DNA from: Alphaproteobacteria bacterium
GTDB lineage: Bacteria > Pseudomonadota > Alphaproteobacteria > Micavibrionales > UBA2020
Assembly: GCA_965279315.1 (NCBI GenBank)
Contig: OZ257145.1
Coordinates: 1,099,582-1,163,581, forward strand
Length of the DNA stretch: 64,000 nucleotides
Reading direction: 5' to 3'
Under the pieces are notes generated by a model. The model was not told the origin of the DNA. It saw nothing but the letters and a program-made list of their open reading frames with translations, and made no database searches. Position numbers and translations under genes: made by a program. How positions within the stretch are numbered: the stretch's first letter is position 1; each line of letters opens with the position of its first letter. Positions 1 through 64,000 of the stretch are shown in pieces.

Positions 1-995
1 AGGTTGAACACATACATGACCGCGCCCAGTTTCGCATCCAGCCGCGTCACTTCAACTTGTGAATCATCCGCTTTTGAAACCGTGCCGTCCGACAGCGGCA
101 ATTCGCGGGTGCTTTGTTTCCAGCCATTGGTGGCGGCGGTATCGGCATTGGTTTTCGCATCGGTCAGGCGCACTTCGACCGTTTTCGCCTCGTCCACGAA
201 AGTCTGGTCAACGATGCCGCGCTGCGCCAGCCAGTCGAGGAAGCCGCGGCGGTCTTTCGCCGTGATTTCTTCAGTGCCGCCATGCAGCTTCTCGAAAAAG
301 AAACTTTCCATGTAGGCTTGCACGAATTGCTGCGGCGACAGCAGGCGGTTGTCCAGCATCGCGTCCAGATGCGCGTCGTTGCCTTCCGACCCTGCGCGGA
401 TGGCGGCCTGCTTCAGGATGTTCTGGTAGTCGGTGATGGCGTCGTTCGGCTGCGGGTTCATCGAAAATGTTTTCACCAGCAGCGTGAACACATCGCCGCC
501 CGGCAATGATGCGGTGTTGATCAGGCCGGTCACGGCCTGCCCCTTCATCTCCGCCCGCACGGGGTCGGATTTGATGATGCCTTCGGATTCCGCCTGCTCT
601 TCGCGCTTTTTCAGCTCGGCATATTTCAGGAGCAGGTAGGCGGCGGTCACGTTGTTGACCGATGCGGCCTTTTCAATGCCCGATGCCAGCGCCGCCTTGC
701 CGTCGAAACCCAGCTGCTTCACGCGGCCCAGCATCGTGCGCGCCGATTTCAGCGGGCGGTTCAGCAGGAACCAGACGCGCCAGTTATGCCCTTGTTCGAT
801 TGCGGTATGCAGCGCCTTGGCAACGGCGTCGGTCGTGGCGTTTTTGGTTCTCTTCGCCCATTGGCGGTCGTCGTCGGTTGCCGCGGGCACCTTGATCTTG
901 CCCTCCAGCCCTTCGATGTTGATATAAGGAGATGTCTCCGCCTCCGGCGAAATGCCGTTATCCTGCCTGAAGCGCCTGAAAAGTTTTTCCAGCAT
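1..995 (-). CDS. hypothetical protein, 5' part only (gene continues past the left edge)
   Basis: Own minus-strand translation from the ATG (complement of 993-995) reads MLEKLFRRFRQDNGISPEAETSPYINIEGLEGKIKVPAATDDD... and stays open to position 1. It is absent from the ORF track because no stop lies in the window. The overlapping + strand ORFs 4-1118 look like antisense artefacts. No family recognised. Confidence 0.5.
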   Translation of the reverse strand, partial: MLEKLFRRFRQDNGISPEAETSPYINIEGLEGKIKVPAATDDDRQWAKRTKNATTDAVAKALHTAIEQGHNWRVWFLLNRPLKSARTMLGRVKQLGFDGKAALASGIEKAASVNNVTAAYLLLKYAELKKREEQAESEGIIKSDPVRAEMKGQAVTGLINTASLPGGDVFTLLVKTFSMNPQPNDAITDYQNILKQAAIRAGSEGNDAHLDAMLDNRLLSPQQFVQAYMESFFFEKLHGGTEEITAKDRRGFLDWLAQRGIVDQTFVDEAKTVEVRLTDAKTNADTAATNGWKQSTRELPLSDGTVSKADDSQVEVTRLDAKLGAVMYVFN

Positions 996-1197
996 GCGGC
1001 CCCTTGGGGTTTAAATGGCGATTATGAAACTAACCGGACTATAGAAAGGGCTGACGGGACAGTCAATGGGCGGCTATACCATAATATTAAAATAAACTTG
1101 TCCATTTCGTATCTATAAGCATATAAACGAAACGGCTATATTGGCTTCCTGATATTTTATTTAATCGAATACGCACCGTTACGGGGAGCATATCACG

Positions 1198-2979
1198 ATG
1201 TCGCAGCAGGCTTTATTCAAAGCACCTGAATCCGAGGCGCAGGTTTCAAACGTGCAGCCGGTATTTTCATCGGCTCCGCCGACGTTTTCAAACGGCAAAT
1301 GGATCTGGGAACAGCATTACCCGCAAGGCGTGTCATGGCATGCGCCGATCCTGCAAAAGCCGCTGTTCCACATCATGGACCAGGCCGCCGAAAAATATCC
1401 ACATAACGTAATGGTCGATTTCGAAGGCAAGACCTGGACCTATGCCGACATGGCGCAGATGGTCAACCGCGTGGCGGAAGGCCTGCAGAAATTCGGCGTG
1501 ACCAAGGGCACCAAGGTCGGGTTGTTCCTGCCCAATTCGCCCTACACTTTCATGTTCTTCTTCGGCGTATTGAAGGCGGGCGGCACGGTCGTCAATTATA
1601 ACCCCCTGTATGTGGAACGCGAACTGGCGGGCCAGATCGACGACAGCGAAACCGACATCATGGTCACGCTCGACCAGAAACCGCTGCTGGCAAAAATGGA
1701 CGCGATGCTGAAAACGACGCGCCTGAAAAAGGTGATCGTCTGTCCCTTCGCCGAAACGCTGCCCTTCCCGAAAAACCTGTTCCACCCCTTCGTCAATTAT
1801 AAAGACATCCCGACGATTGTCTGGGACAGCCGCCATATCCCGTTCATCGATGTGGTCGATAACGACGGCGAACCGATCGCCGTGATGGTCAATGCGCAGG
1901 AAGACATCGCCGTGCTGCAATATACCGGCGGCACGACAGGCATCCCCAAGGGCGCGATGCTGACGCATGGCAACCTTTACGCCAACATGTCGCAGATCAC
2001 CACCTGGGTGCGCGATATCCAGCACGGTAAAGACAGCGTGATCGGCGTGCTGCCGCTATTCCATGTGTTTGCGATGACGGTCGTCATGAATATGTCGATC
2101 CATTGCGGCCTGAAGATTTTGCTGCATTCCAAATTCGATGTGAAACAGGTGCTGGAAGCGATCAGGAAGCACCGCCCCACCATGTTCCCCGCCGTGCCGG
2201 CCGTGTTCAACGCGATTGCGAACGCGCCCGATGTCGGCAATTACGATTTTTCCTCGCTGCGGTTCTGCATTACCGGCGGTGCGCCCATGGCGCTCGACGT
2301 GCATCGGCTGTTCGAGGAAAAGACCGGGTCGCGCGCTTTGGCCGAGGGTTACGGCTTGACCGAAGCGGCGCCCGGTTGCACTTTCAACCCGTCATCCGGC
2401 GTGAAGAAACCCGGATCTGTCGGGCAACCCGTTCCCGGCTGCACGGTCGAGATCATCGACCGCATTGATGGCGTCACGCGCCTCGGCATCGGCGAAAAGG
2501 GCGAGGTCTGCATCAGCGGCCCGAACGTCATGAAGGGTTATTTCAACCGTCCCGAAGCGACCGCTGAAGTCATCCGCAACGGCCGCCTGCATACGGGCGA
2601 TGTCGGATACCTTGACGAACAGGGTTACCTGCACCTCGTCGACCGTATCAAGGACCTGATCCTTGTGCGCGGATATAACGTATACCCGCGCGTGGTCGAG
2701 GAAGCGATTTACCTGCACCCTGCGGTCGAGGAATGCATCGTGGCGGGCGTGCCCGATGCGGAACGTGGCGAAACGGTCTGGGCATGGGTCAAGCCTGTCG
2801 CAACATCGGCAGGCGCACAGCTGACCGCAGACAGTATGCGCGAATTCCTGATCGACAAGTTGTCGCCGATCGAAGTACCGCGTAAGATCATCCTGCGCGA
2901 AAAACCGCTGCCCAAGACGGCGGTCGGAAAACTTTCGCGCAAGGACCTGCTGGAGCAGGAAGGCATCAAGCGCGGCTGA
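1198..2979 (+). CDS. AMP-dependent acyl-CoA synthetase (long-chain-fatty-acid--CoA ligase family), paralogue 1
   Basis: 593-aa ORF with AMP-binding signature YTGGTTGIPKGAMLTHGNL, plus GYGLTE, TGDVGYLDEQGYLHLVDRIKD and C-terminal PKTAVGKLSRKDL. GGGGAG RBS upstream. Confidence 0.9.
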   Translation: MSQQALFKAPESEAQVSNVQPVFSSAPPTFSNGKWIWEQHYPQGVSWHAPILQKPLFHIMDQAAEKYPHNVMVDFEGKTWTYADMAQMVNRVAEGLQKFGVTKGTKVGLFLPNSPYTFMFFFGVLKAGGTVVNYNPLYVERELAGQIDDSETDIMVTLDQKPLLAKMDAMLKTTRLKKVIVCPFAETLPFPKNLFHPFVNYKDIPTIVWDSRHIPFIDVVDNDGEPIAVMVNAQEDIAVLQYTGGTTGIPKGAMLTHGNLYANMSQITTWVRDIQHGKDSVIGVLPLFHVFAMTVVMNMSIHCGLKILLHSKFDVKQVLEAIRKHRPTMFPAVPAVFNAIANAPDVGNYDFSSLRFCITGGAPMALDVHRLFEEKTGSRALAEGYGLTEAAPGCTFNPSSGVKKPGSVGQPVPGCTVEIIDRIDGVTRLGIGEKGEVCISGPNVMKGYFNRPEATAEVIRNGRLHTGDVGYLDEQGYLHLVDRIKDLILVRGYNVYPRVVEEAIYLHPAVEECIVAGVPDAERGETVWAWVKPVATSAGAQLTADSMREFLIDKLSPIEVPRKIILREKPLPKTAVGKLSRKDLLEQEGIKRG

Positions 2980-2999
2980 CATATATAAGGACGTTCCAA

Positions 3000-4673
3000 A
3001 TGACACATCCGGCAAAGGCATCCGGCCATGTTTACCCGTGGCTCAAAAGCTACGCCCCCGGCGTTTCGTGGAACATCGATATACCTGACCAGCCGGTCTA
3101 TAAATTCCTCGATGATTCCGTCGCAAAATATCCAGACCGCAAGGCGCTGGTTTGCGCGGGCCATTCTTACGATTACAAGACCGTCGGCGCGCTGGTCGAC
3201 TGCGCGACCAAGGGCCTATGGGAGCTGGGCGTCAAGAAAGGCACCAAGGTCGGCTTGTTCATGCCGAACACGGCCTATTCTGTCGTCATGTATTACGCGA
3301 TCCTGAAGGCGGGCGCGACCGTCGTCAATTTCAACCCCGCCTATATCGACCGCGACCTCGCCGCACAGGCGAATGACAGCGACACGCAATTCCTCGTGAC
3401 GCTCGACCTGCCGCCGCTGATGGAAAAGGCCAAGAACCTCGCGGGCGCATCCGGCATTGAAAAAGTCATCTTCTGCCCCGCAAAACAAAACCTGCGCGAA
3501 ACCGTTTCCGGCGCATCGCCACTGCCCTCCGAAAAAACCGTCTGGTTCGCCGACCTGATCCACAATGATGGCCAGCACAACGAAGCGTTGATCGACCCCA
3601 ACCGCGACATCGCCGTGCTGCAATATACCGGCGGCACCACCGGCGTGCCCAAGGGCGCGACGCTGACGCATAAAAATCTCGTCGCGAACGCCTGCCAGAT
3701 CGGTCAGTGGTATCACAATTCCGAAGACGGGCAGGACAGCATGATCGCCGTGCTGCCGCTGTTCCATGTTTTCGCCATGACCGTCGTCATGAACATGTCG
3801 ATCAAGAAGGGCATGACGCTGTTCATTATGCCGACCTTCAGCGTGGGCGAACTGCTGGACCTCGTGAAGCGCGAGAAACCGGCATATCTTGCCGCCGTGC
3901 CCGCGATGTATATCGCGCTCGCCAATTATGACCGCATTTCAGAGCATGATTTCTCGACGCTCAAATTCTGCCTCTCCGGCGGCGCGCCGCTGCCCGCCGA
4001 AGTGAAGCGGCTGTTCGAGACGCGCACGAAGGCGAAACTGGTGGCGGAGGGTTACGGCCTCACCGAATTTTCCCCCGTCGCCACCTGCAACCCGTTGACC
4101 GACAAGGCCAAGGGCGGGTCGATCGGCCTGCCGCTGCCCGGCACGCTGCTGGAAATCATCAGCCTGGTCGATGGCACAACCGTGCTGCAGCCCGGCGAAA
4201 AGGGCGAAATCTGCGTCAGCGGTCCGCAATTGATGGCGGGCTATTACAAGCGCGATGATGAAACCGCGAATGTGATCCGCCAGGGGCGCCTGCATACGGG
4301 CGATGTCGGTTACATGGATGATGATGGATTTGTCTTTATCGTTGATCGCGTAAAAGACATGGTGCTGGTCGGCGGCTATAACGTCTATCCCCGCCATATC
4401 GAGGAAGTGCTCTATACCCATCCCGCGGTCGAGGAATGCATCGTGGCGGGCGTGCCTGATCCGTTGCGCGGCGAGGTCGTGCAGGCCTGGGTCAAGCAGC
4501 GCGCGGGCGAATCCGTGACGGGCGACGTATTAAAGGTCTGGCTGGGCGACAAGCTTTCCCCCATCGAAATTCCCAAGAAAATCATCGTGCGCGACCAGCC
4601 TTTGCCCAAAACGGCGGTCGGCAAGCTCTCCAAGCGCGACCTGTTGATACAGGAAGGCATTAAAAAGGCATAA
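3000..4673 (+). CDS. AMP-dependent acyl-CoA synthetase, paralogue 2
   Basis: 557-aa ORF 20 nt after paralogue 1, with the same motif set: YTGGTTGVPKGATLTHKNL, GYGLTE, TGDVGYMDDDGFVFIVDRVKD, PKTAVGKLSKRDL. Confidence 0.9.
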   Translation: MTHPAKASGHVYPWLKSYAPGVSWNIDIPDQPVYKFLDDSVAKYPDRKALVCAGHSYDYKTVGALVDCATKGLWELGVKKGTKVGLFMPNTAYSVVMYYAILKAGATVVNFNPAYIDRDLAAQANDSDTQFLVTLDLPPLMEKAKNLAGASGIEKVIFCPAKQNLRETVSGASPLPSEKTVWFADLIHNDGQHNEALIDPNRDIAVLQYTGGTTGVPKGATLTHKNLVANACQIGQWYHNSEDGQDSMIAVLPLFHVFAMTVVMNMSIKKGMTLFIMPTFSVGELLDLVKREKPAYLAAVPAMYIALANYDRISEHDFSTLKFCLSGGAPLPAEVKRLFETRTKAKLVAEGYGLTEFSPVATCNPLTDKAKGGSIGLPLPGTLLEIISLVDGTTVLQPGEKGEICVSGPQLMAGYYKRDDETANVIRQGRLHTGDVGYMDDDGFVFIVDRVKDMVLVGGYNVYPRHIEEVLYTHPAVEECIVAGVPDPLRGEVVQAWVKQRAGESVTGDVLKVWLGDKLSPIEIPKKIIVRDQPLPKTAVGKLSKRDLLIQEGIKKA

Positions 4674-4752
4674 TCGGGCAGGGAACCCGAATCTGGCCGC
4701 CGTGGTTGGAGGTTCGAACAAGAAACGAACAACCGCCAGAGGAGACTTAGTC

Positions 4753-4935
4753 ATGGCAAAGAACCAGAACGTACTCGTCGCCGTCATTTTCGCACTCGTG
4801 CTGCTTGTCGGCGCACTCGTCTATCATCAAAACCAGCGCCCCGCGACCCTGGGCGAAAAAGTTGGCGCAGCGATCGAAAAAGCTGGCGACAACATCGAAG
4901 ATGCAGCGGATGACGTGAAGCACGACCTTCGCTAA
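4753..4935 (+). CDS. small single-pass membrane protein (hypothetical)
   Basis: Internal ATG of ORF 4702-4935 preceded by a GGAGA RBS. The 60-aa product MAKNQNVLVAVIFALVLLVGALVYH... has one hydrophobic helix followed by an acidic tail. Confidence 0.5.
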   Translation: MAKNQNVLVAVIFALVLLVGALVYHQNQRPATLGEKVGAAIEKAGDNIEDAADDVKHDLR

Positions 4936-4939
4936 GATT

Positions 4940-5000
4940 CTTTGCGTCAATTTATTTGACGCAAAGCGACCGGCCTTCCCCTGAAACATGGGGAAGGCCG
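4940..5000. terminator. two stem-loops between convergent genes
   Basis: CTTTGCGTCAA-tttat-TTGACGCAAAG, then CGGCCTTCCCC-tgaaacat-GGGGAAGGCCG followed by a T-rich run. Located between the 4753-4935 (+) and 5021-5782 (-) genes. Confidence 0.6.
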
Positions 5001-5020
5001 TACCGCTTTTGGGGCAGGTT

Positions 5021-5782
5021 CTATTTGTGTTCCGGGCGCTTGTTTTCCTGCGGGAGCAGGAAAAGGCAGGCGATCATCATGGCCGCCAGAGCCGCCGATG
5101 CCGTGAAGCGCCCAATTGCCAGCCCGCCTTGATCGATAGGCTTGTCAATCAAGTCGCCCAGCGTCGCACCCAGCGGGCGCGTCAGCACAAATGCCGCCCA
5201 GAACAGGGCCGTGCGCGATACCTTCGGGATCATATACAGGCCGCCAATCACGGCCAGCCCCACCGAAAACAAGATCGCGCCGCGTTCATACCCGAAACCG
5301 TTCGTATCCGCGACCCAGTCGCCAAGCGCCGTGCCGAGGGTTTGTGAAAACAGGATCGTCACCCAGGAAAAAACCTCCGCCTTGCGCGACGCGATGGCCT
5401 CGACCGCGACCGAACCGGTCGTGCGACGCCATGCGTAAAACGACAATAACAAAAGCGCCAACAACAATGCCGAACCGCCCGTATATCCAATGCCCATCGA
5501 CCGGTCCGCGAAATCGGCCAGCGTGGTGCCCAGCGTCGTGGTGGCGATGATGACGCCCCAATACAAAAAGCGGTTATAGGCGGCAGCCGCCAGTTGCGCC
5601 CCGACCGCAACGGCGAAAATCGCGAGGAAGACAAGGCTGCTGACGGCATAGCCCAGATCCAGCGTCATCGACAGCGCGTCGCCACCGGTTTCGCCCAGCG
5701 TCGTCGCCAGTATCTTGATGACCCAGAAGGCGAGAGTGATCTCGGGCACTTTGCGCAGGGCAGATGTTGATTCGCTATTCAT
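5021..5782 (-). CDS. polytopic membrane protein with four internal (T)LG-x3-GD repeats (COG4705-like)
   Basis: Start trimmed to MNSESTSALRKVPEITLAFWVIKILATTLGETGGDALS. The repeated motifs TTLGETGGD / TTLGTTLAD / QTLGTALGD / RPLGATLGD each follow a hydrophobic helix. Confidence 0.6.
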   Translation of the reverse strand: MNSESTSALRKVPEITLAFWVIKILATTLGETGGDALSMTLDLGYAVSSLVFLAIFAVAVGAQLAAAAYNRFLYWGVIIATTTLGTTLADFADRSMGIGYTGGSALLLALLLLSFYAWRRTTGSVAVEAIASRKAEVFSWVTILFSQTLGTALGDWVADTNGFGYERGAILFSVGLAVIGGLYMIPKVSRTALFWAAFVLTRPLGATLGDLIDKPIDQGGLAIGRFTASAALAAMMIACLFLLPQENKRPEHK

Positions 5783-5980
5783 GAAGCCATCATGCGCCGC
5801 CAAGCTGAGGGGAATCTGAAACCGTACTTGAAATAAAATAACAGATAGAGTTTCCAGAAGATTTTTGATCGCCAGTATTATGACGAGTATGTCTCTGGGC
5901 GGGTTGACCCCCCTATTTCCGTATGCTACCCGTGACCTCCATTTACCTAATCGCACTTATTTTTCAGGAGACATACGACA

Positions 5981-7261
5981 ATGGCTTATCGCGGCAATGC
6001 AGAATACGAACATGGCGCTTATTACAAAGACGAAGTCAAAACCTCGATCAAATTGACGATCGCCTTCGCCAAAGCTGTCGGCAAGCATCAGGACGACCCG
6101 TCCGACAACCTCGTCGTCTCCCCGTATAACGCCACCGCCGCGCTGTCGATGGTCGCCAAGGGCGCTGTCGGCGAAACCCGCGATGAACTGGCGCAGGCGC
6201 TGTTCGCAACGGATGGCAAAAATCTTGATGACGCCGTCGCTGCCTATTCGAAACTCAACACCGAAATCCTGAAAGCAAATGCAGGCCAGGTGACGCTGAC
6301 GACCGCCAATGGCGTCTGGACGAACAAAGACCTCGTCACGCTGCGCGACGCTTTCGCCAAAGACCTGAAAGACACCATGGGCGCGGACATTTCGGCCGAA
6401 GATTACGCCAACCCGGCCACCGTCGATAAAATCAACAAATGGGCCAGCGACAACACCAACGGCCTGATCACCAAGGTTCTCGAATCCCTCGCGCCCGACG
6501 ATGCGGCGGTGCTGGCATCCGCCCTGCATTTCAAAGGCGAATGGACGAAGAAATTCGACAAGGCCCTGACCGAAGACAAATCCTTCACGCAGGACGGCAA
6601 CGCCGCCGCGACCACCCCCACCATGCATCAGGATTTCGACGATGAAGGCGGCTTCCGTTACCAGAAAGGCAACGGCTTCGAAGCGATCTCCATGACCTAT
6701 GGCGAAGAAAAACACACCGACACCGAATGGAAAAACCCCACCATGCGCCTCGTGCTGGTGCGCCCGACGGATGACAATGTGTCGGCGCGCGATTTCCTCG
6801 GCGCGCAGGAAAATGGCAAGATCCCCGCCTGGCTGGATGTGTACGGCTACAACGACGCGGTCGGCTCCGTCGAACTGCCCCGCATGGACATCAAGCAGAA
6901 ATTCGACCTGATCCCCGCGCTGCGCGACATGGGCATTGAAAAGGCCTTTGGCGGCGGCTCCTTCGAAAACATGGTCGAAAAAGGCGGCGAGAAACTCTAC
7001 GTCTCCAAGGTCAGCCATGACACCGTTTTCAAGACGGATGAACAGGGCTCCGAAGCCGCAGCAGTCACGACCGCCGTCATGACGCTCGAATCCGTGCGTA
7101 TGCCGCCCGAACAGGTCGACATCAAATTCGACCGTTCCTTCCTGTTCGCCCTGCAGGACGTGAAAACCAATGCAGTGCTGTTCATCGGCGCGGTCAACAA
7201 GCCCAATGACGATGTGAAGCCCGCAAAAGCGCCGAAAGCAAAAGCGCCCGGCCTCAAGTAA
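5981..7261 (+). CDS. serpin family protein, paralogue 1 (no signal peptide)
   Basis: 426 aa. Carries NLVVSPYNATAALSMVAKGAVGETRDELAQALF, the hinge DEQGSEAAAVTTAVMTLESVRMPPE, and DRSFLFALQD after the loop. The C-terminal tail is K/P/A-rich. Confidence 0.9.
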   Translation: MAYRGNAEYEHGAYYKDEVKTSIKLTIAFAKAVGKHQDDPSDNLVVSPYNATAALSMVAKGAVGETRDELAQALFATDGKNLDDAVAAYSKLNTEILKANAGQVTLTTANGVWTNKDLVTLRDAFAKDLKDTMGADISAEDYANPATVDKINKWASDNTNGLITKVLESLAPDDAAVLASALHFKGEWTKKFDKALTEDKSFTQDGNAAATTPTMHQDFDDEGGFRYQKGNGFEAISMTYGEEKHTDTEWKNPTMRLVLVRPTDDNVSARDFLGAQENGKIPAWLDVYGYNDAVGSVELPRMDIKQKFDLIPALRDMGIEKAFGGGSFENMVEKGGEKLYVSKVSHDTVFKTDEQGSEAAAVTTAVMTLESVRMPPEQVDIKFDRSFLFALQDVKTNAVLFIGAVNKPNDDVKPAKAPKAKAPGLK

Positions 7262-7285
7262 TTTTTATTTCAAAGGAATAATACA

Positions 7286-8569
7286 ATGGCAAAAGCAAAA
7301 CCCGCCGCGCAGCCGGAATACGAACACGGCCGCCAGTTCAAACCCGAAGTGAAGAACGTCATTAAACTGACGCTCGCCTTCACCAAGGCCGTCGGCAAAA
7401 ATCAGGAGGACGCGAATGAAAACCTCGTGGTGTCCCCCTATAACGCGATCTCCGCGCTCGCGATGGTCGCAAAAGGCGCAGACGGCCTGACCCGCGACGA
7501 AATGGCGCAGACGCTGTTCGGCGTGTCTGGCAAGGACCTCGAAAAAGCGGCGAATGATTACGTCGCCCTGAATGCCGATGTTCTCGCGGCGAACAAGGAT
7601 CAAGTGACGCTGACCACAGCGAACGGTGTCTGGACGAACCAGGAACGCCTGAAGCTCGACCCCGCTTATGCCGATGACCTGAAAAAGATGCACAGCGCGG
7701 AAATTTCCGCCGAAGATTTCGGCGACACGAAAACCGTCGATAAAATCAACAAATGGGCCAGCGACAACACCAACGGGCTGATCCCCGAAGTGCTGACCGA
7801 GCTGAAAAAAGACGACGCGGCGGTTCTCGCCTCCGCTTTGTACTTCAAAGGCGACTGGACGCATAAATTCGACAAGAAACTGACCGAAGACAAAAACTTC
7901 ACGGCAGACGATGCATCGGTCAACGCAACCCCCACCATGAAACAGCGTTTCAAGGAAGAAGGCCAGATCGGCTATCTTGCCGGCGACGGTTATGAAGCGG
8001 TTGCGCTCAACTACGGCCAAGAAGACTGGGAAAACGGCAAGCAGCCCACCATGCGCGTCGTCCTGATCCGTCCGACCGATGATAACGTGTCGGCGCGCGA
8101 CTGGCTGTCCGGCGAAGCAAAAGGCAAAGTGCCCGAATGGCTCGATCCTTACGCATTCAATGACGCGGTCGGCACGGTTGAACTGCCCCGCCTCGACATC
8201 AAGCAGCGCTTCGACCTGATACCCGCCCTGAAAGAAATGGGCATCAAGGAAGCCTTCAACGAAGAAAAAGCCGATTTCGGCAAGATGACGCAATCGGGCG
8301 ACCTGTTCATTGGCAAGGTCCAGCACGACACCGTCTTCAAGACGAATGAAGAAGGCTCCGAAGCCGCCGCCGTCACGACGGTCGGCATGGTTTTCGCGAC
8401 TTCCGTGCGCATGCCCCCGCCCCAGATCGACGTCAAGTTTGACCGTTCCTTTGCCTTCGCATTGCAGGATGTGAAAACGGGCGCGGTGATTTTCGTCGGT
8501 GCGATCAACAAGCCGAACGAAGACATGAAACCCGCCGTCAAAAAACAAAACGCGCCGAAGCCGCGCTAA
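7286..8569 (+). CDS. serpin family protein, paralogue 2 (no signal peptide)
   Basis: 427 aa, 24 nt after paralogue 1. Carries NLVVSPYNAISALAMVAKGADGLTRDEMAQTLF, the hinge EEGSEAAAVTTVGMVFATSVRMPPP, and DRSFAFALQD. Confidence 0.9.
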   Translation: MAKAKPAAQPEYEHGRQFKPEVKNVIKLTLAFTKAVGKNQEDANENLVVSPYNAISALAMVAKGADGLTRDEMAQTLFGVSGKDLEKAANDYVALNADVLAANKDQVTLTTANGVWTNQERLKLDPAYADDLKKMHSAEISAEDFGDTKTVDKINKWASDNTNGLIPEVLTELKKDDAAVLASALYFKGDWTHKFDKKLTEDKNFTADDASVNATPTMKQRFKEEGQIGYLAGDGYEAVALNYGQEDWENGKQPTMRVVLIRPTDDNVSARDWLSGEAKGKVPEWLDPYAFNDAVGTVELPRLDIKQRFDLIPALKEMGIKEAFNEEKADFGKMTQSGDLFIGKVQHDTVFKTNEEGSEAAAVTTVGMVFATSVRMPPPQIDVKFDRSFAFALQDVKTGAVIFVGAINKPNEDMKPAVKKQNAPKPR

Positions 8570-8583
8570 GAAGGAAATAGATC

Positions 8584-9909
8584 ATGGCAAAGAAACCAGC
8601 CGCGAAATCGGTCGGCAAAGGCGCGGTCGCGCCCCAACCGGAACACGGCACGCAGTTCGCGCCCGAAGTGAAGAACGTCATTAAACTGACGCTCGCCTTC
8701 ACCAAGGCCGTGGGCAAAAACCAGCAGGACAAATCCGACAACCTTGTCGTCTCCCCCTACAACGCGCTCGCCGCGTTGTCGATGGTGACCAAGGGCGCGG
8801 ACGGCAAGACGCGCGAAGAGCTCGCGCAGGCGCTGTTCGGCGTGAAGGGCAAAGACCTTGATAAGGCAGCCGATGCCTATGCTGCGCTCAACAACGACGT
8901 GCTGGCCGCGAACAAGGGCCAGGTTGAACTGACGACCGCAAACGGCGTCTGGACGAACCGGGATTTCATGACGCTGAAGCCCGATTTTGCCGATGACCTG
9001 AAAAAAACCTTCGGTGCGGAAATCTCCGCCGAAGACTTCGCCGACAAGGCGACGGTCGCGAAAATCAACAAATGGGCCAGCGACAACACCAACGGCCTCA
9101 TCCCCAGCGTGCTCGACAAGCTGAAAAAAGACGACGCGGCGATCCTCGCCTCGGCGCTCTACTTCAAAGGCCAGTGGACACACAAGTTTGACAAGAAATT
9201 GACCGAAGACAAGCCTTTCGCGCTGGATGGCAACAAACTCAACACCACGCCGACCATGCATCAGGATTTCGGCCGCCGTGACGATTTCACGTTCAGCAAC
9301 GGCAATGATTATCAGGCGGTCGCGCTGACCTATGGCGAGAAAAATGCGAAGGAAGGCAAACAGCCAACCATGCGCATCATCCTCGTCCGCCCGACGGATG
9401 AAAATGTTTCCGCGCGGGACTGGCTGGCGACACAGGCGAACGGGGCCGTGCCCGAATGGCTCGACCCCTACGCCTTCCGCAATGCCGAGGGTTCGGTCGA
9501 ACTGCCGCGCCTCGACATCAAGCAGAATTTCGACCTGATCCCCGCCATGAAAGACATGGGCGTGAAGGAAGCGTTCAACGAACAGGGCGCGGATTTCAGC
9601 AAGATGGCGGAAAAGATCGGCAAGGAACTCTATATCGGAAAAATCAGCCACGACACCGTTTTCAAGACAGATGAAAATGGCTCGGAAGCGGCTGCTGTTA
9701 CCGTCGTCGGGATGGTGCGCGCGACCAGCATCCAGATGCCGCCGCCCCGCATCGACCTGAAACTCGACCGCTCTTTCGCGTTCGCCCTGCAGGACATCAA
9801 GACCGGTGCGGTGCTGTTCATCGGCGCGGTCAATAAACCAAACAACGACCTGAAACCGGCGCAGGCGGCAGCGAAAAAGCCCAAGGCAGCCACCCGCAAA
9901 ATGATCTAA
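8584..9909 (+). CDS. serpin family protein, paralogue 3 (no signal peptide)
   Basis: 441 aa, 14 nt after paralogue 2. Carries NLVVSPYNALAALSMVTKGADGKTREELAQALF, the hinge ENGSEAAAVTVVGMVRATSIQMPPP, and DRSFAFALQD. Confidence 0.9.
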   Translation: MAKKPAAKSVGKGAVAPQPEHGTQFAPEVKNVIKLTLAFTKAVGKNQQDKSDNLVVSPYNALAALSMVTKGADGKTREELAQALFGVKGKDLDKAADAYAALNNDVLAANKGQVELTTANGVWTNRDFMTLKPDFADDLKKTFGAEISAEDFADKATVAKINKWASDNTNGLIPSVLDKLKKDDAAILASALYFKGQWTHKFDKKLTEDKPFALDGNKLNTTPTMHQDFGRRDDFTFSNGNDYQAVALTYGEKNAKEGKQPTMRIILVRPTDENVSARDWLATQANGAVPEWLDPYAFRNAEGSVELPRLDIKQNFDLIPAMKDMGVKEAFNEQGADFSKMAEKIGKELYIGKISHDTVFKTDENGSEAAAVTVVGMVRATSIQMPPPRIDLKLDRSFAFALQDIKTGAVLFIGAVNKPNNDLKPAQAAAKKPKAATRKMI

Positions 9910-9927
9910 GGCGGCAGGCATAAATGC

Positions 9928-9964
9928 GAAACGGCCCGAACCATGGTTCGGGCCGTTTTATTTT
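9928..9964. terminator. bidirectional intrinsic terminator after the serpin operon
   Basis: AACGGCCCGAA-ccatgg-TTCGGGCCGTT followed by TTTTATTTT. Lies between the convergent serpin 3 and the lipoprotein gene. Confidence 0.7.
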
Positions 9965-9977
9965 GCGCGGGTTTTTG

Positions 9978-10340
9978 TCAGCAACCGCTACCCTTCAATC
10001 CCCATTTCGACACGCGGCCCTGCACCAGCATGAACGTGGTTTCGCAGGCCGTTGTTTCGCGGGCGGGCGGCAATGCGCCGATGCAGTTGTTATACCCGAA
10101 ACGTCCGCCATAGCCGCCCATGCAGGTGTTGAACGAACCGCCGTAATCGCGGTTGCGGATTTCAACGTAGGACAGCATGCGGGTTGCGCGGTCGAGCTGG
10201 TAGGTTTTGTCGGGGATGCCGAGGGTGGAAACAAGTTCCTTTTCCGACGCGCCGATCCAGCGGTCGAGCCGCGCGTTACGGTCGCCAGCGGACGCGCAGG
10301 CGGATAATAACAAAACGGCCAGGATGGCGAATTTGCGCAT
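9978..10340 (-). CDS. lipoprotein (hypothetical)
   Basis: MRKFAILAVLLLSAC gives a signal peptide plus a lipobox cysteine. 120 aa, Gly/Cys-containing. No family recognised. Confidence 0.65.
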   Translation of the reverse strand: MRKFAILAVLLLSACASAGDRNARLDRWIGASEKELVSTLGIPDKTYQLDRATRMLSYVEIRNRDYGGSFNTCMGGYGGRFGYNNCIGALPPARETTACETTFMLVQGRVSKWGLKGSGC

Positions 10341-10359
10341 CTGTTTTCTCCCTTATCCC

Positions 10360-12759
10360 TTACGAACGCAAGGATGCGCCGGTTTGTTTCACGACGCCGT
10401 CGACGATTTTCTGGCTGACGGCGTTGATTTCCTCGTCCGTCAGCGTTTTTTCGACGGGCTGCAGCGTCACGCCGACTGCGACGGATTTCTTGCCGGGATC
10501 GACGCCCTTGCCGGTGTATACATCGAAAATCTCGACATGGGTGATGAGGCTCCTGTCGGCGGCCTTGATGGCCTTCACCAGTTTTTCCGCCTCCACCTTG
10601 TCATCCAGCACAAAGGCGAAATCGCGGCGCAGCGGCTGGAAGGGAGAGGGTTTCAGCAGTTCCTTGCGCGAGCCTTTTTTCTTGGGCGCGGGGATATTGG
10701 CGAGGAACACTTCAAATCCGGCGCATTTTTCATCGCGCTTCATGGTCGCCAGCACAGCGGGGTGCATTTCGCCGAAATAGGCGAGCACGGTCGGCCCCTG
10801 ACGCAATACGCCGGAGCGTCCCGGGTGATACCATTCGGGCGCGTCGGTCGTGATTTGCACTGATGCCGGGTTCACGCCGCAGCTTTCCAGCACCGCCAGC
10901 GCATCCGATTTCGCATCGAACACATCGACATCCCGCGCCGTTTGCGCCCAGTGGCGCGAGGTGGAGGCGCCGGTGCGAAGTCCCGTTGCGGTCATCAACT
11001 GGCCTTCGGCCTCGGTCGATTTGAAAACGGTGCCGATTTCAAACAGGCAGGCATCCGGATGCCCGCGATCGGCATTGCGCCCCGCCGCCGTGACAAGGTT
11101 CGGCAGGATTGATGGCCGCATGACGGCGAGATCCGCCGAAATGGGGTTGGTCAGCGTCAGCGATTTCTTGTTCTGGTGCAATTGCGCGCCAAACAGGTCG
11201 GATGTCGCGTCATCCATGAACGACCATGTGACGGTTTCAAACAATCCGCGTGCCGCCAGCAGCCGCCGCGCGGTCGCCGCGCGTTTCGCCAGCGGGCTGA
11301 GCGCGCTGCGGCGTTCATCCGCGGCGGGACGGACATAAACGGTCGGGATATTGTCGTAGCCTTCGATGCGCAGGATTTCCTCGACAATATCCGCCGGGCC
11401 TTCGACATCGCCGCGCCATGATGGCGTCAGGATATCCCACGACTTGCCGTTATCCTTCACGGTAAAGCCCAGCGTGGTCAGGATATGTTTCTGGCGGTCA
11501 AGCGCAAGATCCATGCCGCCCAGCAGTTTCAGACGCTCCGGCGCGTAGGTGATCGGGCGCGCAGTGTTCGGCACAGAACCAGCAATGCTGAGTTCGCTCG
11601 CCGCGCCCCCGCAAAGCTCGATAATCATTTTCGTCGCCAGTTCCGCGCCGGTTTGCGTGAAAGCGGGGTCGATGCCGCGCTCGAAACGGTAGCGCGCGTC
11701 GCTGTCGATCTGCAGGCGTTGGCCGGTTTTCGCGGTGCGTACGGGGTCGAAATACGCGGCCTCCAGATACACATTCACCGTCGATTCCGAAACGCCCGTC
11801 GATGCGCCGCCGATGATGCCGCCCAATCCCAGCACGCCGGATTCGTCGCAGACGACCGTCATGCCGTCTTCAAGGTCGTATGATTTGTCGTTCAGCGCGG
11901 CCAGCGTCTCGCCCGCTTTCGACAGGCGCACGGTGATGTTGCCCTTCAATTTATCGGCATCAAAGACATGCAAGGGGCGGCCATAGGCGATGGTGAAGAA
12001 GTTGGTGATATCGACCAGTGCCGAAATGGGGCGCAGCCCGATGGATTTCAGCCGGTCCTGCAACCATTGCGGCGACGCGCCGTTCTTCACGCCCTTGATA
12101 TAACGTCCGACAAAGAGGGGGCAGGCATGGCTATCTTTGGTTTCAACAGAAACAGGGTTCTTGAACGTGCCAGCAACCGGCGCATCGGAGGGCTTTTTCA
12201 ATGTGCCAAGGCCGGCAGCTGCCAAATCACGGGCAATGCCAAGGATGCCAGCGCAATCGCCACGGTTGGGCGTCAGGTTGATCTCAATGACGGGGTCGTT
12301 CTGGCCAAGCGCCGCGGCAGCGGGCGAACCGGTCTGCGCGCTGTCGGGCAGTTCGATGATGCCTTTATGCTCGTCGGAGAGCAGCAACTCGCGCTCCGAA
12401 CACATCATGCCGTTGCTTTCCTGCCCGCGGATCAGCGATTTTTTGAGCGTGATGTCTGAACCGGGGATGTAGGAACCGGATGGCGCGAACACGCCCTTCA
12501 TGCCCGCGCGCGCATTCGGCGCGCCGCAGACGACTTTCAGCTTCTCGCGCCCCGTATCGACGACCAGGCATTGCAGCTTGTCGGCATCGGGGTGTTTTTC
12601 GGCGGAAACAACATGCGCCACCACAAAACCGTCAAGGGTTTTGGCGGGATCATCGATGCCTTCGACCTCCAGCCCGATGGCGGTCAGTTTATGGCTGATC
12701 TCGTCCAGCGATGCGGAAGTGTCGAGATGTTCCTTGAGCCAGCTCAGGGTGAATTTCAT
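10360..12759 (-). CDS. pheT: phenylalanine--tRNA ligase beta subunit
   Basis: 799 aa starting MKFTLSWLKEHLDT, the typical PheT N-terminus with tRNA-binding domain. B3/4 and B5 regions are present, and pheS lies directly upstream. Confidence 0.95.
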   Translation of the reverse strand: MKFTLSWLKEHLDTSASLDEISHKLTAIGLEVEGIDDPAKTLDGFVVAHVVSAEKHPDADKLQCLVVDTGREKLKVVCGAPNARAGMKGVFAPSGSYIPGSDITLKKSLIRGQESNGMMCSERELLLSDEHKGIIELPDSAQTGSPAAAALGQNDPVIEINLTPNRGDCAGILGIARDLAAAGLGTLKKPSDAPVAGTFKNPVSVETKDSHACPLFVGRYIKGVKNGASPQWLQDRLKSIGLRPISALVDITNFFTIAYGRPLHVFDADKLKGNITVRLSKAGETLAALNDKSYDLEDGMTVVCDESGVLGLGGIIGGASTGVSESTVNVYLEAAYFDPVRTAKTGQRLQIDSDARYRFERGIDPAFTQTGAELATKMIIELCGGAASELSIAGSVPNTARPITYAPERLKLLGGMDLALDRQKHILTTLGFTVKDNGKSWDILTPSWRGDVEGPADIVEEILRIEGYDNIPTVYVRPAADERRSALSPLAKRAATARRLLAARGLFETVTWSFMDDATSDLFGAQLHQNKKSLTLTNPISADLAVMRPSILPNLVTAAGRNADRGHPDACLFEIGTVFKSTEAEGQLMTATGLRTGASTSRHWAQTARDVDVFDAKSDALAVLESCGVNPASVQITTDAPEWYHPGRSGVLRQGPTVLAYFGEMHPAVLATMKRDEKCAGFEVFLANIPAPKKKGSRKELLKPSPFQPLRRDFAFVLDDKVEAEKLVKAIKAADRSLITHVEIFDVYTGKGVDPGKKSVAVGVTLQPVEKTLTDEEINAVSQKIVDGVVKQTGASLRS

Positions 12760-12773
12760 GGCAGTGGTCTTTC

Positions 12774-13862
12774 TTAAGAGAGGGCAGGGTTCGGTTGTTC
12801 CATCGGGCCGAAACCGTAATGTTTCAACCAGCGCAGGTCCGATTCAAAAAATGTGCGAAGGTCGGGGATGCCGTATTTCAGCATCGCCACGCGTTCAATG
12901 CCCATGCCGAAAGCAAAGCCCTGATATTCGTCGGGGTCGATGCCGCAGCTTTTCAGCACGTTCGGATGCACCATGCCACAGCCGAGGATTTCCAGCCAGT
13001 CATTACCCTCGCCGATTTTCAATTCGCCGCCTGCGCGGGAGCAGCCGATATCCATTTCGGCGGAAGGTTCGGTGAAGGGGAAGAAGCTGGGGCGGAAACG
13101 CGCCTTCAGGTCGTCAACCTCGAAGAAGCGGCGGCAGAATTCAATCAGGCAACCTTTGAGGTGCCCCATATGCGCGGCCTTGTCGATCAGCAGTCCCTCC
13201 ATCTGGTGGAACATGGGGGTATGCGTCATGTCGTAATCGGAGCGATAGGTGCGGCCCGGGATGATGACGCGGATCGGCGGTTTCTGCGTCTGCATCACAT
13301 GCACCTGCACGGTGGATGTATGCGTGCGCAGCAGGCGCTTTGCATCAAGGCCGGTCTTGCCGGGCGCATCCGGGAAATAAAACGTGTCGTGCATCTGGCG
13401 CGCCGGATGCCCGGGCGGGAAGTTGAGCGCGGTGAAGTTGTGGAAATCGTCCTCGATCTCCGGCCCTTCGGCGACGCTGAAACCCATATCGGCAAAGATG
13501 ACGGTCATTTCCTCGATCGTCTGGCTGATCGGGTGAATAGTGCCCTTGCCTTGCGGGCGGGGGCTGAGCGTCACATCGACTTTTTCTTTTTGCAGGCGTT
13601 CATTCAGCGCAGCCGATTTCAGCGTATTCGCGCGCGCCTCGATCTCCGCCGTGATTTCGTCCTTCAGGCGGTTGAGGGCTTGCCCCATTTCCTTGCGCTG
13701 GTCGGGCGTCATCTGGCCCAGTCCCGCCATCAGCCCCGTGACCTTGCCCTTTTTGCCGAGCGCGGAGACGCGCACTTCTTCGAGGGAGTTGATATCGTTG
13801 GCGGCCTTTACCGTTTCAACGATTTCTTTTTTCAGCGCGTCGATATTGCTCATGTCCGTCAT
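12774..13862 (-). CDS. pheS: phenylalanine--tRNA ligase alpha subunit
   Basis: 362 aa with class II aaRS core [11 protein letters not shown] and [18 protein letters not shown]. Adjacent to pheT. Confidence 0.95.
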
Positions 13863-13870
13863 CTTTTTGG

Positions 13871-14203
13871 TTAGGGTTCCGTGCCGGGAGCAAGGGTGAC
13901 TTGCAGCCCGTCCAGTTGCTCGCTCATGATGATCTGGCAGCAGAGGCGCGAATTGTCCTGCACCGCGAATGCCTCGTCCATCATGTAAATCTCGTCTTCG
14001 CCGGCGGGGGCCAGCTTATCGGTCCACGCCGCATCCACATAGACATGGCAGGTGGCGCAGGCCAATGATCCGCCGCATTCCGCCTTGATCGCCACATTCG
14101 GGTCTGTCATGCCGTGATCGCGGATGATTTCCATCACGCGCCAGCCTTCGATGGCGTCCAGTTCCTGCTCAACCCCGTTGCGGCCCGTCACGCGGATCAT
14201 CAT
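13871..14203 (-). CDS. 2Fe-2S ferredoxin (adrenodoxin type)
   Basis: 110 aa with cluster ligand pattern [16 protein letters not shown]...LCCQI. Confidence 0.85.
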
Positions 14204-14988
14204 GGCTTGCGCTCCATGATGTCCTTCAGCGCAAAGCCGCCGGCCGCCGCCAGCAGCGACATCATCAACATCTGCACGGGCGCGCTGAGCAGGGCGAGCG
14301 GCAGCATGCGCGGGTCGTAAATATCGGTGATATTATCAGGCACGACCAGTACGCTAATGATCTTGAAGACCGCGATAACAGGCAACACCGCAAGAAACGC
14401 CATGCCCGCAAGCCTGAATGAAATGCCGAGCCCCGCAACACGGCGGATATAGCGCGTAACCGGATAATCAACCGCCGCCAGGATATGCGCAACGCCGTAG
14501 CGTATGCACCAGAAAGTGCCGCCGAATATCAGCAGGCTGAGCGTTGCAGCCCAGAGGGGCACGGCAGGCGGGCTGACGGCAACGCCACGGGCGTCCTGAA
14601 AAAAGCTTTGCATCAGCATGCTCTGGAATCCCAGAAGCGCCACCAGGCCCATGCAGAACAGAAGCCAGACAATGATCGACGCGTTCATGCCGCGCCGGCG
14701 GCTGGCAAGGTAATCGGGATCTGCGGGCAATTTATTGACGCGCTCCCCCATCATCAGCAGGCGCGACAGGTGGAACATGTACCAGCCGGTCAGCATGCTG
14801 GAGGGCAATCCCCAGCTGAAGGTTTCAAACGTGCTCATATCGCGACCGTTCATTAACAGCAGCACGGTCGTCAACGCATCGACGCCCACCGGCAGCAGCG
14901 CGATGCGCGCAAGATAACGCCATTCACTGCCGACAAAGATGTAGGCATTGCGAACCGCGTTGGTGATGTTGAACTGGCTGCCGCTCAT
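14200..14988 (-). CDS. polytopic membrane protein (hypothetical)
   Basis: 262 aa with about 6 hydrophobic segments. Its stop overlaps the ferredoxin start (ATGA). No family recognised. Confidence 0.6.
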   Translation of the reverse strand: MSGSQFNITNAVRNAYIFVGSEWRYLARIALLPVGVDALTTVLLLMNGRDMSTFETFSWGLPSSMLTGWYMFHLSRLLMMGERVNKLPADPDYLASRRRGMNASIIVWLLFCMGLVALLGFQSMLMQSFFQDARGVAVSPPAVPLWAATLSLLIFGGTFWCIRYGVAHILAAVDYPVTRYIRRVAGLGISFRLAGMAFLAVLPVIAVFKIISVLVVPDNITDIYDPRMLPLALLSAPVQMLMMSLLAAAGGFALKDIMERKP

Positions 14989-15029
14989 GAATCCGTTGTT
15001 TCCAAAATTTTCCTATTTTCCCGCTTTAA

Positions 15030-16070
<1,041 letters not shown>

Positions 16071-16117
16071 TCAGAAATAGGTGAAAAGGCGCGTAAAATC
16101 AAGGGTTTTAGGGGTTT

Positions 16118-16693
16118 TTAGCGGCCAAGTCCCTGATATAGGCCGGGAATGTTGCTTTTGGGCGGCGGCACGACGGTCGTGATGTCGCCCGTGACAGGCC
16201 AGAGTTTCAGTTTATCCGCATGTTCGGGGCGGACGAGGCCTGCCGCGACCGACTTGTCGAACGATTGCTTGAGGCCGTCGAGGTAATCAGACACCTGCAC
16301 CAAAATGACCGCAGGGCCGTTCTCGTAAACGGCCTTTTCCAGCGCCTGCATCACTTCGCGCATCGATCCGGGGCCGCCGGGGAGGGAGAACAGGGCGGTG
16401 GGGTTGTTATGCGTCGTTAGAACCTTGAAGCGTTCCTGTTCGGACGTGACATGGATATGCCCCGCTTTTTCAAATTGCGGTTCGTCGCGGTATTGTTCCA
16501 GCACCACGGCGGTCACTTTGCCGCCTGCGGCCAGTGCCGCGCCGGCAACCGCGCCCATCACGCCGCGCGTGCCGCCGCCGTACAGGATTTCGTGGCCGGC
16601 CAGTGCCAGCTTGCGGCCGAGTTCGGCGGCCGCCTCCATGATGGCCGGATCATCCGGTGTTTTCGATCCTGCGAATACGGCGACGGTTGCCAT
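16118..16693 (-). CDS. LOG/TIGR00730 family Rossmann-fold nucleotide-binding protein
   Basis: 191 aa with VFAGS...LYGGGTRGVMGAVA and PGGPGSMREVMQALE (the PGGxGTxxE-type motif). Confidence 0.8.
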   Translation of the reverse strand: MATVAVFAGSKTPDDPAIMEAAAELGRKLALAGHEILYGGGTRGVMGAVAGAALAAGGKVTAVVLEQYRDEPQFEKAGHIHVTSEQERFKVLTTHNNPTALFSLPGGPGSMREVMQALEKAVYENGPAVILVQVSDYLDGLKQSFDKSVAAGLVRPEHADKLKLWPVTGDITTVVPPPKSNIPGLYQGLGR

Positions 16694-17172
16694 TACAGGA
16701 AACCTCCGCCATTCGGTTTGGGCAGAACGCGCGTCATGAAACGGCCGAATTTGCTGAATTTGCCTGTTTCTTCATGCGGCGTCGGCACGTTGCGGAATGC
16801 CACGCCGCGCACATGGTTGTTGCCGATGTAATTCAGCACGTCGTAAATTTCCTTGGGATTTTTCAGCTCTTCCTTTTTATTGTCGAAGGTGAGCGAGGTG
16901 ATGGTCATCGCGCTGTCGGCATGCCATTCGGCACGCAGTTCGGTTTTGTATTCCTGCCCGTTGCGGCGGATGGTGGCATCCAGCGCAAAAGTCTTGCCGT
17001 CGACCATGTTGCTGATCGTATAGGTCGCGTAATTCTGGGCGGGGTTGCCCCATTCCTTCGTCTCGCTGGTGCCGCGCGCGGGCGCGCCCAGGATGAACGT
17101 CACATCGCTTGTGTTCAGGCGGTTGGGCGGGATCTGGCGGGCGGCGCTGTCGCCGAATAATTTTTTGAGCAT
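16693..17172 (-). CDS. hypothetical protein
   Basis: 159-aa ORF whose stop region overlaps the LOG gene start by 1 nt. No signal peptide and no family recognised. Confidence 0.5.
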   Translation of the reverse strand: MLKKLFGDSAARQIPPNRLNTSDVTFILGAPARGTSETKEWGNPAQNYATYTISNMVDGKTFALDATIRRNGQEYKTELRAEWHADSAMTITSLTFDNKKEELKNPKEIYDVLNYIGNNHVRGVAFRNVPTPHEETGKFSKFGRFMTRVLPKPNGGGFL

Positions 17173-17289
17173 TATGAATTCTCCTGCCAGACAGAATACG
17201 CCGCTTTGGGGGTAGGGTCAATAAATATGGGAAATGTCATATTTATCAAAGAGTTTAAGTGTTTAGCAAAAAAGGCTAGACTGGCAGCC

Positions 17290-18120
17290 ATGAAAAAGTA
17301 CCACCTTCACCTGATTTCCGATTCCACCGGCGGCACGCTCAATAGCGTGGTGAAGGCCTGCCTTGCGCAGTTTGATTCCGTGCAGGCGGAACAGCACTTC
17401 TGGCCCCTTGTCAGAACCCAAAAACAGCTGCTGACGGCAATCGAGGGCATCCGGAAAAATCCCGGCCTTGTGCTTTATACGCTGGTCGATGAAGGCCTCG
17501 AAAAGGCGCTCGCGAAACATTGCGAGACGATGGGGCTGCTGGGCATCTCGATCCTGCACCCCGTCATCGCGCTGATGAGTGGCTTTTTCGGGCAGGAATC
17601 GCGCGCGGAGCCGGGTCTGCAGCACCAGTTGAACGAAGAATATTTCGCGCGCATGGATGCGGTCGATTACGCGCTGCACCATGATGACGGCCTGAAAAAC
17701 GACCGCGACCTTGCCCATGCCGACGTTATTCTGGTGGGTGTGTCGCGCACATCCAAAACCCCGACTTGCGTTTACCTTGCCAATCGCGGCGTCAAGGCGG
17801 CGAATGTGCCCTATGTGCCGGGTATCCCGTTCCCCGAAAAAATCCTCGACCTGAAAAAGCCGATGTTCGTGGGGCTGACCGCAGCGCCCGAACGCCTGAT
17901 CGACATCCGCCGCAACCGCCTTGCCCAGCTGGGCGAAATACGGGAGACGGACTACCTCGACGCCGAACGCGTGCAGGAAGAAGTCAAACAGGCGCGCCGT
18001 TTTTACAGCAAGAACGACTGGCCCGTGATTGACGTCACGCGCCGCTCGATCGAGGAAACCGCCGCCGAAATTTTGTCGCTGCTCGATATACACCGCAGCC
18101 AGCCCAAGGAGACCGCATGA
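17290..18120 (+). CDS. pyruvate,phosphate dikinase / PEP synthase regulatory protein (DUF299 kinase-pyrophosphorylase)
   Basis: Start trimmed to MKKYHLHLISDSTGGTLN. P-loop-like GVSRTSKTPTCVYLA. Confidence 0.85.
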   Translation: MKKYHLHLISDSTGGTLNSVVKACLAQFDSVQAEQHFWPLVRTQKQLLTAIEGIRKNPGLVLYTLVDEGLEKALAKHCETMGLLGISILHPVIALMSGFFGQESRAEPGLQHQLNEEYFARMDAVDYALHHDDGLKNDRDLAHADVILVGVSRTSKTPTCVYLANRGVKAANVPYVPGIPFPEKILDLKKPMFVGLTAAPERLIDIRRNRLAQLGEIRETDYLDAERVQEEVKQARRFYSKNDWPVIDVTRRSIEETAAEILSLLDIHRSQPKETA

Positions 18121-18959
18121 GCCCCCAAGATACAGCCCCGCTGCGCCGCGCCTGCGTGCTGGGATTCCCGGTGTCGCAATCCCTGTCGCCGAAACTGCAT
18201 AACTGGTGGCTGCAGAAATACCAGGTGGCGGGCGCCTATACCGCGATGGCGATACCCGTCGCGCATTTGCCGGACGCGCTGAAAATGCTGGTCGACCGCG
18301 GTTTTTCCGGCTGCAACATCACAGCGCCGCTGAAGGAAGCCGCCCTGTCATTGATGCAGTCGCATGACGAAAGCTGCCTGATGTCGGGCGCGGTCAACAC
18401 CGTCATCGTGCGCGAAGGCCGGTTGTGCGGCTATAACAGCGACGGTTTCGGTTTCATTGAATCGCTGAAATCGCAGGCGCCGAAATGGGATGGCAGCCGC
18501 GTCGTCATCCTCGGCACCGGCGGCGCATCGCGCGGCATCATTGCGTCCCTGCGCGGCGCGGGGGCTAAGCATTTCTCCCTCGTCAACCGCACGCCGGAAA
18601 AAGCGCAGAAAATCGTGAAGGCCTTTTCGCTGGATGCAGACATCTATAAATGGGAACAGCGCAACGACGCGCTGCGGGATGCGACGCTGGTCGTCAACTG
18701 CTCGACGCTCGGCATGGTCGGGCACCCGCCGCTCAGCATCGACCTTACGAAACTGCCGCTGACATCGACGGTCTGCGATATCGTCTACCGCCCGCTGATG
18801 ACCGATTTGCTGACGCAGGCGAAGCGCCGCGGGCATCCGGTCGTCGAAGGGCTTGGCATGCTGCTGCATCAGGGGCGCCTTGGTTTCGCGCTGTGGTACG
18901 GGCGCGACCCGGAAGTGTCGCCGGAGCTTTACAAATACATGGGGGAACTGGCGGCATGA
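18117..18959 (+). CDS. aroE: shikimate dehydrogenase
   Basis: 280 aa with LGFPVSQSLSPKLHN, NITAPLKE, GAVNT and ILGTGGASRG. ATGA overlap with the upstream gene. Confidence 0.9.
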   Translation: MSPQDTAPLRRACVLGFPVSQSLSPKLHNWWLQKYQVAGAYTAMAIPVAHLPDALKMLVDRGFSGCNITAPLKEAALSLMQSHDESCLMSGAVNTVIVREGRLCGYNSDGFGFIESLKSQAPKWDGSRVVILGTGGASRGIIASLRGAGAKHFSLVNRTPEKAQKIVKAFSLDADIYKWEQRNDALRDATLVVNCSTLGMVGHPPLSIDLTKLPLTSTVCDIVYRPLMTDLLTQAKRRGHPVVEGLGMLLHQGRLGFALWYGRDPEVSPELYKYMGELAA

Positions 18960-19585
18960 TCATCATAGGTCTTACAGGCTCCATCGGCATGGGCAAATCG
19001 ACGGCGGCAAAGATGCTGGGTGAAATGGGCATCCCCTGCCATGACAGCGACGCAACTGTGCATGAATTGATGGGCCCGGGCGGCAAGGCGGTATCCGCCA
19101 TCGGCGCGCTCTGCCCCGACGCGGTGCAAAAAGATGCCGCCGGAAATGATTTCATCGACCGCAAGGCGCTGGGGGCGCAGTTTTTCGCCAACCCCGCGCT
19201 GAAGTCGCAGGTAGAGGGTATCCTGTTCCCGCTGGTGCGTGAATCGAGCGACGCATTTGTGGCCGAAAAGAAAAAGGCAGGCGTCCGCGCCGTTGTGCTG
19301 GATATCCCGCTGCTGTTCGAGGTTGGGCGTGACAAGGACGTCGATGTAACCATTGTCGTGTCCGCGCCGAAAGAGGTACAGAGGGAGCGCGTGCTGGCAC
19401 GCGGCACCACGCAGGAACGCCTCGACGCCGTGCTGAAATCACAGCTGCCCGACGAAGAGAAACGCGCCCGCGCGACCTATGTGGTTGAAACGCATAAGGG
19501 CTTTGATGACACCCGTACGCAATTGTCCGGCATCGTCAGCAAGCTGTTGCCGCCGAAGGCTTCCCCGCCCAAATTCTGCCTTTGA
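18956..19585 (+). CDS. coaE: dephospho-CoA kinase
   Basis: In-frame ATG of ORF 18650-19585 overlaps the aroE stop (ATGA). Product starts MIIIGLTGSIGMGKST (P-loop). Confidence 0.9.
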   Translation: MIIIGLTGSIGMGKSTAAKMLGEMGIPCHDSDATVHELMGPGGKAVSAIGALCPDAVQKDAAGNDFIDRKALGAQFFANPALKSQVEGILFPLVRESSDAFVAEKKKAGVRAVVLDIPLLFEVGRDKDVDVTIVVSAPKEVQRERVLARGTTQERLDAVLKSQLPDEEKRARATYVVETHKGFDDTRTQLSGIVSKLLPPKASPPKFCL

Positions 19586-19598
19586 TAAAGGAGCGGCG

Positions 19599-20351
19599 AT
19601 GAAAAACTTACTGTTCGGCCTGTTGCTGGCGTTACTGCCGGTATCCGCCCATGCTGCCGAAGTGTCCGTGATGCCGGAAAAAGACGCCGATGCGGTGGTG
19701 GTCGAGCTGTTCACCTCCCAGGGCTGCTCGTCCTGCCCGCCCGCGCAGGAATTTTTGCAGCAGCTGTCGCGCCGCCCCGATGTGCTGACGCTGGAATACC
19801 ATGTCGATTATTGGGACCAGTTGAAAACATGGACCGGCGGCGCATGGAAAGACCCATTTTCGGACGCGCAGTGGACGGAACGTCAGGTCGCCTATAACAC
19901 CAAAATAATGGAATCCGACCGCGCCTTCACGCCGGAAATGGTGATCGACGGGCATTACCAGTCTGTCGGCAGTTCCAAATCGCAAGTGAACGGCCATATC
20001 GACGAAGCGCGCGCGGTGAAGCGCCAGAAATACAAGCTGACGCCCAAGGTAACTGAAAGCGGGCAGATGTCCGTCACCGTCGACGGCGCGCGGCTGATGG
20101 AAAACGCGCAGGTCGTGCTGTTGCGCCTGATCAAGGAAGCATCGACAGATGTGAAAGGCGGCGAGAACAAGGGCAGCGTCATGAAAAGCCACAACATCGT
20201 GAAGGAAATGATGGTGATCGGCACCTGGTCCAGCGGCAAGCAGGATTACAGCTTCGCGCTCACCCGTTTCCAGCCGGGCGAAGGCTGTGCGGTGCTGCTG
20301 CAAAACCCCGACACGCTGCAGGTTTATGCGGGCGGCCTCTGCCTGATGTGA
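19599..20351 (+). CDS. DUF1223-type secreted thioredoxin-fold protein
   Basis: Start trimmed to MKNLLFGLLLALLPVSAHA (signal peptide). VELFTSQGCSSCPPA motif. Confidence 0.75.
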   Translation: MKNLLFGLLLALLPVSAHAAEVSVMPEKDADAVVVELFTSQGCSSCPPAQEFLQQLSRRPDVLTLEYHVDYWDQLKTWTGGAWKDPFSDAQWTERQVAYNTKIMESDRAFTPEMVIDGHYQSVGSSKSQVNGHIDEARAVKRQKYKLTPKVTESGQMSVTVDGARLMENAQVVLLRLIKEASTDVKGGENKGSVMKSHNIVKEMMVIGTWSSGKQDYSFALTRFQPGEGCAVLLQNPDTLQVYAGGLCLM

Positions 20352-20392
20352 TGATGGCGGCTCTAGCCAAGCCCTGATTCCGCTGCTATATC

Positions 20393-21115
20393 TTGCCTAT
20401 GCGCGAAATCGTCCTCGATACAGAAACCACGGGCTTTGAACCGGGCGAAGGCCACCGGATGGTGGAGCTTGGCTGCGTGGAACTGGACAACCACCTGCCG
20501 ACAGGCCGCGTGTTCCATTGCTATTTCAACCCGATGCGCGATGTGCCGGCGGAGGCCACCCGCGTCCATGGCCTCACCGACCAGTTTTTGAAGGACAAGC
20601 CGCTATTCTCGGAAAAGGTCGGCGAATTCCTCGACTTCATCGGCAACGATACGCTTGTCATCCACAACGCCGAATTCGACATCAAATTCCTGAACTTCGA
20701 ATTGAAATCATCGGGGTTCAAGCCGCTGCAGATGAACCGCGTGCTGGATACGCTGCTGATGGCGCGCCAGAAATTCCCGGGGCAGCCTGCGTCGCTCGAT
20801 GCGCTCTGCCGCCGTTTCAAGGTCGACCTTGAAGAACGCAAATTCCACGGCGCGCTCCTCGACTCCCAATTGCTGGCCGAAGTGTATATGGAGCTGATGG
20901 GCGGCCGTCAGCACGGTTTCGCGATTTTGTCGGACGCCGCGATCGCGGGCTCCGCGCAACTCAACGCAAAAATCCGCCGCCAGAAACGCGAACACCGCAG
21001 CTTCACCATTACGGATGCGGAATTGAAACTCCACGCGGAATTCATCGGCAAGTTCAAAACCAATATGTGGTATCCAAAGCCCGAGACGAATGAGGCGGAG
21101 AAAAAAGCGTCATAA
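20393..21115 (+). CDS. dnaQ: DNA polymerase III epsilon subunit (3'-5' exonuclease)
   Basis: Exo motifs VLDTETTG, IHNAEFD and HGALLDSQLLAEVY. 240 aa; the start could instead be 20399. Confidence 0.9.
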   Translation: MPMREIVLDTETTGFEPGEGHRMVELGCVELDNHLPTGRVFHCYFNPMRDVPAEATRVHGLTDQFLKDKPLFSEKVGEFLDFIGNDTLVIHNAEFDIKFLNFELKSSGFKPLQMNRVLDTLLMARQKFPGQPASLDALCRRFKVDLEERKFHGALLDSQLLAEVYMELMGGRQHGFAILSDAAIAGSAQLNAKIRRQKREHRSFTITDAELKLHAEFIGKFKTNMWYPKPETNEAEKKAS

Positions 21116-21229
21116 AAAAAGCCCCGGGTTTCCGGGGGGGGATAGTGAGAGGGCGAAGACTTCCGATTTCGGACCACACTTAGAGACAAAAACAGCCCCT
21201 ACCATTAATCCGGCGGGGCTATTTTTTCT
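21116..21229. repeat. left inverted-repeat arm (two stem-loops)
   Basis: AAAAAGCCCCGGgtttCCGGGGGGGGATAGTGAGAG..GACTTCCGATTTCGGACCACAC..AAACAGCCCCTACCATTAATCCGGCGGGGCTATTTTTT. Matches the reverse complement of 22460-22577. Confidence 0.8.
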
Positions 21230-21334
21230 TTAAATCACCTATAGGAGTTATTGCAGCGACAGAGGGAAGTTAGGGCATCATGAGCCAGATGTTGGATAAG
21301 TCAGATTGTAGAAAGTGTGAAGGTCTCCTGCACT

Positions 21335-21835
21335 ATGTTTTGTACTGTTCTCCATGAACTGAAGAGCCCGACGAATGTTGGGATGATTGTCCGTAGCCAC
21401 GTAGCTTTTGGCGGAGTGCAAATAGTCTTCGTCGGCCAAAATAAGCCATGGGAATTTAGAAAACAAAGCCAATCCTTTTCTAGAAAACTCGAAAAGCTTT
21501 GCGAAATGGTCTTCATCGACACGGACGAAGATTTTTTCGCGTGGTGTGCTGCTCAAAATTACTCCTCTACAGCATTGGAGATATCAACTTCTTCTTCACC
21601 AATCCGGAATTATCCATTCCCTGAGAGAACAGCCCTGATAGTAGGGAGTGAAGGAGCGGGACTACCTAGTGAGTTTATCGCCCGCTGTGACCACAGGGTT
21701 TTGATCCCTCAATTCGGCCAAGTGGAATGTTTAAACGTCGCGGTTTCTTGCTCTATTGCGCTGTATGAGCTTTCGCGCTCTGCGGCGAACCCGCAGAAGA
21801 TTCAGGATTCTAGCTTCATTACCACCAACAGTTGA
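21335..21835 (+). CDS. minimal SpoU/TrmH-family RNA 2'-O-methyltransferase
   Basis: Start trimmed to MFCTVLHELKSPTNVGMIVRSHVAFG. C-terminal knot motifs ALIVGSEGAGLP and VLIPQFGQVECLNVAVSCSIALYE. AT-rich codon usage. Confidence 0.75.
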   Translation: MFCTVLHELKSPTNVGMIVRSHVAFGGVQIVFVGQNKPWEFRKQSQSFSRKLEKLCEMVFIDTDEDFFAWCAAQNYSSTALEISTSSSPIRNYPFPERTALIVGSEGAGLPSEFIARCDHRVLIPQFGQVECLNVAVSCSIALYELSRSAANPQKIQDSSFITTNS

Positions 21836-21918
21836 CTAAAATGAGAAAATTTTCCGAAGAAACCTTATCATATTTAGAATGAAAAATTTCGAAACCATAA
21901 CTTGGGGCACTTTCGCAC

Positions 21919-22422
21919 ATGCGACCAACCTGTTTTAATCTCGGAAAAAAAGATCATCAGTTCCAACTTTACATGATGGGACTCTCCACCCTCGGGGCAC
22001 TAGGGATGTTTGCACCGTCAACTCCACTTACAGTGACTGAGTTTGAGGCCGATAAAACCAAGCGGGGGTATAACGGCTGGATTTCGGCGAAAGACTTACC
22101 TTCTTTGGTTACGGCTGGTCTGATGTTCGACTATCTGAACACCAACAATAAAATTGATATAATCGATTTCACTGCGACAATTAACCAAGACACCGTCTTG
22201 TCAACCCACGATGATAACGAGGCTTGTTTTCTTGTCCCGAGCGATGAGCGGGCAATTGGTATTTTGGAGGCATTGGTCGATAAAGAATTGCTTGCGACCG
22301 TATTGCCCACAATCTTATCAAATCCGGGGAAATATATTGGCGAAGTGGACGGGAAGTTCAGCGCGTATGCGAGTTTTTCGGACTGGGTAAACGCTCGTAC
22401 AGACAAGAGAGAAGCTACATAA
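21919..22422 (+). CDS. hypothetical protein (cassette cargo)
   Basis: 167-aa ORF with AT-rich composition and no recognisable motif. An alternative start is at 21973 (MMGLSTLG). Confidence 0.5.
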   Translation: MRPTCFNLGKKDHQFQLYMMGLSTLGALGMFAPSTPLTVTEFEADKTKRGYNGWISAKDLPSLVTAGLMFDYLNTNNKIDIIDFTATINQDTVLSTHDDNEACFLVPSDERAIGILEALVDKELLATVLPTILSNPGKYIGEVDGKFSAYASFSDWVNARTDKREAT

Positions 22423-22459
22423 TGGCAATTATCCGCCAAAGCTGAAGCGCATAAATAAG

Positions 22460-22577
22460 AAAACAGCCCCTACCAAATCAATGGTGGGGGCTGTTTCTAT
22501 TTCATTGGGTGTGGTCAGAAAACGGAAGTCCCCGTTCTCTCACTATACCCCCCGGGGTTCCCGGGGCTTTTTTTTTA
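22460..22577. repeat. right inverted-repeat arm (two stem-loops)
   Basis: AAAACAGCCCCTACCAAATCAATGGTGGGGGCTGTTT..GTGTGGTCAGAAAACGGAAGTC..CTCTCACTATACCCCCCGGGGttCCCGGGGCTTTTTTTTT. This is the reverse complement of the left arm. Confidence 0.8.
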
Positions 22578-22581
22578 TGTT

Positions 22582-22603
22582 GTCATGCCAGCGAAGGCTG
22601 ACG
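22582..22603. repeat. small REP-like hairpin (GTCAT-GCCAGC-gaag-GCTG family)
   Basis: GTCATGCCAGCGAAGGCTGAC. Related to the reverse complement of 38737-38760. Confidence 0.5.
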
Positions 22604-22612
22604 GTTACGTGA

Positions 22613-23149
22613 TCAGGCTTGCGCAGCCTGTCCTTGCTGTTCTTTCAGGCGCTTCACTTCGTTGATGTAAATGGTTTCAAACGAAATGGGCGTCAGGAAC
22701 AGGGGCGGGTAACCGCCGGCCGAGGTCGTGTTCGCCACGATTTCGCGCGCGAAGGGGAAGAGCAGTTTCGGCACTTCCACCATGATCACCGGCTGGTGGT
22801 TTTCCTTCGGAATGTTTTTCAGCACGACAAGCGCGCCATAGGACAGGTCGATGATGAAGCAGACTTTGTCTTTTTCTTTTGCCTTGGCCTCGACGCGGAA
22901 ATTCACGCTGCATTCATACACATCGTCTTTCAGAACCTGGTGGCGCAGGAAGATCTGTACGTTGGTTTCCGGCTGCGGCCAGCCCGAGACGAGGCTTTCC
23001 GGCGCGTTCGGGTTTTCGAAGGAGAAATCCTTGATGTACTGCGCGATCACCTGCACGCCCTGCTGGTTCGCGGATTGCGTATCGGCGGGGACTGCTGCGG
23101 GGTTTGCCGCTTTTGCTGCTTTGGGATCGGGCTTTTTATCTTTGGACAT
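22613..23149 (-). CDS. secB: protein-export chaperone SecB
   Basis: 178 aa with QVIAQYIKDFSFENPNAPESL and FLRHQV...VEVPKLLFPFAREIV, typical of SecB. Confidence 0.9.
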   Translation of the reverse strand: MSKDKKPDPKAAKAANPAAVPADTQSANQQGVQVIAQYIKDFSFENPNAPESLVSGWPQPETNVQIFLRHQVLKDDVYECSVNFRVEAKAKEKDKVCFIIDLSYGALVVLKNIPKENHQPVIMVEVPKLLFPFAREIVANTTSAGGYPPLFLTPISFETIYINEVKRLKEQQGQAAQA

Positions 23150-23231
23150 GTTCTGTCAATCCTTCCGGGTTTTAAATGCTGTAAAATGGGTAGCATGGCG
23201 CAACGCGGCCTGCAAGCTGCGCGCGCCATAA

Positions 23232-23723
23232 TCAGGGGCGCGGCAGCTTTTCGTCGTCGTTATCCATCCGCTTGAATTCGCCTTCGATCAGCGGCGCATC
23301 CGCATCGCCGGGCGGGTTGGTTTTGGTGTAGGTCCATTCGCGGAATTCACGGCTGTCGCGCGTGAAGGTGTGCATATAGCTGTCGGGGTTCTTCTGCGAA
23401 TGGCCGAACAGCCATGTGCGGCACGGCGCCAGCAGGAAAGGCATCGCAATGATATCGCTGACAAAGCCCGGGAAGATCAGCAGCAACGCCGCGATCAGCA
23501 TGCACAGGCTGTCGAAACCCTCGCGCAGCGCGAACAGCTTGTCGTCACCATCTGGCGTATGCATCGCCTTCAGCCCGCCGGTTTTCAGCAGGTGAAAACC
23601 GAAGGCGGTCGCGCAAATAATCCATAATACCGAATTGAAGAAGCCGATGCGCCCGCCGACCACGAAAAACCCGATCAGTTCAATCAGCGGCAGATAGGCA
23701 AGACGCGACAAAAGCTTAGACAT
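23232..23723 (-). CDS. fxsA: FxsA family membrane protein
   Basis: N-terminus LPLIELIGFFVVGGRIGFFNSVLWII and FPGFVSDIIAMPFLL, typical of FxsA/UPF0716. Confidence 0.8.
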   Translation of the reverse strand: MSKLLSRLAYLPLIELIGFFVVGGRIGFFNSVLWIICATAFGFHLLKTGGLKAMHTPDGDDKLFALREGFDSLCMLIAALLLIFPGFVSDIIAMPFLLAPCRTWLFGHSQKNPDSYMHTFTRDSREFREWTYTKTNPPGDADAPLIEGEFKRMDNDDEKLPRP

Positions 23724-23884
23724 ATCAGTTGCTTATTTAGGTTGAAACGATTATTTACCTTTATTCGTTATAGTTAAGATGGGGTAAAAGGTTTCTCAAA
23801 GCTAGTTGAAATCCCCGCTTTCAGATAGATTTTAACGATAACGCCAAAAAAGGCGTAGCTGCGCCCCAGAAGAAGGAAACAACA

Positions 23885-24586
23885 GTGCATCTCGACATCC
23901 TTATTTTCGCGGCCATCGCGGCATTCCTCATTTACCGGCTCAATTCCGTACTGGGCACGCGCAATGGCAATGAACGCCAGCGCCCGAACCCGTTGAACCC
24001 CGCTGCCGATCCCGCGCGCGTCAACCCGCTGGAGGCGCCGAACACCGTGCGCCCCACCGCAGCGCCGACGCCCGTCATGACCCCCGCCGCGCTGGGGCTG
24101 GTCATCGATGCCGATGCCAACCGCGACGGCCGCGTGGAACAGGGCCTCGCCGATATCCGGCAGGAGGACAGCTATTTCGACCTCAACACTTTCATGCAGG
24201 GCGCGCGTTATGCGTTCGAACTGATCGTGACGGCTTATGCGCGCGGCGACCTGGCCGCCATCCAGCCGCTGGTCAGCCCGAAACTGTACAACGATTTCGC
24301 GGGCGGCGTTCGCGCGCGCGAAGCGGCGGGGCATACCGCCGAACTGACGCTCCACCGCGTTCAGCATGCAAAAATCGTCGAGGCCCATATGGGCGGCGCG
24401 ATGGCCTATGTGACGGTCGATTTCCAGGTCGAGGAAAGCACCGTCACGCGCGATAAATCTGGGCAGGTCGTCGACGGCAATCCCGACAGCGTGTTCACGA
24501 TCCGCGATATCTGGACGTTCACGCGCGACACGCGCACGACCGACCCCAACTGGATTCTTATTGAGACTCGCTCCGCCGACCAGTAA
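23885..24586 (+). CDS. Tim44-like domain protein
   Basis: GTG start. N-terminal helix MHLDILIFAAIAAFLIYRLNSVLG, C-terminal Tim44-like domain (FMQGARYAFELIVTAYARGD ... WTFTRD). Has the conserved alphaproteobacterial position beside secB. Confidence 0.8.
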   Translation: MHLDILIFAAIAAFLIYRLNSVLGTRNGNERQRPNPLNPAADPARVNPLEAPNTVRPTAAPTPVMTPAALGLVIDADANRDGRVEQGLADIRQEDSYFDLNTFMQGARYAFELIVTAYARGDLAAIQPLVSPKLYNDFAGGVRAREAAGHTAELTLHRVQHAKIVEAHMGGAMAYVTVDFQVEESTVTRDKSGQVVDGNPDSVFTIRDIWTFTRDTRTTDPNWILIETRSADQ

Positions 24587-24626
24587 TATCCCCTGAATTC
24601 TTAAATCTTCCCGCGGGGGTATTTCC

Positions 24627-25856
24627 ATGCGCGCACTCTCCATGCTCTGCCTGATCGTGCTTGCCGCCTGCGCCGGCGCGCCCGATGCGGGCAAGGCGAA
24701 GAAAGCGGAAGATCCGTTTTACCTGAAACCCACCGTGTTCGAAAAGCTGCCGGGCTGGGACGCCGATGCGCAAAGCGCCGCGCTGGTGCCGATGCGGAAA
24801 TCATGCGCGCGCATCGCGAAAAAAGACGCCGCCAAATCCTTCGGCCCCACCGATATCGCGGGCAGCTATGCCGATTGGCAGGCTGTGTGCGAAAAACTGC
24901 CCGTGGACGCCGATGATGCCGCCGCGCGCGCGTATTTCGCCGAAAACTTCACCGCCTATGAAATCTGGGATGCGCAGGACCGCGACGGCCTGTTCACCGG
25001 CTACTACGAACCCATCCTGCACGGGTCGCTGACAAGGAAAAAACCGTATCTCATCCCCCTCTACGAACGCCCGGATGACATGGTCACCGTCAACCTCGGC
25101 GATTTCAAGCCGGAGCTGAAGGGCGAAACGGTCACGGGCCGCGTCGATGGTGAAAAACTCGTGCCCTATTTCACCCGCGCCGATATCGAAAAAGGGGCGC
25201 TGAAAAAGCAGGACAAGGTGGTGTGGGTCAACAGCGCGGTCGATGCGTTTTTCCTCCATATCCAGGGATCGGGTCAGGTGAAGATGGAGAACGGCGATAT
25301 CCTGCGCGTGGGTTACGCCGCGCAGAATGGCCGCGCCTATACCGCCATCGGCAAATCACTGTTGGACAAGGGCGAGTTGCAGCCGGGCAATGTCTCGATG
25401 CAATCGATCCGCCAATGGCTGGAAACGCATCCCGACAAAGCCGCCGACATCATGAATATCAACGAGTCATATGTTTTCTTCCGCAAGCTGGACGGCGACG
25501 GCCCGTTGGGGGCCGAAGGTGTGGCCCTGACCCCGAAGCGCAGCATGGCGGTTGACCGCAAGAAATTCCCCTATGGCGCGCCGATCTTTATCGATGCCGC
25601 AAAACCTGAAGGCGAAGGCCGCCTGCAGCAGCTGATGGTCGCGCAGGATACCGGCGGCGCGATCAAGGGCGCGGTGCGCGGCGATTTCTTCTGGGGGGCG
25701 GGTGATGAAGCGGCGCATAATGCGGGCGTCATGAAATCCAAGGGGCAGTCCTATATCCTGCTGCCGAAATCCGTCGCCGTTCCCGCCAAATATGCGCCCC
25801 GCCCGTGGTGGATGAAGGCGGGTGGCGCGGGCGACGGTTTCGTTTATAATAATTGA
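24627..25856 (+). CDS. mltA: membrane-bound lytic murein transglycosylase A
   Basis: Lipoprotein-type leader MRALSMLCLIVLAAC. MltA motifs FFLHIQGSG, and AVDRKKFPYGAPIFI...DTGGAIKG (3D domain). Confidence 0.9.
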   Translation: MRALSMLCLIVLAACAGAPDAGKAKKAEDPFYLKPTVFEKLPGWDADAQSAALVPMRKSCARIAKKDAAKSFGPTDIAGSYADWQAVCEKLPVDADDAAARAYFAENFTAYEIWDAQDRDGLFTGYYEPILHGSLTRKKPYLIPLYERPDDMVTVNLGDFKPELKGETVTGRVDGEKLVPYFTRADIEKGALKKQDKVVWVNSAVDAFFLHIQGSGQVKMENGDILRVGYAAQNGRAYTAIGKSLLDKGELQPGNVSMQSIRQWLETHPDKAADIMNINESYVFFRKLDGDGPLGAEGVALTPKRSMAVDRKKFPYGAPIFIDAAKPEGEGRLQQLMVAQDTGGAIKGAVRGDFFWGAGDEAAHNAGVMKSKGQSYILLPKSVAVPAKYAPRPWWMKAGGAGDGFVYNN

Positions 25857-25857
25857 C

Positions 25858-26679
25858 ATGGCCGACGTCACATCCCCCTTTGGCACCTATGCCCTGAAAA
25901 AACGCGATGCGCAGCTGCTGCGCTGGGCGCAGGGCATGCCCGCATCATGGCTCGGCCGCCGCGCCGCGCTCATCCTGCGCAAGACGGTGCTGATGAGCAA
26001 ATGCAAGACCGTCGATGCAGTGACCGAGGGGCTGAAATTCCGCCTCTACATGACCGATAACGTGTCGGAACGCAAATTCCTGTTCCTGCCGCAATTCTTC
26101 GACCGGTTCGAACGTAACTTGCTGCGCGCGCGGCTGACGAATGGCAGCGTGTTCCTGGATATCGGCGCGAATGCGGGTATTTATTCCATGACGGCGGCGG
26201 CCTGCGTGGGCGATGCGGGCCGCGTGATTTCGATTGAACCGAACCCCGTCGTGCTCGACCGCCTGAAATTCAACATGGCGCTCAACGGTTTTGAAAAGCG
26301 CATGAGTGTTGAACAGTCTTGCGTCGGCGATGCCGAAGGCACGGTCGACCTGACCCTTGACGACACCAACCTTGGCGGTTCCAGCCTTGTCGCCACGCGG
26401 TCATCCAACAAGATTTCAGTTGCCTGCTATCCGCTGCTGACGATCCTGAAAAAATACCAGACCGAAAAAATAGACGCGCTGAAGATCGATATCGAGGGCG
26501 CGGAAGACAAGGCGTTGATCCCCTTCCTGCGCGACGCGCCCGCCGGCCTGTTGCCCAAAATCATGATCCTCGAAAATTCCCCGTCGCAATGGCAGCAGGA
26601 CCTTCCGGCCGCGCTGACGGCTGCAGGATATAAACTGCTGAAAACCACGCGCATGAATATGGTGTGGGAAAAGGCCTAG
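25858..26679 (+). CDS. FkbM family methyltransferase
   Basis: Start trimmed to MADVTSPFG, directly after the mltA stop. SAM-binding FLDIGANAGIYS and ALKIDIEGAE. Confidence 0.75.
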   Translation: MADVTSPFGTYALKKRDAQLLRWAQGMPASWLGRRAALILRKTVLMSKCKTVDAVTEGLKFRLYMTDNVSERKFLFLPQFFDRFERNLLRARLTNGSVFLDIGANAGIYSMTAAACVGDAGRVISIEPNPVVLDRLKFNMALNGFEKRMSVEQSCVGDAEGTVDLTLDDTNLGGSSLVATRSSNKISVACYPLLTILKKYQTEKIDALKIDIEGAEDKALIPFLRDAPAGLLPKIMILENSPSQWQQDLPAALTAAGYKLLKTTRMNMVWEKA

Positions 26680-27608
26680 CCGATTTTTTCCGGCACCGGC
26701 AACCGCGACAAATTCGCCTGAATGTCGTCAATTGCGGGCATGCCCGCTTGTGCGCCGAGGCCCAGGCAGGCGAGTCCTGCGCCGGTCGATGCGAAATGCA
26801 GGGCTTTCACCCAGCCGCTGCCTGCCTGCAGCGACGCTGCGAAGATGCCGCAGAATGCGTCGCCCGCGCCCGTTGAATCAACCACTTCGACCGGCAGCGC
26901 GCCGACCTTGTATGCATCCGCGCCCTTGGCCGCGACCACGCCTTTTTCTTCCAGTGTGATGATGCAGGCAAGGTCGCCCAGTGCCGCCACTCTTTTCGCG
27001 ATCGTCAGCGCGTCTTCCGATTCAATGCCGAGCCCATGCGCCAACTGGTGCGATTCAACTTCGTTCACGATCAGGTAGTCGAGCGTCGCAATCACCTCCG
27101 CCGGAATTTCCGCCGAAGGGGAGGCGTTCAGGATTGTAACCGCGCCATTCTGCTTGCCGCGCTTCAGCACGTCGAAGGTCTGGCCGTAATCGGTTTCCAG
27201 CTGGCAGAGGATCACGTTCTTGTCGTTGAACACTTCGTCGGGCAACTGGTCGGATGTCGCATCGAGGTTTGCGCCCGGCGCCACGATGATGATATTCGCG
27301 CCCTTCATGTTGACCGCGATGGTGGCGCAGCCGGTGGGACGCTCCGAAATACCGATGCCGGTCGTCCAGACACCCTGGGTCTTCAGGTTGTTGACCGAAC
27401 GGCGGCCGAACGCATCGTCGCCGACCTTGCCGGCCATGGCGACTTTTGCGCCCGCCCGCACGGCGGCGACCGCCTGATTTGCGCCCTTGCCGCCCGTGCG
27501 ACTCAGGTAATCCGCCGTGCAGGCCACCGTCTCCCCCGTCTTGGGGAAGTGGCTGACCGGCATGATGAGGTCGATATTCATGGATCCGAAGACGATAATC
27601 ATGTCCAT
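26676..27608 (-). CDS. rbsK: ribokinase
   Basis: 310 aa with TGGKGANQAVAA, and DSTGAGDAFCG with the anion hole. Confidence 0.85.
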   Translation of the reverse strand: MDMIIVFGSMNIDLIMPVSHFPKTGETVACTADYLSRTGGKGANQAVAAVRAGAKVAMAGKVGDDAFGRRSVNNLKTQGVWTTGIGISERPTGCATIAVNMKGANIIIVAPGANLDATSDQLPDEVFNDKNVILCQLETDYGQTFDVLKRGKQNGAVTILNASPSAEIPAEVIATLDYLIVNEVESHQLAHGLGIESEDALTIAKRVAALGDLACIITLEEKGVVAAKGADAYKVGALPVEVVDSTGAGDAFCGIFAASLQAGSGWVKALHFASTGAGLACLGLGAQAGMPAIDDIQANLSRLPVPEKIG

Positions 27609-27761
27609 CAGCCTAATGTTAATGCGTTGAACGGTCTAGTGATTTGCGCGAAAGAAGACCAAACCAGTCAGATTTGAAGGGCATTTTCTTGAACCTGTGT
27701 CATTGATTAGCTGGGTTGGGGCGTGTAAATCTATGACAGCACATTGAAGTGGAAAACGCCC

Positions 27762-29093
27762 ATGCCCCTGACAAAGTTTCCGAATTCGGCCGAAAATGCC
27801 CCCGCAAAAACGGAAGTGTCTTCCGCCAAGGCAACGGCGCTCGGCTTTTACGAAAGCTTTTTCCAAGGCCGTATCGCCGACCTGCACAAGGAAGGCCGCT
27901 ACCGCGTTTTCGCGAATCTGGAACGCCAGGCCGGACGTTTCCCGCAAGCCCTTTATCGCGGCGAAGATGGCGTTGATCGCGAAGTCACCATCTGGTGCTC
28001 CAACGACTACCTCGGCATGGGCCAGCACCCGAAAGTGATCGGCGCGATGTGCGACGCGGCCAAGGCTGCGGGCGCGGGCGCGGGCGGCACGCGCAACATT
28101 TCCGGCAACACGCATTACCATGTCGTCCTTGAAAATGAACTGGCCGATTTGCATGGCAAGGAAGCGGGTTTGCTGTTCACCTCCGGCTATATCTCCAACG
28201 AGGCGGCGATCAGCACAATTGCGAAACTGCTGCCCGATTGCGTCATTTTCTCGGATGCGCAAAACCACGCATCGATGATCGCGGGCATCAAGGGCTCGGC
28301 TTGCGAAAAATTCATCTTCCGCCACAACGATATCCAGCACCTCGAACAGCTGCTGCAATCGGTCGAGCGTTGCCGCCCGAAAATCATCGCGTTTGAATCC
28401 GTTTATTCGATGGATGGCGACATTTCGCCGATCAGGGAAATTTGCGACCTCGCCGAAAAATACGGTGCGTTGACGTATCTTGACGAAGTCCATGCCGTCG
28501 GCATGTACGGCCCCCGTGGTGCGGGCGTCGCCGAACGCGACGGGCAGATGCACCGCGTCGATATCATCGAAGGCACGCTGGGCAAGGCGTTCGGCGTCAT
28601 GGGCGGTTATATCGCCAGCACGAAAGCGATCATCGATGTCGTGCGTTCTTACGCATCGTCTTTTATCTTCACGACCGCGCTGCCGCCCGCATTGCTGGCC
28701 GCCGCGACCGCGAGCGTGCAGCACCTGAAAACCTCGTCGGCGGAGCGCGAACGCCAGCAGGAACGCGCTGCGACGCTGAAACGCATGCTGGCCGAAGCCG
28801 GCCTGCCCGTGCTGCCCTCCGTCAGCCATATCGTGCCTGTCATGGTGGGTGATGCGCGCCTGTGCAAAAAAGCCAGCGATGACCTGATGCAAAAGCACAA
28901 TATCTATGTGCAGCCCATCAATTACCCGACCGTGCCGCGCGGCACCGAACGCCTGCGCCTGACGCCCACGCCGCTGCATTCGGATGCCGACATGCAAAAA
29001 CTGGTCGATGCGCTGGTCGATGTCTGGGCGGGCCTCAACCTGCGCCGTGGGGCGCAGATCCTCAGCTTCCAGCCGGCGGCGGAAGCGGTTTAA
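27762..29093 (+). CDS. hemA: 5-aminolevulinate synthase
   Basis: [34 protein letters not shown] and the pyridoxal-Lys region TLGKAFG. Start uncertain: TTG at 27744 or ATG at 27762. Confidence 0.9.
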
Positions 29094-29098
29094 TCTTT

Positions 29099-29668
29099 TT
29101 ATTCCTTGGTCGTTGCCATCGGTTTCGCGGGCGGCAGGCCGATCACGCCGTCTTGCTGCGACAACAACGGCGCGCCCTGCGGCAGTCTTGAAAACTCTGC
29201 AATCTCCGCCGCCGTCTGCGCATCCTCGCGCGCGCGCGTGCCGCCGCACAACCCGCCCACATCATATGTGCCCGACGGAAAATCATACAGCGACCATCGC
29301 TCGTAAACATCCGGCACGCGCTGGTACGCAAAGAACAGGTATGATTTGCCGACCATGAAATCGGCGCCCATGCAGGTGTTCACATGTCGGTTGCTGTAGA
29401 ATTTGAACGTATTGCCCTTTTCAACGCCCTTGTACGCTTCGGTCACATTCACCGTCACCACAACCGGGATATCGGCGTTGCCGCGCTGCGTCCATTCCAT
29501 CACTTCGGCGGCCTCCGTCACCGTGCCGGTGAAGACCGCGCCCGACTGCCCCCACCGTTTTTCCAGCGGCTGCGCCATGCATCCGCATTGGGTGCGCTTT
29601 TGCGACGCCAGCGCGGGCAGGGCGGAAACCAGCATCATCAGAAGGGCAAGAACGGGAAGCGGGCGCAT
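29099..29668 (-). CDS. secreted protein, possible NTR/TIMP-like OB-fold module
   Basis: Signal peptide MRPLPVLALLMMLVSALPALA. The mature part carries QCGC...AVFTGTV...TEAYKG...TCMGADFMVGKSYLFFA, which resembles the TIMP N-domain spacing. By-eye call only. Confidence 0.6.
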   Translation of the reverse strand: MRPLPVLALLMMLVSALPALASQKRTQCGCMAQPLEKRWGQSGAVFTGTVTEAAEVMEWTQRGNADIPVVVTVNVTEAYKGVEKGNTFKFYSNRHVNTCMGADFMVGKSYLFFAYQRVPDVYERWSLYDFPSGTYDVGGLCGGTRAREDAQTAAEIAEFSRLPQGAPLLSQQDGVIGLPPAKPMATTKE

Positions 29669-29724
29669 GGCGTTTTCATTCCTTTTCTTTTATTATAGGC
29701 GTGTGAGGTTAAAAAATAACGCCG

Positions 29725-30726
29725 ATGATAAAATTACATAACAATCTTGCAGATGTGACGGACGACGCGCGCGGGTCGGTCTGCGTGATCGGCAATTTCG
29801 ACGGGCTGCATCTGGGGCATCAGGCGCTGCTGCGGCAGGCGGCGGATATCGCGCGCACGCAGAACGCGCCGCTGTCCGTCCTGACCTTCGAGCCGCATCC
29901 CCGTGAATTTTTCCAGCCGGATACCGAACCGTTCCGCCTGACCCTGCTGCCCGCAAAGCTCCGCATCCTCGGCGGGTTTGGCGTGAAGCACCTGTTCGCG
30001 GCCAAATTCGATGCCGCCATGGCCGCGCTGTCGCCCGAAGAATTCATCGAAAAGATCCTGAAAAACGCGTTGGGCGTGAGGCATGTGATGGTGGGCCGCG
30101 ATTTCGCCTTTGGCCGTGGCCGTACCGGCAATATCGAACACTTGCGGCAGGTTGCCGGGTTTGGCCTCACCGCAATCGATCCTGTCACCTGCGACGGGTC
30201 GGAAACCTATTCATCCACCCGCGTGCGCGCGTTGCTGCGCGCGGGCAAGCTCGACGAAGCGGCGCAGCTGCTGGGCCGCCGCTGGGAAATTGAAATGCCG
30301 GTCGTGCATGGCGACAAACGCGGGCGCGAACTGGGATACCCGACCGCCAACCAGCAGGCGGGGCGGTACCTGCGCCTGCCGCTCGGCATCTATGCCGTGC
30401 GCGTGCAGGTCGAGGGCGAAACGGAAGATTTGAACACCGGCAAAGCCGCTTTAAACGATAGCAAAGCCGTTTTAAATGACAGCAAAGCTGTCTGGCGCGA
30501 CGGCGTCGCCAATTTCGGCATCCGCCCGATGTTCCGGATTACCCAGCCGATTTTCGAGACTTACATCTTCGATTACGATACGGAAATTTATGGAAAAAAC
30601 CTGCGTGTCCAGCCGGTGAAATTCCTGCGCCCGGAACAGGAATTCAAGGGGCTGGAGGCGCTGGCCGCGCAGATCAAACAGGATTGCCACAGCGCAGCCG
30701 CTGTGCTCAAATCCACGCAATTATAA
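29725..30726 (+). CDS. ribF: bifunctional riboflavin kinase / FMN adenylyltransferase
   Basis: GNFDGLHLGHQAL, FEPHPREFF, and kinase domain GDKRGRELGYPTAN...ANFGIRPMF. Contains an in-frame repeat insertion. Confidence 0.9.
   Translation: MIKLHNNLADVTDDARGSVCVIGNFDGLHLGHQALLRQAADIARTQNAPLSVLTFEPHPREFFQPDTEPFRLTLLPAKLRILGGFGVKHLFAAKFDAAMAALSPEEFIEKILKNALGVRHVMVGRDFAFGRGRTGNIEHLRQVAGFGLTAIDPVTCDGSETYSSTRVRALLRAGKLDEAAQLLGRRWEIEMPVVHGDKRGRELGYPTANQQAGRYLRLPLGIYAVRVQVEGETEDLNTGKAALNDSKAVLNDSKAVWRDGVANFGIRPMFRITQPIFETYIFDYDTEIYGKNLRVQPVKFLRPEQEFKGLEALAAQIKQDCHSAAAVLKSTQL
30439..30492 (+). repeat. 21-bp in-frame tandem repeat (about 2.6 units) inside ribF
   Basis: GGCAAAGCCGCTTTAAACGAT / AGCAAAGCCGTTTTAAATGAC / AGCAAAGCTGTC, encoding GKAALND SKAVLND SKAV. 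Confidence 0.85.
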
Positions 30727-30744
30727 CAAATTCCGATCAGGAAC

Positions 30745-31338
30745 ATGTCAGCACAGGTTATCCGCCCCGGCCGCTATTTCATCGTCGCCTTCTTCCTGAT
30801 CCTCGTCGTGATCGGGCTCGATCAGGCGTCGAAATGGTTCGTCATGGAAACGATGCTGCGCGCCAAATCGGAAAGCCCGGATTTCTGGACCTGGTTCACC
30901 ACGCGCGACATGATCGATTTTTTTGCCGACCAGCAGGAAAAATACAAACAGGTCGTGTTCAACCCCTGGCTCAACTTCACGATGGTCTGGAACAAGGGCA
31001 TCAGCTTCGGCATGTTCGGCGGCGGGCAGGGCAAAATGCCGGTCCTGTTCATCGCCCTGTCGCTCATGATCTCGATGGGCCTGCTGATCTGGCTGGTGCT
31101 GGCGCGCACGAAAATGCTGTTCCTCGCGCTGCCGCTGATCATCGGCGGCGCGATCGGCAATGTGTGCGACCGTGTGCGTTTCGGCGCGGTTGCGGATTTC
31201 ATCGACGTGCATCTCGGCGACCGTCACTGGCCTGCCTTCAACGTGGCGGATGCTTGCGTCTGCATCGGCGCGTTCTTCTTGATACTCGACACGATTTTGG
31301 ACAAAAGCGGCAGTAAAAAGGATCAAAAAAATGCGTAA
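30745..31338 (+). CDS. lspA: lipoprotein signal peptidase (signal peptidase II)
   Basis: WNKGISFGMF, GGAIGNVCDR and WPAFNVADACV. Confidence 0.9.
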   Translation: MSAQVIRPGRYFIVAFFLILVVIGLDQASKWFVMETMLRAKSESPDFWTWFTTRDMIDFFADQQEKYKQVVFNPWLNFTMVWNKGISFGMFGGGQGKMPVLFIALSLMISMGLLIWLVLARTKMLFLALPLIIGGAIGNVCDRVRFGAVADFIDVHLGDRHWPAFNVADACVCIGAFFLILDTILDKSGSKKDQKNA

Positions 31339-31873
31339 ATCCGGCCTTATCCTCGCGCTTGCGATGGTTGCCGCGCTCGGCGGCTGCTCCGATGTCAAAA
31401 AACAGATCGGCATGGGCCGCAGCTCCCCCGACGAATTCATGGTGGTCAAGCGTGCGCCGCTGACGATGCCGCCCGATTACGACCTGCGCGCGCCGTCACC
31501 CGATTCACTGCCGCCCGCATCCGAATCCTCCAACCTCGCCAAAGCCGCGCTGATGGGCGCCAATACAGGCGCCACCGCCGAAAAAGGCACGGCGGAAAAC
31601 GCGCTACTGCAAAAAATGGGCGCCGAAAACGCAGACCCTTCCGTCCGCAACGCGATCAACCGCGAAAACGGCGTGCTTGAACTTGAAAACCAGAAGCTGG
31701 TGGACAAGCTGATCTTCTGGTCCGACAAGCCCGGCGAAGCGCCGTCCTCCGTCGTCGACGCCAAGCAGGAAAAAGAACGCCTGAAGCAGAACGCCGCCGA
31801 CGGCAAGCCCGCGAACGAGGGCAACGTGCCGGTGATCGAGAAAAAACAAAGCACGATGGACAGGCTGTTCTAG
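31331..31873 (+). CDS. DUF3035-type lipoprotein
   Basis: MRKSGLILALAMVAALGGCS lipobox. GRSSPDEFMVVKRAPLTMPPDYDLRAP is typical of the family found after lspA in alphaproteobacteria. Confidence 0.7.
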   Translation: MRKSGLILALAMVAALGGCSDVKKQIGMGRSSPDEFMVVKRAPLTMPPDYDLRAPSPDSLPPASESSNLAKAALMGANTGATAEKGTAENALLQKMGAENADPSVRNAINRENGVLELENQKLVDKLIFWSDKPGEAPSSVVDAKQEKERLKQNAADGKPANEGNVPVIEKKQSTMDRLF

Positions 31874-31886
31874 ACAGGAATTTCCC

Positions 31887-32648
31887 ATGACCCGCATTTT
31901 TGCCGCCCTGTGCATCGCGCTTCTGGCGTTTGCACCCATGCCTGCCGCCGCCGCTTCCGAAACTGCCGCCGTCGCCAGCGCGAAGCTGGCTGTACGCGCG
32001 CCCGCGCAGGCCGTGCCGCCCACGCGCGACAGCCTCGTCGCTTTTTTTGAAGAACAGATGAAAAACGACCCGCAGGTGAAGGATTTCACCAAGCGCGCCG
32101 ACGGCGACTACGACTTCCAGACCGGTTTCTTCCCGTATACCGGCCGGTTGAAACTGTTGAATGCGGCCGTCACGAAATACGATGACCAGTATTACGATAA
32201 CCTGTACCGCGGCATTATCGAGATTGAATTGCCGGATGCGGACGATGCGTTTTTCAAGAAATTCTCGCGCAGCTTCGCCGCCTGGAGCTCCGACCTGAAT
32301 TACTATTACAACATGAAAAAGGGCAAATGGTTCGCAGGATCGGCATGGAACGACAACCTTGCCGACTTCGACAAATATGCGGTCGAAAACGCGGCCGCAA
32401 AATCCCCCGCGCCCATGCCCGGCTTCTGGGCGCAGAACGGCAAAAATCTTATCCCGCTCGGCATCTTTGTCATCGTGATTGTCGTGACGCTGACCTTCGC
32501 CAAACGCCAGCACAAGCGCGTCTTTGATAACCATGACAAGGCGCTGGACGAACAGCAGCGCGGGCTGAAAATGGTCGAGGAATCACTCGGCCACCAGCGG
32601 GAACACACAAGACTGCTGCAGGAAATCCTGGCCGAGCTGAAGAAGTAA
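31887..32648 (+). CDS. hypothetical exported protein with C-terminal membrane anchor
   Basis: Signal peptide MTRIFAALCIALLAFAPMPAAA, a Tyr/Asp-rich middle, a TM helix LIPLGIFVIVIVVTLTF and a charged tail. Confidence 0.55.
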   Translation: MTRIFAALCIALLAFAPMPAAAASETAAVASAKLAVRAPAQAVPPTRDSLVAFFEEQMKNDPQVKDFTKRADGDYDFQTGFFPYTGRLKLLNAAVTKYDDQYYDNLYRGIIEIELPDADDAFFKKFSRSFAAWSSDLNYYYNMKKGKWFAGSAWNDNLADFDKYAVENAAAKSPAPMPGFWAQNGKNLIPLGIFVIVIVVTLTFAKRQHKRVFDNHDKALDEQQRGLKMVEESLGHQREHTRLLQEILAELKK

Positions 32649-33563
32649 TCAGGTCCGCGCGACCAACATCGCCGCATCGGGCGCATCCAGCGCCACATCC
32701 GGCGCCATCTGGTTCCTGAACCATGTCGTCTGGCGCTTCGCGTAATTGCGCGTCGATTGCTGCGCCAGCGATATCGCGTCGGTCAGCGAGATATTTCCGG
32801 CCAGATGCGACGACAGTTCGGGGTATCCCAGCGCCTTGGCAAGCGGCATGGCGGGTGTTGCGGTCTTCATGAATTCCCGCACCTGTTCCAGCGCGCCCTG
32901 TTTCAGCATGATGCCAAACCGCGCATCGCAATTCGCGTACAGCCTTTCGCGCGGCGGGACGAGCGTTGATGTCACGAATTTCAAATGCGCAGGCGGCGGT
33001 GCGGGCGGCAATGCCTGCCATTCGGCAAGGCTTTTGCCCGTGCCCTCCAGCACTTCCATCGCCCGTACAAGGCGCTGGGTGTTATGGGGGTTCAGGCTCC
33101 CCGCCATCACGGGGTCGCGTTTTTGCAGTTCGGCATGGAAGGCGGGGTTGCCGATTTCCTTTTGCCACGCGTTCAGCCGCTCCCGGATATCCGGTGCGAT
33201 ATCCGGGATGGGGCTGAGGCCATTCAGCAGTGTGCGGATATAAAACCCCGTGCCACCCACGATGATTGGCAACCGGCCTTCGGCAATCACGCGGTCGATC
33301 TCGTCCAATGCCATGCCGCGCCAGCGCGCGGCCGAACAGATATCACCAGGTTTCAGTGTGGCATAGAGGCGGTGCGGCGCGGCGTCCAGATCGTCGGCGG
33401 ATGGCTGCGCGGTCAGGATGCCAAGCCCGTCATACATCTGCATGGAATCGGCATTGATGATGACGCCGTTTTTCCGGCGCGCCACAGAAAGCGCGAGGCC
33501 CGACTTGCCACTGGCAGTCGGGCCCCCGATAACAAGTACAGTGTGCTGTTGTGACGCAGCCAC
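32649..33563 (-). CDS. miaA: tRNA dimethylallyltransferase
   Basis: P-loop VLVIGGPTASGKS and LHVPHYLID-type middle region. Start set to the in-frame GTG (VAASQQHTV) 1 nt downstream of the degP stop, because the longer ORF to 33776 overlaps degP. Confidence 0.85.
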   Translation of the reverse strand: MAASQQHTVLVIGGPTASGKSGLALSVARRKNGVIINADSMQMYDGLGILTAQPSADDLDAAPHRLYATLKPGDICSAARWRGMALDEIDRVIAEGRLPIIVGGTGFYIRTLLNGLSPIPDIAPDIRERLNAWQKEIGNPAFHAELQKRDPVMAGSLNPHNTQRLVRAMEVLEGTGKSLAEWQALPPAPPPAHLKFVTSTLVPPRERLYANCDARFGIMLKQGALEQVREFMKTATPAMPLAKALGYPELSSHLAGNISLTDAISLAQQSTRNYAKRQTTWFRNQMAPDVALDAPDAAMLVART

Positions 33564-33564
33564 C

Positions 33565-35076
33565 TTATTTCTTGAACTTGACGACCACGTAATTGCGGTC
33601 GTTCTTGCGTGCGATGAACAGCAGCACCGAAGGTTCGCCCGCTTTCTGCGCGGCCGCCGCCTTGGTGGCGACGTCTTCGGGCGTGCCGACGTCCTGTTGA
33701 TCGATCTCGACCACCACGTCGCCCTCGGCGAGGCCTTTTTGGGCGGCAGGGCTGTCGGCGGTGACGCCGGAGACAAGCGCGCCGGTCACCGATTTCGCGA
33801 CGCCGTATTTTTCGCGCGCCTCATCGGTCAGCAGGGACAGTTTAAGCCCGATCGAGGGCACGTCGGTTGCGGGCATCTTTTCTTCCGCTGCCGCTTCCGG
33901 CTTGTCCTTGCCGCCCGGGGTCAGCTGGCCTGCCTCTTCGGCGGTTTCCAGCTGGCCGAGGGTCACGGTGATCTTCGTGTTTTCGCCCTTGCGCCAGATG
34001 CCCAGTTCCACCTTGCGGCCCACTTCGGCCTCGGCGACCATGCGCGGCAGGCGTTTCATGGCGGATACGGGCGCGCCGTCAAACGTCATGATGACGTCGC
34101 CGGACTTGATGCCGGCCGCTTCCGACGGGCCTTTTTCCGTGACGCTCGACACAAGCGCGCCATGCGAATTCTTGGGCAGGCCCAGGCCTTCCGCAATGTC
34201 GGGCGTCACGTCCTGGATGCGCACGCCCAGCCAGCCGCGTTTGGTCTTGCCGTATTTGACCAGCTGGTCGACGACGCTTTTCACGATGTTCGACGGCACG
34301 GCAAAGCCGATGCCGACCGAACCGCCCGAGGGGGAGAAGATGGCCGTGTTCACGCCCACCACTTCGCCGTTCATGTTGAACATCGGGCCGCCGGAATTGC
34401 CGCGGTTGATCGATGCGTCGGTCTGGATGAAGTCATCATACGGGCCGGCATTGATGTCGCGCTGCCGGGCGGAAACGATACCCGCCGTGACCGTGCCGCC
34501 AAGGCCGAACGGGTTGCCGATCGCCAGCACCCATGAGCCCACTTTCGAATTGTCGCTGTTGCCCCATTTGGTCGAGACGAGGGGGATATCGGTTTTCACC
34601 TTCAGAACCGCGATGTCGGTTTTCTCGTCCGTGCCGACCAGCGTCGCGTCCAGCGTCGTGTCGTCATGCAGGATGATCTTGATCTCTTCCGCGCCCTTGA
34701 TGACGTGGTTGTTGGTGACGATGTAACCGTTCACCGCATCGACGACAAAGCCGGAGCCGAGCGCGGAGACTTTTTCTTCTTCCTGCGCACCGCCGCCGCC
34801 TTGCTGGTTTTTATATTCGTCATAGAATTTTTTCAGGAATTCGTCGAAGGGCGAACCGGTGCCGCCCGGGGGCAGTTCCGGCAGGTCGGGCAGCGGCATG
34901 CGCTGTGCGGCCGGTGCCTTTGCGGAGGTCGACACGTTCACGACCGTCGGCAACAGCGCCTCGGCCAGGTTTTCAAAACCGTCGGGCGATGCCGCGCGTG
35001 CGCTGACAGGGGCCAGCAGGGCAATGGCGCAAAGCGCGCCCATGACGGTGGGAAAGCGGTACAGGGTGTTTAACAT
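33565..35076 (-). CDS. degP: periplasmic serine endoprotease DegP/HtrA (Do family, two PDZ domains)
   Basis: Signal peptide. Catalytic triad context TNNHV, D-I-A-V-L-K and GNSGGPMFN. Two PDZ-like segments. Confidence 0.9.
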   Translation of the reverse strand: MLNTLYRFPTVMGALCAIALLAPVSARAASPDGFENLAEALLPTVVNVSTSAKAPAAQRMPLPDLPELPPGGTGSPFDEFLKKFYDEYKNQQGGGGAQEEEKVSALGSGFVVDAVNGYIVTNNHVIKGAEEIKIILHDDTTLDATLVGTDEKTDIAVLKVKTDIPLVSTKWGNSDNSKVGSWVLAIGNPFGLGGTVTAGIVSARQRDINAGPYDDFIQTDASINRGNSGGPMFNMNGEVVGVNTAIFSPSGGSVGIGFAVPSNIVKSVVDQLVKYGKTKRGWLGVRIQDVTPDIAEGLGLPKNSHGALVSSVTEKGPSEAAGIKSGDVIMTFDGAPVSAMKRLPRMVAEAEVGRKVELGIWRKGENTKITVTLGQLETAEEAGQLTPGGKDKPEAAAEEKMPATDVPSIGLKLSLLTDEAREKYGVAKSVTGALVSGVTADSPAAQKGLAEGDVVVEIDQQDVGTPEDVATKAAAAQKAGEPSVLLFIARKNDRNYVVVKFKK

Positions 35077-35213
35077 TTACAGAATCCTCCATAACCTTTT
35101 TAGGTTTGTTTCAACTAGAGTTAGGCCTGTTGCGGGTGAGCGTCAATCGATGAAAGTGGCGATATTTTTGCGAAAAGGCAGCAGGATTTTGGAACTGTCA
35201 GCGTGACAGTTTT

Positions 35214-35411
35214 TCAAGGCATTCCCCGCACCATCGCGACCACCACAAAACCCAGTGCCGCGAGCAGAAGGCCTGCGGTGCGCAGCTGTTGCGGGTCGAG
35301 GAGCGATATCTGCGCGGTCATCCTGCGCATGGCATCGGGGAACAGGGCGTACATCGCCCCTTCGATCACCAGCATCAGCCCGAGCGCAACGGCAAGATCC
35401 GTCATGGTCAC
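35214..35411 (-). CDS. DUF2065 small membrane protein
   Basis: 65 aa with two helices (LGLMLVIEGAMYALFP ... AGLLLAALGFVVV). Has the conserved position after hflC. Confidence 0.65.
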   Translation of the reverse strand: MTMTDLAVALGLMLVIEGAMYALFPDAMRRMTAQISLLDPQQLRTAGLLLAALGFVVVAMVRGMP

Positions 35412-36283
35412 TTCTTGCCGGAGCTGTCCTTGAAGTATTTAAAGAAATCGCTGTCGGGCGACAGGATCAGCGTGGTGTCGGAACCCGAAAGGCTTTCACG
35501 GTACGCCTCCATGCTGCGGTAGAAGCCGTAGAATTCGGGGTCCTGCTTGAACGCATCGGCATAGATCTTGATCGCTTCTTCGTCGCCAAGACCGCGCTGG
35601 ATCTGCGCCTGGCGGCCGGCCTCTGCCAGCAATACGGTGCGTTCCTTGTCGGCCTGCGCGCGGGTTTCGTTGGCGAACTGCTTGCCTTCGCCGCGGAACT
35701 GCGCGGCTTCCTGCTGGCGGGCGGTGATCATGCGCTCGAAGATCGACTGGCTGGTCTGTTCGGGCAGGTCGGCGCGGCCGATGCGCACATCGACGATTTC
35801 AACGCCCATGTCCTTGGCCGCCACGTTCACGCGCTCCTTGATCGAATGCATCAGCGTCGCGCGCTTTTCCGACAGCACATCGGCAAGGGTCGCCGTGCCC
35901 AGCACTTCGCGGGTCACGGAATTGATCAGGTTGTTGATGCGGTCGCGCGCGGCGTCTTCGGTGCCGACGGTGTTGTTGAAGGCCAGCATGTCGTTGATGC
36001 GGTAGCGGCCGAAGGCGTCGATCACGACGCGCTTCTGGTCGGCCAGGATCACTTCTTCGGACGGCGGCGCCACGTTCAGCACGCGCTTTTGGAACACGCG
36101 CACGTTCTGGATGAAGGGTGTTTTGAATTTCAGCCCGGGTTCGGTGTACATCGACGCCGGACGCCCGAATTGCAGCACCATCGCCTGGGTGCCCTGCCGG
36201 ACGATGAAGGCGGCCTGCGTGACCAGCACGAAGCCGGCCACAAGGATGAAAAGGAAAAACGTGCCTGATTTGCTCATGATCAT
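35408..36283 (-). CDS. hflC: protease modulator HflC
   Basis: 291 aa with an N-terminal TM helix and an SPFH/band-7 domain. Follows hflK. Confidence 0.9.
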   Translation of the reverse strand: MIMSKSGTFFLFILVAGFVLVTQAAFIVRQGTQAMVLQFGRPASMYTEPGLKFKTPFIQNVRVFQKRVLNVAPPSEEVILADQKRVVIDAFGRYRINDMLAFNNTVGTEDAARDRINNLINSVTREVLGTATLADVLSEKRATLMHSIKERVNVAAKDMGVEIVDVRIGRADLPEQTSQSIFERMITARQQEAAQFRGEGKQFANETRAQADKERTVLLAEAGRQAQIQRGLGDEEAIKIYADAFKQDPEFYGFYRSMEAYRESLSGSDTTLILSPDSDFFKYFKDSSGKK

Positions 36284-36291
36284 TTTCTCCG

Positions 36292-37524
36292 TTACTGGCC
36301 GGGCTGCGGGGGTGCGTTGAAGGGAACGGCCGGATTGCTCGACCTGCCGTCAAGCTGCAAAAGCGGCAGCAGCGGCGAGCCCTTGGAATCACCGGTGATG
36401 ATTTTGCGGCTGTTTTTCAGCACTTCCTGCATGGTTTCAAGGTAGAGGCGTTTTTGCGTGATGTCTTTCGATTCCGCATACGCCTTATAGACCGAATTGA
36501 AACGCTCCGCGTCGCCTTTTGCTTTTGCGATCGTCGCTTCCTTGTACGCCTCCGCCTCGCGGATCAGGCGTTCCTTCTGGCCCTGCGCGACGGGGATGAT
36601 GTCGTTGCGGTAGGTGTTCGCCTCGTTCTTCAGGCGCTCGCGGTCGGTGCGGGCGCGCTGCACGTCGTTGAAGGCATCGACGACGGGATTAGGCGGATCG
36701 ACCGACAGCAGCTGGACGGAATTGACGTTGACGCCTGAATCATAACCGTCGAGAATTTTCTGCATCAGCTCTTTCGACTGCGCCTCGATATCGCCGCGGC
36801 CTTCGGTCAGCGCGGATTGAATGGGCGTGCGCCCGATGATTTCGCGCATCGCGGATTCCGCGACCGTCTGCACGCTCAGCACCTGCGGTTCTTCGATCGC
36901 GAACAGGTATTTGCCAAGGTCGCTCACCTTCCAGAACACGGTGAAGTGGATTTTCACGATGTTTTCGTCGCCGGTCAGCATGCTGCTTTCCGACGGCTTG
37001 TCGTTCTGCACCTGCTGGCCGCGGCCGGTGAAGCCGATATCCAGCTGGCGGTTCTGCGCCACGTTTTCTTTTTCGACCGACTGGATGGGATAGGGCAGGC
37101 GGTAACCAAGGCCCGCGTCTTTTTTCAGGTCGGTCATCTTGCCAAAGGTCAGCACGACGGCGTTTTCTTCGGGCTGGATGGTGTAGAAACCGGATGCCAG
37201 CCAGATCATCACGACCGCGCCCAGCAGGAAGGCGAAGGCCTGCGACGGTTCCATCGCATTGCCGGGACGCTTGCCGCCGAAGGTCGTCTTGAAGCGGTCC
37301 TGCGCCTGGCGCAGCATGTCATCGAGATCGGGTTCGTTGTTCTTGCCGCCGCCACCGCCACCGCCGGACGGGCGTTGCGGGCGCTGGCCCCAGGGCGAAT
37401 TGCCGCCGCCATCATTCCCGCCGCCATCGCCGCCACCGGAGGGAGGCTGGTCATTTCCCGGACGGTTTCCCCATGGCCCTTGATTGGGAAGAAGGATCAT
37501 GCCGTCTTGCGATTTCAATGCCAT
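36292..37524 (-). CDS. hflK: protease modulator HflK
   Basis: Gly-rich N-terminus (GPWGNRPG...GGGGGGGK), a TM helix and an SPFH domain. Start uncertain among 37533, 37524 and 37500. Confidence 0.9.
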   Translation of the reverse strand: MALKSQDGMILLPNQGPWGNRPGNDQPPSGGGDGGGNDGGGNSPWGQRPQRPSGGGGGGGKNNEPDLDDMLRQAQDRFKTTFGGKRPGNAMEPSQAFAFLLGAVVMIWLASGFYTIQPEENAVVLTFGKMTDLKKDAGLGYRLPYPIQSVEKENVAQNRQLDIGFTGRGQQVQNDKPSESSMLTGDENIVKIHFTVFWKVSDLGKYLFAIEEPQVLSVQTVAESAMREIIGRTPIQSALTEGRGDIEAQSKELMQKILDGYDSGVNVNSVQLLSVDPPNPVVDAFNDVQRARTDRERLKNEANTYRNDIIPVAQGQKERLIREAEAYKEATIAKAKGDAERFNSVYKAYAESKDITQKRLYLETMQEVLKNSRKIITGDSKGSPLLPLLQLDGRSSNPAVPFNAPPQPGQ

Positions 37525-37630
37525 GGCGAACAACCTTGTTAAGTATTGCGGAAAAGGCTATAGAGTGCCCTATATATGTTGAGCATGATTGAAATAGGGC
37601 TGCAAGGATTTTAGGCAAGAAGGCGTTGTT

Positions 37631-38734
37631 ATGACAGCACTACGCAAGGAAGATGTCGTCAAGGCACTGGCAGGGGTGATCGACCCCGCGCGCGGCCGCG
37701 ATATTATGTCACTTGGCATGGTGCAGGAAGTCGCCGTGAATGACGGCACCGTTTCTTTCGCCATCGAAGTCGATCCGGCGCGGGGCAACGAACTGGAGCC
37801 GCTGCGTCAGGCTGCGCAGTCTGCCGTCGAAAAGCTGGCGGGCGCGAAAACCGTCCTCGCGGTGCTGACGGCCGAACGCGCCGCGCCGCCGAAGCTCAAC
37901 GTGCGCGGAAGCCCTCAAACGCCGACGCATAAAATCTCGCAGCGTCCCGTCGCGCCGAAAGTAAAGCACATGATCGCGGTCGCATCGGGCAAGGGCGGCG
38001 TCGGCAAATCGACGGTCGCCGCGAACCTTGCGCTGTCTTTCGCCGCACTCGGCAAAAAAACCGGATTGCTTGACGCCGATATTTACGGCTCGTCGCAGCC
38101 GCTGATGATGGGCCTGCGCCAGAAACCGGAAACGAATGACGATGACATGATCGTGCCGCTGGTGGCGCATGGCGTGAAATTCATGTCGATGGGATTTTTT
38201 GTCGAACCCGACGCGCCCGTCATCTGGCGCGGGCCGATGGTGCACAGCGCGATCCAGCAGCTTCTCCGTGATGTGGAATGGGGCGACGTTGATATCCTTG
38301 TGATCGACCTGCCGCCCGGCACGGGCGACGCGCAATTGTCGATGGCGCAATATGTGCCGCTGTCGGGCGCGGTGATCGTGTCCACCCCGCAGGATGTTGC
38401 GCTGAATGAAGCCAAAAAAGGCCTCAAGATGTTCGAGAAAACCGGCGTCGATGTATTGGGCATTATCGAGAACATGAGCTATCACAGCTGCTCGGCTTGC
38501 GGCCACCGCGAAGACATCTTCGGCCATGGCGGCGCGAAAAAAGCGGCAGCGGATTTGAAGGTTGAATTCCTTGGCGAGATCCCGCTGGTCAAAATAATCC
38601 GCGAAGACGCCGATAACGGCAAGCCGTTCGTGGCGGCACATGCGGGCCATGACGCGGCGGAAAATTTCCGCAACATCGCCGCGCGCGTCTGGATGAAACT
38701 GCCGGAAAAGCGTCCGCCCGACAAATCCAAATAG
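37631..38734 (+). CDS. mrp: Mrp/ApbC/NBP35 family iron-sulfur cluster carrier ATPase
   Basis: N-terminal DUF59-like region, deviant Walker A VASGKGGVGKST, and the CSACGH cysteine pair. Confidence 0.9.
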   Translation: MTALRKEDVVKALAGVIDPARGRDIMSLGMVQEVAVNDGTVSFAIEVDPARGNELEPLRQAAQSAVEKLAGAKTVLAVLTAERAAPPKLNVRGSPQTPTHKISQRPVAPKVKHMIAVASGKGGVGKSTVAANLALSFAALGKKTGLLDADIYGSSQPLMMGLRQKPETNDDDMIVPLVAHGVKFMSMGFFVEPDAPVIWRGPMVHSAIQQLLRDVEWGDVDILVIDLPPGTGDAQLSMAQYVPLSGAVIVSTPQDVALNEAKKGLKMFEKTGVDVLGIIENMSYHSCSACGHREDIFGHGGAKKAAADLKVEFLGEIPLVKIIREDADNGKPFVAAHAGHDAAENFRNIAARVWMKLPEKRPPDKSK

Positions 38735-38736
38735 TT

Positions 38737-38760
38737 ATCCCAGCCTTCGCTGGGATGATG
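38737..38760. repeat. small REP-like hairpin
   Basis: ATCCCAGCcttcGCTGGGATGAT directly after the mrp stop. Same family as 22582-22603. Confidence 0.5.
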
Positions 38761-38763
38761 CCC

Positions 38764-39255
38764 TTAATTCAGCTTAATATCCGGCATATCCGTATCCGTG
38801 CCACCCGCCTGCACGCGCTTGCGGGCTTTGGCGGCCAGTTCCTCGTACTGGTCGCGCAGCGCAATCAGGTCTTCCTCGCTCAACTCTTCAAGGTCAAGCA
38901 GCACGGTATGCGCGCCCTTGGTCGCGCGGATCAGCTCGTCCAGTTTCAGTTGCATCGCATAGGTGTCGCGCGTCTGCGTGTTCTGGATCAGGAACACCAT
39001 CAGGAAGGTGATAATGGTGGTGGTCGTGTTAATGACCAGCTGCCATGTGTTGGAATAATCGAACAGCGGCCCGCAAGCCGCCCATCCGATGACCAATCCG
39101 CAGGCGGTCAGGAACACGACCGGCTTGCCCGACCATGCGGCAACCTTGCCGGCAAAGGCGGTAAATTTAGGGCGCGGGCCTGACCCCGCCTTGCAAAGCC
39201 CCGAGGTGGGGGCTTTTCTTGCAGTGCCCAAAATTGGTTTTTTACGCGTCGCCAT
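38764..39255 (-). CDS. low-affinity iron permease family protein
   Basis: WSGKPVVFLTACGLVIGWAACGPLFDYSNTWQLVINTTTTIITFLMVFLIQNTQ. Confidence 0.7.
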   Translation of the reverse strand: MATRKKPILGTARKAPTSGLCKAGSGPRPKFTAFAGKVAAWSGKPVVFLTACGLVIGWAACGPLFDYSNTWQLVINTTTTIITFLMVFLIQNTQTRDTYAMQLKLDELIRATKGAHTVLLDLEELSEEDLIALRDQYEELAAKARKRVQAGGTDTDMPDIKLN

Positions 39256-39358
39256 GTTGTCGGCCCTTTGATGGTTTATTAGGCAAGGCTAACGCGGCGC
39301 ACGGGATAGTTGTTCCCGCGATCAATTTTTTTATATGAATATCAAGGGCAACGAGGAA

Positions 39359-39655
39359 TTAAGGGATAATCTCTATGATAATATCTGCCCCATTATTAGA
39401 AAGTGCTCCCACACGCGGTAAACATTTTTGTAAATAGAGAATATCGTCGAGTATTCCTGATGGCAGTTCTTTTGTGTTTATAATTCGAATTGTATAAGGC
39501 GGATCTACCTTGTTAATACTGCCATATACCATTGAATCAATAAACGCATCCACATTGGTGCCGTGCCATTCTGGCGAGCCGAGAGCCGCGCACAGTGCAT
39601 CGGTGTAATCGCTGTAGGTCTTCCATGTCTTGGCATCAAGTTCGAGAATCTTCAT
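39359..39655 (-). CDS. barstar-like ribonuclease-inhibitor/immunity family protein
   Basis: 98 aa, AT-rich. SDYTDALCAALGSPEWHGTNVDAFIDSM parallels the barstar segment [28 protein letters not shown], and the C-terminus DIIIEIIP parallels DITIILS. Confidence 0.7.
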   Translation of the reverse strand: MKILELDAKTWKTYSDYTDALCAALGSPEWHGTNVDAFIDSMVYGSINKVDPPYTIRIINTKELPSGILDDILYLQKCLPRVGALSNNGADIIIEIIP

Positions 39656-39661
39656 AGAATA

Positions 39662-40441
39662 TTATCTCGCCGCGTTGATTGTTGGATGGCGGTGGCGATA
39701 TACCACAATCGTGATAGCCGTCAGCATTACGCAAGCAGCGGTATAAGCACCGAAAAACAGCGCGACATTTTCGATGCGGGTATCCATGCGGTCGGCGATG
39801 ACGGTGAAATCGTTCGCGATATGCCCGCCGATGCCGTCGTTGTAAATTTCGCGCGCAAGGTCGTTGGTATAAAGGCTGAAGGCCAGCAATGATCCCTTGG
39901 CAACCGCGAACAGGCCGAAAATCATGTTGATGTATTTCTCCGCCACCGGCGAATGTTCGGAATAGGTCTGGCCACAGGCCGCGCGCCAGATGCAGTAACA
40001 GCCGACCAGCACGGCGCCGCCATTGCCCATGAAATTGATGACCCATTCATGGCGGTCGTGAAACGAAAAATACAAATGCGCGCCGGTCAATGCCAGCACC
40101 AGCATGATTGCCGGAAAACGGTACTCCTGGAACAGCAGCCAGCACAGGTACAGCACGCCCAAGTAAACCGCGCCCTGCAACAGCCATGTGCGCTCCATCA
40201 AGGGCTGTGCGAAACCGCCGCCATCGTTGAAATTGAAAACCGGTATCGCGGGAATGCCGAAGCTGAACATGGCAACCGTGTGGCCCAGTTCGTGAAAGAA
40301 CACCGTCATATAACCGAGCCCCGCATGGGGCGCGCGCAAAACCATCAGCGCCCAGCCGGGCATGTCCCAGTTCTGCAGCTCCGCAATTTCGGGCGACAGC
40401 ACGGCAAGGGCGATCAGCAGGCTGATGAAAAACAGGCGCAT
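39662..40441 (-). CDS. polytopic membrane protein with HExxH motif (peptidase M50B-like)
   Basis: 259 aa with about 6 TM helices. FFHELGHTVAMFSFG lies in a membrane-embedded segment. Confidence 0.65.
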   Translation of the reverse strand: MRLFFISLLIALAVLSPEIAELQNWDMPGWALMVLRAPHAGLGYMTVFFHELGHTVAMFSFGIPAIPVFNFNDGGGFAQPLMERTWLLQGAVYLGVLYLCWLLFQEYRFPAIMLVLALTGAHLYFSFHDRHEWVINFMGNGGAVLVGCYCIWRAACGQTYSEHSPVAEKYINMIFGLFAVAKGSLLAFSLYTNDLAREIYNDGIGGHIANDFTVIADRMDTRIENVALFFGAYTAACVMLTAITIVVYRHRHPTINAAR

Positions 40442-40478
40442 GGTTCAAGTCTCCGCCATGCCGCGCATTTTGTAAAGA

Positions 40479-41366
40479 TCAGGGCTTCGGCGGTTTCGGC
40501 GCGCTGCCCTTGGCCGATGGGTCTTTCGGCTCTTTCTTCACGGGGATGTCGGGGAAGGGTTGCGACTGGACGTAACCGTCCTTGTCGAAACTAAGGTTCA
40601 CGGTGTAACCGCTCCCGCGGCTGACTTCGTTGAACAGCGATACGGCGCGGCGCACCATGCCCTTGTCGACGCCTTCGGATGCGGCGGCGATTTTTTCGGC
40701 CATTTCTTCGTGGTCATCGGGATACGGGCCGTCGCGACCTTCCTTCAGGTCTTCCTGTGATGCTTCCAGTTCCGCTAGCTGCAGCGCGATGAAGACGCGT
40801 TTCGATTCAGGCTCCATCTGCGACAGCGCGGTGTAATACTGGTCGGGGTCTTCGATCTCGTCCGTCATGCGGATTTCATCGACGATGCTGCCCGTCAGCG
40901 GGTCGAACTTGTCGAAGATATCGTCAAAATTTTCGGCATCCACCAGCAGCGCCGCCGCCGACATGCTGTCGACATCTTTCGGGTCCAGGCGGCCGCGGTA
41001 ATGGTTTTCGATCAGCCCCGCCGCAATCACGCGGATCATGTCGAGGTCGGATGCCTCCTCGATCGCAAGGCGGATTTCCTTGCGCTTCGGCAAAATGCCC
41101 ATCGCCGCTTCGCTGATGCGTTCCTGTTCGGCCTCTTCCTCCAGCGACCAGCCCTTTTTTGAAGGACGGTCGTCGTCTTCCACATCGTCGTCATTCGCGG
41201 CGTCGCGGTTGTTCAGGCCAAGGTCGTAGATGTTTTTTTCGGGCTCAGCCGGCGCTTCGGCGGGCGCGGGCGGATCGACGGGGTCGAGGTCAAAGCTCTT
41301 GAATGAATCGCGCAGGCGTTTTTTCTCTTTGTCTTTTGCGCTGTCTTTCGCGTTTTCTTTGGCCAT
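40479..41366 (-). CDS. acidic hypothetical protein with K/P-rich C-terminal tail
   Basis: 295 aa with no signal peptide. Asp/Glu-rich, ending KKEPKDPSAKGSAPKPPKP. No family recognised. Confidence 0.55.
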   Translation of the reverse strand: MAKENAKDSAKDKEKKRLRDSFKSFDLDPVDPPAPAEAPAEPEKNIYDLGLNNRDAANDDDVEDDDRPSKKGWSLEEEAEQERISEAAMGILPKRKEIRLAIEEASDLDMIRVIAAGLIENHYRGRLDPKDVDSMSAAALLVDAENFDDIFDKFDPLTGSIVDEIRMTDEIEDPDQYYTALSQMEPESKRVFIALQLAELEASQEDLKEGRDGPYPDDHEEMAEKIAAASEGVDKGMVRRAVSLFNEVSRGSGYTVNLSFDKDGYVQSQPFPDIPVKKEPKDPSAKGSAPKPPKP

Positions 41367-41475
41367 GCGATTTCTTCCCTAACATCTGTGGAATCGGCTG
41401 CAAATCTTGTATGGGGGCGAGATTACAGTATTATGAAATATTAGGCTAGGAAAATCGTGGCAAAACAGGGGGCTG

Positions 41476-41988
41476 TTAACCTTTGCGCTCCAGCACCGTG
41501 ATGGTGTAATCGGCGCTTTCCCCTTCTTTTGCCTTGTGAAATTCGCGTTTCACTTCGTCCCATTCAGACCGGTCGAAGGACGGGAAAACGGTGTCGCCCT
41601 CCGGTTTCAGGTGGATTTCGGTCAGGTACAACCGGTCGGCATGGGGCAAAGCGAGGGCGTAAATCTCCGCCCCGCCGCCCACGAATACTTGGCTCACCCC
41701 GTCGCGCGCCGCCGTCGCTTTTCCATGGGTTATCGCCGCCTCCAGCGTATGTTTCACGACCGCGCCTTCGACGGTGTAATGCGCATCGCGCGTCACCACG
41801 ATATTCTCCCGCTTCGGCAGCGGGCCGCCCAGCGTCTCCAGCGTCTTGCGGCCAAAGATGATCGGGTGGCCGAGCGTGGTTTTCTTGAAATACTGGAATT
41901 CCGACTTGATCTCCCAGGGCAGCCAGTCGCCCTTGCCCATCACGCCGTTTTCGGCGACGGCAGCGATAAGTGCAATTTTTACTGTCAT
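41476..41988 (-). CDS. folA: dihydrofolate reductase
   Basis: IALIAAVAENGVMGKGDWLPWEIKSEFQYFKKTT and VGGGAEIY. Confidence 0.9.
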   Translation of the reverse strand: MTVKIALIAAVAENGVMGKGDWLPWEIKSEFQYFKKTTLGHPIIFGRKTLETLGGPLPKRENIVVTRDAHYTVEGAVVKHTLEAAITHGKATAARDGVSQVFVGGGAEIYALALPHADRLYLTEIHLKPEGDTVFPSFDRSEWDEVKREFHKAKEGESADYTITVLERKG

Positions 41989-42011
41989 GGCTACAATTCC
42001 TTGTCGTGTGT

Positions 42012-42155
42012 CTCCTCTCCTTTGGGAGAGGAGATGTCGCGAAGCGACAGAGGTGAGGGTACTTGGTAAACGTAAGAGCCTAAAGCCGACGGAGTACCCT
42101 CATCCTCCCGCCGCAAGAAAGCACGGCGGGCCCCTCCTTCTCCCAAAGGAGAAGG
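42012..42155. repeat. ~145-nt multi-hairpin intergenic repeat, copy A
   Basis: CTCCTCTCCtttGGGAGAGGAG-ATGTCGCGAAGCGACAG-GTGAGGGTACT...AGTACCCTCATCCT-CCCGCCGCaagaaagcaCGGCGGG-CCCCTCCTTCTCCcaaaGGAGAAGG. Arms nearly identical to 49710-49854. Confidence 0.85.
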
Positions 42156-42164
42156 GTGTTTTCG

Positions 42165-42959
42165 TCATACCGCTACTTGCCCCTTGATCGCGGCGTGGTG
42201 TTCGTATCCTTCCAGCGTGAAGCTTTCATAGGTGAAATCGGCAAGGTTTTTCACGGCGGGATCAATCTTCATGCGCGGCAGCGGCAGCGGTTCGCGCTGC
42301 AATTGCAAACGGCATTGTTCCATATGGTTCACGTAGATATGCAGGTCGCCGAAGCTATGGATGAATTCACCCGGCTGCAGACCTGTGACTTGCGCGATCA
42401 TCAGCGTCAGCAGCGCATAGGACGCAATGTTGAACGGCACGCCCAAAAATACGTCGGCCGAGCGCTGGTACAGCTGGCATGACAATTTCCCGTCCGACAC
42501 ATAGAACTGGAACAGGCAATGGCAGGGGGCGAGGGCCATCTTCGGCAGGTCCGACGGGTTCCATGCGGAGACAATCAGGCGGCGGCTGTCGGGATTGGTC
42601 TTGATCTCGTTCACGATGTCGCCGATCTGGTCGATGGCTTTGTCATCGGCGGCCGCCCAGCTGCGCCATTGATGGCCATAAACGGGGCCCAGGTCGCCGC
42701 GTTCATCCGCCCATTCATCCCAGATGCGGACGTTGTTATCCTTCAGGTATTTGATGTTGGTGTCGCCCTTCAGGAACCACAGCAATTCGTGGATGATCGA
42801 TTTCGTATGCACCTTTTTCGTGGTGACGAGGGGGAAGCCATCGGCGAGGTCATAGCGGTTCTGGTAGCCGAAAGTTGAAATGGTGTCGATGCCGGTGCGG
42901 TTTTTCTTCAGCTTGCCGTTGTCCAGCACATGCTGCATCAGGTCGAGATACTGCTTCAT
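42165..42959 (-). CDS. thyA: thymidylate synthase (ThyA type)
   Basis: Start trimmed to [15 protein letters not shown]. Also [11 protein letters not shown] and the active-site region [13 protein letters not shown]. Confidence 0.95.
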
Positions 42960-43066
42960 CTTCGGATGCCCCCCGTTCGAATTCACCCGATTCTAGCATA
43001 ACCCCACGGGCGGTTGGGGAGGGGTTTTAGAGCATGAAACGCATCAGCGCCGCTACCTTCCTTTAT

Positions 43067-43096
43067 TTGACATAAATATATGCCGTGTGCTATGTT
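43067..43096 (+). promoter_or_regulatory. candidate sigma70-type promoter
   Basis: TTGACA-N18-TATGTT with a TG dinucleotide just upstream of the -10 box, about 30 nt before the 43126 start. Confidence 0.4.
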
Positions 43097-43125
43097 TTTC
43101 CATCCTGAAAAAAGGCCGAAAAACG

Positions 43126-44106
43126 ATGTCCGCAACCGCCCCGAAAACCGATGATGCCAATCCCGCCGCCGCAACCGGCTGGGACAAATCGGCGCTGCTG
43201 AAATTCAGGGCCGGCCAAACGCCGCAGCGCAAGGCCGACGACAAGAAACGCTTGAAACAGGTCTTCAACCTCGCCGCCAAATCAAAATCGGTGAAGGAAG
43301 CGCTCGACTGGGCCATGGCGAACGATATCGATATCGTGATCGACCGCACCTCGCGCAATGTCGGCGGCTATTACATGAACGGCACCGGCACGGTTGCCCT
43401 GTCCGACCCTGCCTTCTGGAGCGAGTCAAGATTGGCGGGCGTCATCGTGCATGAAATCCGCCATGCCTGGCAGGACAGGCAGAAATTGATTTCGACCGCC
43501 GAATACCGGCTTGACCATTACATCATCAAGAACGCGCTGATCGAGGCCGATGCCACCGCCCATCAGCGCCTTGCGGAGCAGGAAGTGCGGGTGTTCGACA
43601 CCGCCGGGATGATCAGGAAGTTGGCGCAAAAAGGGCAGGATACCGACTGGGCGGAAAAAAACCACGCAGCGGAGGCGCAGAAAATCGCCGATCCCAATGC
43701 ATACCTGCTGGCGCAATTCAAAGGTTGGTATACGGGCGGGCTGCCCTCCCTCTACGGACGCGCGGCAACGCAGCGTTTCGCGCGCCAGCACGGCATGACC
43801 GATGTGCCGCTGCCCGACTGGAACCTTGAAATGCCGATGATCACCGTGCCGGTGGACACCGGCGTCGATTTCCTGCACCGCCGCGCCTTGCGCAAGCTGG
43901 GCGAGCGGTATGACGGCAGCAACTATTTCAAATCCGCCGACCTGAAGCAGGTGAAGGCCGAACAGCTGTCCGCCGCCAGCGCCCGCCGGTTTTTCAACCA
44001 GGCCGCCGCCAATGATACGGCGCTTGTGAAAGAGGTCGTGAAGCGCGAACGCGCCGAGCGCAAGGCGACCGGCACGCGCCGCCTTGTAAACCCTTGGGCA
44101 GCCTGA
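43126..44106 (+). CDS. hypothetical protein with HExxH motif (putative zinc metallopeptidase-like)
   Basis: Start trimmed to MSATAPKTDD. GVIVHEIRHAWQD motif. No signal peptide. Confidence 0.55.
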   Translation: MSATAPKTDDANPAAATGWDKSALLKFRAGQTPQRKADDKKRLKQVFNLAAKSKSVKEALDWAMANDIDIVIDRTSRNVGGYYMNGTGTVALSDPAFWSESRLAGVIVHEIRHAWQDRQKLISTAEYRLDHYIIKNALIEADATAHQRLAEQEVRVFDTAGMIRKLAQKGQDTDWAEKNHAAEAQKIADPNAYLLAQFKGWYTGGLPSLYGRAATQRFARQHGMTDVPLPDWNLEMPMITVPVDTGVDFLHRRALRKLGERYDGSNYFKSADLKQVKAEQLSAASARRFFNQAAANDTALVKEVVKRERAERKATGTRRLVNPWAA

Positions 44107-44128
44107 AAACCCCCGCTTTTCAACTACT

Positions 44129-44156
44129 TTGCTTTTTCCCGAAAAGAGGCTATATT
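44129..44156 (+). promoter_or_regulatory. candidate ssrA promoter
   Basis: TTGCTT-N16-TATATT immediately upstream of the tmRNA acceptor piece. Confidence 0.5.
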
Positions 44157-44162
44157 AAAGAT

Positions 44163-44515
44163 GTCAGCCGCAAGGCCGACTATGACGATAAACGCGCTGT
44201 GTAATAGGCGATACGGACCCGGGGGCGGTACCCGGCGGCTCCACCATCTACAAAGGTTTTGCGGGATATGAGTTCTTCCGCATCCGGTATGGGGCCGAAA
44301 TAGGATCGACGTGCGTAATAAAGATGGTTGCTTTCGTTCGGTATTGTACCACCGTTATCGGGCTACTTTGATAAATGCTAATGACAATCAGCCGGCAACG
44401 GCAGAACTCCGCCTCGTCGCCTAACGGCACGTAAGCGTAGTTAGCATTCAATCCCTTAGGTAGTAATACTTAGGGTGGGGCGCGGGGCGGGCCTAGCAAC
44501 AGAACCGCCCCACTT
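44163..44515 (+). ncRNA. ssrA: two-piece (circularly permuted) tmRNA
   Basis: The acceptor piece ends ...CCGGGggcggtaCCCGG-CGGCTCC-A-CCA at 44246. The coding piece starts GGGGCCGAAATAGGATCGACG at 44291. GGGGCCG pairs with CGGCTCC and includes a G3-U pair. The tag frame is 44377-44424, with terminal stem GGGGCGG...CCGCCCC at 44484-44511. Outer ends are approximate. Confidence 0.85.
44377..44424 (+). other. tmRNA tag-encoding reading frame (ANDNQPATAELRLVA)
   Basis: GCT AAT GAC AAT CAG CCG GCA ACG GCA GAA CTC CGC CTC GTC GCC TAA. The ANDN start is typical of alphaproteobacterial tags. Confidence 0.75.
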
Positions 44516-44645
44516 TCTTACAGTGAAATTTTTCCCCGCGTTCGCGGTCTTCCATAATCTCCTTAATAAGGGGATGACATGGCAACCGACTCCCTCTAAA
44601 CTGGCCGGAGATATGGCTTTTACGAACACCGGAGCAAGAATAGTT

Positions 44646-45143
44646 ATGCCCCCCCGCAACCAAGAAGACGCCTTCCGATACGACAAGATGGTCGAACGCG
44701 CCCTGCGCGGCGTCGTGAAACAGGCGCTGGACGAAGTCGTCAAGGACGGTCTGGTCGAAGACCACCATTTCTATATCACCTTCTTCACCGAACATCCGGG
44801 CGTGAAGCTGCCGAATTACCTGAAAGAGCGCTATCCCGGCGAAATGACCATCGTTTTGCAGCACCAGTTCTATGACCTGGAGGTTGATAACGACAAGTTT
44901 ACCGTCATGCTGTCCTTCAACAACGTGCCGGAACGCCTGACGATCCCGCTGCCCGCGATCACCATCTTCGCCGATCCTTCCGTCAACTTCGCGCTGCAAT
45001 TCCAGCCGCTGACCGAGGAAGACGAAGACGACGTGCATTTCGAGGCCGAAGAGCTGGACATCGACAAAGACGACAAACAGAAGAAAAAAGGCGAAGTCGT
45101 CTCGCTCGATTCATTCCGCAAGAAAGACAAAGACAAGACGTAA
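44646..45143 (+). CDS. sspB: ClpXP adaptor SspB (alphaproteobacterial type)
   Basis: FRYDKMVERALRGVVKQAL and HHFYITFFTEHPGVKLPNYLKERYPGEMTIVLQHQFYDLEV, with an acidic C-terminal tail. Start uncertain (44574, 44613 or 44646); the longer ORF overlaps ssrA. Confidence 0.85.
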   Translation: MPPRNQEDAFRYDKMVERALRGVVKQALDEVVKDGLVEDHHFYITFFTEHPGVKLPNYLKERYPGEMTIVLQHQFYDLEVDNDKFTVMLSFNNVPERLTIPLPAITIFADPSVNFALQFQPLTEEDEDDVHFEAEELDIDKDDKQKKKGEVVSLDSFRKKDKDKT

Positions 45144-45151
45144 CTCAACGC

Positions 45152-45255
45152 GTCACCCCCGCCTTGTGCGGGGGTCTGGTAGCGCGTCCGCGCGTCACAT
45201 GACTCATGAAGGCAGGCTTCGCCTGCGCCGGATCCCCGCACAAGGCGGGGATGAC
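45152..45255. repeat. pair of inverted REP-like hairpins in the sspB-ABC spacer
   Basis: GTCACCCCCGCcttgtGCGGGGGTC (45152-45176) and its reverse-complement relative GATCCCCGCacaagGCGGGGATGAC (45231-45255). A third hairpin GGCAGGCttcGCCTGC lies at 45211-45226. Confidence 0.7.
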
Positions 45256-45271
45256 ACAGTGGAACGGTTTA

Positions 45272-46039
45272 ATGCCCTACACCATCTCCGTCCAGAACCT
45301 GACCAAACAATATAAAAACGTCCTCGCGGTCGACGGCATTTCGTTCACCGTGAAGAAAGGCAGCATCACCGCGCTGCTGGGCGGCAATGGCGCAGGCAAG
45401 ACAACCACGATCGCCATGCTGCTGGGCGCGCTGTCGCCGTCATCGGGCAGCATCCATATCCTCGGTCACGATATGCTGGGCAACCGCTACCCCGCGCTGC
45501 AGCGCATGAATTTTTCATCCCCTTACGTTGACTTGCCGTGGAAGCTGACCGTGCGCCAGAACCTGCGCGTGTATGGCAAGCTCTATAACGTGCCGGATGT
45601 CGAAAACCATATCGTGAAACTTGCCAAAGAACTCGACATGATGGATTTCCTCGACCGGCAGGTGGGAAAATTGTCGGCGGGGCAGAAAACGCGCGTGTCG
45701 CTGTCAAAGGCGCTGGTGAATATCCCCGATGTGCTGCTGCTGGACGAACCCACCGCATCGCTCGACCCCGATACCGCCGACCGCATCCGCACGCTGCTGG
45801 ATGTTTTCCGCCAGAAACACAACACGACCATCCTGCTCGCCTCGCACAACATGCGCGAGGTGGAACGCCTCTGCGATAACGTGCTGATGATGAAAAAGGG
45901 CAAGATCGTCGATACCGGCACGCCGACCGAACTGGTGAAACGCTATGGCCGCAAGGATATGGAGGAAGTGTTCCTCGATATCGCGCGCGGCACGGGCAAG
46001 GGCGAGACGGTTCACGCCGGGGAAGGGGAAGCCGCATGA
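45272..46039 (+). CDS. ABC transporter ATP-binding protein (ABC-2 exporter type)
   Basis: Start trimmed to MPYTISVQNLTKQY. Walker A GGNGAGKTT, signature LSAGQKTRVSL, Walker B LLLDEPT. Confidence 0.9.
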   Translation: MPYTISVQNLTKQYKNVLAVDGISFTVKKGSITALLGGNGAGKTTTIAMLLGALSPSSGSIHILGHDMLGNRYPALQRMNFSSPYVDLPWKLTVRQNLRVYGKLYNVPDVENHIVKLAKELDMMDFLDRQVGKLSAGQKTRVSLSKALVNIPDVLLLDEPTASLDPDTADRIRTLLDVFRQKHNTTILLASHNMREVERLCDNVLMMKKGKIVDTGTPTELVKRYGRKDMEEVFLDIARGTGKGETVHAGEGEAA

Positions 46040-46863
46040 TAACCGCCGCCGCCAAATCCGCCGAGCGCATTTACGCCGTCCTGATCCGCCATTTATATAT
46101 CCTGCGCGGGTCCAAGGCGCGCATCATCGAAATCATTTATTGGCCGTCGGTGCAGATGATTTTGTGGGGATTTATTTCCCGCTTTTTCGCCATGTCGGGC
46201 GGCACGCCCGGCGGTGGCGGCATGGGCGCGAAGGCGTTCGGGATTTTGCTCGGCGCGGTATTGCTCTGGGATATGCTGTTCCGCACACAGCTGGGCGTGA
46301 CGCTGTCCTATCTGGAAGAAGTCTGGGCGCGCAACCTCGGCCATTTATTCGTCAGCCCCCTGCGCCCGTGGGAATGGTGGATGGCGATGATGGCCTATTC
46401 CGTGCTGCGCGCGCTGGCGGGGATGCTGCCGGCGACGATCCTTGCGATCCCTTTCTACGGATACTCGCTGTTCGATCTCGGCCTGCCGCTGCTGTTCTTT
46501 TTCTTCAACCTGATGTTCATGGGCTGGTGGCTCGGCTTCCTCATCATGGCGCTGCTATTGAAGGCGGGGCAGGGCGCAGAAACGCTCGCCTGGGCATTGA
46601 CCTTTTTCCTCGCGCCCTTCTGCGCCGTTTATTACCCCATCTCGACGCTGCCCGCCTGGCTGCAGCCGGTGTCCCAAGCCATGCCCGCCTCGCATGTGTT
46701 TGAGGGTTTGCGCTCCATCATCAATAACGGCGTGTTTGAAGCATCGCATATGTGGTGGGCGTTCCTGCTCAATTGCGGCTACATGGCGATCTCCATGTTC
46801 CTCCTCCAGCTCTCCTTCAACAGCGCCCGCAAGGCCGGGACGTTGCTGCAGAGCGGGGAGTGA
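46036..46863 (+). CDS. ABC-2 type transporter permease
   Basis: 275 aa with 6 hydrophobic segments. ATGA overlap with the ATPase gene. Confidence 0.8.
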   Translation: MITAAAKSAERIYAVLIRHLYILRGSKARIIEIIYWPSVQMILWGFISRFFAMSGGTPGGGGMGAKAFGILLGAVLLWDMLFRTQLGVTLSYLEEVWARNLGHLFVSPLRPWEWWMAMMAYSVLRALAGMLPATILAIPFYGYSLFDLGLPLLFFFFNLMFMGWWLGFLIMALLLKAGQGAETLAWALTFFLAPFCAVYYPISTLPAWLQPVSQAMPASHVFEGLRSIINNGVFEASHMWWAFLLNCGYMAISMFLLQLSFNSARKAGTLLQSGE

Positions 46864-47459
46864 TGAGGTTGTTGCGTATTTTGTTATGTCTGGGCATTGC
46901 TTTGACAATAAGCGCATTAATAAATGAAGCCGATGCCGCCCAGAAAATTAAAATCGACAACATAGCGGGTGTGTACAAGAACAAGCACAAGATAGGTTTT
47001 GTCGGGGAAGAAAATCTGGTGACTGTTGAAGATGTATTGGAGATTGTAAAATACTCTCCAAATGAAGCTTATATCCGCACACGGCTGCTTTTTTATAACG
47101 GCCATTCCTGTTCGCTTTACGGCATAGCAAAAGTTGAAGGCAAGGCACTTGTATATCGCGAGCCCGTAGATGCCGACATGTCTGAGCCGCGAATTGTCGC
47201 TGCAGAAAATCAATGTGTCCTGACTTTGAATTTTTCAGATGAGGGAGTTAAATTTGGCGATCTAAAAAACCGCTGCGCGCACAAAACTTGCGGAGCACGA
47301 GGATTATACGAGAGTCGTCATGCGCCGGCCTTTATGACAGGCCAGCGACGTAAAATCCGTTATATGAGAAGTTTGCTAGGCTCAAACCAATATTGCGAAG
47401 CCGTGGAAAGACATGGTGATACTTGCAAAGTTTCTGCACTGTCGCATAGCGGGGGGTGA
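46863..47459 (+). CDS. secreted Cys-containing hypothetical protein (AT-rich gene)
   Basis: The in-frame ATG overlaps the permease stop (TGATG). Signal peptide MRLLRILLCLGIALTISALINEADA. Several Cys residues. No family recognised. Confidence 0.6.
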   Translation: MRLLRILLCLGIALTISALINEADAAQKIKIDNIAGVYKNKHKIGFVGEENLVTVEDVLEIVKYSPNEAYIRTRLLFYNGHSCSLYGIAKVEGKALVYREPVDADMSEPRIVAAENQCVLTLNFSDEGVKFGDLKNRCAHKTCGARGLYESRHAPAFMTGQRRKIRYMRSLLGSNQYCEAVERHGDTCKVSALSHSGG

Positions 47460-47776
47460 TGATCTTAAATCTATACAAAAAATACCCGCAGTTATCTGTC
47501 CTTAGCTTTTTGTATTTCTATCCCCTGCTGCTGATTACTATCGTCGTAGGGCTACTCGGATGGGCCGTGTTAATGGTGCCCGCTATATTAATTGTTCTGC
47601 CCTTCGCAATGTATATTCCTCCCCTCATTATTTTAGGTATGTTGCCTGTACTTAAACGGAGAGGGGGTTTCGCATATCTGTTGCTGGCCGTTTGCTACCT
47701 TATTTCCGGAACTCCAGTTTTTTATATTTACGGAATGAGGTTGGCTAATTTTTTGTATGGGAATATGGTTATTTGA
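47456..47776 (+). CDS. small three-helix membrane protein (AT-rich gene)
   Basis: 106 aa. Start overlaps the upstream stop (GTGATG). Very hydrophobic: LLLITIVVGLLGWAVLMVPAILIVLPFAMYIPPLIILGMLPVL. Confidence 0.55.
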   Translation: MMILNLYKKYPQLSVLSFLYFYPLLLITIVVGLLGWAVLMVPAILIVLPFAMYIPPLIILGMLPVLKRRGGFAYLLLAVCYLISGTPVFYIYGMRLANFLYGNMVI

Positions 47777-47906
47777 CCCATGCCGCGCCGCAGGATTGCC
47801 TTTTGCGTAAAACCTGTTACGAATCTTAATCACACGATAATCAGATGAAGCGAGAAGCCGCTGCAGCGGCCACCCAAGATTCACGCCATTTACGAGGAGA
47901 GCCGTC

Positions 47907-48767
47907 ATGGACTTCAACGCATCGGGACTTCCCAAGAACAAGCTGGTCGAAGAGGCCTTCAATTTCAGCCGCGCGAATTCGCAAGGCAATTCGAAAGAGG
48001 CGCTGAAAAGCTTCAAGCAGCAGATCGACATGATCCACACCCAGCAGATGATGATGCTGGACGCCGATAAAGACGGCATGTCCGACGCCGAATACAAGCA
48101 GCAGAAAAAAGAACTGGAACAGCTACGCGACGAACAGTTGAAAATGGGCCCCGGCCTGATCGTGCGCGAGCTGGAAAACATGTTCGAACAGCGCCGCGTG
48201 CACCCCGCGAAACTGGTCGCGGCGAATGCCGATGCGGCGTCGCCCGAACTGCTGTCGGCGATTTTGCTGATCGACTGCGTGCGCTCCCCGCTCGATTACA
48301 AGAACATCGCGTCGAAATTCGGCGACACCGTCGCCAACCTGATCGCGGAAGTCGTGCATATCGACGCCTATCCGTCCGAGCGTGACGGCAACCTTGCCAA
48401 GGCATCGCCCGACACCAAGCGCGCCTATGAAGGCCTGCTCATCACCAGCCTCGAGCAGATCGTGAAGCAGATCGCGGCGCAGGCGAAAGAAAACCCCGGC
48501 CAGAAAATCATGTTCCCGCCCGGCCAGGAAGAGCAGCTCTATGACGATGTGAAGGGCGTCTGGGGCAACGACAAAAAGCTCGACAAGAAATTCATGGATG
48601 CCTTCAACAAGGCGGCGGGTGCTGCGCATTCGCCCTACACCCTCGAAATCAGCCTGCAGGGCGATCTCGAACTGGTCAAGGGCAGCATCGCAAAACCGAC
48701 CGGCCCGAAACCCCCCAAGCCGAAAGGCCCGGGCGGCCCCGGCGGCATCGGCGGGGACGTGTTCTAA
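47907..48767 (+). CDS. hypothetical protein with K/P/G-rich C-terminal tail
   Basis: 286 aa with no signal peptide, ending KPTGPKPPKPKGPGGPGGIGGDVF. The central segment LLSAILLIDCVRSPLDYKNIASKFGDTVANLIAEVVHI faintly resembles a degenerate HD-domain region. Confidence 0.6.
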   Translation: MDFNASGLPKNKLVEEAFNFSRANSQGNSKEALKSFKQQIDMIHTQQMMMLDADKDGMSDAEYKQQKKELEQLRDEQLKMGPGLIVRELENMFEQRRVHPAKLVAANADAASPELLSAILLIDCVRSPLDYKNIASKFGDTVANLIAEVVHIDAYPSERDGNLAKASPDTKRAYEGLLITSLEQIVKQIAAQAKENPGQKIMFPPGQEEQLYDDVKGVWGNDKKLDKKFMDAFNKAAGAAHSPYTLEISLQGDLELVKGSIAKPTGPKPPKPKGPGGPGGIGGDVF

Positions 48768-48840
48768 ACCCTCGAGTCGCGCGGGATTCGCGCGATTCTT
48801 GCGTTAAAACGCGTTGTCACGGAATGTAACAGCGATAACG

Positions 48841-48875
48841 AAAAAGCGGGGGCAGGCAACTTCCCCCGCTTTTTC
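48841..48875. terminator. intrinsic terminator (A-run / stem-loop / T-run)
   Basis: AAAAAGCGGGGGcaggcaacttCCCCCGCTTTTT, downstream of the 47907-48767 gene. Confidence 0.7.
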
Positions 48876-48890
48876 ATGCGCATGATTCCG

Positions 48891-48955
48891 GTCACGCGTT
48901 GTCACCGCCTGTCACCAAAAAAACGGTTGAAACTTGAGGTCAAAGTTGAGAGAAT
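48891..48955 (+). promoter_or_regulatory. three helically phased GTCAC boxes followed by a candidate promoter
   Basis: GTCAC occurs at 48891, 48901 and 48911 (10-bp spacing), followed by TTGAAA (48927-48932)-N17-GAGAAT (48950-48955). The 12-mer ACGCGTTGTCAC also occurs at 48809-48820. Confidence 0.35.
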
Positions 48956-48961
48956 CTAGTC

Positions 48962-49038
48962 AGGCTCAAGAAGTGCGAGACGAGGGGCCGGAAGAAAAAA
49001 TCAAAAAAACCAGATGACCGCCGCGAGGCGGTTTTTTA
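48962..49038 (+). ncRNA. candidate small RNA or attenuating 5' leader (about 75 nt)
   Basis: No ORF lies between the candidate promoter and the stem-loop ACCGCCgcgaGGCGGT plus TTTTT at 49017-49038. The upstream gene already has its own terminator. Confidence 0.3.
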
Positions 49039-49042
49039 TTTA

Positions 49043-49064
49043 CTCCTCTCCCAAAGGAGAGGGG
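49043..49064. repeat. fragment related to the outer hairpin of the 145-nt repeat
   Basis: CTCCTCTCCcaaaGGAGAGGGG. Confidence 0.5.
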
Positions 49065-49219
49065 AAAGTCAAAACACACGTTCAACATCTTCGCTTCGCC
49101 GCTGAAATGACTCAGGAAAATATTTTAGCTTGCAAAGCCGAATCGGTTTTGCGATGTTGCGCTCAATAAAAACAAAAAGACTTTCGAATACACCCGACCG
49201 AAGCGGAGACCACCCCTTG

Positions 49220-49684
49220 ATGATGCGAGCACCACGCCACCGGCGCGCCAGCTGGATGCGCGAGATCGGCGAGTCCAAGATCGATATGGGCCTGATCGCG
49301 CCGATGTCCGAACATGCGCTCGACATGTCGCTCTATACCGCCGTCGCCGAAGACGACCACCGCGCCGTGCGCAACTGCGCGGGCAGCAACCCCGACATGC
49401 ATGCCGATGGCAAGCTGGGCGAACCGTCCGGCACGCTGCTTCATTTCGCCGCGCGCCATGCGTCCCTTAAAACCGTGATTGCGCTGCTGAATCTGGGCGC
49501 AGACCCGTTTGCGGTCGATGAAGACGGCAAAACCGCGCGTCAGGCCGCCGACGACCGCCCCACCGGCAACCGCGTCCGCACCGTGCTGGCGTTGTGGGAA
49601 AAGAAAAAGCTGAACGGCGACACCTCGCCGCTGCTGGAAGGCGAAGACGATTTCTCCATCCTCGACCGTCACGCGGCGTCCTGA
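49220..49684 (+). CDS. ankyrin-repeat protein
   Basis: GTLLHFAARHASLKTVIALLNLGADPFAVDEDGKTARQAA is a clear ANK repeat, preceded by a second degenerate repeat. Start uncertain (TTG at 49130 or several ATGs up to 49325). Confidence 0.7.
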   Translation: MMRAPRHRRASWMREIGESKIDMGLIAPMSEHALDMSLYTAVAEDDHRAVRNCAGSNPDMHADGKLGEPSGTLLHFAARHASLKTVIALLNLGADPFAVDEDGKTARQAADDRPTGNRVRTVLALWEKKKLNGDTSPLLEGEDDFSILDRHAAS

Positions 49685-49709
49685 TTCACAAAAAAATTCA
49701 GCGACCTTT

Positions 49710-49854
49710 CTCCTCTCCTTTGGGAGAGGAGATGTCACGAAGCGACAGAGGTGAGGGTACTTCGCCGGCTTCAGGCACTTGATGGCAACCAAGTACCCTC
49801 ATCCTCCCGCCGCAAGAAAGCGCGGCGGGCCCCTCCTTCTCCCAAAGGAGAAGG
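49710..49854. repeat. ~145-nt multi-hairpin intergenic repeat, copy B
   Basis: Same arms as copy A, with single-base differences (for example ATGTCACGAAGCGACAG). The central ~35 nt, enclosed by the GAGGGTACT/AGTACCCTC stem, are unrelated to copy A. Confidence 0.85.
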
Positions 49855-49862
49855 ACAAAAAA

Positions 49863-50678
49863 CTAACCGACTTTTGTGAGCGATTTCAGGAAGGCGATCA
49901 GCAGCGCGCCGCCCATGCCGGCTTGCGGGTGCAGTTTGTCTTCCAGTATATGCGCGGCGTTGCGGGTATGGAGAACCGCATCTGTGCGCAAGGCCTGCAA
50001 CACGGCGGCGGCGGCGGCCGAGCCCTTGCCATCCAGCAGCACAGGGATATGCGCAAGCCGCGCCGCGATCAGCGCGCCCATGATGGCGGCGATATCAAGG
50101 CCGCCGTAGTTCAGTAAAGCTTCCAGCGGTTGGATGCCGGATTTGATGCTGTCGATGATTTTCTCGCCCGCGTTTTCGGCGGCGGGGTTGAGTGCGGCCA
50201 CGACCAGCAGGTCGATGCCGGGCTGCACCGCCATCAGGCCGTACGATGTCGCATGGGCGGCGTCGGCCGCCTGCAACGCGGCTTCCTGGCGGAAATCGCG
50301 GGCGGCGGTTTCGGACGCCATCTCGTAAACCTGCAAATCGGCATTGGCGTCCTGCGCCAGCGGCGACAGCGCATGTGTGCCTGTGCGCAATTGTTTTAAC
50401 GCTTCGGCCAACCCCGTCTGCTTTTCGGGATAGGCACCGTGCGGCGCCATGAACAGGGCGATGCGCGGGTGGCGGATATCGGGTTTCTGCTTGTACTGCG
50501 ATGCGGCCATCCACCGCCAGACATCGGTATATTTGCCCAGCTTGTCGCCGCCTGCCGTCACGGGCGGCATGTCGGGCAGCACATGGCGCACCATCTCCGC
50601 GATCTCGGCCAGATCGACGCCGGGCGGGGTGACGGTTTTATCTGCCTGAATCTCGGTCACGGCTTGGGTTTCTCGCAT
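49863..50678 (-). CDS. cobT: CobT-like protein (nicotinate-nucleotide--dimethylbenzimidazole phosphoribosyltransferase family), short form
   Basis: The C-terminal two thirds match the DBI-PRT pattern (GIDLLVVAALNP...YGGLDIAAIMGALIAARLAHIPVLLDG). Start is ATG 50678 or GTG 50660 (GTGA overlap). The Arg-rich N-extension of the 398-aa ORF overlaps the upstream gene and was rejected. Confidence 0.65.
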   Translation of the reverse strand: MRETQAVTEIQADKTVTPPGVDLAEIAEMVRHVLPDMPPVTAGGDKLGKYTDVWRWMAASQYKQKPDIRHPRIALFMAPHGAYPEKQTGLAEALKQLRTGTHALSPLAQDANADLQVYEMASETAARDFRQEAALQAADAAHATSYGLMAVQPGIDLLVVAALNPAAENAGEKIIDSIKSGIQPLEALLNYGGLDIAAIMGALIAARLAHIPVLLDGKGSAAAAAVLQALRTDAVLHTRNAAHILEDKLHPQAGMGGALLIAFLKSLTKVG

Positions 50679-51193
50679 TTCGGGTAGCGGGCATCGCCCG
50701 GCTCGACGCGCTTCCAGGTTTCCGACTGGCTGAAGATGCCCTTGGTGAACTTGACCCGCATGGTCTTGTCGTCGATACCGGCCGCATCGACGCCGACATC
50801 CATGCCCATGCCGCGCAGCTCCATCCGTCCCTGCCAGTGGCCGGGGGCGACTCGTTGGAACTGCATTTTGGGGGAGAAATCGCATAGCCCTGCCACATCG
50901 CGGCTGGTCACTTGGTCGCCGAAGGCGCGGCCCGATTTGTCGCCGAACTTGTCGAAGATGGCGGTATCGGCAGTATTGACCCAATGCACGGTGCCGCAGA
51001 CACCGCTGTCGGCGCAGGGCTGCAGCGCGATCACGGCATCGAAGCTTTCGGTCTTCCACAGCGTCTGTCCCTGCGGCAGCTCGGGCGGGGTGTCGGGCGC
51101 GGAAAAGGCCATGCCCGGCGTTGCAGCCACGCCAAAAGCGGTTGCAAGGGCGGCGATGCTGGTGCGGAATTTCTTTTGCAGGGCTGGCGTCAC
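50657..51193 (-). CDS. secreted DUF2147-like protein
   Basis: GTG start. Signal peptide ...IAALATAFGVAATPGMAFSA. LWKTESFDAVIALQPCADSGVCGTVHWV pattern. Confidence 0.6.
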   Translation of the reverse strand: MTPALQKKFRTSIAALATAFGVAATPGMAFSAPDTPPELPQGQTLWKTESFDAVIALQPCADSGVCGTVHWVNTADTAIFDKFGDKSGRAFGDQVTSRDVAGLCDFSPKMQFQRVAPGHWQGRMELRGMGMDVGVDAAGIDDKTMRVKFTKGIFSQSETWKRVEPGDARYPKCEKPKP

Positions 51194-51200
51194 GGCAGAT

Positions 51201-51224
51201 GTCTCACTTTTGGCGTCTCACTTT
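51201..51224. repeat. 10-nt exact direct repeat (GTCTCACTTT x2, 14-bp period)
   Basis: Lies 8-31 nt upstream of the DUF2147 gene start. On that strand it reads AAAGTGAGAC-gcca-AAAGTGAGAC. Confidence 0.8.
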
Positions 51225-51510
51225 GTCAGGATAGGGAAGGTACTACTATCTTAGGCGTAACCGGTAAATTTTCAGGCAACCTGATTCCGTTGTCGGAAGC
51301 ACGGCGATTCTAGTCACGGATGTTGATATTTGCAAAATACCATCTACGTCCTTGATTATGGGTTCTCAAGGGTCATTATCAGCAGCCAAAAATGTCTAAT
51401 GCCTCTAGGGTAGGCTAAAATGGTTTACGTTATGTAAACTTATGGCGTAATATTCTGACTTTGTTAACTTTTGTATGGCACTCTTGATACTGGAGGAATT
51501 CGAGGAAGAC

Positions 51511-53445
51511 ATGGGGTTTATCAAGATGGCTGAAGATGCCGCGACAAAGAATCCGGCTAAAGCTACGGAAACAAAGGCTCCCGCGCCTTTGTCGATGAAC
51601 CCGACTCCTGCTGAACTGGCGGCGATGGCCGCTGCTGCAGCGCCGCCGCCTTCCGCAGAACCGCCGAAAAACGGCACCACCGCGCCGACCGTCACCGCCC
51701 CGCCGCCCTCGACTCACCTGTCCGGCGCGCCTGTCAAACGCATCGGCGACCGCCTTGTTGAACGCGGCCTGATCAGCGCCGACCAGTTGCAGGTCGCGCT
51801 GCACGAGAAATCGAAATCGCATTTGCTGCTCGGCGAAATTCTCGTCGACCTGAAATTCATTACGCCCGAGATCCTGTCGGAGTTCCTGTCCGAAACCACG
51901 GGCCTGCAGCTGTTCGACCCGAAAAAAACGATGATCGATCCCGAGGCGCTCGACCTCGTGACGAAAAAAGACGCGCAGAAATACCAGTTCCTGCCCATCT
52001 CGCTCGACCGCGAAAAGAACCGCGCGATCATCGCGATGACCGACCCTTACGACGTGGTTGCGCTCGACCGCCTGAAGCAGTTGCTGCCCAAAGGCTGTAC
52101 CGTTGTGCCGCAGGTCTGCCCGCCCGCGATCATGCAGGATTCCATTCACAAGGTGTATGGCGTCTCGACCTCGATCGACGGGATTTTGAAGGAACTTGCG
52201 GGCGACAAGGCCGCCGCGAAAAAGAACATCGACAACCTGAATTCCGAAGAGGCCTATTCGCATCCGCTCGTGCGCCTCGTCAACGCGCTGATCTTTGAAT
52301 CGCTGAAGATGGGCGCATCCGACTTGCACTTCGAGCCGGAAGAAAACTTTATCCGCATTAGGTATCGCATCGACGGCGACATGCAGACGGTGCACACGCT
52401 GCACAAGGAATACTGGAACGGTATCTGCCAGCGCCTGAAAATTCTGGCCGAGATGAACATCGCCGACAAGCTGGCACCGCAGGACGGACGCTTCAACCTG
52501 AACATGGGCGGTAGAGACGCCGACTTCCGCGTGTCATGCCTGCCGACCGTCACCGGCGAAAACATCGTGCTGCGCGTGCTGGATAAATCGGCGTCGATTG
52601 TGCCGCTGGAACGCCTTGGCTTCTCCGACCACAACATGTACCTGATCAAAAAGGCGCAGGCGCGTCCCGAAGGCATCATCATCGTGACGGGCCCGACGGG
52701 TTCGGGCAAAACCACCACGCTCTATTCGATGCTGAACGACGTCAACACGATCGACGTGAACATCCAGACGCTGGAAGACCCGGTCGAATACAACCTCGGC
52801 CTGATCCGCCAGACGCATGTGAAAGACGGCGGCGCCTTCACCTTCGGCGAGGGTATTAAAGCCCTGCTGCGACAAGACCCTGACATCATCTTCATCGGCG
52901 AGGTGCGCGATAGCATCACGGCGGAGCAGGCGCTCAAGGCCGCGATGACCGGTCACCAGGTCTATACCTCGCTGCACACCAACGACTGCTTCGGCGCGAT
53001 TCCGCGCCTGGTCGACCTTGGCATCAAGCCGGCGATGCTGGCGGGCGCGATTATCGCAACTCTTGCGCAGCGACTTGTCAGAAAGCTTTGCCAGAAATGC
53101 AAAGTGGCAAAACCGGCGACGCAAGATGAATGCAAATTACTGGCGATCGGTCCCGACGGCAACCCGATCGATTACGATAACCCGCCGACGATTTATCATC
53201 CCGGCGGCTGCCCTGAATGCAACAATTCGGGCTTCAAGGGCCGTATCGCCTGCGTGGAAATTCTGTATCTGGATGAAGAACTTGACGACATGATCGCGAC
53301 CGGCGCGATGAAATCCCAGCTAAAGCCCGTTGCGCGCAAGAAGGGTTTCAAGAATATGCTGGATGACGGTATTTTGAAAATATACCAGGGCACGACCAGC
53401 CTTGATGCCGCCGTCAAGATCCTCAACTTCTCCGACCGGATGTAA
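51511..53445 (+). CDS. pilB: type IV pilus assembly ATPase PilB (GspE/PilB family)
   Basis: N-terminal T2SSE_N-like domain (GDRLVERGLISADQLQVALHEK). Walker A GPTGSGKTTT, Asp and His boxes, tetracysteine CQKC...CPEC. Start chosen at the ATG with an AGGAAG RBS; the ORF opens at 51475. Confidence 0.9.
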   Translation: MGFIKMAEDAATKNPAKATETKAPAPLSMNPTPAELAAMAAAAAPPPSAEPPKNGTTAPTVTAPPPSTHLSGAPVKRIGDRLVERGLISADQLQVALHEKSKSHLLLGEILVDLKFITPEILSEFLSETTGLQLFDPKKTMIDPEALDLVTKKDAQKYQFLPISLDREKNRAIIAMTDPYDVVALDRLKQLLPKGCTVVPQVCPPAIMQDSIHKVYGVSTSIDGILKELAGDKAAAKKNIDNLNSEEAYSHPLVRLVNALIFESLKMGASDLHFEPEENFIRIRYRIDGDMQTVHTLHKEYWNGICQRLKILAEMNIADKLAPQDGRFNLNMGGRDADFRVSCLPTVTGENIVLRVLDKSASIVPLERLGFSDHNMYLIKKAQARPEGIIIVTGPTGSGKTTTLYSMLNDVNTIDVNIQTLEDPVEYNLGLIRQTHVKDGGAFTFGEGIKALLRQDPDIIFIGEVRDSITAEQALKAAMTGHQVYTSLHTNDCFGAIPRLVDLGIKPAMLAGAIIATLAQRLVRKLCQKCKVAKPATQDECKLLAIGPDGNPIDYDNPPTIYHPGGCPECNNSGFKGRIACVEILYLDEELDDMIATGAMKSQLKPVARKKGFKNMLDDGILKIYQGTTSLDAAVKILNFSDRM

Positions 53446-53568
53446 CGGCCAAGGCGGTGCCGGGCGTTTGCCTATACAAGTACTTGGTTTCCTTCTATAA
53501 TTGTTGTAACAATATCGGGTGGGCTCAATTCTCGGGTTCATCTGTCACGGGGTTCAGGGCGAATAACC

Positions 53569-54783
53569 ATGCCAAAGTTCAGCTATAGAGCAATTAACCA
53601 AAACGGCCGTCCCGTGCGCGGCGTCGTGAACGCGGCCAATGAAACCGAACTTTTCAACCGGCTGAACGAAACCGGCATGTCCTTGCTGGACTGCAAGGAA
53701 ATGAACGACAAGGCCGGCAAGCTTGCGAGCCTCACCGCCAAAAAGGTCAAGGCGCGCGACCTGATCCAGATGTTCGTCCACCTGGAACAGCTGCAAAAGG
53801 CCGGCGTTCCGCTGCTCGACGCGCTGTCCGACGTGCGCGACACCGCTGAATCCTCGCGCCTGCGCGACATCATGGGCGACGTCTATGGCGAGGTGTCGTC
53901 GGGCTCGTCCTTCTCGGTCGCGCTGTCGAAACACCCGTCCGTTTTCGAGCCCATCTTCATCTCGCTCATCAACTCCGGCGAGGAAACCGGTAACATGACC
54001 AACTCCTTCACGCAGGTGATCAAGCACCTGAAGTGGACGGACGCGATGGCGAGCAAGGTGAAAAAAGCGACCCGTTACCCGAAAATCCTGGGCGGCGTCG
54101 TCGTCCTCGTCGTCTGGGTCATGATGACCAAGGTTGTCCCCGACGTGACGGGATTCCTGAAAGAACTGGGGCAGGAACTGCCGCCCGTGACGCTCGCGCT
54201 CATCGCGACGTCCGACTTCTTCCAGAACAACTTCCCGATGATCGTGCTTGCGCTGACTGCCGCCTACGTGGCCTTGCGCGTGTCGCGCAACATGTCGGAA
54301 GGCGTGCGTTACCGCACAGATTACATCGCGCTGCATTCGCCGGCCTTCGGCTCGCTGATCCGCAAGATTTCGCTCTCCCGTTTCTGCCAGACCTTCGCCG
54401 TCCTCTTCACCTCGGGTCTCGAGATCCTGAAATGCATCGAGGCCGCGAAGCAGACCGCCGGCAACCTCGTCCTGACCGAGGCGCTGGAACGCGTGAAGAC
54501 GAACGTGCAGGAAGGCTCGCCCCTGTCGACCGCGCTCAACTCGTCGGGCGAGTTTCCGTCGCTGGTCGTGCGCATGGTCAAGATCGGCGAAGAGTCGGGT
54601 AACCTCACCGGGGTTCTCGAACAGGTTTCTGAATTTTACAACCAGGACGTCAACGACGCTGTCGATGGCATGATCACGATGATCGAGCCCGCGATGACGG
54701 TGATCCTGGGGGGCATCATCCTGTGGATTGCGGCTGCGGTTTTCGGCCCGATTTACGGCAGCCTTGGCAAGATGGGGACGTAA
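53569..54783 (+). CDS. pilC: type IV pilus platform protein PilC (GspF family)
   Basis: 404 aa with two T2SSF repeats (LLDALSDVRD...; LEILKCIEAAKQT...) and three TM segments. Confidence 0.9.
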   Translation: MPKFSYRAINQNGRPVRGVVNAANETELFNRLNETGMSLLDCKEMNDKAGKLASLTAKKVKARDLIQMFVHLEQLQKAGVPLLDALSDVRDTAESSRLRDIMGDVYGEVSSGSSFSVALSKHPSVFEPIFISLINSGEETGNMTNSFTQVIKHLKWTDAMASKVKKATRYPKILGGVVVLVVWVMMTKVVPDVTGFLKELGQELPPVTLALIATSDFFQNNFPMIVLALTAAYVALRVSRNMSEGVRYRTDYIALHSPAFGSLIRKISLSRFCQTFAVLFTSGLEILKCIEAAKQTAGNLVLTEALERVKTNVQEGSPLSTALNSSGEFPSLVVRMVKIGEESGNLTGVLEQVSEFYNQDVNDAVDGMITMIEPAMTVILGGIILWIAAAVFGPIYGSLGKMGT

Positions 54784-54786
54784 TAC

Positions 54787-56424
54787 ATGGTTGCGATCGG
54801 CGGCGGCAAGCGGGTGTTGATGGTGGGCGGCGAGGGCGTTGTCCTCTACGCGCCGCTCGGCAAGGGCATCGAACGCGAAACGGCGATTTCATGGGAAGTC
54901 CCCAACTTCGACGAACAGCTGGTCGAGGCGCTTGATTCCAAAAACCGCGGCAAATCGGTGCTGGTGCTGTTCGACGGCGCCGACCAGACCTACCGCAAGG
55001 AAGAAAACATCCCGAAGCTGTCGCCCATCGACCGCCCGCGCTTTGTGAAGCGCAAGCTGGAACTGGCCTTCCCCAGCTACCCGATCCGCGCATCGCTGGA
55101 AATCAAGCCCGCGAAGGTAAAAAAGCAATTCATTACGCTGAAGGCCGCAAAGGAAGATGCGCGGTCGTACCTGTTCGTCGCGCTGCCCGACACCGACCAG
55201 CTGGACCGCATCGGCAACGCGCTCTATGAAACGGGCGTGCCGGTTTCGGGCTTTGGCCTGCTGCCGCTTGAATCGACCGGCATGGTGGCGGAACTCGCCG
55301 AAAAAGTTTTCGCGGGCCAGGGCAAGCATTCCCGCTGGGCCGTGGTCATCGGCCAGCATGAAACGGGCGGCCTCCGCCAGGTCGTCGTCAAGGACGGCAA
55401 CCTTGCCCTGACGCGCCTCACGCCCACTTCCGAAGCCGGCACCAGCGGCACGGGCTGGGTCGATGAAGTGACGCGCGAATTCAAGGCGACGCTCACCTAT
55501 ATATCGCGCTTCGGTTACACCGACGCCGACGGCCTCGATGTCGTCGTCATCTGCGGCGATGTGGAAAAACAGTTTTTCGATCCCAAATCGCTGCCCGTCA
55601 CGCATTTCCAGTGCATCAACGCGGGCGAGGCGCTGCGCCACCTTGGCGCGAAATCTTTCGGTTTCGAAAAAACCAACTTCGCCGATGCGGTACATGCCGC
55701 CTGGGCGGGCAAAAAAGGCGGGCTGAAACTTGCTGTCCGCGTGCCGTCGATTCACCGCATCATGGCGCCGCGCCTTGCGGCCCGCGCCGCATCCGGCCTG
55801 CTGGCCGTCGGCGTCGTCGGCCTGCTTGGCCTGACCGCCATTGATTTGCAGGCCTATGCCGGCCTGCAAAGCGAGATCGGCGACAAGCAGAACCAGAAAT
55901 CCATGCTCAGCCGCGAATACGAACAGGAATCAAAGGCGTTCGAAGGCCTGCCTGTGCGCCCCGATGCGGTGCGCGCGACGCTGGGCGTCAAAAAACTGCT
56001 CGAGAAAAATACCGTCAACCTGCGCCCGATCCTGAACACGCTGAAAAACACGCTGCCTTCCGACATCACGATCGAGGATATCCTGATCGAACATACGCCG
56101 GGCGGCGCGCTGATGATCGGCGACGCCACCGCGTCGCGCGGCATGTTCGCCCAGGCGCCCGACCCCGAAGACCCGGGCATCGTGCATGTCAATTTCAAGT
56201 TCAAGCTGCCGAAGGCGATGCCGCTGGAACAAAAAACGCTGCGCGCGGATGAACTGCAAAAGGCGCTGGCTGCGGCTTTCGCCGGTTATGATGTCGTGCT
56301 GTCGCAGTTCGGCAACGTCGACCGCGCAGGCGGTCCGATGGTCGCAAAGGTGGGTGAGCCTACCGCATCAACTTCGGACGCTGAATCGGTCGCCGAAATC
56401 GACATGAAAGGGAAGCCCCTCTAA
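54787..56424 (+). CDS. bitopic envelope protein, PilM/PilN-fusion-like or GspL-like topology (family not recognised)
   Basis: 545 aa: a ~330-aa cytoplasmic part, a single TM helix (LLAVGVVGLLGLTAI), and a ~190-aa periplasmic part. Its position after pilC matches the alignment-complex genes. Confidence 0.45.
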   Translation: MVAIGGGKRVLMVGGEGVVLYAPLGKGIERETAISWEVPNFDEQLVEALDSKNRGKSVLVLFDGADQTYRKEENIPKLSPIDRPRFVKRKLELAFPSYPIRASLEIKPAKVKKQFITLKAAKEDARSYLFVALPDTDQLDRIGNALYETGVPVSGFGLLPLESTGMVAELAEKVFAGQGKHSRWAVVIGQHETGGLRQVVVKDGNLALTRLTPTSEAGTSGTGWVDEVTREFKATLTYISRFGYTDADGLDVVVICGDVEKQFFDPKSLPVTHFQCINAGEALRHLGAKSFGFEKTNFADAVHAAWAGKKGGLKLAVRVPSIHRIMAPRLAARAASGLLAVGVVGLLGLTAIDLQAYAGLQSEIGDKQNQKSMLSREYEQESKAFEGLPVRPDAVRATLGVKKLLEKNTVNLRPILNTLKNTLPSDITIEDILIEHTPGGALMIGDATASRGMFAQAPDPEDPGIVHVNFKFKLPKAMPLEQKTLRADELQKALAAAFAGYDVVLSQFGNVDRAGGPMVAKVGEPTASTSDAESVAEIDMKGKPL

Positions 56425-57083
56425 TGAAGCTCATCGGCATAAAACGGCTGATCTTGCTGGCGATCCTTGCGGGCGTCAACGCGGCGATTGCGGCGGCCTA
56501 TTTCCTGTGGATCGGCCCGATGCTGACCGATGCGCAAAATGCGCTGTCGGGCGTGACCAGTGAAATTTCTCAGTTGCAGGGCAAAATCCAGAACACCAAG
56601 GCGGAACTCGCCGAATACAAAGACAACATGCCCAAATACGAAGAGTTGAAGGCGCATGGGTTTATGTCGGGGCAGGACCGCTTCCAGATCAGCCGCGATC
56701 TTGATGCCGTCCGCAAGGCGTCGGAGCTGGGCGGTTTTAGTTTCAACATCAGCGACCTGCGCAGCGTGAGCAGCCCCGATGCCGAGGCCGCGCAGCTGAA
56801 GGTGCTCAACAGCCGCATCACGCTCGACCAGGTCGGCTCGCTCATTGACAGCAATTTTTACACTTTCGTCGATCGCATGAACGCAAACTTCCCGTCGCAT
56901 GTGCGCCTGCAAAAGCTGCAGATTACCCGCAGCCAGCCGCTGAACAACGCCAACCTGCGCCGGATTTCGCAGCTGGAAAACGTGCCGCTGCTGACCGCCT
57001 CGACCATTTTCGACTGGATGACGGTCGTGCCGGCCACGCCGCCTGCCGATCCCAATAACCCCAACGCGCCGAGGCAGCCATGA
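56424..57083 (+). CDS. PilO/GspM-like bitopic protein (family not recognised)
   Basis: 219 aa with an N-terminal TM helix LILLAILAGVNAAIAAAYFLW followed by a coiled-coil. TAATG overlap with the upstream gene. Confidence 0.4.
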   Translation: MKLIGIKRLILLAILAGVNAAIAAAYFLWIGPMLTDAQNALSGVTSEISQLQGKIQNTKAELAEYKDNMPKYEELKAHGFMSGQDRFQISRDLDAVRKASELGGFSFNISDLRSVSSPDAEAAQLKVLNSRITLDQVGSLIDSNFYTFVDRMNANFPSHVRLQKLQITRSQPLNNANLRRISQLENVPLLTASTIFDWMTVVPATPPADPNNPNAPRQP

Positions 57084-57760
57084 TCCGGTCACTATATAGC
57101 CTCGCCGCAATTGCTGCCGTGATGCTGCCGCTGGCGGCATCTGCGCAACAACCAACCGCCGTGCAACAGCAGGCCGCCAATGCCGCCGCCCTTGCGCAGG
57201 GCCAAGTACCCACGGCACCCGGTGCGATACAAGCGCTGTCTGCCATGGATAACGGCATTGCCGCGCCCGCCGCTGCGGCAGGTGCGCCCGTAGCTGCTGC
57301 CGCCGATGCCGCCCATCCCGGCGTTGTGCCGGGCGTGTCGCCCTCGACCGCGCCCGCGCCGGAAGAGACCCAGAAAGACATCCAGAAACCCTTCGCCCGC
57401 TCGCTGTTCTATACCAAGCAGGACCTTGTGCAGATCAGCAAGGCGCTGGGCGGCCAGTCGGTGAACCTCGACGCACCGATCACGGGCGGCAACGGCGCCG
57501 TCATTCCGCAGGTGCGCACCATCACGCTGACGGGCGTCCTGTACAAAAACCCCGGCGACTGGATGATCTGGCTGAACGGCCAGAAGCTGAACCCGCATAA
57601 TCTGCTCCGCGAAATCTATGAGATCGAAGTGTTCAAGGATTCGCGCGTGCGCCTGAAATGGTACGATATCGGCCTCGACGGCGTGATCGACGTCACGCTG
57701 CGCCCGCACCAGAAATACGACATCGTGACCGGGCTGTTGCTGCCGGCGCCGCAGGAATGA
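57080..57760 (+). CDS. periplasmic protein, PilP-like position (family not recognised)
   Basis: Signal peptide MIRSLYSLAAIAAVMLPLAASA, an Ala/Pro-rich linker and a beta-rich C-terminal domain. ATGA overlaps on both sides. Confidence 0.4.
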   Translation: MIRSLYSLAAIAAVMLPLAASAQQPTAVQQQAANAAALAQGQVPTAPGAIQALSAMDNGIAAPAAAAGAPVAAAADAAHPGVVPGVSPSTAPAPEETQKDIQKPFARSLFYTKQDLVQISKALGGQSVNLDAPITGGNGAVIPQVRTITLTGVLYKNPGDWMIWLNGQKLNPHNLLREIYEIEVFKDSRVRLKWYDIGLDGVIDVTLRPHQKYDIVTGLLLPAPQE

Positions 57761-58539
57761 CCAGCACCATGACCGCGCAACCTGCCGCAAAACCAGACAC
57801 TGCCGCACCGGCCATCCGGATTGCGGGCGTGTCGGCCGATTACGGGCAGGGCACGGTCATCGAAGACATCAGCTTTGACGTGCCCGCCGGAAAAACTTTC
57901 GGCCTGATCGGCCTGAACGGCGTCGGCAAAACGACGCTGATCAAGATCATCCTCGGCCTCATGGAATCGTCCAAGGGCGGCGTGGAAGTGTTCGGCCGCA
58001 AGAATCTGGATGCCGAAACCAAGGCCAAGATCGCCTACCTGCCCGAAAAATTCGAGCCGCCGCCCTTTTTGTCCGGCCTCGAATTCGTGAAATTCTCGCT
58101 CGCGCTTTATAAACGCCCCTTCGCGGAAGACGCCGTGATGCAGGCGGCCGACCGCGTGTCGCTGACCCGCAAGGCGCTGAAGCGCCGCGTGAACACCTAT
58201 TCAAAAGGCATGAGGCAGAAAACGGGTTTGATGGGCACCTGGCTGACGGGCTGCCCGCTCCTGATCCTCGACGAGCCGATGAGCGGCCTCGACCCGCTCG
58301 CGCGCGTGCTGGTGAAGGATGAAATCGCCGCCTGCCGCCGCGCGGGCATGACAGTATTTTTATCGTCGCATATTTTGTCGGACATGGATGAAATCTGCGA
58401 TAACATCGCCGTCATCCATGACGGTCGGCTGAAATTCACGGGCACGCCCGCGGAACTCAAAAAGGTCGCGAGCCAGGAATACCTGGAACGCGCATTCCTC
58501 AAAGTCATCGAAGGTTCAAAAAAGGTCTACGAATCATGA
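57757..58539 (+). CDS. ABC transporter ATP-binding protein embedded in the pilus cluster
   Basis: Start trimmed to MTSTMTAQP (ATGA overlap). Walker A GLNGVGKTT, signature YSKGMRQKTGL, Walker B LILDEPMSGLD. Confidence 0.85.
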   Translation: MTSTMTAQPAAKPDTAAPAIRIAGVSADYGQGTVIEDISFDVPAGKTFGLIGLNGVGKTTLIKIILGLMESSKGGVEVFGRKNLDAETKAKIAYLPEKFEPPPFLSGLEFVKFSLALYKRPFAEDAVMQAADRVSLTRKALKRRVNTYSKGMRQKTGLMGTWLTGCPLLILDEPMSGLDPLARVLVKDEIAACRRAGMTVFLSSHILSDMDEICDNIAVIHDGRLKFTGTPAELKKVASQEYLERAFLKVIEGSKKVYES

Positions 58540-60191
58540 AACTTTTCGGCAAAAAAGACAGCACCGCAGCGGCACCCGAAGAACTGGCAGCCGATGACCT
58601 TGGCGAAATGGATGCGGGCCTCGATGACCTGGAAGGCGCGCCTGTCGCGGAAAAATCCCTCTCTGCCCCCTCGCGCAGCATGGCGGGCGCAGCCGGTGGT
58701 GGCCGCAAGAACCTTTTGATTTTGGTCGCGCTGGTCGCGGTCGCCGGCGCTGCCGGCGGTTATTTCTGGTTCATGGGCGGCAACGATGAGCCCATTCATG
58801 TGACCGCGCAGACGACACCGACGACTCCTCCCCCCGACATGGCTGCGGCAACGCAGGCGGTGACTGATCCGGCGACCCCGCCGATGCCCGCGACCGACCC
58901 GATGGCTGCTGCTGTTGCGCCCGCAACGGATCCGGCTGCCGCAACGCCGGCACCCGCTGGAACAGACCCGCTTGCCGCAACCGCGCCTGCGGCCGGTAAT
59001 CCCGCCGATCCTTTTGCAGCACCCGCCGCTGATCCCGCTGTTGCGGCCGCTACGCCCGCGACGACCGATCCTGCTGTTGCGGCTGCCGTGCTGGGCACGC
59101 CGCCCGCCGACGAAGCAACTGCGGTTGCCGTGATGCCCGCTTCCGACATGCCCGATGACCAGGCCCCCGACGCGGCTTCGATGGCCGCGCCCGCCACGCC
59201 CGACGGCATGCCGCCCCAGCCGGGCGCAGCCGATCCCGCAGCTGCCGCGATTGCCGGTGCCGCGCCTGTTGAAGCGGCGCCCGCTGAATCCGCACCGTCA
59301 TGGGCGGCACCCGGCACGGCCGTTGTCCCCGGCACCACCAACCCCGCCGCGAACGCAACGTCGCCCAACGAAGCAGAACTGGCGATTGTCCAGCATGCCG
59401 ATATGCTCGACCAGCTGAGCCGCCCTGCCGATACGCAGGCGGCCATCGCCGCCGGCGCGACTGTCGCGCCCGTTGCAACCGGCGCGCCGTTTGACCCTAC
59501 CGCCAGCAAGACCGTCAACCGCAACGCGATGAAAACCGTCGGTGAAATCCTGGAACAGCCGGGCATCGTGCGCCCGCTGCCGTCCGGCTACATGACGATC
59601 CGCAAGGAAAGCGACGCCGGCAGCATCGACAGCCGCCTGACCTCGGCGCGCTCCGCGCTGGCGGAGGGCAACAATTCCGCCGCGCTGGAATTGTTCGACG
59701 ACCTGCACAAGGACTACCCGAAAGACAAACGCATCCTGATGGGCCGCGCCGTGTCGCTGCACAAGATGGGCCAGAAAGACGCTGCATTGTCCGCCTATGA
59801 AGACGTCCTCAACCGCGACCCCAAAAACCTCGACGCGCTTAATAACATGCTGGGCCTGCTGAAGGAAAAAGACCCGCAGCTGGCTGTTGAAAAACTGCAG
59901 GAACTGCACGATGCCTATCCTTATCAGGGCGACATCACCGCGCAGCTGGGCGTTGCCTATGGCAGCACCGGCCAGTACGACCAGGCCTTGCGCTTCCTCA
60001 ACCTTGCGGAAGGCCTGAAACCGGGCTCCGGCTTCGTGATGTACAATAAATCCGTACTGCTCGACAAAATGGGCCGCAGCCGCGAAGCAGCGGCGATGTA
60101 CCGCCAGATCCTGCGCCTTGCCGCCGATGGCGACATCGATCAGGGCCTGCCGCTCGAAAGCATCCGCCGGCGCTTAGCCGCGCTCCAGTAA
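58536..60191 (+). CDS. bitopic TPR-repeat protein with long Pro/Ala/Thr/Asp-rich low-complexity region
   Basis: 551 aa: an acidic N-terminus, TM helix LLILVALVAVAGAAGGYFWF, ~250 aa of P/A/T/D-rich sequence, then TPR-like repeats (ALELFDDLHKDYPKDKR..., AYEDVLNRDPKNLDALNN...). Confidence 0.7.
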   Translation: MKLFGKKDSTAAAPEELAADDLGEMDAGLDDLEGAPVAEKSLSAPSRSMAGAAGGGRKNLLILVALVAVAGAAGGYFWFMGGNDEPIHVTAQTTPTTPPPDMAAATQAVTDPATPPMPATDPMAAAVAPATDPAAATPAPAGTDPLAATAPAAGNPADPFAAPAADPAVAAATPATTDPAVAAAVLGTPPADEATAVAVMPASDMPDDQAPDAASMAAPATPDGMPPQPGAADPAAAAIAGAAPVEAAPAESAPSWAAPGTAVVPGTTNPAANATSPNEAELAIVQHADMLDQLSRPADTQAAIAAGATVAPVATGAPFDPTASKTVNRNAMKTVGEILEQPGIVRPLPSGYMTIRKESDAGSIDSRLTSARSALAEGNNSAALELFDDLHKDYPKDKRILMGRAVSLHKMGQKDAALSAYEDVLNRDPKNLDALNNMLGLLKEKDPQLAVEKLQELHDAYPYQGDITAQLGVAYGSTGQYDQALRFLNLAEGLKPGSGFVMYNKSVLLDKMGRSREAAAMYRQILRLAADGDIDQGLPLESIRRRLAALQ

Positions 60192-60209
60192 CCGGGGAGG
60201 GCGGGCGGG

Positions 60210-61016
60210 ATGTACGGTGATATCCCGCTGCCCGATGGTTTTTTCCTGTGCGTCACCATCTTCCTCGGCCTTGTGCTGGGCAGTTTCGCAACGGCGCTGG
60301 CCTACCGCGTGCCGCTCGGCCTTTCGATTTTCAAAAAGACGCGTTCCGCCTGCCCGTCCTGCGGCCGTAACCTGACGGCGCTTGACCTTGTGCCGCTGCT
60401 GTCATGGGCGGCATTGCGCGGACGCTGCCGCAGCTGCCGCGCCGCCATCGGCTGGCAATATCCGCTGATCGAACTTGGCACGCTTGCCCTTTGCCTCGGT
60501 TTTTATTTCCGCTTCGGGTTCAGTGCGCAGGTGCTGTGCCTGTTCGCGCTGGCGCCGCTGGTGGCATCGGTCACTGCGATAGACTTTAACTATAAAATCA
60601 TCCCCGACAGCCTGAACCTTGCGATGTTTCTGGCGGGGGTCGCGATGCTCTGCGTCAGCGCGTTCCATTCGCCGGACGCTGTCGAATTTATCGTGACAAG
60701 GGGCGGCGAGGGGCTGGCGGCCGCAGTCTTGTATGTCGCCGTGTCGCTGGCGCTCCGCCAGGCGATCATGATCTGGCGTAAAAAAGACGCCCTTGGCTGG
60801 GGGGATGTGAAGTTTTTCGCGGTTGCGGGCTTCTGGCTGGGCCTGAATCCCGATTCTGCGGCCTACCTGATGCTGGTTGCGGGGCTTATCGGCATTTTTC
60901 TGGCGATTGTGTGGCAGAAAATCAGGAAAGAGGCGGAATTCCCCTTCGGCCCTGCGCTGCTGCTGGCCTTTGTCACCATGTTGATATGGCAGGGACCGGT
61001 CTTCCTGTTGCGCTAA
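60210..61016 (+). CDS. pilD: prepilin peptidase / N-methyltransferase (A24 family)
   Basis: Cys motifs CPSCGRNL...CRSCRAAI. Catalytic Asp contexts AIDFNYKIIPD and GWGDVKFFAVAG. Confidence 0.9.
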   Translation: MYGDIPLPDGFFLCVTIFLGLVLGSFATALAYRVPLGLSIFKKTRSACPSCGRNLTALDLVPLLSWAALRGRCRSCRAAIGWQYPLIELGTLALCLGFYFRFGFSAQVLCLFALAPLVASVTAIDFNYKIIPDSLNLAMFLAGVAMLCVSAFHSPDAVEFIVTRGGEGLAAAVLYVAVSLALRQAIMIWRKKDALGWGDVKFFAVAGFWLGLNPDSAAYLMLVAGLIGIFLAIVWQKIRKEAEFPFGPALLLAFVTMLIWQGPVFLLR

Positions 61017-61142
61017 TGCCGCGCCATCAAATATGGCAATCCAGAATTTACCGTTTATTCAATCTATTTAGGCTATCTTATGAAGGTGTAGAGGCAGGCA
61101 ACGACCGGCCTTTGACCGTCATGGGCTAATGGGGGACGAACC

Positions 61143-62354
61143 GTGGATATCACCGAACTTCTGAAATTTACGCTCGACAACAAGGGCTCGGACTTGCACC
61201 TTGCGGGGGCGAACCAGCCGATCGTGCGTATCGACGGCGATTTGCAGCGCATCAAGACCGATGTGCTGACCGCCGATGTCATCCGCGCCATGCTGTTTTC
61301 GGTGATGACGGAAGAGCAACGCGCCGTTTACGAACGCGACCTCGAGCACGACTTTGCAATTTCATTGGGCCAGGATGCGCGTTTCCGCGTCAACGCATTC
61401 ACGAACCGCCAGGGCTCCGCCGCCGTCTTCCGTGTCATTCCGACGAAAATCCCGACGATGGAGCAGCTTGACCTGCCGCCCGTCATCCGCCGCCTGGCCG
61501 AACTTGAAAAAGGCCTCGTGCTGGTCACGGGCCCGACAGGCTCCGGTAAATCAACGACGCTCGCATCGATGATCAACCACATCAACGCGAAATACCCGTA
61601 CCACATCCTGACTGTCGAAGATCCCGTCGAGTTCTTCCACAATTCGAAAATGTCGCTCGTCAACCACCGCGAGGTGGGTAACGACACCAAGTCATTCGGG
61701 CGCGCGCTGAAATCCGCCCTTCGTGAAGACCCTGACATCATCCTGGTGGGGGAGATGCGTGACCATGAAACGATCTCGCTCGCGCTGACCGCCGCGGAAA
61801 CGGGGCACTTGGTCTTCGGGACACTGCACTCGAACACCGCCGCCAAAACCATCGACCGCGTCATCGACGTGTTCCCCGCTGCCGAAAAAGAGATGGTCCG
61901 CGCCATGCTGTCGTCATCGGTGCAGGGCATTATCGCGCAGTCGCTGCTGAAAAAAGCCGGTGGCGGCCGCGTCGCCGCGCATGAAATCATGGTCGGCACC
62001 AACGCCATCCGGAACCTGATCCGCGAAAACCAGCTTGCCCAGATTTATTCGATGATCCAGACGGGCTCGCGCTATGGCATGCAGACGATGGAAGACTCGG
62101 TCAACGACCTTCTCATTTCCGGCCTCGTGACACAGGAAACCGCAGACGAGGTGCTGAAGGACGCCACAGCCTCGCTGGAAGAACCGGCGCCCGGCGCAGG
62201 CGCAGCAGGGCATGGCGCGAAAGCGCCCCCGCCGCCCCCTGCGAAAAAAGCGAATCCCCTGACCGGCGGCGCAAAACCCCCGCCCGCAGCAGCCCCCGCG
62301 AAACCGCCGCCCATGACCGAAGAAGACAAGCCTGAAGGAGGATATTCCTTTTGA
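61143..62354 (+). CDS. pilT: twitching-motility retraction ATPase PilT with C-terminal Pro/Ala/Lys-rich extension
   Basis: GTG start. MDITELLKF, GSDLHL, Walker A GPTGSGKSTT, and the PilT-specific GTNAIRNLIRENQ. About 60 extra C-terminal residues. Confidence 0.9.
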   Translation: MDITELLKFTLDNKGSDLHLAGANQPIVRIDGDLQRIKTDVLTADVIRAMLFSVMTEEQRAVYERDLEHDFAISLGQDARFRVNAFTNRQGSAAVFRVIPTKIPTMEQLDLPPVIRRLAELEKGLVLVTGPTGSGKSTTLASMINHINAKYPYHILTVEDPVEFFHNSKMSLVNHREVGNDTKSFGRALKSALREDPDIILVGEMRDHETISLALTAAETGHLVFGTLHSNTAAKTIDRVIDVFPAAEKEMVRAMLSSSVQGIIAQSLLKKAGGGRVAAHEIMVGTNAIRNLIRENQLAQIYSMIQTGSRYGMQTMEDSVNDLLISGLVTQETADEVLKDATASLEEPAPGAGAAGHGAKAPPPPPAKKANPLTGGAKPPPAAAPAKPPPMTEEDKPEGGYSF

Positions 62355-63472
62355 GCGGAGTCGCGATTTACGCTTATCTCAACGAGATGATCCAGAAGCT
62401 GGCGACCGACCTTTACATCACGGTCGGTGTGCCGCCGACATTGCGCATCGACGGCGAACTGCACCCCCTAGGCGAACAGGTGCTGCAGGAAGACGACGTG
62501 CAGGCCATGCTGAACGAGGTGCTGACCTCGCGCCAGCGGCGTGAATTCGATTCGAACATGGAACTGAACCTTGCCTTCGACATGGGCAAGGAAGGGCGTT
62601 TCCGCGTGAACGTGCTGCGCCAGCGCCAGCACACTGCGATGGTCATCCGCCGCATCACCAGCAGCATCCCGTCTTTCGAGCAGCTGCGCCTGCCGAAAAT
62701 TCTCGAGATGCTCGCGATTGAAAAACGCGGCCTCATTATGGTGTCGGGCGTCACGGCGTCGGGTAAATCGACCTCGCTTGCATCGATGATCGATTTCCGC
62801 AACCGCACGCATGGCGGCCACATCGTGACCATCGAAGACCCGATCGAATATTATCACGAGCACAAAAAAGGCGTCGTGACGCAGCGCGAAATCGGCATCG
62901 ATACAAATTCGTACCAGATCGCGCTGAAAAACGCGTTGCGCCAGAAGCCCGACGTGATCCTGGTGGGCGAGGTGCGCGACCCCGAAGTCATGGAACAGAC
63001 GATCACCGCCGCCGAAACCGGCCACTTGTGCTTTGCGACGATCCATACGAACAACGCGTCCCAGGCGATCGAGCGCATGATCAACTTCTTCCCCGAAGAC
63101 CGCCAGCAGCAGATGCGCATCGCGCTGTCGCTGAACCTGCGCGCGATCATTGCGCAGCGCCTTGTGCGGTCGGTGAATGGCAGCATGGTCGTGGCGCTGG
63201 AAATCCTGTTGAACGAGGCGCTGATCAAGGAATTGATCCTCAAGGGCGATACCATGAAGATCAAGGAAGTTATGAGTAATAACAATACCGCCGGCATGAT
63301 CACCTTCGACCAGTCGATCTACAAGCTTTACACCGAAGGCCTGATTTCCGAGCTGACAGCCATCGCCGAAGCCGATATTCCGGCAGATATGAAAATTCGC
63401 GTGCAGAATGCGAAAATCGGCGGCAAGGGTTCGGGCATGTCGAACATTGACACCTCAAAACTCTCTCTGTAA
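62351..63472 (+). CDS. pilU: PilT-family ATPase, PilU-like
   Basis: TTG start overlapping the pilT stop (TTGA). TDLYITVGVPPTLRIDG and Walker A GVTASGKSTS. Lacks the AIRNLIRE motif (has LNEALIKELILKGD). Confidence 0.85.
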   Translation: MSGVAIYAYLNEMIQKLATDLYITVGVPPTLRIDGELHPLGEQVLQEDDVQAMLNEVLTSRQRREFDSNMELNLAFDMGKEGRFRVNVLRQRQHTAMVIRRITSSIPSFEQLRLPKILEMLAIEKRGLIMVSGVTASGKSTSLASMIDFRNRTHGGHIVTIEDPIEYYHEHKKGVVTQREIGIDTNSYQIALKNALRQKPDVILVGEVRDPEVMEQTITAAETGHLCFATIHTNNASQAIERMINFFPEDRQQQMRIALSLNLRAIIAQRLVRSVNGSMVVALEILLNEALIKELILKGDTMKIKEVMSNNNTAGMITFDQSIYKLYTEGLISELTAIAEADIPADMKIRVQNAKIGGKGSGMSNIDTSKLSL

Positions 63473-63544
63473 GAATGTTTGATATCAAAACCATAGACTG
63501 GTTTTGACGTTCAACATAATTATACAGAGTTAGGGCATCCTGGC

Positions 63545-64000
63545 ATGACTGGTCGTTTTTCTCGCCTCATCCGCGTTTCCATTATTGCGGTGGCGCTCAG
63601 CCTCTCCCTTGCCAGCTGCGAACTCTCCAAAAACCAGATGACGTATGACCGTACGGCAGAAGCAGATCGCCAGGCTTTCCGCGATGTAATGGCGCCGATC
63701 CCGTCGGTCGCGAACAGCGAAGTGCCGACCCCCGAATTCCAGTCGGTCGTGACCACGCCCGAAGAACTGAAACTGCCGTCGCCGCTCGTCACGGTTGCCG
63801 TGAACCAGACCGTTTCACTGCGCGACCTGATGTACCAGCTGGCGGAACAGGCGGATGTCGATCTTGAGCTCGATCCGCAAATCCACGGCTCGATCATCTT
63901 CACCGCGAAAGACCGCCCGTTTGACCAGGTCATCGACCGCATCTCGGAAATGGCGGGCCTGCGCTATGAATTCAAGAGCGGCGTACTGCGTGTTGAACTC
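63545..64000 (+). CDS. secretin (PilQ/GspD family) N-terminal part, lipoprotein-type leader; runs off the right edge
   Basis: Own translation reads MTGRFSRLIRVSIIAVALSLSLASC (lipobox), then VSLRDLMYQLAEQADVDLELDPQIHGSIIFTAKDRPFDQVIDRISEMAGLRYEFKSGVLRVE, typical of a secretin N0/STN domain. The frame is open to 64000, so it is absent from the ORF track. Confidence 0.7.
   Translation, partial: MTGRFSRLIRVSIIAVALSLSLASCELSKNQMTYDRTAEADRQAFRDVMAPIPSVANSEVPTPEFQSVVTTPEELKLPSPLVTVAVNQTVSLRDLMYQLAEQADVDLELDPQIHGSIIFTAKDRPFDQVIDRISEMAGLRYEFKSGVLRVEL

What the first reader, a model, noticed from the sequence alone, without database searches (positions are those of the whole stretch)
5981..9909. Operon of three tandem leaderless serpins with diversified reactive-centre loops
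Three consecutive same-strand genes (426, 427 and 441 aa, with 24- and 14-nt spacers) all show serpin hallmarks. These are NLVVSPYNA..AL.MV.KGA.G.T..E near the N-terminus, the hinge E.GSEAAAVT, and DRSF.FALQD after the loop.

None has a hydrophobic signal peptide. Instead they share a polar N-terminal extension (E(Y)EHG..F.PEVKN.IKLT.AF.KAVGK) and a Lys/Pro/Ala-rich C-terminal tail.

The stretch between the hinge and the conserved MPP(P/E) differs between paralogues: TAVMTLESVR, TVGMVFATSVR and VVGMVRATSIQ. The bait region has therefore diversified on a conserved scaffold, as expected for inhibitors with different protease targets.

Serpins are sporadic in bacteria. A three-gene array of apparently cytoplasmic or non-classically exported ones is unusual, and their targets are unknown.
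Basis: partly seen in the sequence, partly recalled or inferred. Interest (0 to 1): 0.72.

Follow-up and report, generated by a model that had tools for sequence, protein, structure and literature searches.

The report
Conserved three-serpin operon, no signal peptides
Three adjacent genes in an uncultured Micavibrio-like alphaproteobacterium encode protease-trapping serpins without export signals, each with a different conserved bait loop; the same ordered trio recurs in related genomes, so it is a real but only moderately novel feature whose protease targets remain unknown.

Summary
ORFs 5981-7261, 7286-8569 and 8584-9909 (+ strand; 24- and 14-nt spacers) are full-length serpins (PF00079, E 6e-77 to 1.5e-82; AF2 pLDDT about 90). 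Their hinge is of the inhibitory type (E-x-G-S-E-A-A-A-V-T).

All three ORFs are already maximal. None has a Sec, Tat or lipoprotein signal. All carry a short basic Lys/Pro/Ala tail.

New findings:
- The trio has its own conserved promoter and 5'-UTR, three Shine-Dalgarno sites and one terminator.
- The same array, in the same gene order and the same chromosomal position (acyl-CoA ligases … pheT/pheS), occurs in related uncultured alphaproteobacterial genomes. One family member is labelled Micavibrio sp.
- The three bait loops are conserved classes: position 1 …T-L-E, position 2 …F-A, position 3 …R-A/S. They hold while scaffolds diverge to about 50% identity.
- The paralogues are old (third-codon-position identity 0.56) and have native codon usage. 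No relatives were found on viral contigs or plasmids.

Most likely they are three suicide-substrate inhibitors that stay in the cytoplasm and cover Leu/Glu-, Phe- and Arg-directed proteases. Location, scissile bond and targets are inferred, not shown.

This is a new variant of a known kind, of moderate interest.

The parts
5904..5932 (+). Putative promoter of the serpin operon: -35 TTGACC (5904-5909), a 17-nt spacer, then an extended -10 TGC-TACCCG (5924-5932). The invariant block TATGCTA lies at 5922-5928.
   Evidence: TTGAC and TATGCTA are conserved in all 7 syntenic loci aligned, including the distant L012 and L017. Sequence read. The generic sigma-70 scan did not call it. The promoter assignment is an inference.
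5940..5951 (+). Conserved 5'-UTR motif CATTTACCTAAT, function unknown.
   Evidence: Conserved (ATTTACCTAA) in W, L003, L011, L005, L013 and L017, and partly in L012.
5966..5970 (+). Shine-Dalgarno AGGAG of serpin 1.
   Evidence: Sequence read; it lies 10 nt before the ATG at 5981.
5981..7261 (+). Serpin 1 (426 aa), reactive-loop class L-E (…AVMTLE|SVRMPP).
   Evidence: PF00079 E = 6.4e-77. AF2 pLDDT 89.4, pTM 0.84. Orthologues occupy array position 1 in all arrays.
7040..7105 (+). Serpin 1 hinge and reactive-centre loop (aa 354-375: EQGSEAAAVTTAVMTLESVRMP).
7208..7258 (+). Serpin 1 basic C-terminal tail DDVKPAKAPKAKAPGLK (net charge +3).
7286..8569 (+). Serpin 2 (427 aa), reactive-loop class F-A (…VGMVFA|TSVRMPPP). 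Shine-Dalgarno AAGGA lies in the 24-nt spacer.
   Evidence: PF00079 E = 2.2e-80. PDB sequence hits are conserpin, SERPINB1 and neuroserpin at about 1e-35 to 1e-37. Spacer read.
8348..8416 (+). Serpin 2 hinge and reactive-centre loop (aa 355-377).
8519..8566 (+). Serpin 2 basic C-terminal tail EDMKPAVKKQNAPKPR (net charge +3).
8584..9909 (+). Serpin 3 (441 aa), reactive-loop class R-A (…VGMVRA|TSIQMPPP). Shine-Dalgarno GAAGGA lies in the 14-nt spacer.
   Evidence: PF00079 E = 1.5e-82. AF2 pLDDT 90.1, pTM 0.85. Foldseek hits to serpins at E about 1e-30. Spacer read.
9673..9741 (+). Serpin 3 hinge and reactive-centre loop (aa 364-386).
   Evidence: Residues 380-391 have pLDDT below 50.
9844..9906 (+). 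Serpin 3 basic C-terminal tail NDLKPAQAAAKKPKAATRKMI (net charge +5).
9928..9964 (.). Intrinsic terminator: a 14-bp GC-rich hairpin (9928-9941 paired with 9946-9959) followed by UUUUAUUUU. It lies between the convergent serpin 3 gene and the lipoprotein gene 9978-10340(-).
   Evidence: RNA fold dG = -30.9 kcal/mol, z = -3.0 against shuffles. Sequence read.

Best explanation
This is a self-contained chromosomal operon: one conserved promoter and 5'-UTR, three ribosome-binding sites and one terminator. It encodes three serpins of the inhibitory type.

Each serpin represents a different, evolutionarily conserved bait-loop class. Counting 17 residues from the hinge Glu gives P3-P2-P1 = T-L-E (gene 1), V-F-A (gene 2) and V-R-A (gene 3).

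Proposed mechanism. A target endopeptidase cleaves the exposed loop at or next to the Leu/Glu, Phe or Arg and forms an acyl-enzyme. The hinge then inserts into beta-sheet A and drags the protease into a covalent, inactive complex.

Proposed location. The proteins lack any Sec, Tat or lipoprotein signal, while a paralogue elsewhere in a related genome has a normal Sec signal. The trio therefore most likely stays in the cytoplasm.

Proposed role. The three serpins form a three-specificity safety net, covering Leu/Glu-, Phe- and Arg-directed serine (possibly cysteine) endopeptidases. They would protect the cell interior from its own stock of degradative proteases before export, or from foreign proteases. 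This resembles how clade-B serpins protect leukocytes and how Tk-serpin restrains Tk-subtilisin. The host appears to be a Micavibrio-like alphaproteobacterium, and the cultured Micavibrio is an obligate predator with a large hydrolase arsenal.

The basic Lys/Pro/Ala tail on an otherwise acidic protein may tether the inhibitors to a polyanion such as DNA, RNA, polyphosphate or the membrane.

Shown: fold, hinge, loop classes and their conservation, absence of export signals, operon signals, synteny, and age of the paralogues.
Inferred: inhibitory activity, the exact scissile bond, cytoplasmic location, targets, and the role of the tail.
For: Serpin identity:
- PF00079 full-length matches, E 6e-77 to 1.5e-82.
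- 195 PDB serpin chains hit; the best are conserpin, SERPINB1 and neuroserpin.
- AF2 pLDDT 90.1 and 89.4; Foldseek top hits are all serpins at E about 1e-30.
- 37-38 of 51 classic conserved serpin positions are identical, including S53, W194, H334, E342, G344 and A347.

Inhibitory type:
- The hinge E-x-G-S-E-A-A-A-V-T is present in all three.
- Both AF2 models place the hinge as a strand next to s5A, and they best match latent or cleaved serpins. Loop insertion is therefore sterically plausible.

Three conserved specificities:
- L-E class: 41 proteins, scaffold identity down to 0.48, P2 Leu and P1 Glu shared by definition, with neighbouring positions P6-P3 also nearly fixed.
- F-A class: 19 proteins.
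- R-x class: 54 proteins.
- The gene order L-E, F-A, R is the same in every array recovered.

No export signal:
- The ORFs are maximal.
- 0 of 146 family members have Tat or lipobox motifs.
- Only 3 of about 116 have a hydrophobic N-terminus. Two of these look like over-extended gene calls. The third, P0119, is a true Sec-signal paralogue at another locus and lacks both the N-terminal motif and the basic tail.

Operon: Shine-Dalgarno sites, conserved promoter and UTR, terminator.

Vertical, old, native:
- Same synteny in L003, L011, L012, L013 and L017.
- Third-codon-position identity 0.56 between paralogues.
- RSCU correlation 0.90-0.94 and GC3 0.73-0.78, both within the range of 18 reference genes.
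- No relatives on viral contigs; plasmids carry only serpins at 31% identity or less.

Host:
- Alpha-type tmRNA.
- Relatives are labelled 'Bdellovibrionales', which is where NCBI places Micavibrio, and one family member is labelled 'Micavibrio sp.'.
- Micavibrio encodes 49 proteases and peptidases, thought to be stockpiled before attack (PMC3189940).

Precedent: leaderless prokaryotic serpins have been hypothesised to control cytoplasmic proteolysis, and Tk-serpin and Pnserpin inhibit endogenous proteases (PMC8233489).
Against: - No protease gene is linked to the operon in any of the loci. The only serine protease in the window is a housekeeping DegP/HtrA next to hflK, about 24 kb away.
- The class-defining residues Leu, Phe and Arg sit at the 16th residue from the hinge Glu, not the canonical 17th (P1). 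The scissile bond is therefore ambiguous: L|E or E|S, F|A or A|T, R|A or A|T.
- The P' side of the loop is about 6 residues longer than in alpha-1-antitrypsin.
- Chymotrypsin- or subtilisin-fold proteases active in a bacterial cytoplasm are rare (general knowledge), so a cytoplasmic target is not obvious.
- The family-wide basic tail is not needed by a simple cytoplasmic-trap model and could instead be an export or anchoring device.
- Absence of a signal peptide is negative evidence only.
- Both AF2 models are in the relaxed (inserted) state and say nothing about the native metastable form.
- The Micavibrio link rests on submitters' taxonomic labels of MAGs, not on a phylogeny made here. PheS gave no cultured relative at 74% identity or above.
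Confidence: 0.5

Rival explanations
1. The three serpins are exported by a route that needs no N-terminal signal, such as a C-terminal signal via type I secretion, vesicles, or release at the predator-prey contact. They would act outside the cytoplasm against prey, competitor or environmental proteases. The conserved basic tail would serve as the export signal or as an anchor to anionic surfaces (LPS, extracellular DNA).
For: - The tail with its conserved NKPN-[DE]-[DE]-M-K-P start is present family-wide and is absent from the one Sec-signal paralogue, P0119. It therefore correlates with the leaderless state.
- Most characterised bacterial serpins act extracellularly, and chloropin is secreted and DNA-accelerated (PMC10090351; PMC8233489).
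- Prey proteases do affect Micavibrio predation, although those shown are metalloproteases (PMC6145908).
- Micavibrio has a type I secretion system (PMC3189940).
Against: - The tail is short (median 17 aa), Lys/Pro/Ala-rich and basic. From general knowledge this is unlike the C-terminal signals of RTX-type type I substrates.
- No secretion genes are adjacent in any locus.
- The lineage uses an ordinary Sec signal when it does export a serpin (P0119).
Confidence: 0.25
2. The trio regulates, or guards against, specific intracellular proteases rather than giving general protection. Candidates are Arg-specific caspase-like proteases (orthocaspases or metacaspases), protease effectors of bacterial immune or cell-death systems, or phage-encoded maturation proteases. 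It would act as a brake or as a defence.
For: - It is leaderless and has three fixed specificities, including an Arg class and a Glu-containing class.
- From general knowledge, the leaderless plant AtSerpin1 inhibits metacaspases. Serpin-ZX (3le2) is among the PDB sequence hits.
- The array is retained across the clade as a core locus.
Against: - There is no match to any PADLOC defence model.
- The neighbourhood is housekeeping, not a defence island.
- No caspase-like or defence protease lies nearby.
- No paper in the searched library connects bacterial serpins with phage defence.
Confidence: 0.12
3. They are non-inhibitory serpins (chaperone-, carrier- or storage-like) that have kept the fold but not the trap.
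For: - The AF2 models are in the relaxed, loop-inserted state.
- The candidate P1 is off by one from the canonical length, and the P' side is unusually long.
Against: - The hinge matches the inhibitory consensus at P17, P15, P14 and P12-P10.
- Shutter and breach residues are conserved.
- Class-specific purifying selection on P5-P2' is what one expects of a protease bait, not of a non-inhibitory loop.
- AF2 often returns the thermodynamically stable relaxed state (general knowledge).
Confidence: 0.05

Closest known systems
Intracellular clade-B serpins (SERPINB1/LEI, PAI-2, PI-9) of vertebrates
   Same: They have no signal peptide. They are among the best PDB sequence matches (4ga7 and 1hle LEI at E about 1e-35; PAI-2 at 6e-34). 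From memory, SERPINB1 has a Phe-Cys pair at P2-P1 and uses both bonds; gene 2 here has Phe-Ala, and one relative has Phe-Cys. Their role is cytoprotection against the cell's own stored proteases.
   Different: Sequence identity is only about 25-30%. The proteins here are bacterial, are arranged as a three-cistron operon, carry a basic C-terminal tail, and have a longer P' side of the loop. No activity data exist.
Tk-serpin (Thermococcus kodakarensis) and Pnserpin (Pyrobaculum neutrophilum)
   Same: [quoted passage not shown]
   Different: They are archaeal, single genes, and have no K/P/A tail. No close sequence relationship was shown here.
Chloropin (Chlorobium limicola) and the chromatin serpin MENT
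   Same: Their inhibition is accelerated by DNA through basic surface elements. Chloropin has P1 Arg (PMC10090351). MENT (2dut) is among the PDB sequence hits. The basic tails here could play a similar polyanion-template role.
   Different: Chloropin has a signal peptide and binds DNA through residues near helix D, not through a C-terminal tail. Polyanion binding by the tails here is untested.
Secreted or lipoprotein bacterial serpins (miropin, siropins, Bifidobacterium longum serpin)
   Same: They share the serpin fold and inhibitory hinge. Miropin structures (5ncs by sequence; 5ncu and 5nct by fold) are among the hits.
   Different: Those carry export signals and act on host proteases (PMC8233489). 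The proteins here have none and come from environmental, non-host-associated MAGs.
Tengpin (Thermoanaerobacter tengcongensis)
   Same: It is a bacterial serpin with a terminal extension that stabilises the native state. Its structures 2pee, 2pef and 2vh4 are among the hits. The conserved start of the tail here (…N-[DE]-[DE]-M-K-P) is modelled with moderate confidence and a short beta-bridge, so it might likewise dock on the body.
   Different: In tengpin the extension is N-terminal. No evidence was obtained here that the tail affects metastability.

Membership tests
Serpin superfamily (Pfam PF00079 / MEROPS I4) | Full-length match to the family HMM above the curated threshold | tested here: met
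   259.7, 271.1 and 278.3 bits against a cut-off of 27; model positions 6-370 of 370.
Serpin superfamily (Pfam PF00079 / MEROPS I4) | Serpin fold | tested here: met
   AF2 models of S3 and S1 have pLDDT 90.1 and 89.4 and pTM 0.85 and 0.84. Foldseek against the PDB gave 415 hits at E <= 0.001; the top 50 are all serpins, with TM up to 0.92 on the target.
Serpin superfamily (Pfam PF00079 / MEROPS I4) | Conserved core residues (51 positions in alpha-1-antitrypsin numbering; list and A1AT sequence recalled from memory, Irving et al. 2000) | tested here: met
   37, 37 and 38 of 51 positions are identical, and most others are conservative changes. S53, N158, W194, H334, E342, G344, A347, F370, G386 and P391 are kept. 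Numbering was sanity-checked: E342, M358, W194 and H334 were recovered.
Inhibitory serpins | Hinge consensus: P17 Glu, P15 Gly, P14 Ser/Thr, P12-P9 small residues | tested here: met
   The hinge is E-x-G-S-E-A-A-A-V-T in all three genes and in nearly all family members. P9 is Val, as in neuroserpin (from memory). The consensus is quoted in PMC8233489.
Inhibitory serpins | Loop length of 17 residues from P17 to the scissile P1, with a P1 that matches a protease | tested here: inconclusive
   The 17th residue is Glu, Ala and Ala; the 16th is Leu, Phe and Arg. Either bond could be used, and the scissile bond cannot be read from sequence.
Inhibitory serpins | Stressed-to-relaxed transition with loop insertion into sheet A | tested here: inconclusive
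   Both AF2 models place the hinge (S3 366-377; S1 356-368) as a strand after s5A and best match latent or cleaved serpins. This shows that insertion is compatible with the sequence, not that a metastable native state exists.
Inhibitory serpins | SDS-stable covalent complex with a target protease | not testable with these tools
   This requires recombinant protein and protease panels.
Leaderless (intracellular-type) serpins | No N-terminal Sec, Tat or lipoprotein signal | tested here: met
   The ORFs are maximal. Maximum 12-mer hydropathy is 1.36-1.47, from helix A. 0 of 146 have Tat or lipobox motifs. No dedicated predictor such as SignalP was available.
Leaderless (intracellular-type) serpins | Demonstrated cytoplasmic location | not testable with these tools
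   This requires fractionation or proteomics in the organism or a surrogate host.
Secreted bacterial serpins (miropin / siropin / chloropin type) | Cleavable signal peptide or lipobox | tested here: not met
   Absent in S1-S3. Present in the distant paralogue P0119, which starts MKKIFAALALSFMLFAPPAQA.
Polyanion-modulated serpins (chloropin, MENT, antithrombin type) | Basic element that binds DNA or heparin and accelerates inhibition | tested here: inconclusive
   A basic tail (+3 to +5) sits on a protein body of net charge -18, -14 and 0. Across the family the tail median is +3 and the body median is -11. Binding was not testable.
Known anti-phage defence systems (PADLOC-DB) | Match to a defence-system protein model | tested here: not met
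   No PADLOC hit for the three serpins or their two flanking genes.

The most novel reading that the evidence does not exclude
The leaderless L-E / F-A / R trio is a dedicated cytoplasmic 'protease immunity' module of predatory Micavibrio-like bacteria. It would be polyanion-tethered through the basic tails and would neutralise foreign proteases that reach the cytoplasm. Such proteases could be phage maturation proteases, injected protease toxins, or prey proteases taken up during feeding. This role differs from restraining the cell's own enzymes, and it would be a protease-inhibitor-based defence not yet described in bacteria.
Probability: 0.08. Interest if true: 0.8.

Novelty: new variant of a known kind. 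Interest (0 to 1): 0.45.

Why it matters
The physiological role of prokaryotic serpins is described as enigmatic in the main phylogenetic survey of the superfamily (PMC8233489), and the targets of nearly all of them are unknown (PMC10090351).

This locus offers an unusually clean system for addressing that question:
- three co-transcribed, leaderless inhibitors;
- bait loops fixed as three distinct classes, in a fixed gene order, across a whole clade;
- a host lineage whose cultured relative lives by deploying hydrolases against other bacteria.

The three conserved loops are direct, testable predictions of three protease specificities. Pull-downs with the recombinant serpins could identify the partner proteases and show whether bacteria use cytoplasmic serpins for self-protection, as leukocytes do.

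The gain is incremental rather than conceptual. The proteins are already annotated as serpins in public records, and no new mechanism is required.

Tried and rejected
- NCBIfam: no model matches the three proteins.
- PADLOC defence models: no hit.
- Exact-protein look-up of the window's own serpin 2 gave no contig record, so the source record could not be named.
- PheS homologue search for taxonomy: the top 120 hits (74-98% identity) are all uncultured MAGs labelled Alphaproteobacteria, Bdellovibrionales or Proteobacteria; none is cultured.
- Literature searches found nothing for serpin plus Micavibrio, for the assembly accessions, or for serpin plus anti-phage defence.
- The AFDB50 structure library was not available.
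- Viral contigs: no relative. Plasmids: only generic serpins at 31% identity or less, in Rhizobium and haloarchaea.
- The generic sigma-70 scan found no promoter, and the terminator scan listed only minus-strand chance hits and missed the plus-strand hairpin. The promoter and terminator were found by comparative alignment and folding instead.
- The long antisense ORFs over the same region (5957-7018, 7265-8548 and 8566-9921, minus strand) have no Pfam match. I rejected them as shadow ORFs of a GC-rich coding region.
- Recent in-situ duplication is rejected: third-position identity is 0.56 and orthologues of each copy occur in other genomes.
- Recent horizontal transfer is rejected: codon usage and GC3 are native and synteny is conserved.
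- The hydrophobic N-termini of P0068 and P0072 are rejected as signal peptides. Close relatives start at the internal MPRD…, so these are probably over-extended gene calls.
- An RpoH-type promoter, CtrA box and LexA box in the upstream region were looked for by eye only, and no convincing match was seen.

Full report
**1. The observation**

They are the only serpin-like ORFs in the 64-kb window.

Each matches Pfam PF00079 over essentially the whole model, positions 6-370 of 370, with E = 6.4e-77, 2.2e-80 and 1.5e-82. Serpin 2 hits 195 distinct PDB serpin sequences; the best are conserpin, SERPINB1/LEI, neuroserpin and PAI-2, at 1e-34 to 1e-37.

AlphaFold2 models built with family alignments are confident. 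S3 has pLDDT 90.1 and pTM 0.85; S1 has pLDDT 89.4 and pTM 0.84. Foldseek against the PDB returns only serpins at the top, at E about 1e-30.

I aligned the three proteins to alpha-1-antitrypsin, using a sequence recalled from memory. The numbering was checked by recovering E342, M358, W194, S53 and H334. Of the 51 classic conserved serpin positions, 37-38 are identical.

The long ORFs on the opposite strand of the same region have no Pfam match and are shadow ORFs.

**2. Anatomy of the locus**

Each cistron has a Shine-Dalgarno sequence at the right distance: AGGAG at 5966-5970, AAGGA in the first spacer and GAAGGA in the second. There is no hairpin between the genes.

After gene 3 there is a 14-bp GC-rich hairpin (9928-9959) followed by UUUUAUUUU, with dG = -30.9 kcal/mol and z = -3.0 against shuffles.

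The upstream divergent ORF (DUF347 membrane protein) probably starts at the ATG at 5782 rather than at 5956. That leaves an AT-rich intergenic region of about 200 nt.

I aligned the 240 nt upstream of the first serpin gene from seven syntenic loci. Three elements are conserved even in the most distant loci:
- TTGAC(C) at 5904-5909;
- an invariant TATGCTA at 5922-5928, readable as -35, a 17-nt spacer and an extended -10 (TGnTACCCG);
- a 5'-UTR motif CATTTACCTAAT at 5940-5951.

The trio is therefore a self-contained transcription unit. The promoter assignment is an inference.

**3. No export signal, and a basic tail**

The ORF listing begins each ORF at the first start codon after a stop, so no upstream start can supply a signal peptide. 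The most hydrophobic 12-mer in the first 50 residues scores 1.36-1.47, and it is serpin helix A (H27-45 in S3 and H17-35 in S1). Only about 15-26 residues precede helix A, and they are disordered (pLDDT 54-72).

No Tat or lipobox motif occurs in 146 family members. Three of about 116 relatives have hydrophobic N-termini:
- Two (P0068, P0072) look like over-extended gene calls, because their close relatives start at the internal MPRD….
- The third, P0119, has a textbook Sec signal (MKKIFAALALSFMLFAPPAQA). It sits at a different locus in a MAG lineage that also has the leaderless array. It lacks both the N-terminal motif and the basic tail.

So this lineage uses Sec when it exports a serpin, and the array members do not.

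After the normal serpin C-terminus (…GAVNKPN) nearly all members continue with [DE]-[DE]-M/L/V-K-P followed by a Lys/Pro/Ala-rich stretch. The median length is 17 aa and the median net charge is +3, while the rest of the protein has a median net charge of -11. In the S3 model the first part of the tail has pLDDT 78-86 and a short beta-bridge. In S1 the tail is less confident, at 65-74.

**4. The bait loops**

The hinge is E-x-G-S-E-A-A-A-V-T in all three proteins. That fits the inhibitory consensus (P17 Glu, P15 Gly, P14 Ser, P12-P10 Ala; consensus quoted in PMC8233489).

Counting 17 residues from the hinge Glu gives the following:

| Gene | P3-P2-P1 \| P1' |
|---|---|
| 1 | T-L-E \| S |
| 2 | V-F-A \| T |
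| 3 | V-R-A \| T |

The class-defining residues Leu, Phe and Arg are therefore one position N-terminal of the canonical P1. From memory, SERPINB1 has Phe-Cys at P2-P1 and uses both bonds. The scissile bond cannot be decided from sequence. The P' side is about 6 residues longer than in alpha-1-antitrypsin.

Both AF2 models place the hinge as a beta-strand next to s5A and leave the distal loop poorly defined. Their best structural matches are latent or cleaved serpins: latent antithrombin L chains, latent tengpin 2pef, latent conserpin 5cdz and cleaved CBG. This shows the loop can be accommodated in sheet A. It does not show what the native state is.

**5. Comparative evidence**

Homologues at 50-100% identity are numerous, and almost all come from uncultured Alphaproteobacteria.

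The array sits in the same chromosomal position in several genomes: two AMP-binding acyl-CoA ligases upstream, and a small lipoprotein gene, pheT and pheS downstream.
- L003, L011, L012 and L017 have three genes.
- L013 and L014 have two genes.
- L015 has a single R-class gene elsewhere.

The gene order is always L-E, then F-A, then R. At least three further metagenomic contigs carry one member of each class (contig lengths combined loop classes).

Across the family, loop residues stay fixed while scaffolds diverge:

| Class | Proteins | Lowest scaffold identity | Conserved loop residues |
|---|---|---|---|
| L-E | 41 | 0.48 | P6 A, P5 V, P4 M, P3 T nearly fixed; P1' Cys or Ser |
| F-A | 19 | 0.58 | G-M-x-F-A-T-S |
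| R-x | 54 | 0.51 | G-M-x-R-(A/S/T) |

The classes were defined by their P2 and P1 residues, so those two positions are shared by definition. The informative result is the conservation of the neighbouring positions.

The window's own paralogues are 63-71% identical in the scaffold, and only 56% identical at third codon positions, so they are old. Their codon usage (RSCU r = 0.90-0.94) and GC3 (0.73-0.78) lie within the range of 18 Pfam-supported genes of the window.

No relative was found on viral contigs, and plasmids carry only unrelated serpins at 31% identity or less.

**6. An unexpected phylogenetic pattern**

I built a neighbour-joining tree with the loop masked and ran 100 bootstraps.
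- Each sub-clade is well supported: window-type F-A 100, L012-type F-A 100, L012-type R 81.
- 'All F-A' is never monophyletic (0 of 100), and 'all R' almost never (5 of 100).
- The L012-type F-A and R genes group together (70 of 100).

Either the Phe/Arg split arose twice, or neighbouring genes have been homogenised by gene conversion while selection kept the loops apart. Exact nucleotide matches of 44-50 nt between paralogues, despite the low third-position identity, are compatible with small conversion tracts. I did not resolve this.

**7. Host**

The window carries an alpha-type permuted tmRNA, so the host is an alphaproteobacterium.
- A 96%-identical locus (L004) and a PheS relative are labelled 'Bdellovibrionales bacterium'. 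NCBI taxonomy places the alphaproteobacterial predator Micavibrio in that order.
- A family member (TVQ82489.1) is labelled 'Micavibrio sp.'.
- The window also has a type IV pilus cluster with two PilT-like ATPases.

This points to a Micavibrio-like lineage, but it rests on submitters' labels, and no cultured relative appeared.

The Micavibrio aeruginosavorus genome paper reports 49 proteases and peptidases, proposes that hydrolases are stockpiled before attack, and does not mention inhibitors (PMC3189940).

**8. Interpretation**

The best-supported reading is three inhibitory serpins with three conserved specificities, co-expressed and most likely retained in the cytoplasm. They would form a safety net against Leu/Glu-, Phe- and Arg-directed endopeptidases. 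This is analogous to clade-B serpins in leukocytes, and to the proposed housekeeping role of leaderless prokaryotic serpins (PMC8233489). The basic tail may tether them to a polyanion; DNA-accelerated inhibition is documented for chloropin and MENT (PMC10090351).

Weak points:
- no linked protease gene;
- an ambiguous scissile bond;
- few obvious cytoplasmic targets;
- reliance on the absence of signals;
- an unexplained tail that could equally be an export or anchoring device.

Rival readings are signal-independent export to act on prey or environmental proteases, control of or defence against specific intracellular or phage proteases, and non-inhibitory serpins. They are scored separately. 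No PADLOC model matches, and the neighbourhood is housekeeping.

**9. Verdict**

It is not an isolated curiosity. It is a conserved, collinear, three-class serpin operon of a clade of uncultured, probably predatory alphaproteobacteria.

The proteins belong to a well-known family and are already annotated as serpins. The leaderless three-class operon with a basic tail appears undescribed in the literature I could search. I rate it a new variant of a known kind, of moderate interest.

Noticed in passing
window 5904-5951; L003, L005, L011, L012, L013, L017 upstream regions: Promoter-like elements (TTGAC … TATGCTA) and a 5'-UTR motif (C)ATTTACCTAA(T) upstream of the first serpin gene are conserved even between loci whose proteins are only about 60% identical. 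The closer group also shares a further block, TTTCCAGAAGATTTTTGATCGCCAGTATTATG. Either could be a regulator binding site; its identity is unknown.
   Followed up: partly
window 6419-6462 / 7733-7776 / 9061-9098, and 7343-7392 / 8662-8711: Exact nucleotide matches of 38-50 nt occur between paralogues whose third codon positions are otherwise only 56% identical. These may be small gene-conversion tracts or strong local constraint.
   Followed up: partly
family tree (loci L012, L017 versus window, L011, L005): With the loop masked, the F-A class is never monophyletic (0 of 100 bootstraps). F-A and R genes of the same genome group cluster together (70 of 100). This implies either two independent Phe/Arg splits or concerted evolution of neighbouring genes with the bait loops preserved.
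   Followed up: partly
L018 6001-7281 (protein P0119): A Sec-signal serpin paralogue (loop …IGIT|SV) lies at an unrelated locus in a MAG lineage that also has the leaderless array. It lacks the N-terminal motif and ends right after NKPNDEMK, without the basic tail.
   Followed up: partly
L012 12110-14527; L017 10743-11390: The space between the serpin array and the lipoprotein/pheT genes is a variable insertion point. It holds a fatty-acid cis/trans isomerase (CTI) gene in L012 and an ankyrin-repeat protein in L017.
   Followed up: no
window 5021-5956 (-): The DUF347 membrane-protein ORF is probably over-extended at its 5' end. A start at the ATG at 5782 (MNSESTS…) fits the Pfam repeats and leaves a 198-nt divergent promoter region. 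This gene is absent from the equivalent position in the related loci L011, L012 and L017.
   Followed up: partly
window 44124-44514 and about 44647-45143 (+): An alpha-type two-piece tmRNA (tag reading ANDNQPATAELRLVA) is followed directly by the gene for SspB, the adaptor that delivers ssrA-tagged proteins to ClpXP.
   Followed up: partly
window 33565-37533 (-): A DegP/HtrA-type serine protease with two PDZ domains lies next to hflK (and presumably hflC). It is the only serine endopeptidase seen in the window, and nothing links it to the serpins.
   Followed up: no
window 51475-63472 (+): A type IV pilus cluster: a PilB-like ATPase with an MshEN domain, PilC, a 545-aa protein with no Pfam match, an ABC ATPase, a TPR protein, a PilD prepilin peptidase and two PilT/PilU-like retraction ATPases.
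   Followed up: no
window 27636-29249 (-), 54787-56424 (+), 23774-24694 (-): Large ORFs (537, 545 and 306 aa) have no Pfam match. A DUF6782 putative metallopeptidase lies at 43087-44106.
   Followed up: no
AF2 models of S3 and S1: Both models came out in the loop-inserted (latent-like) state rather than the native metastable state. This is probably a property of the predictor, but it means the native loop conformation was not modelled.
   Followed up: partly
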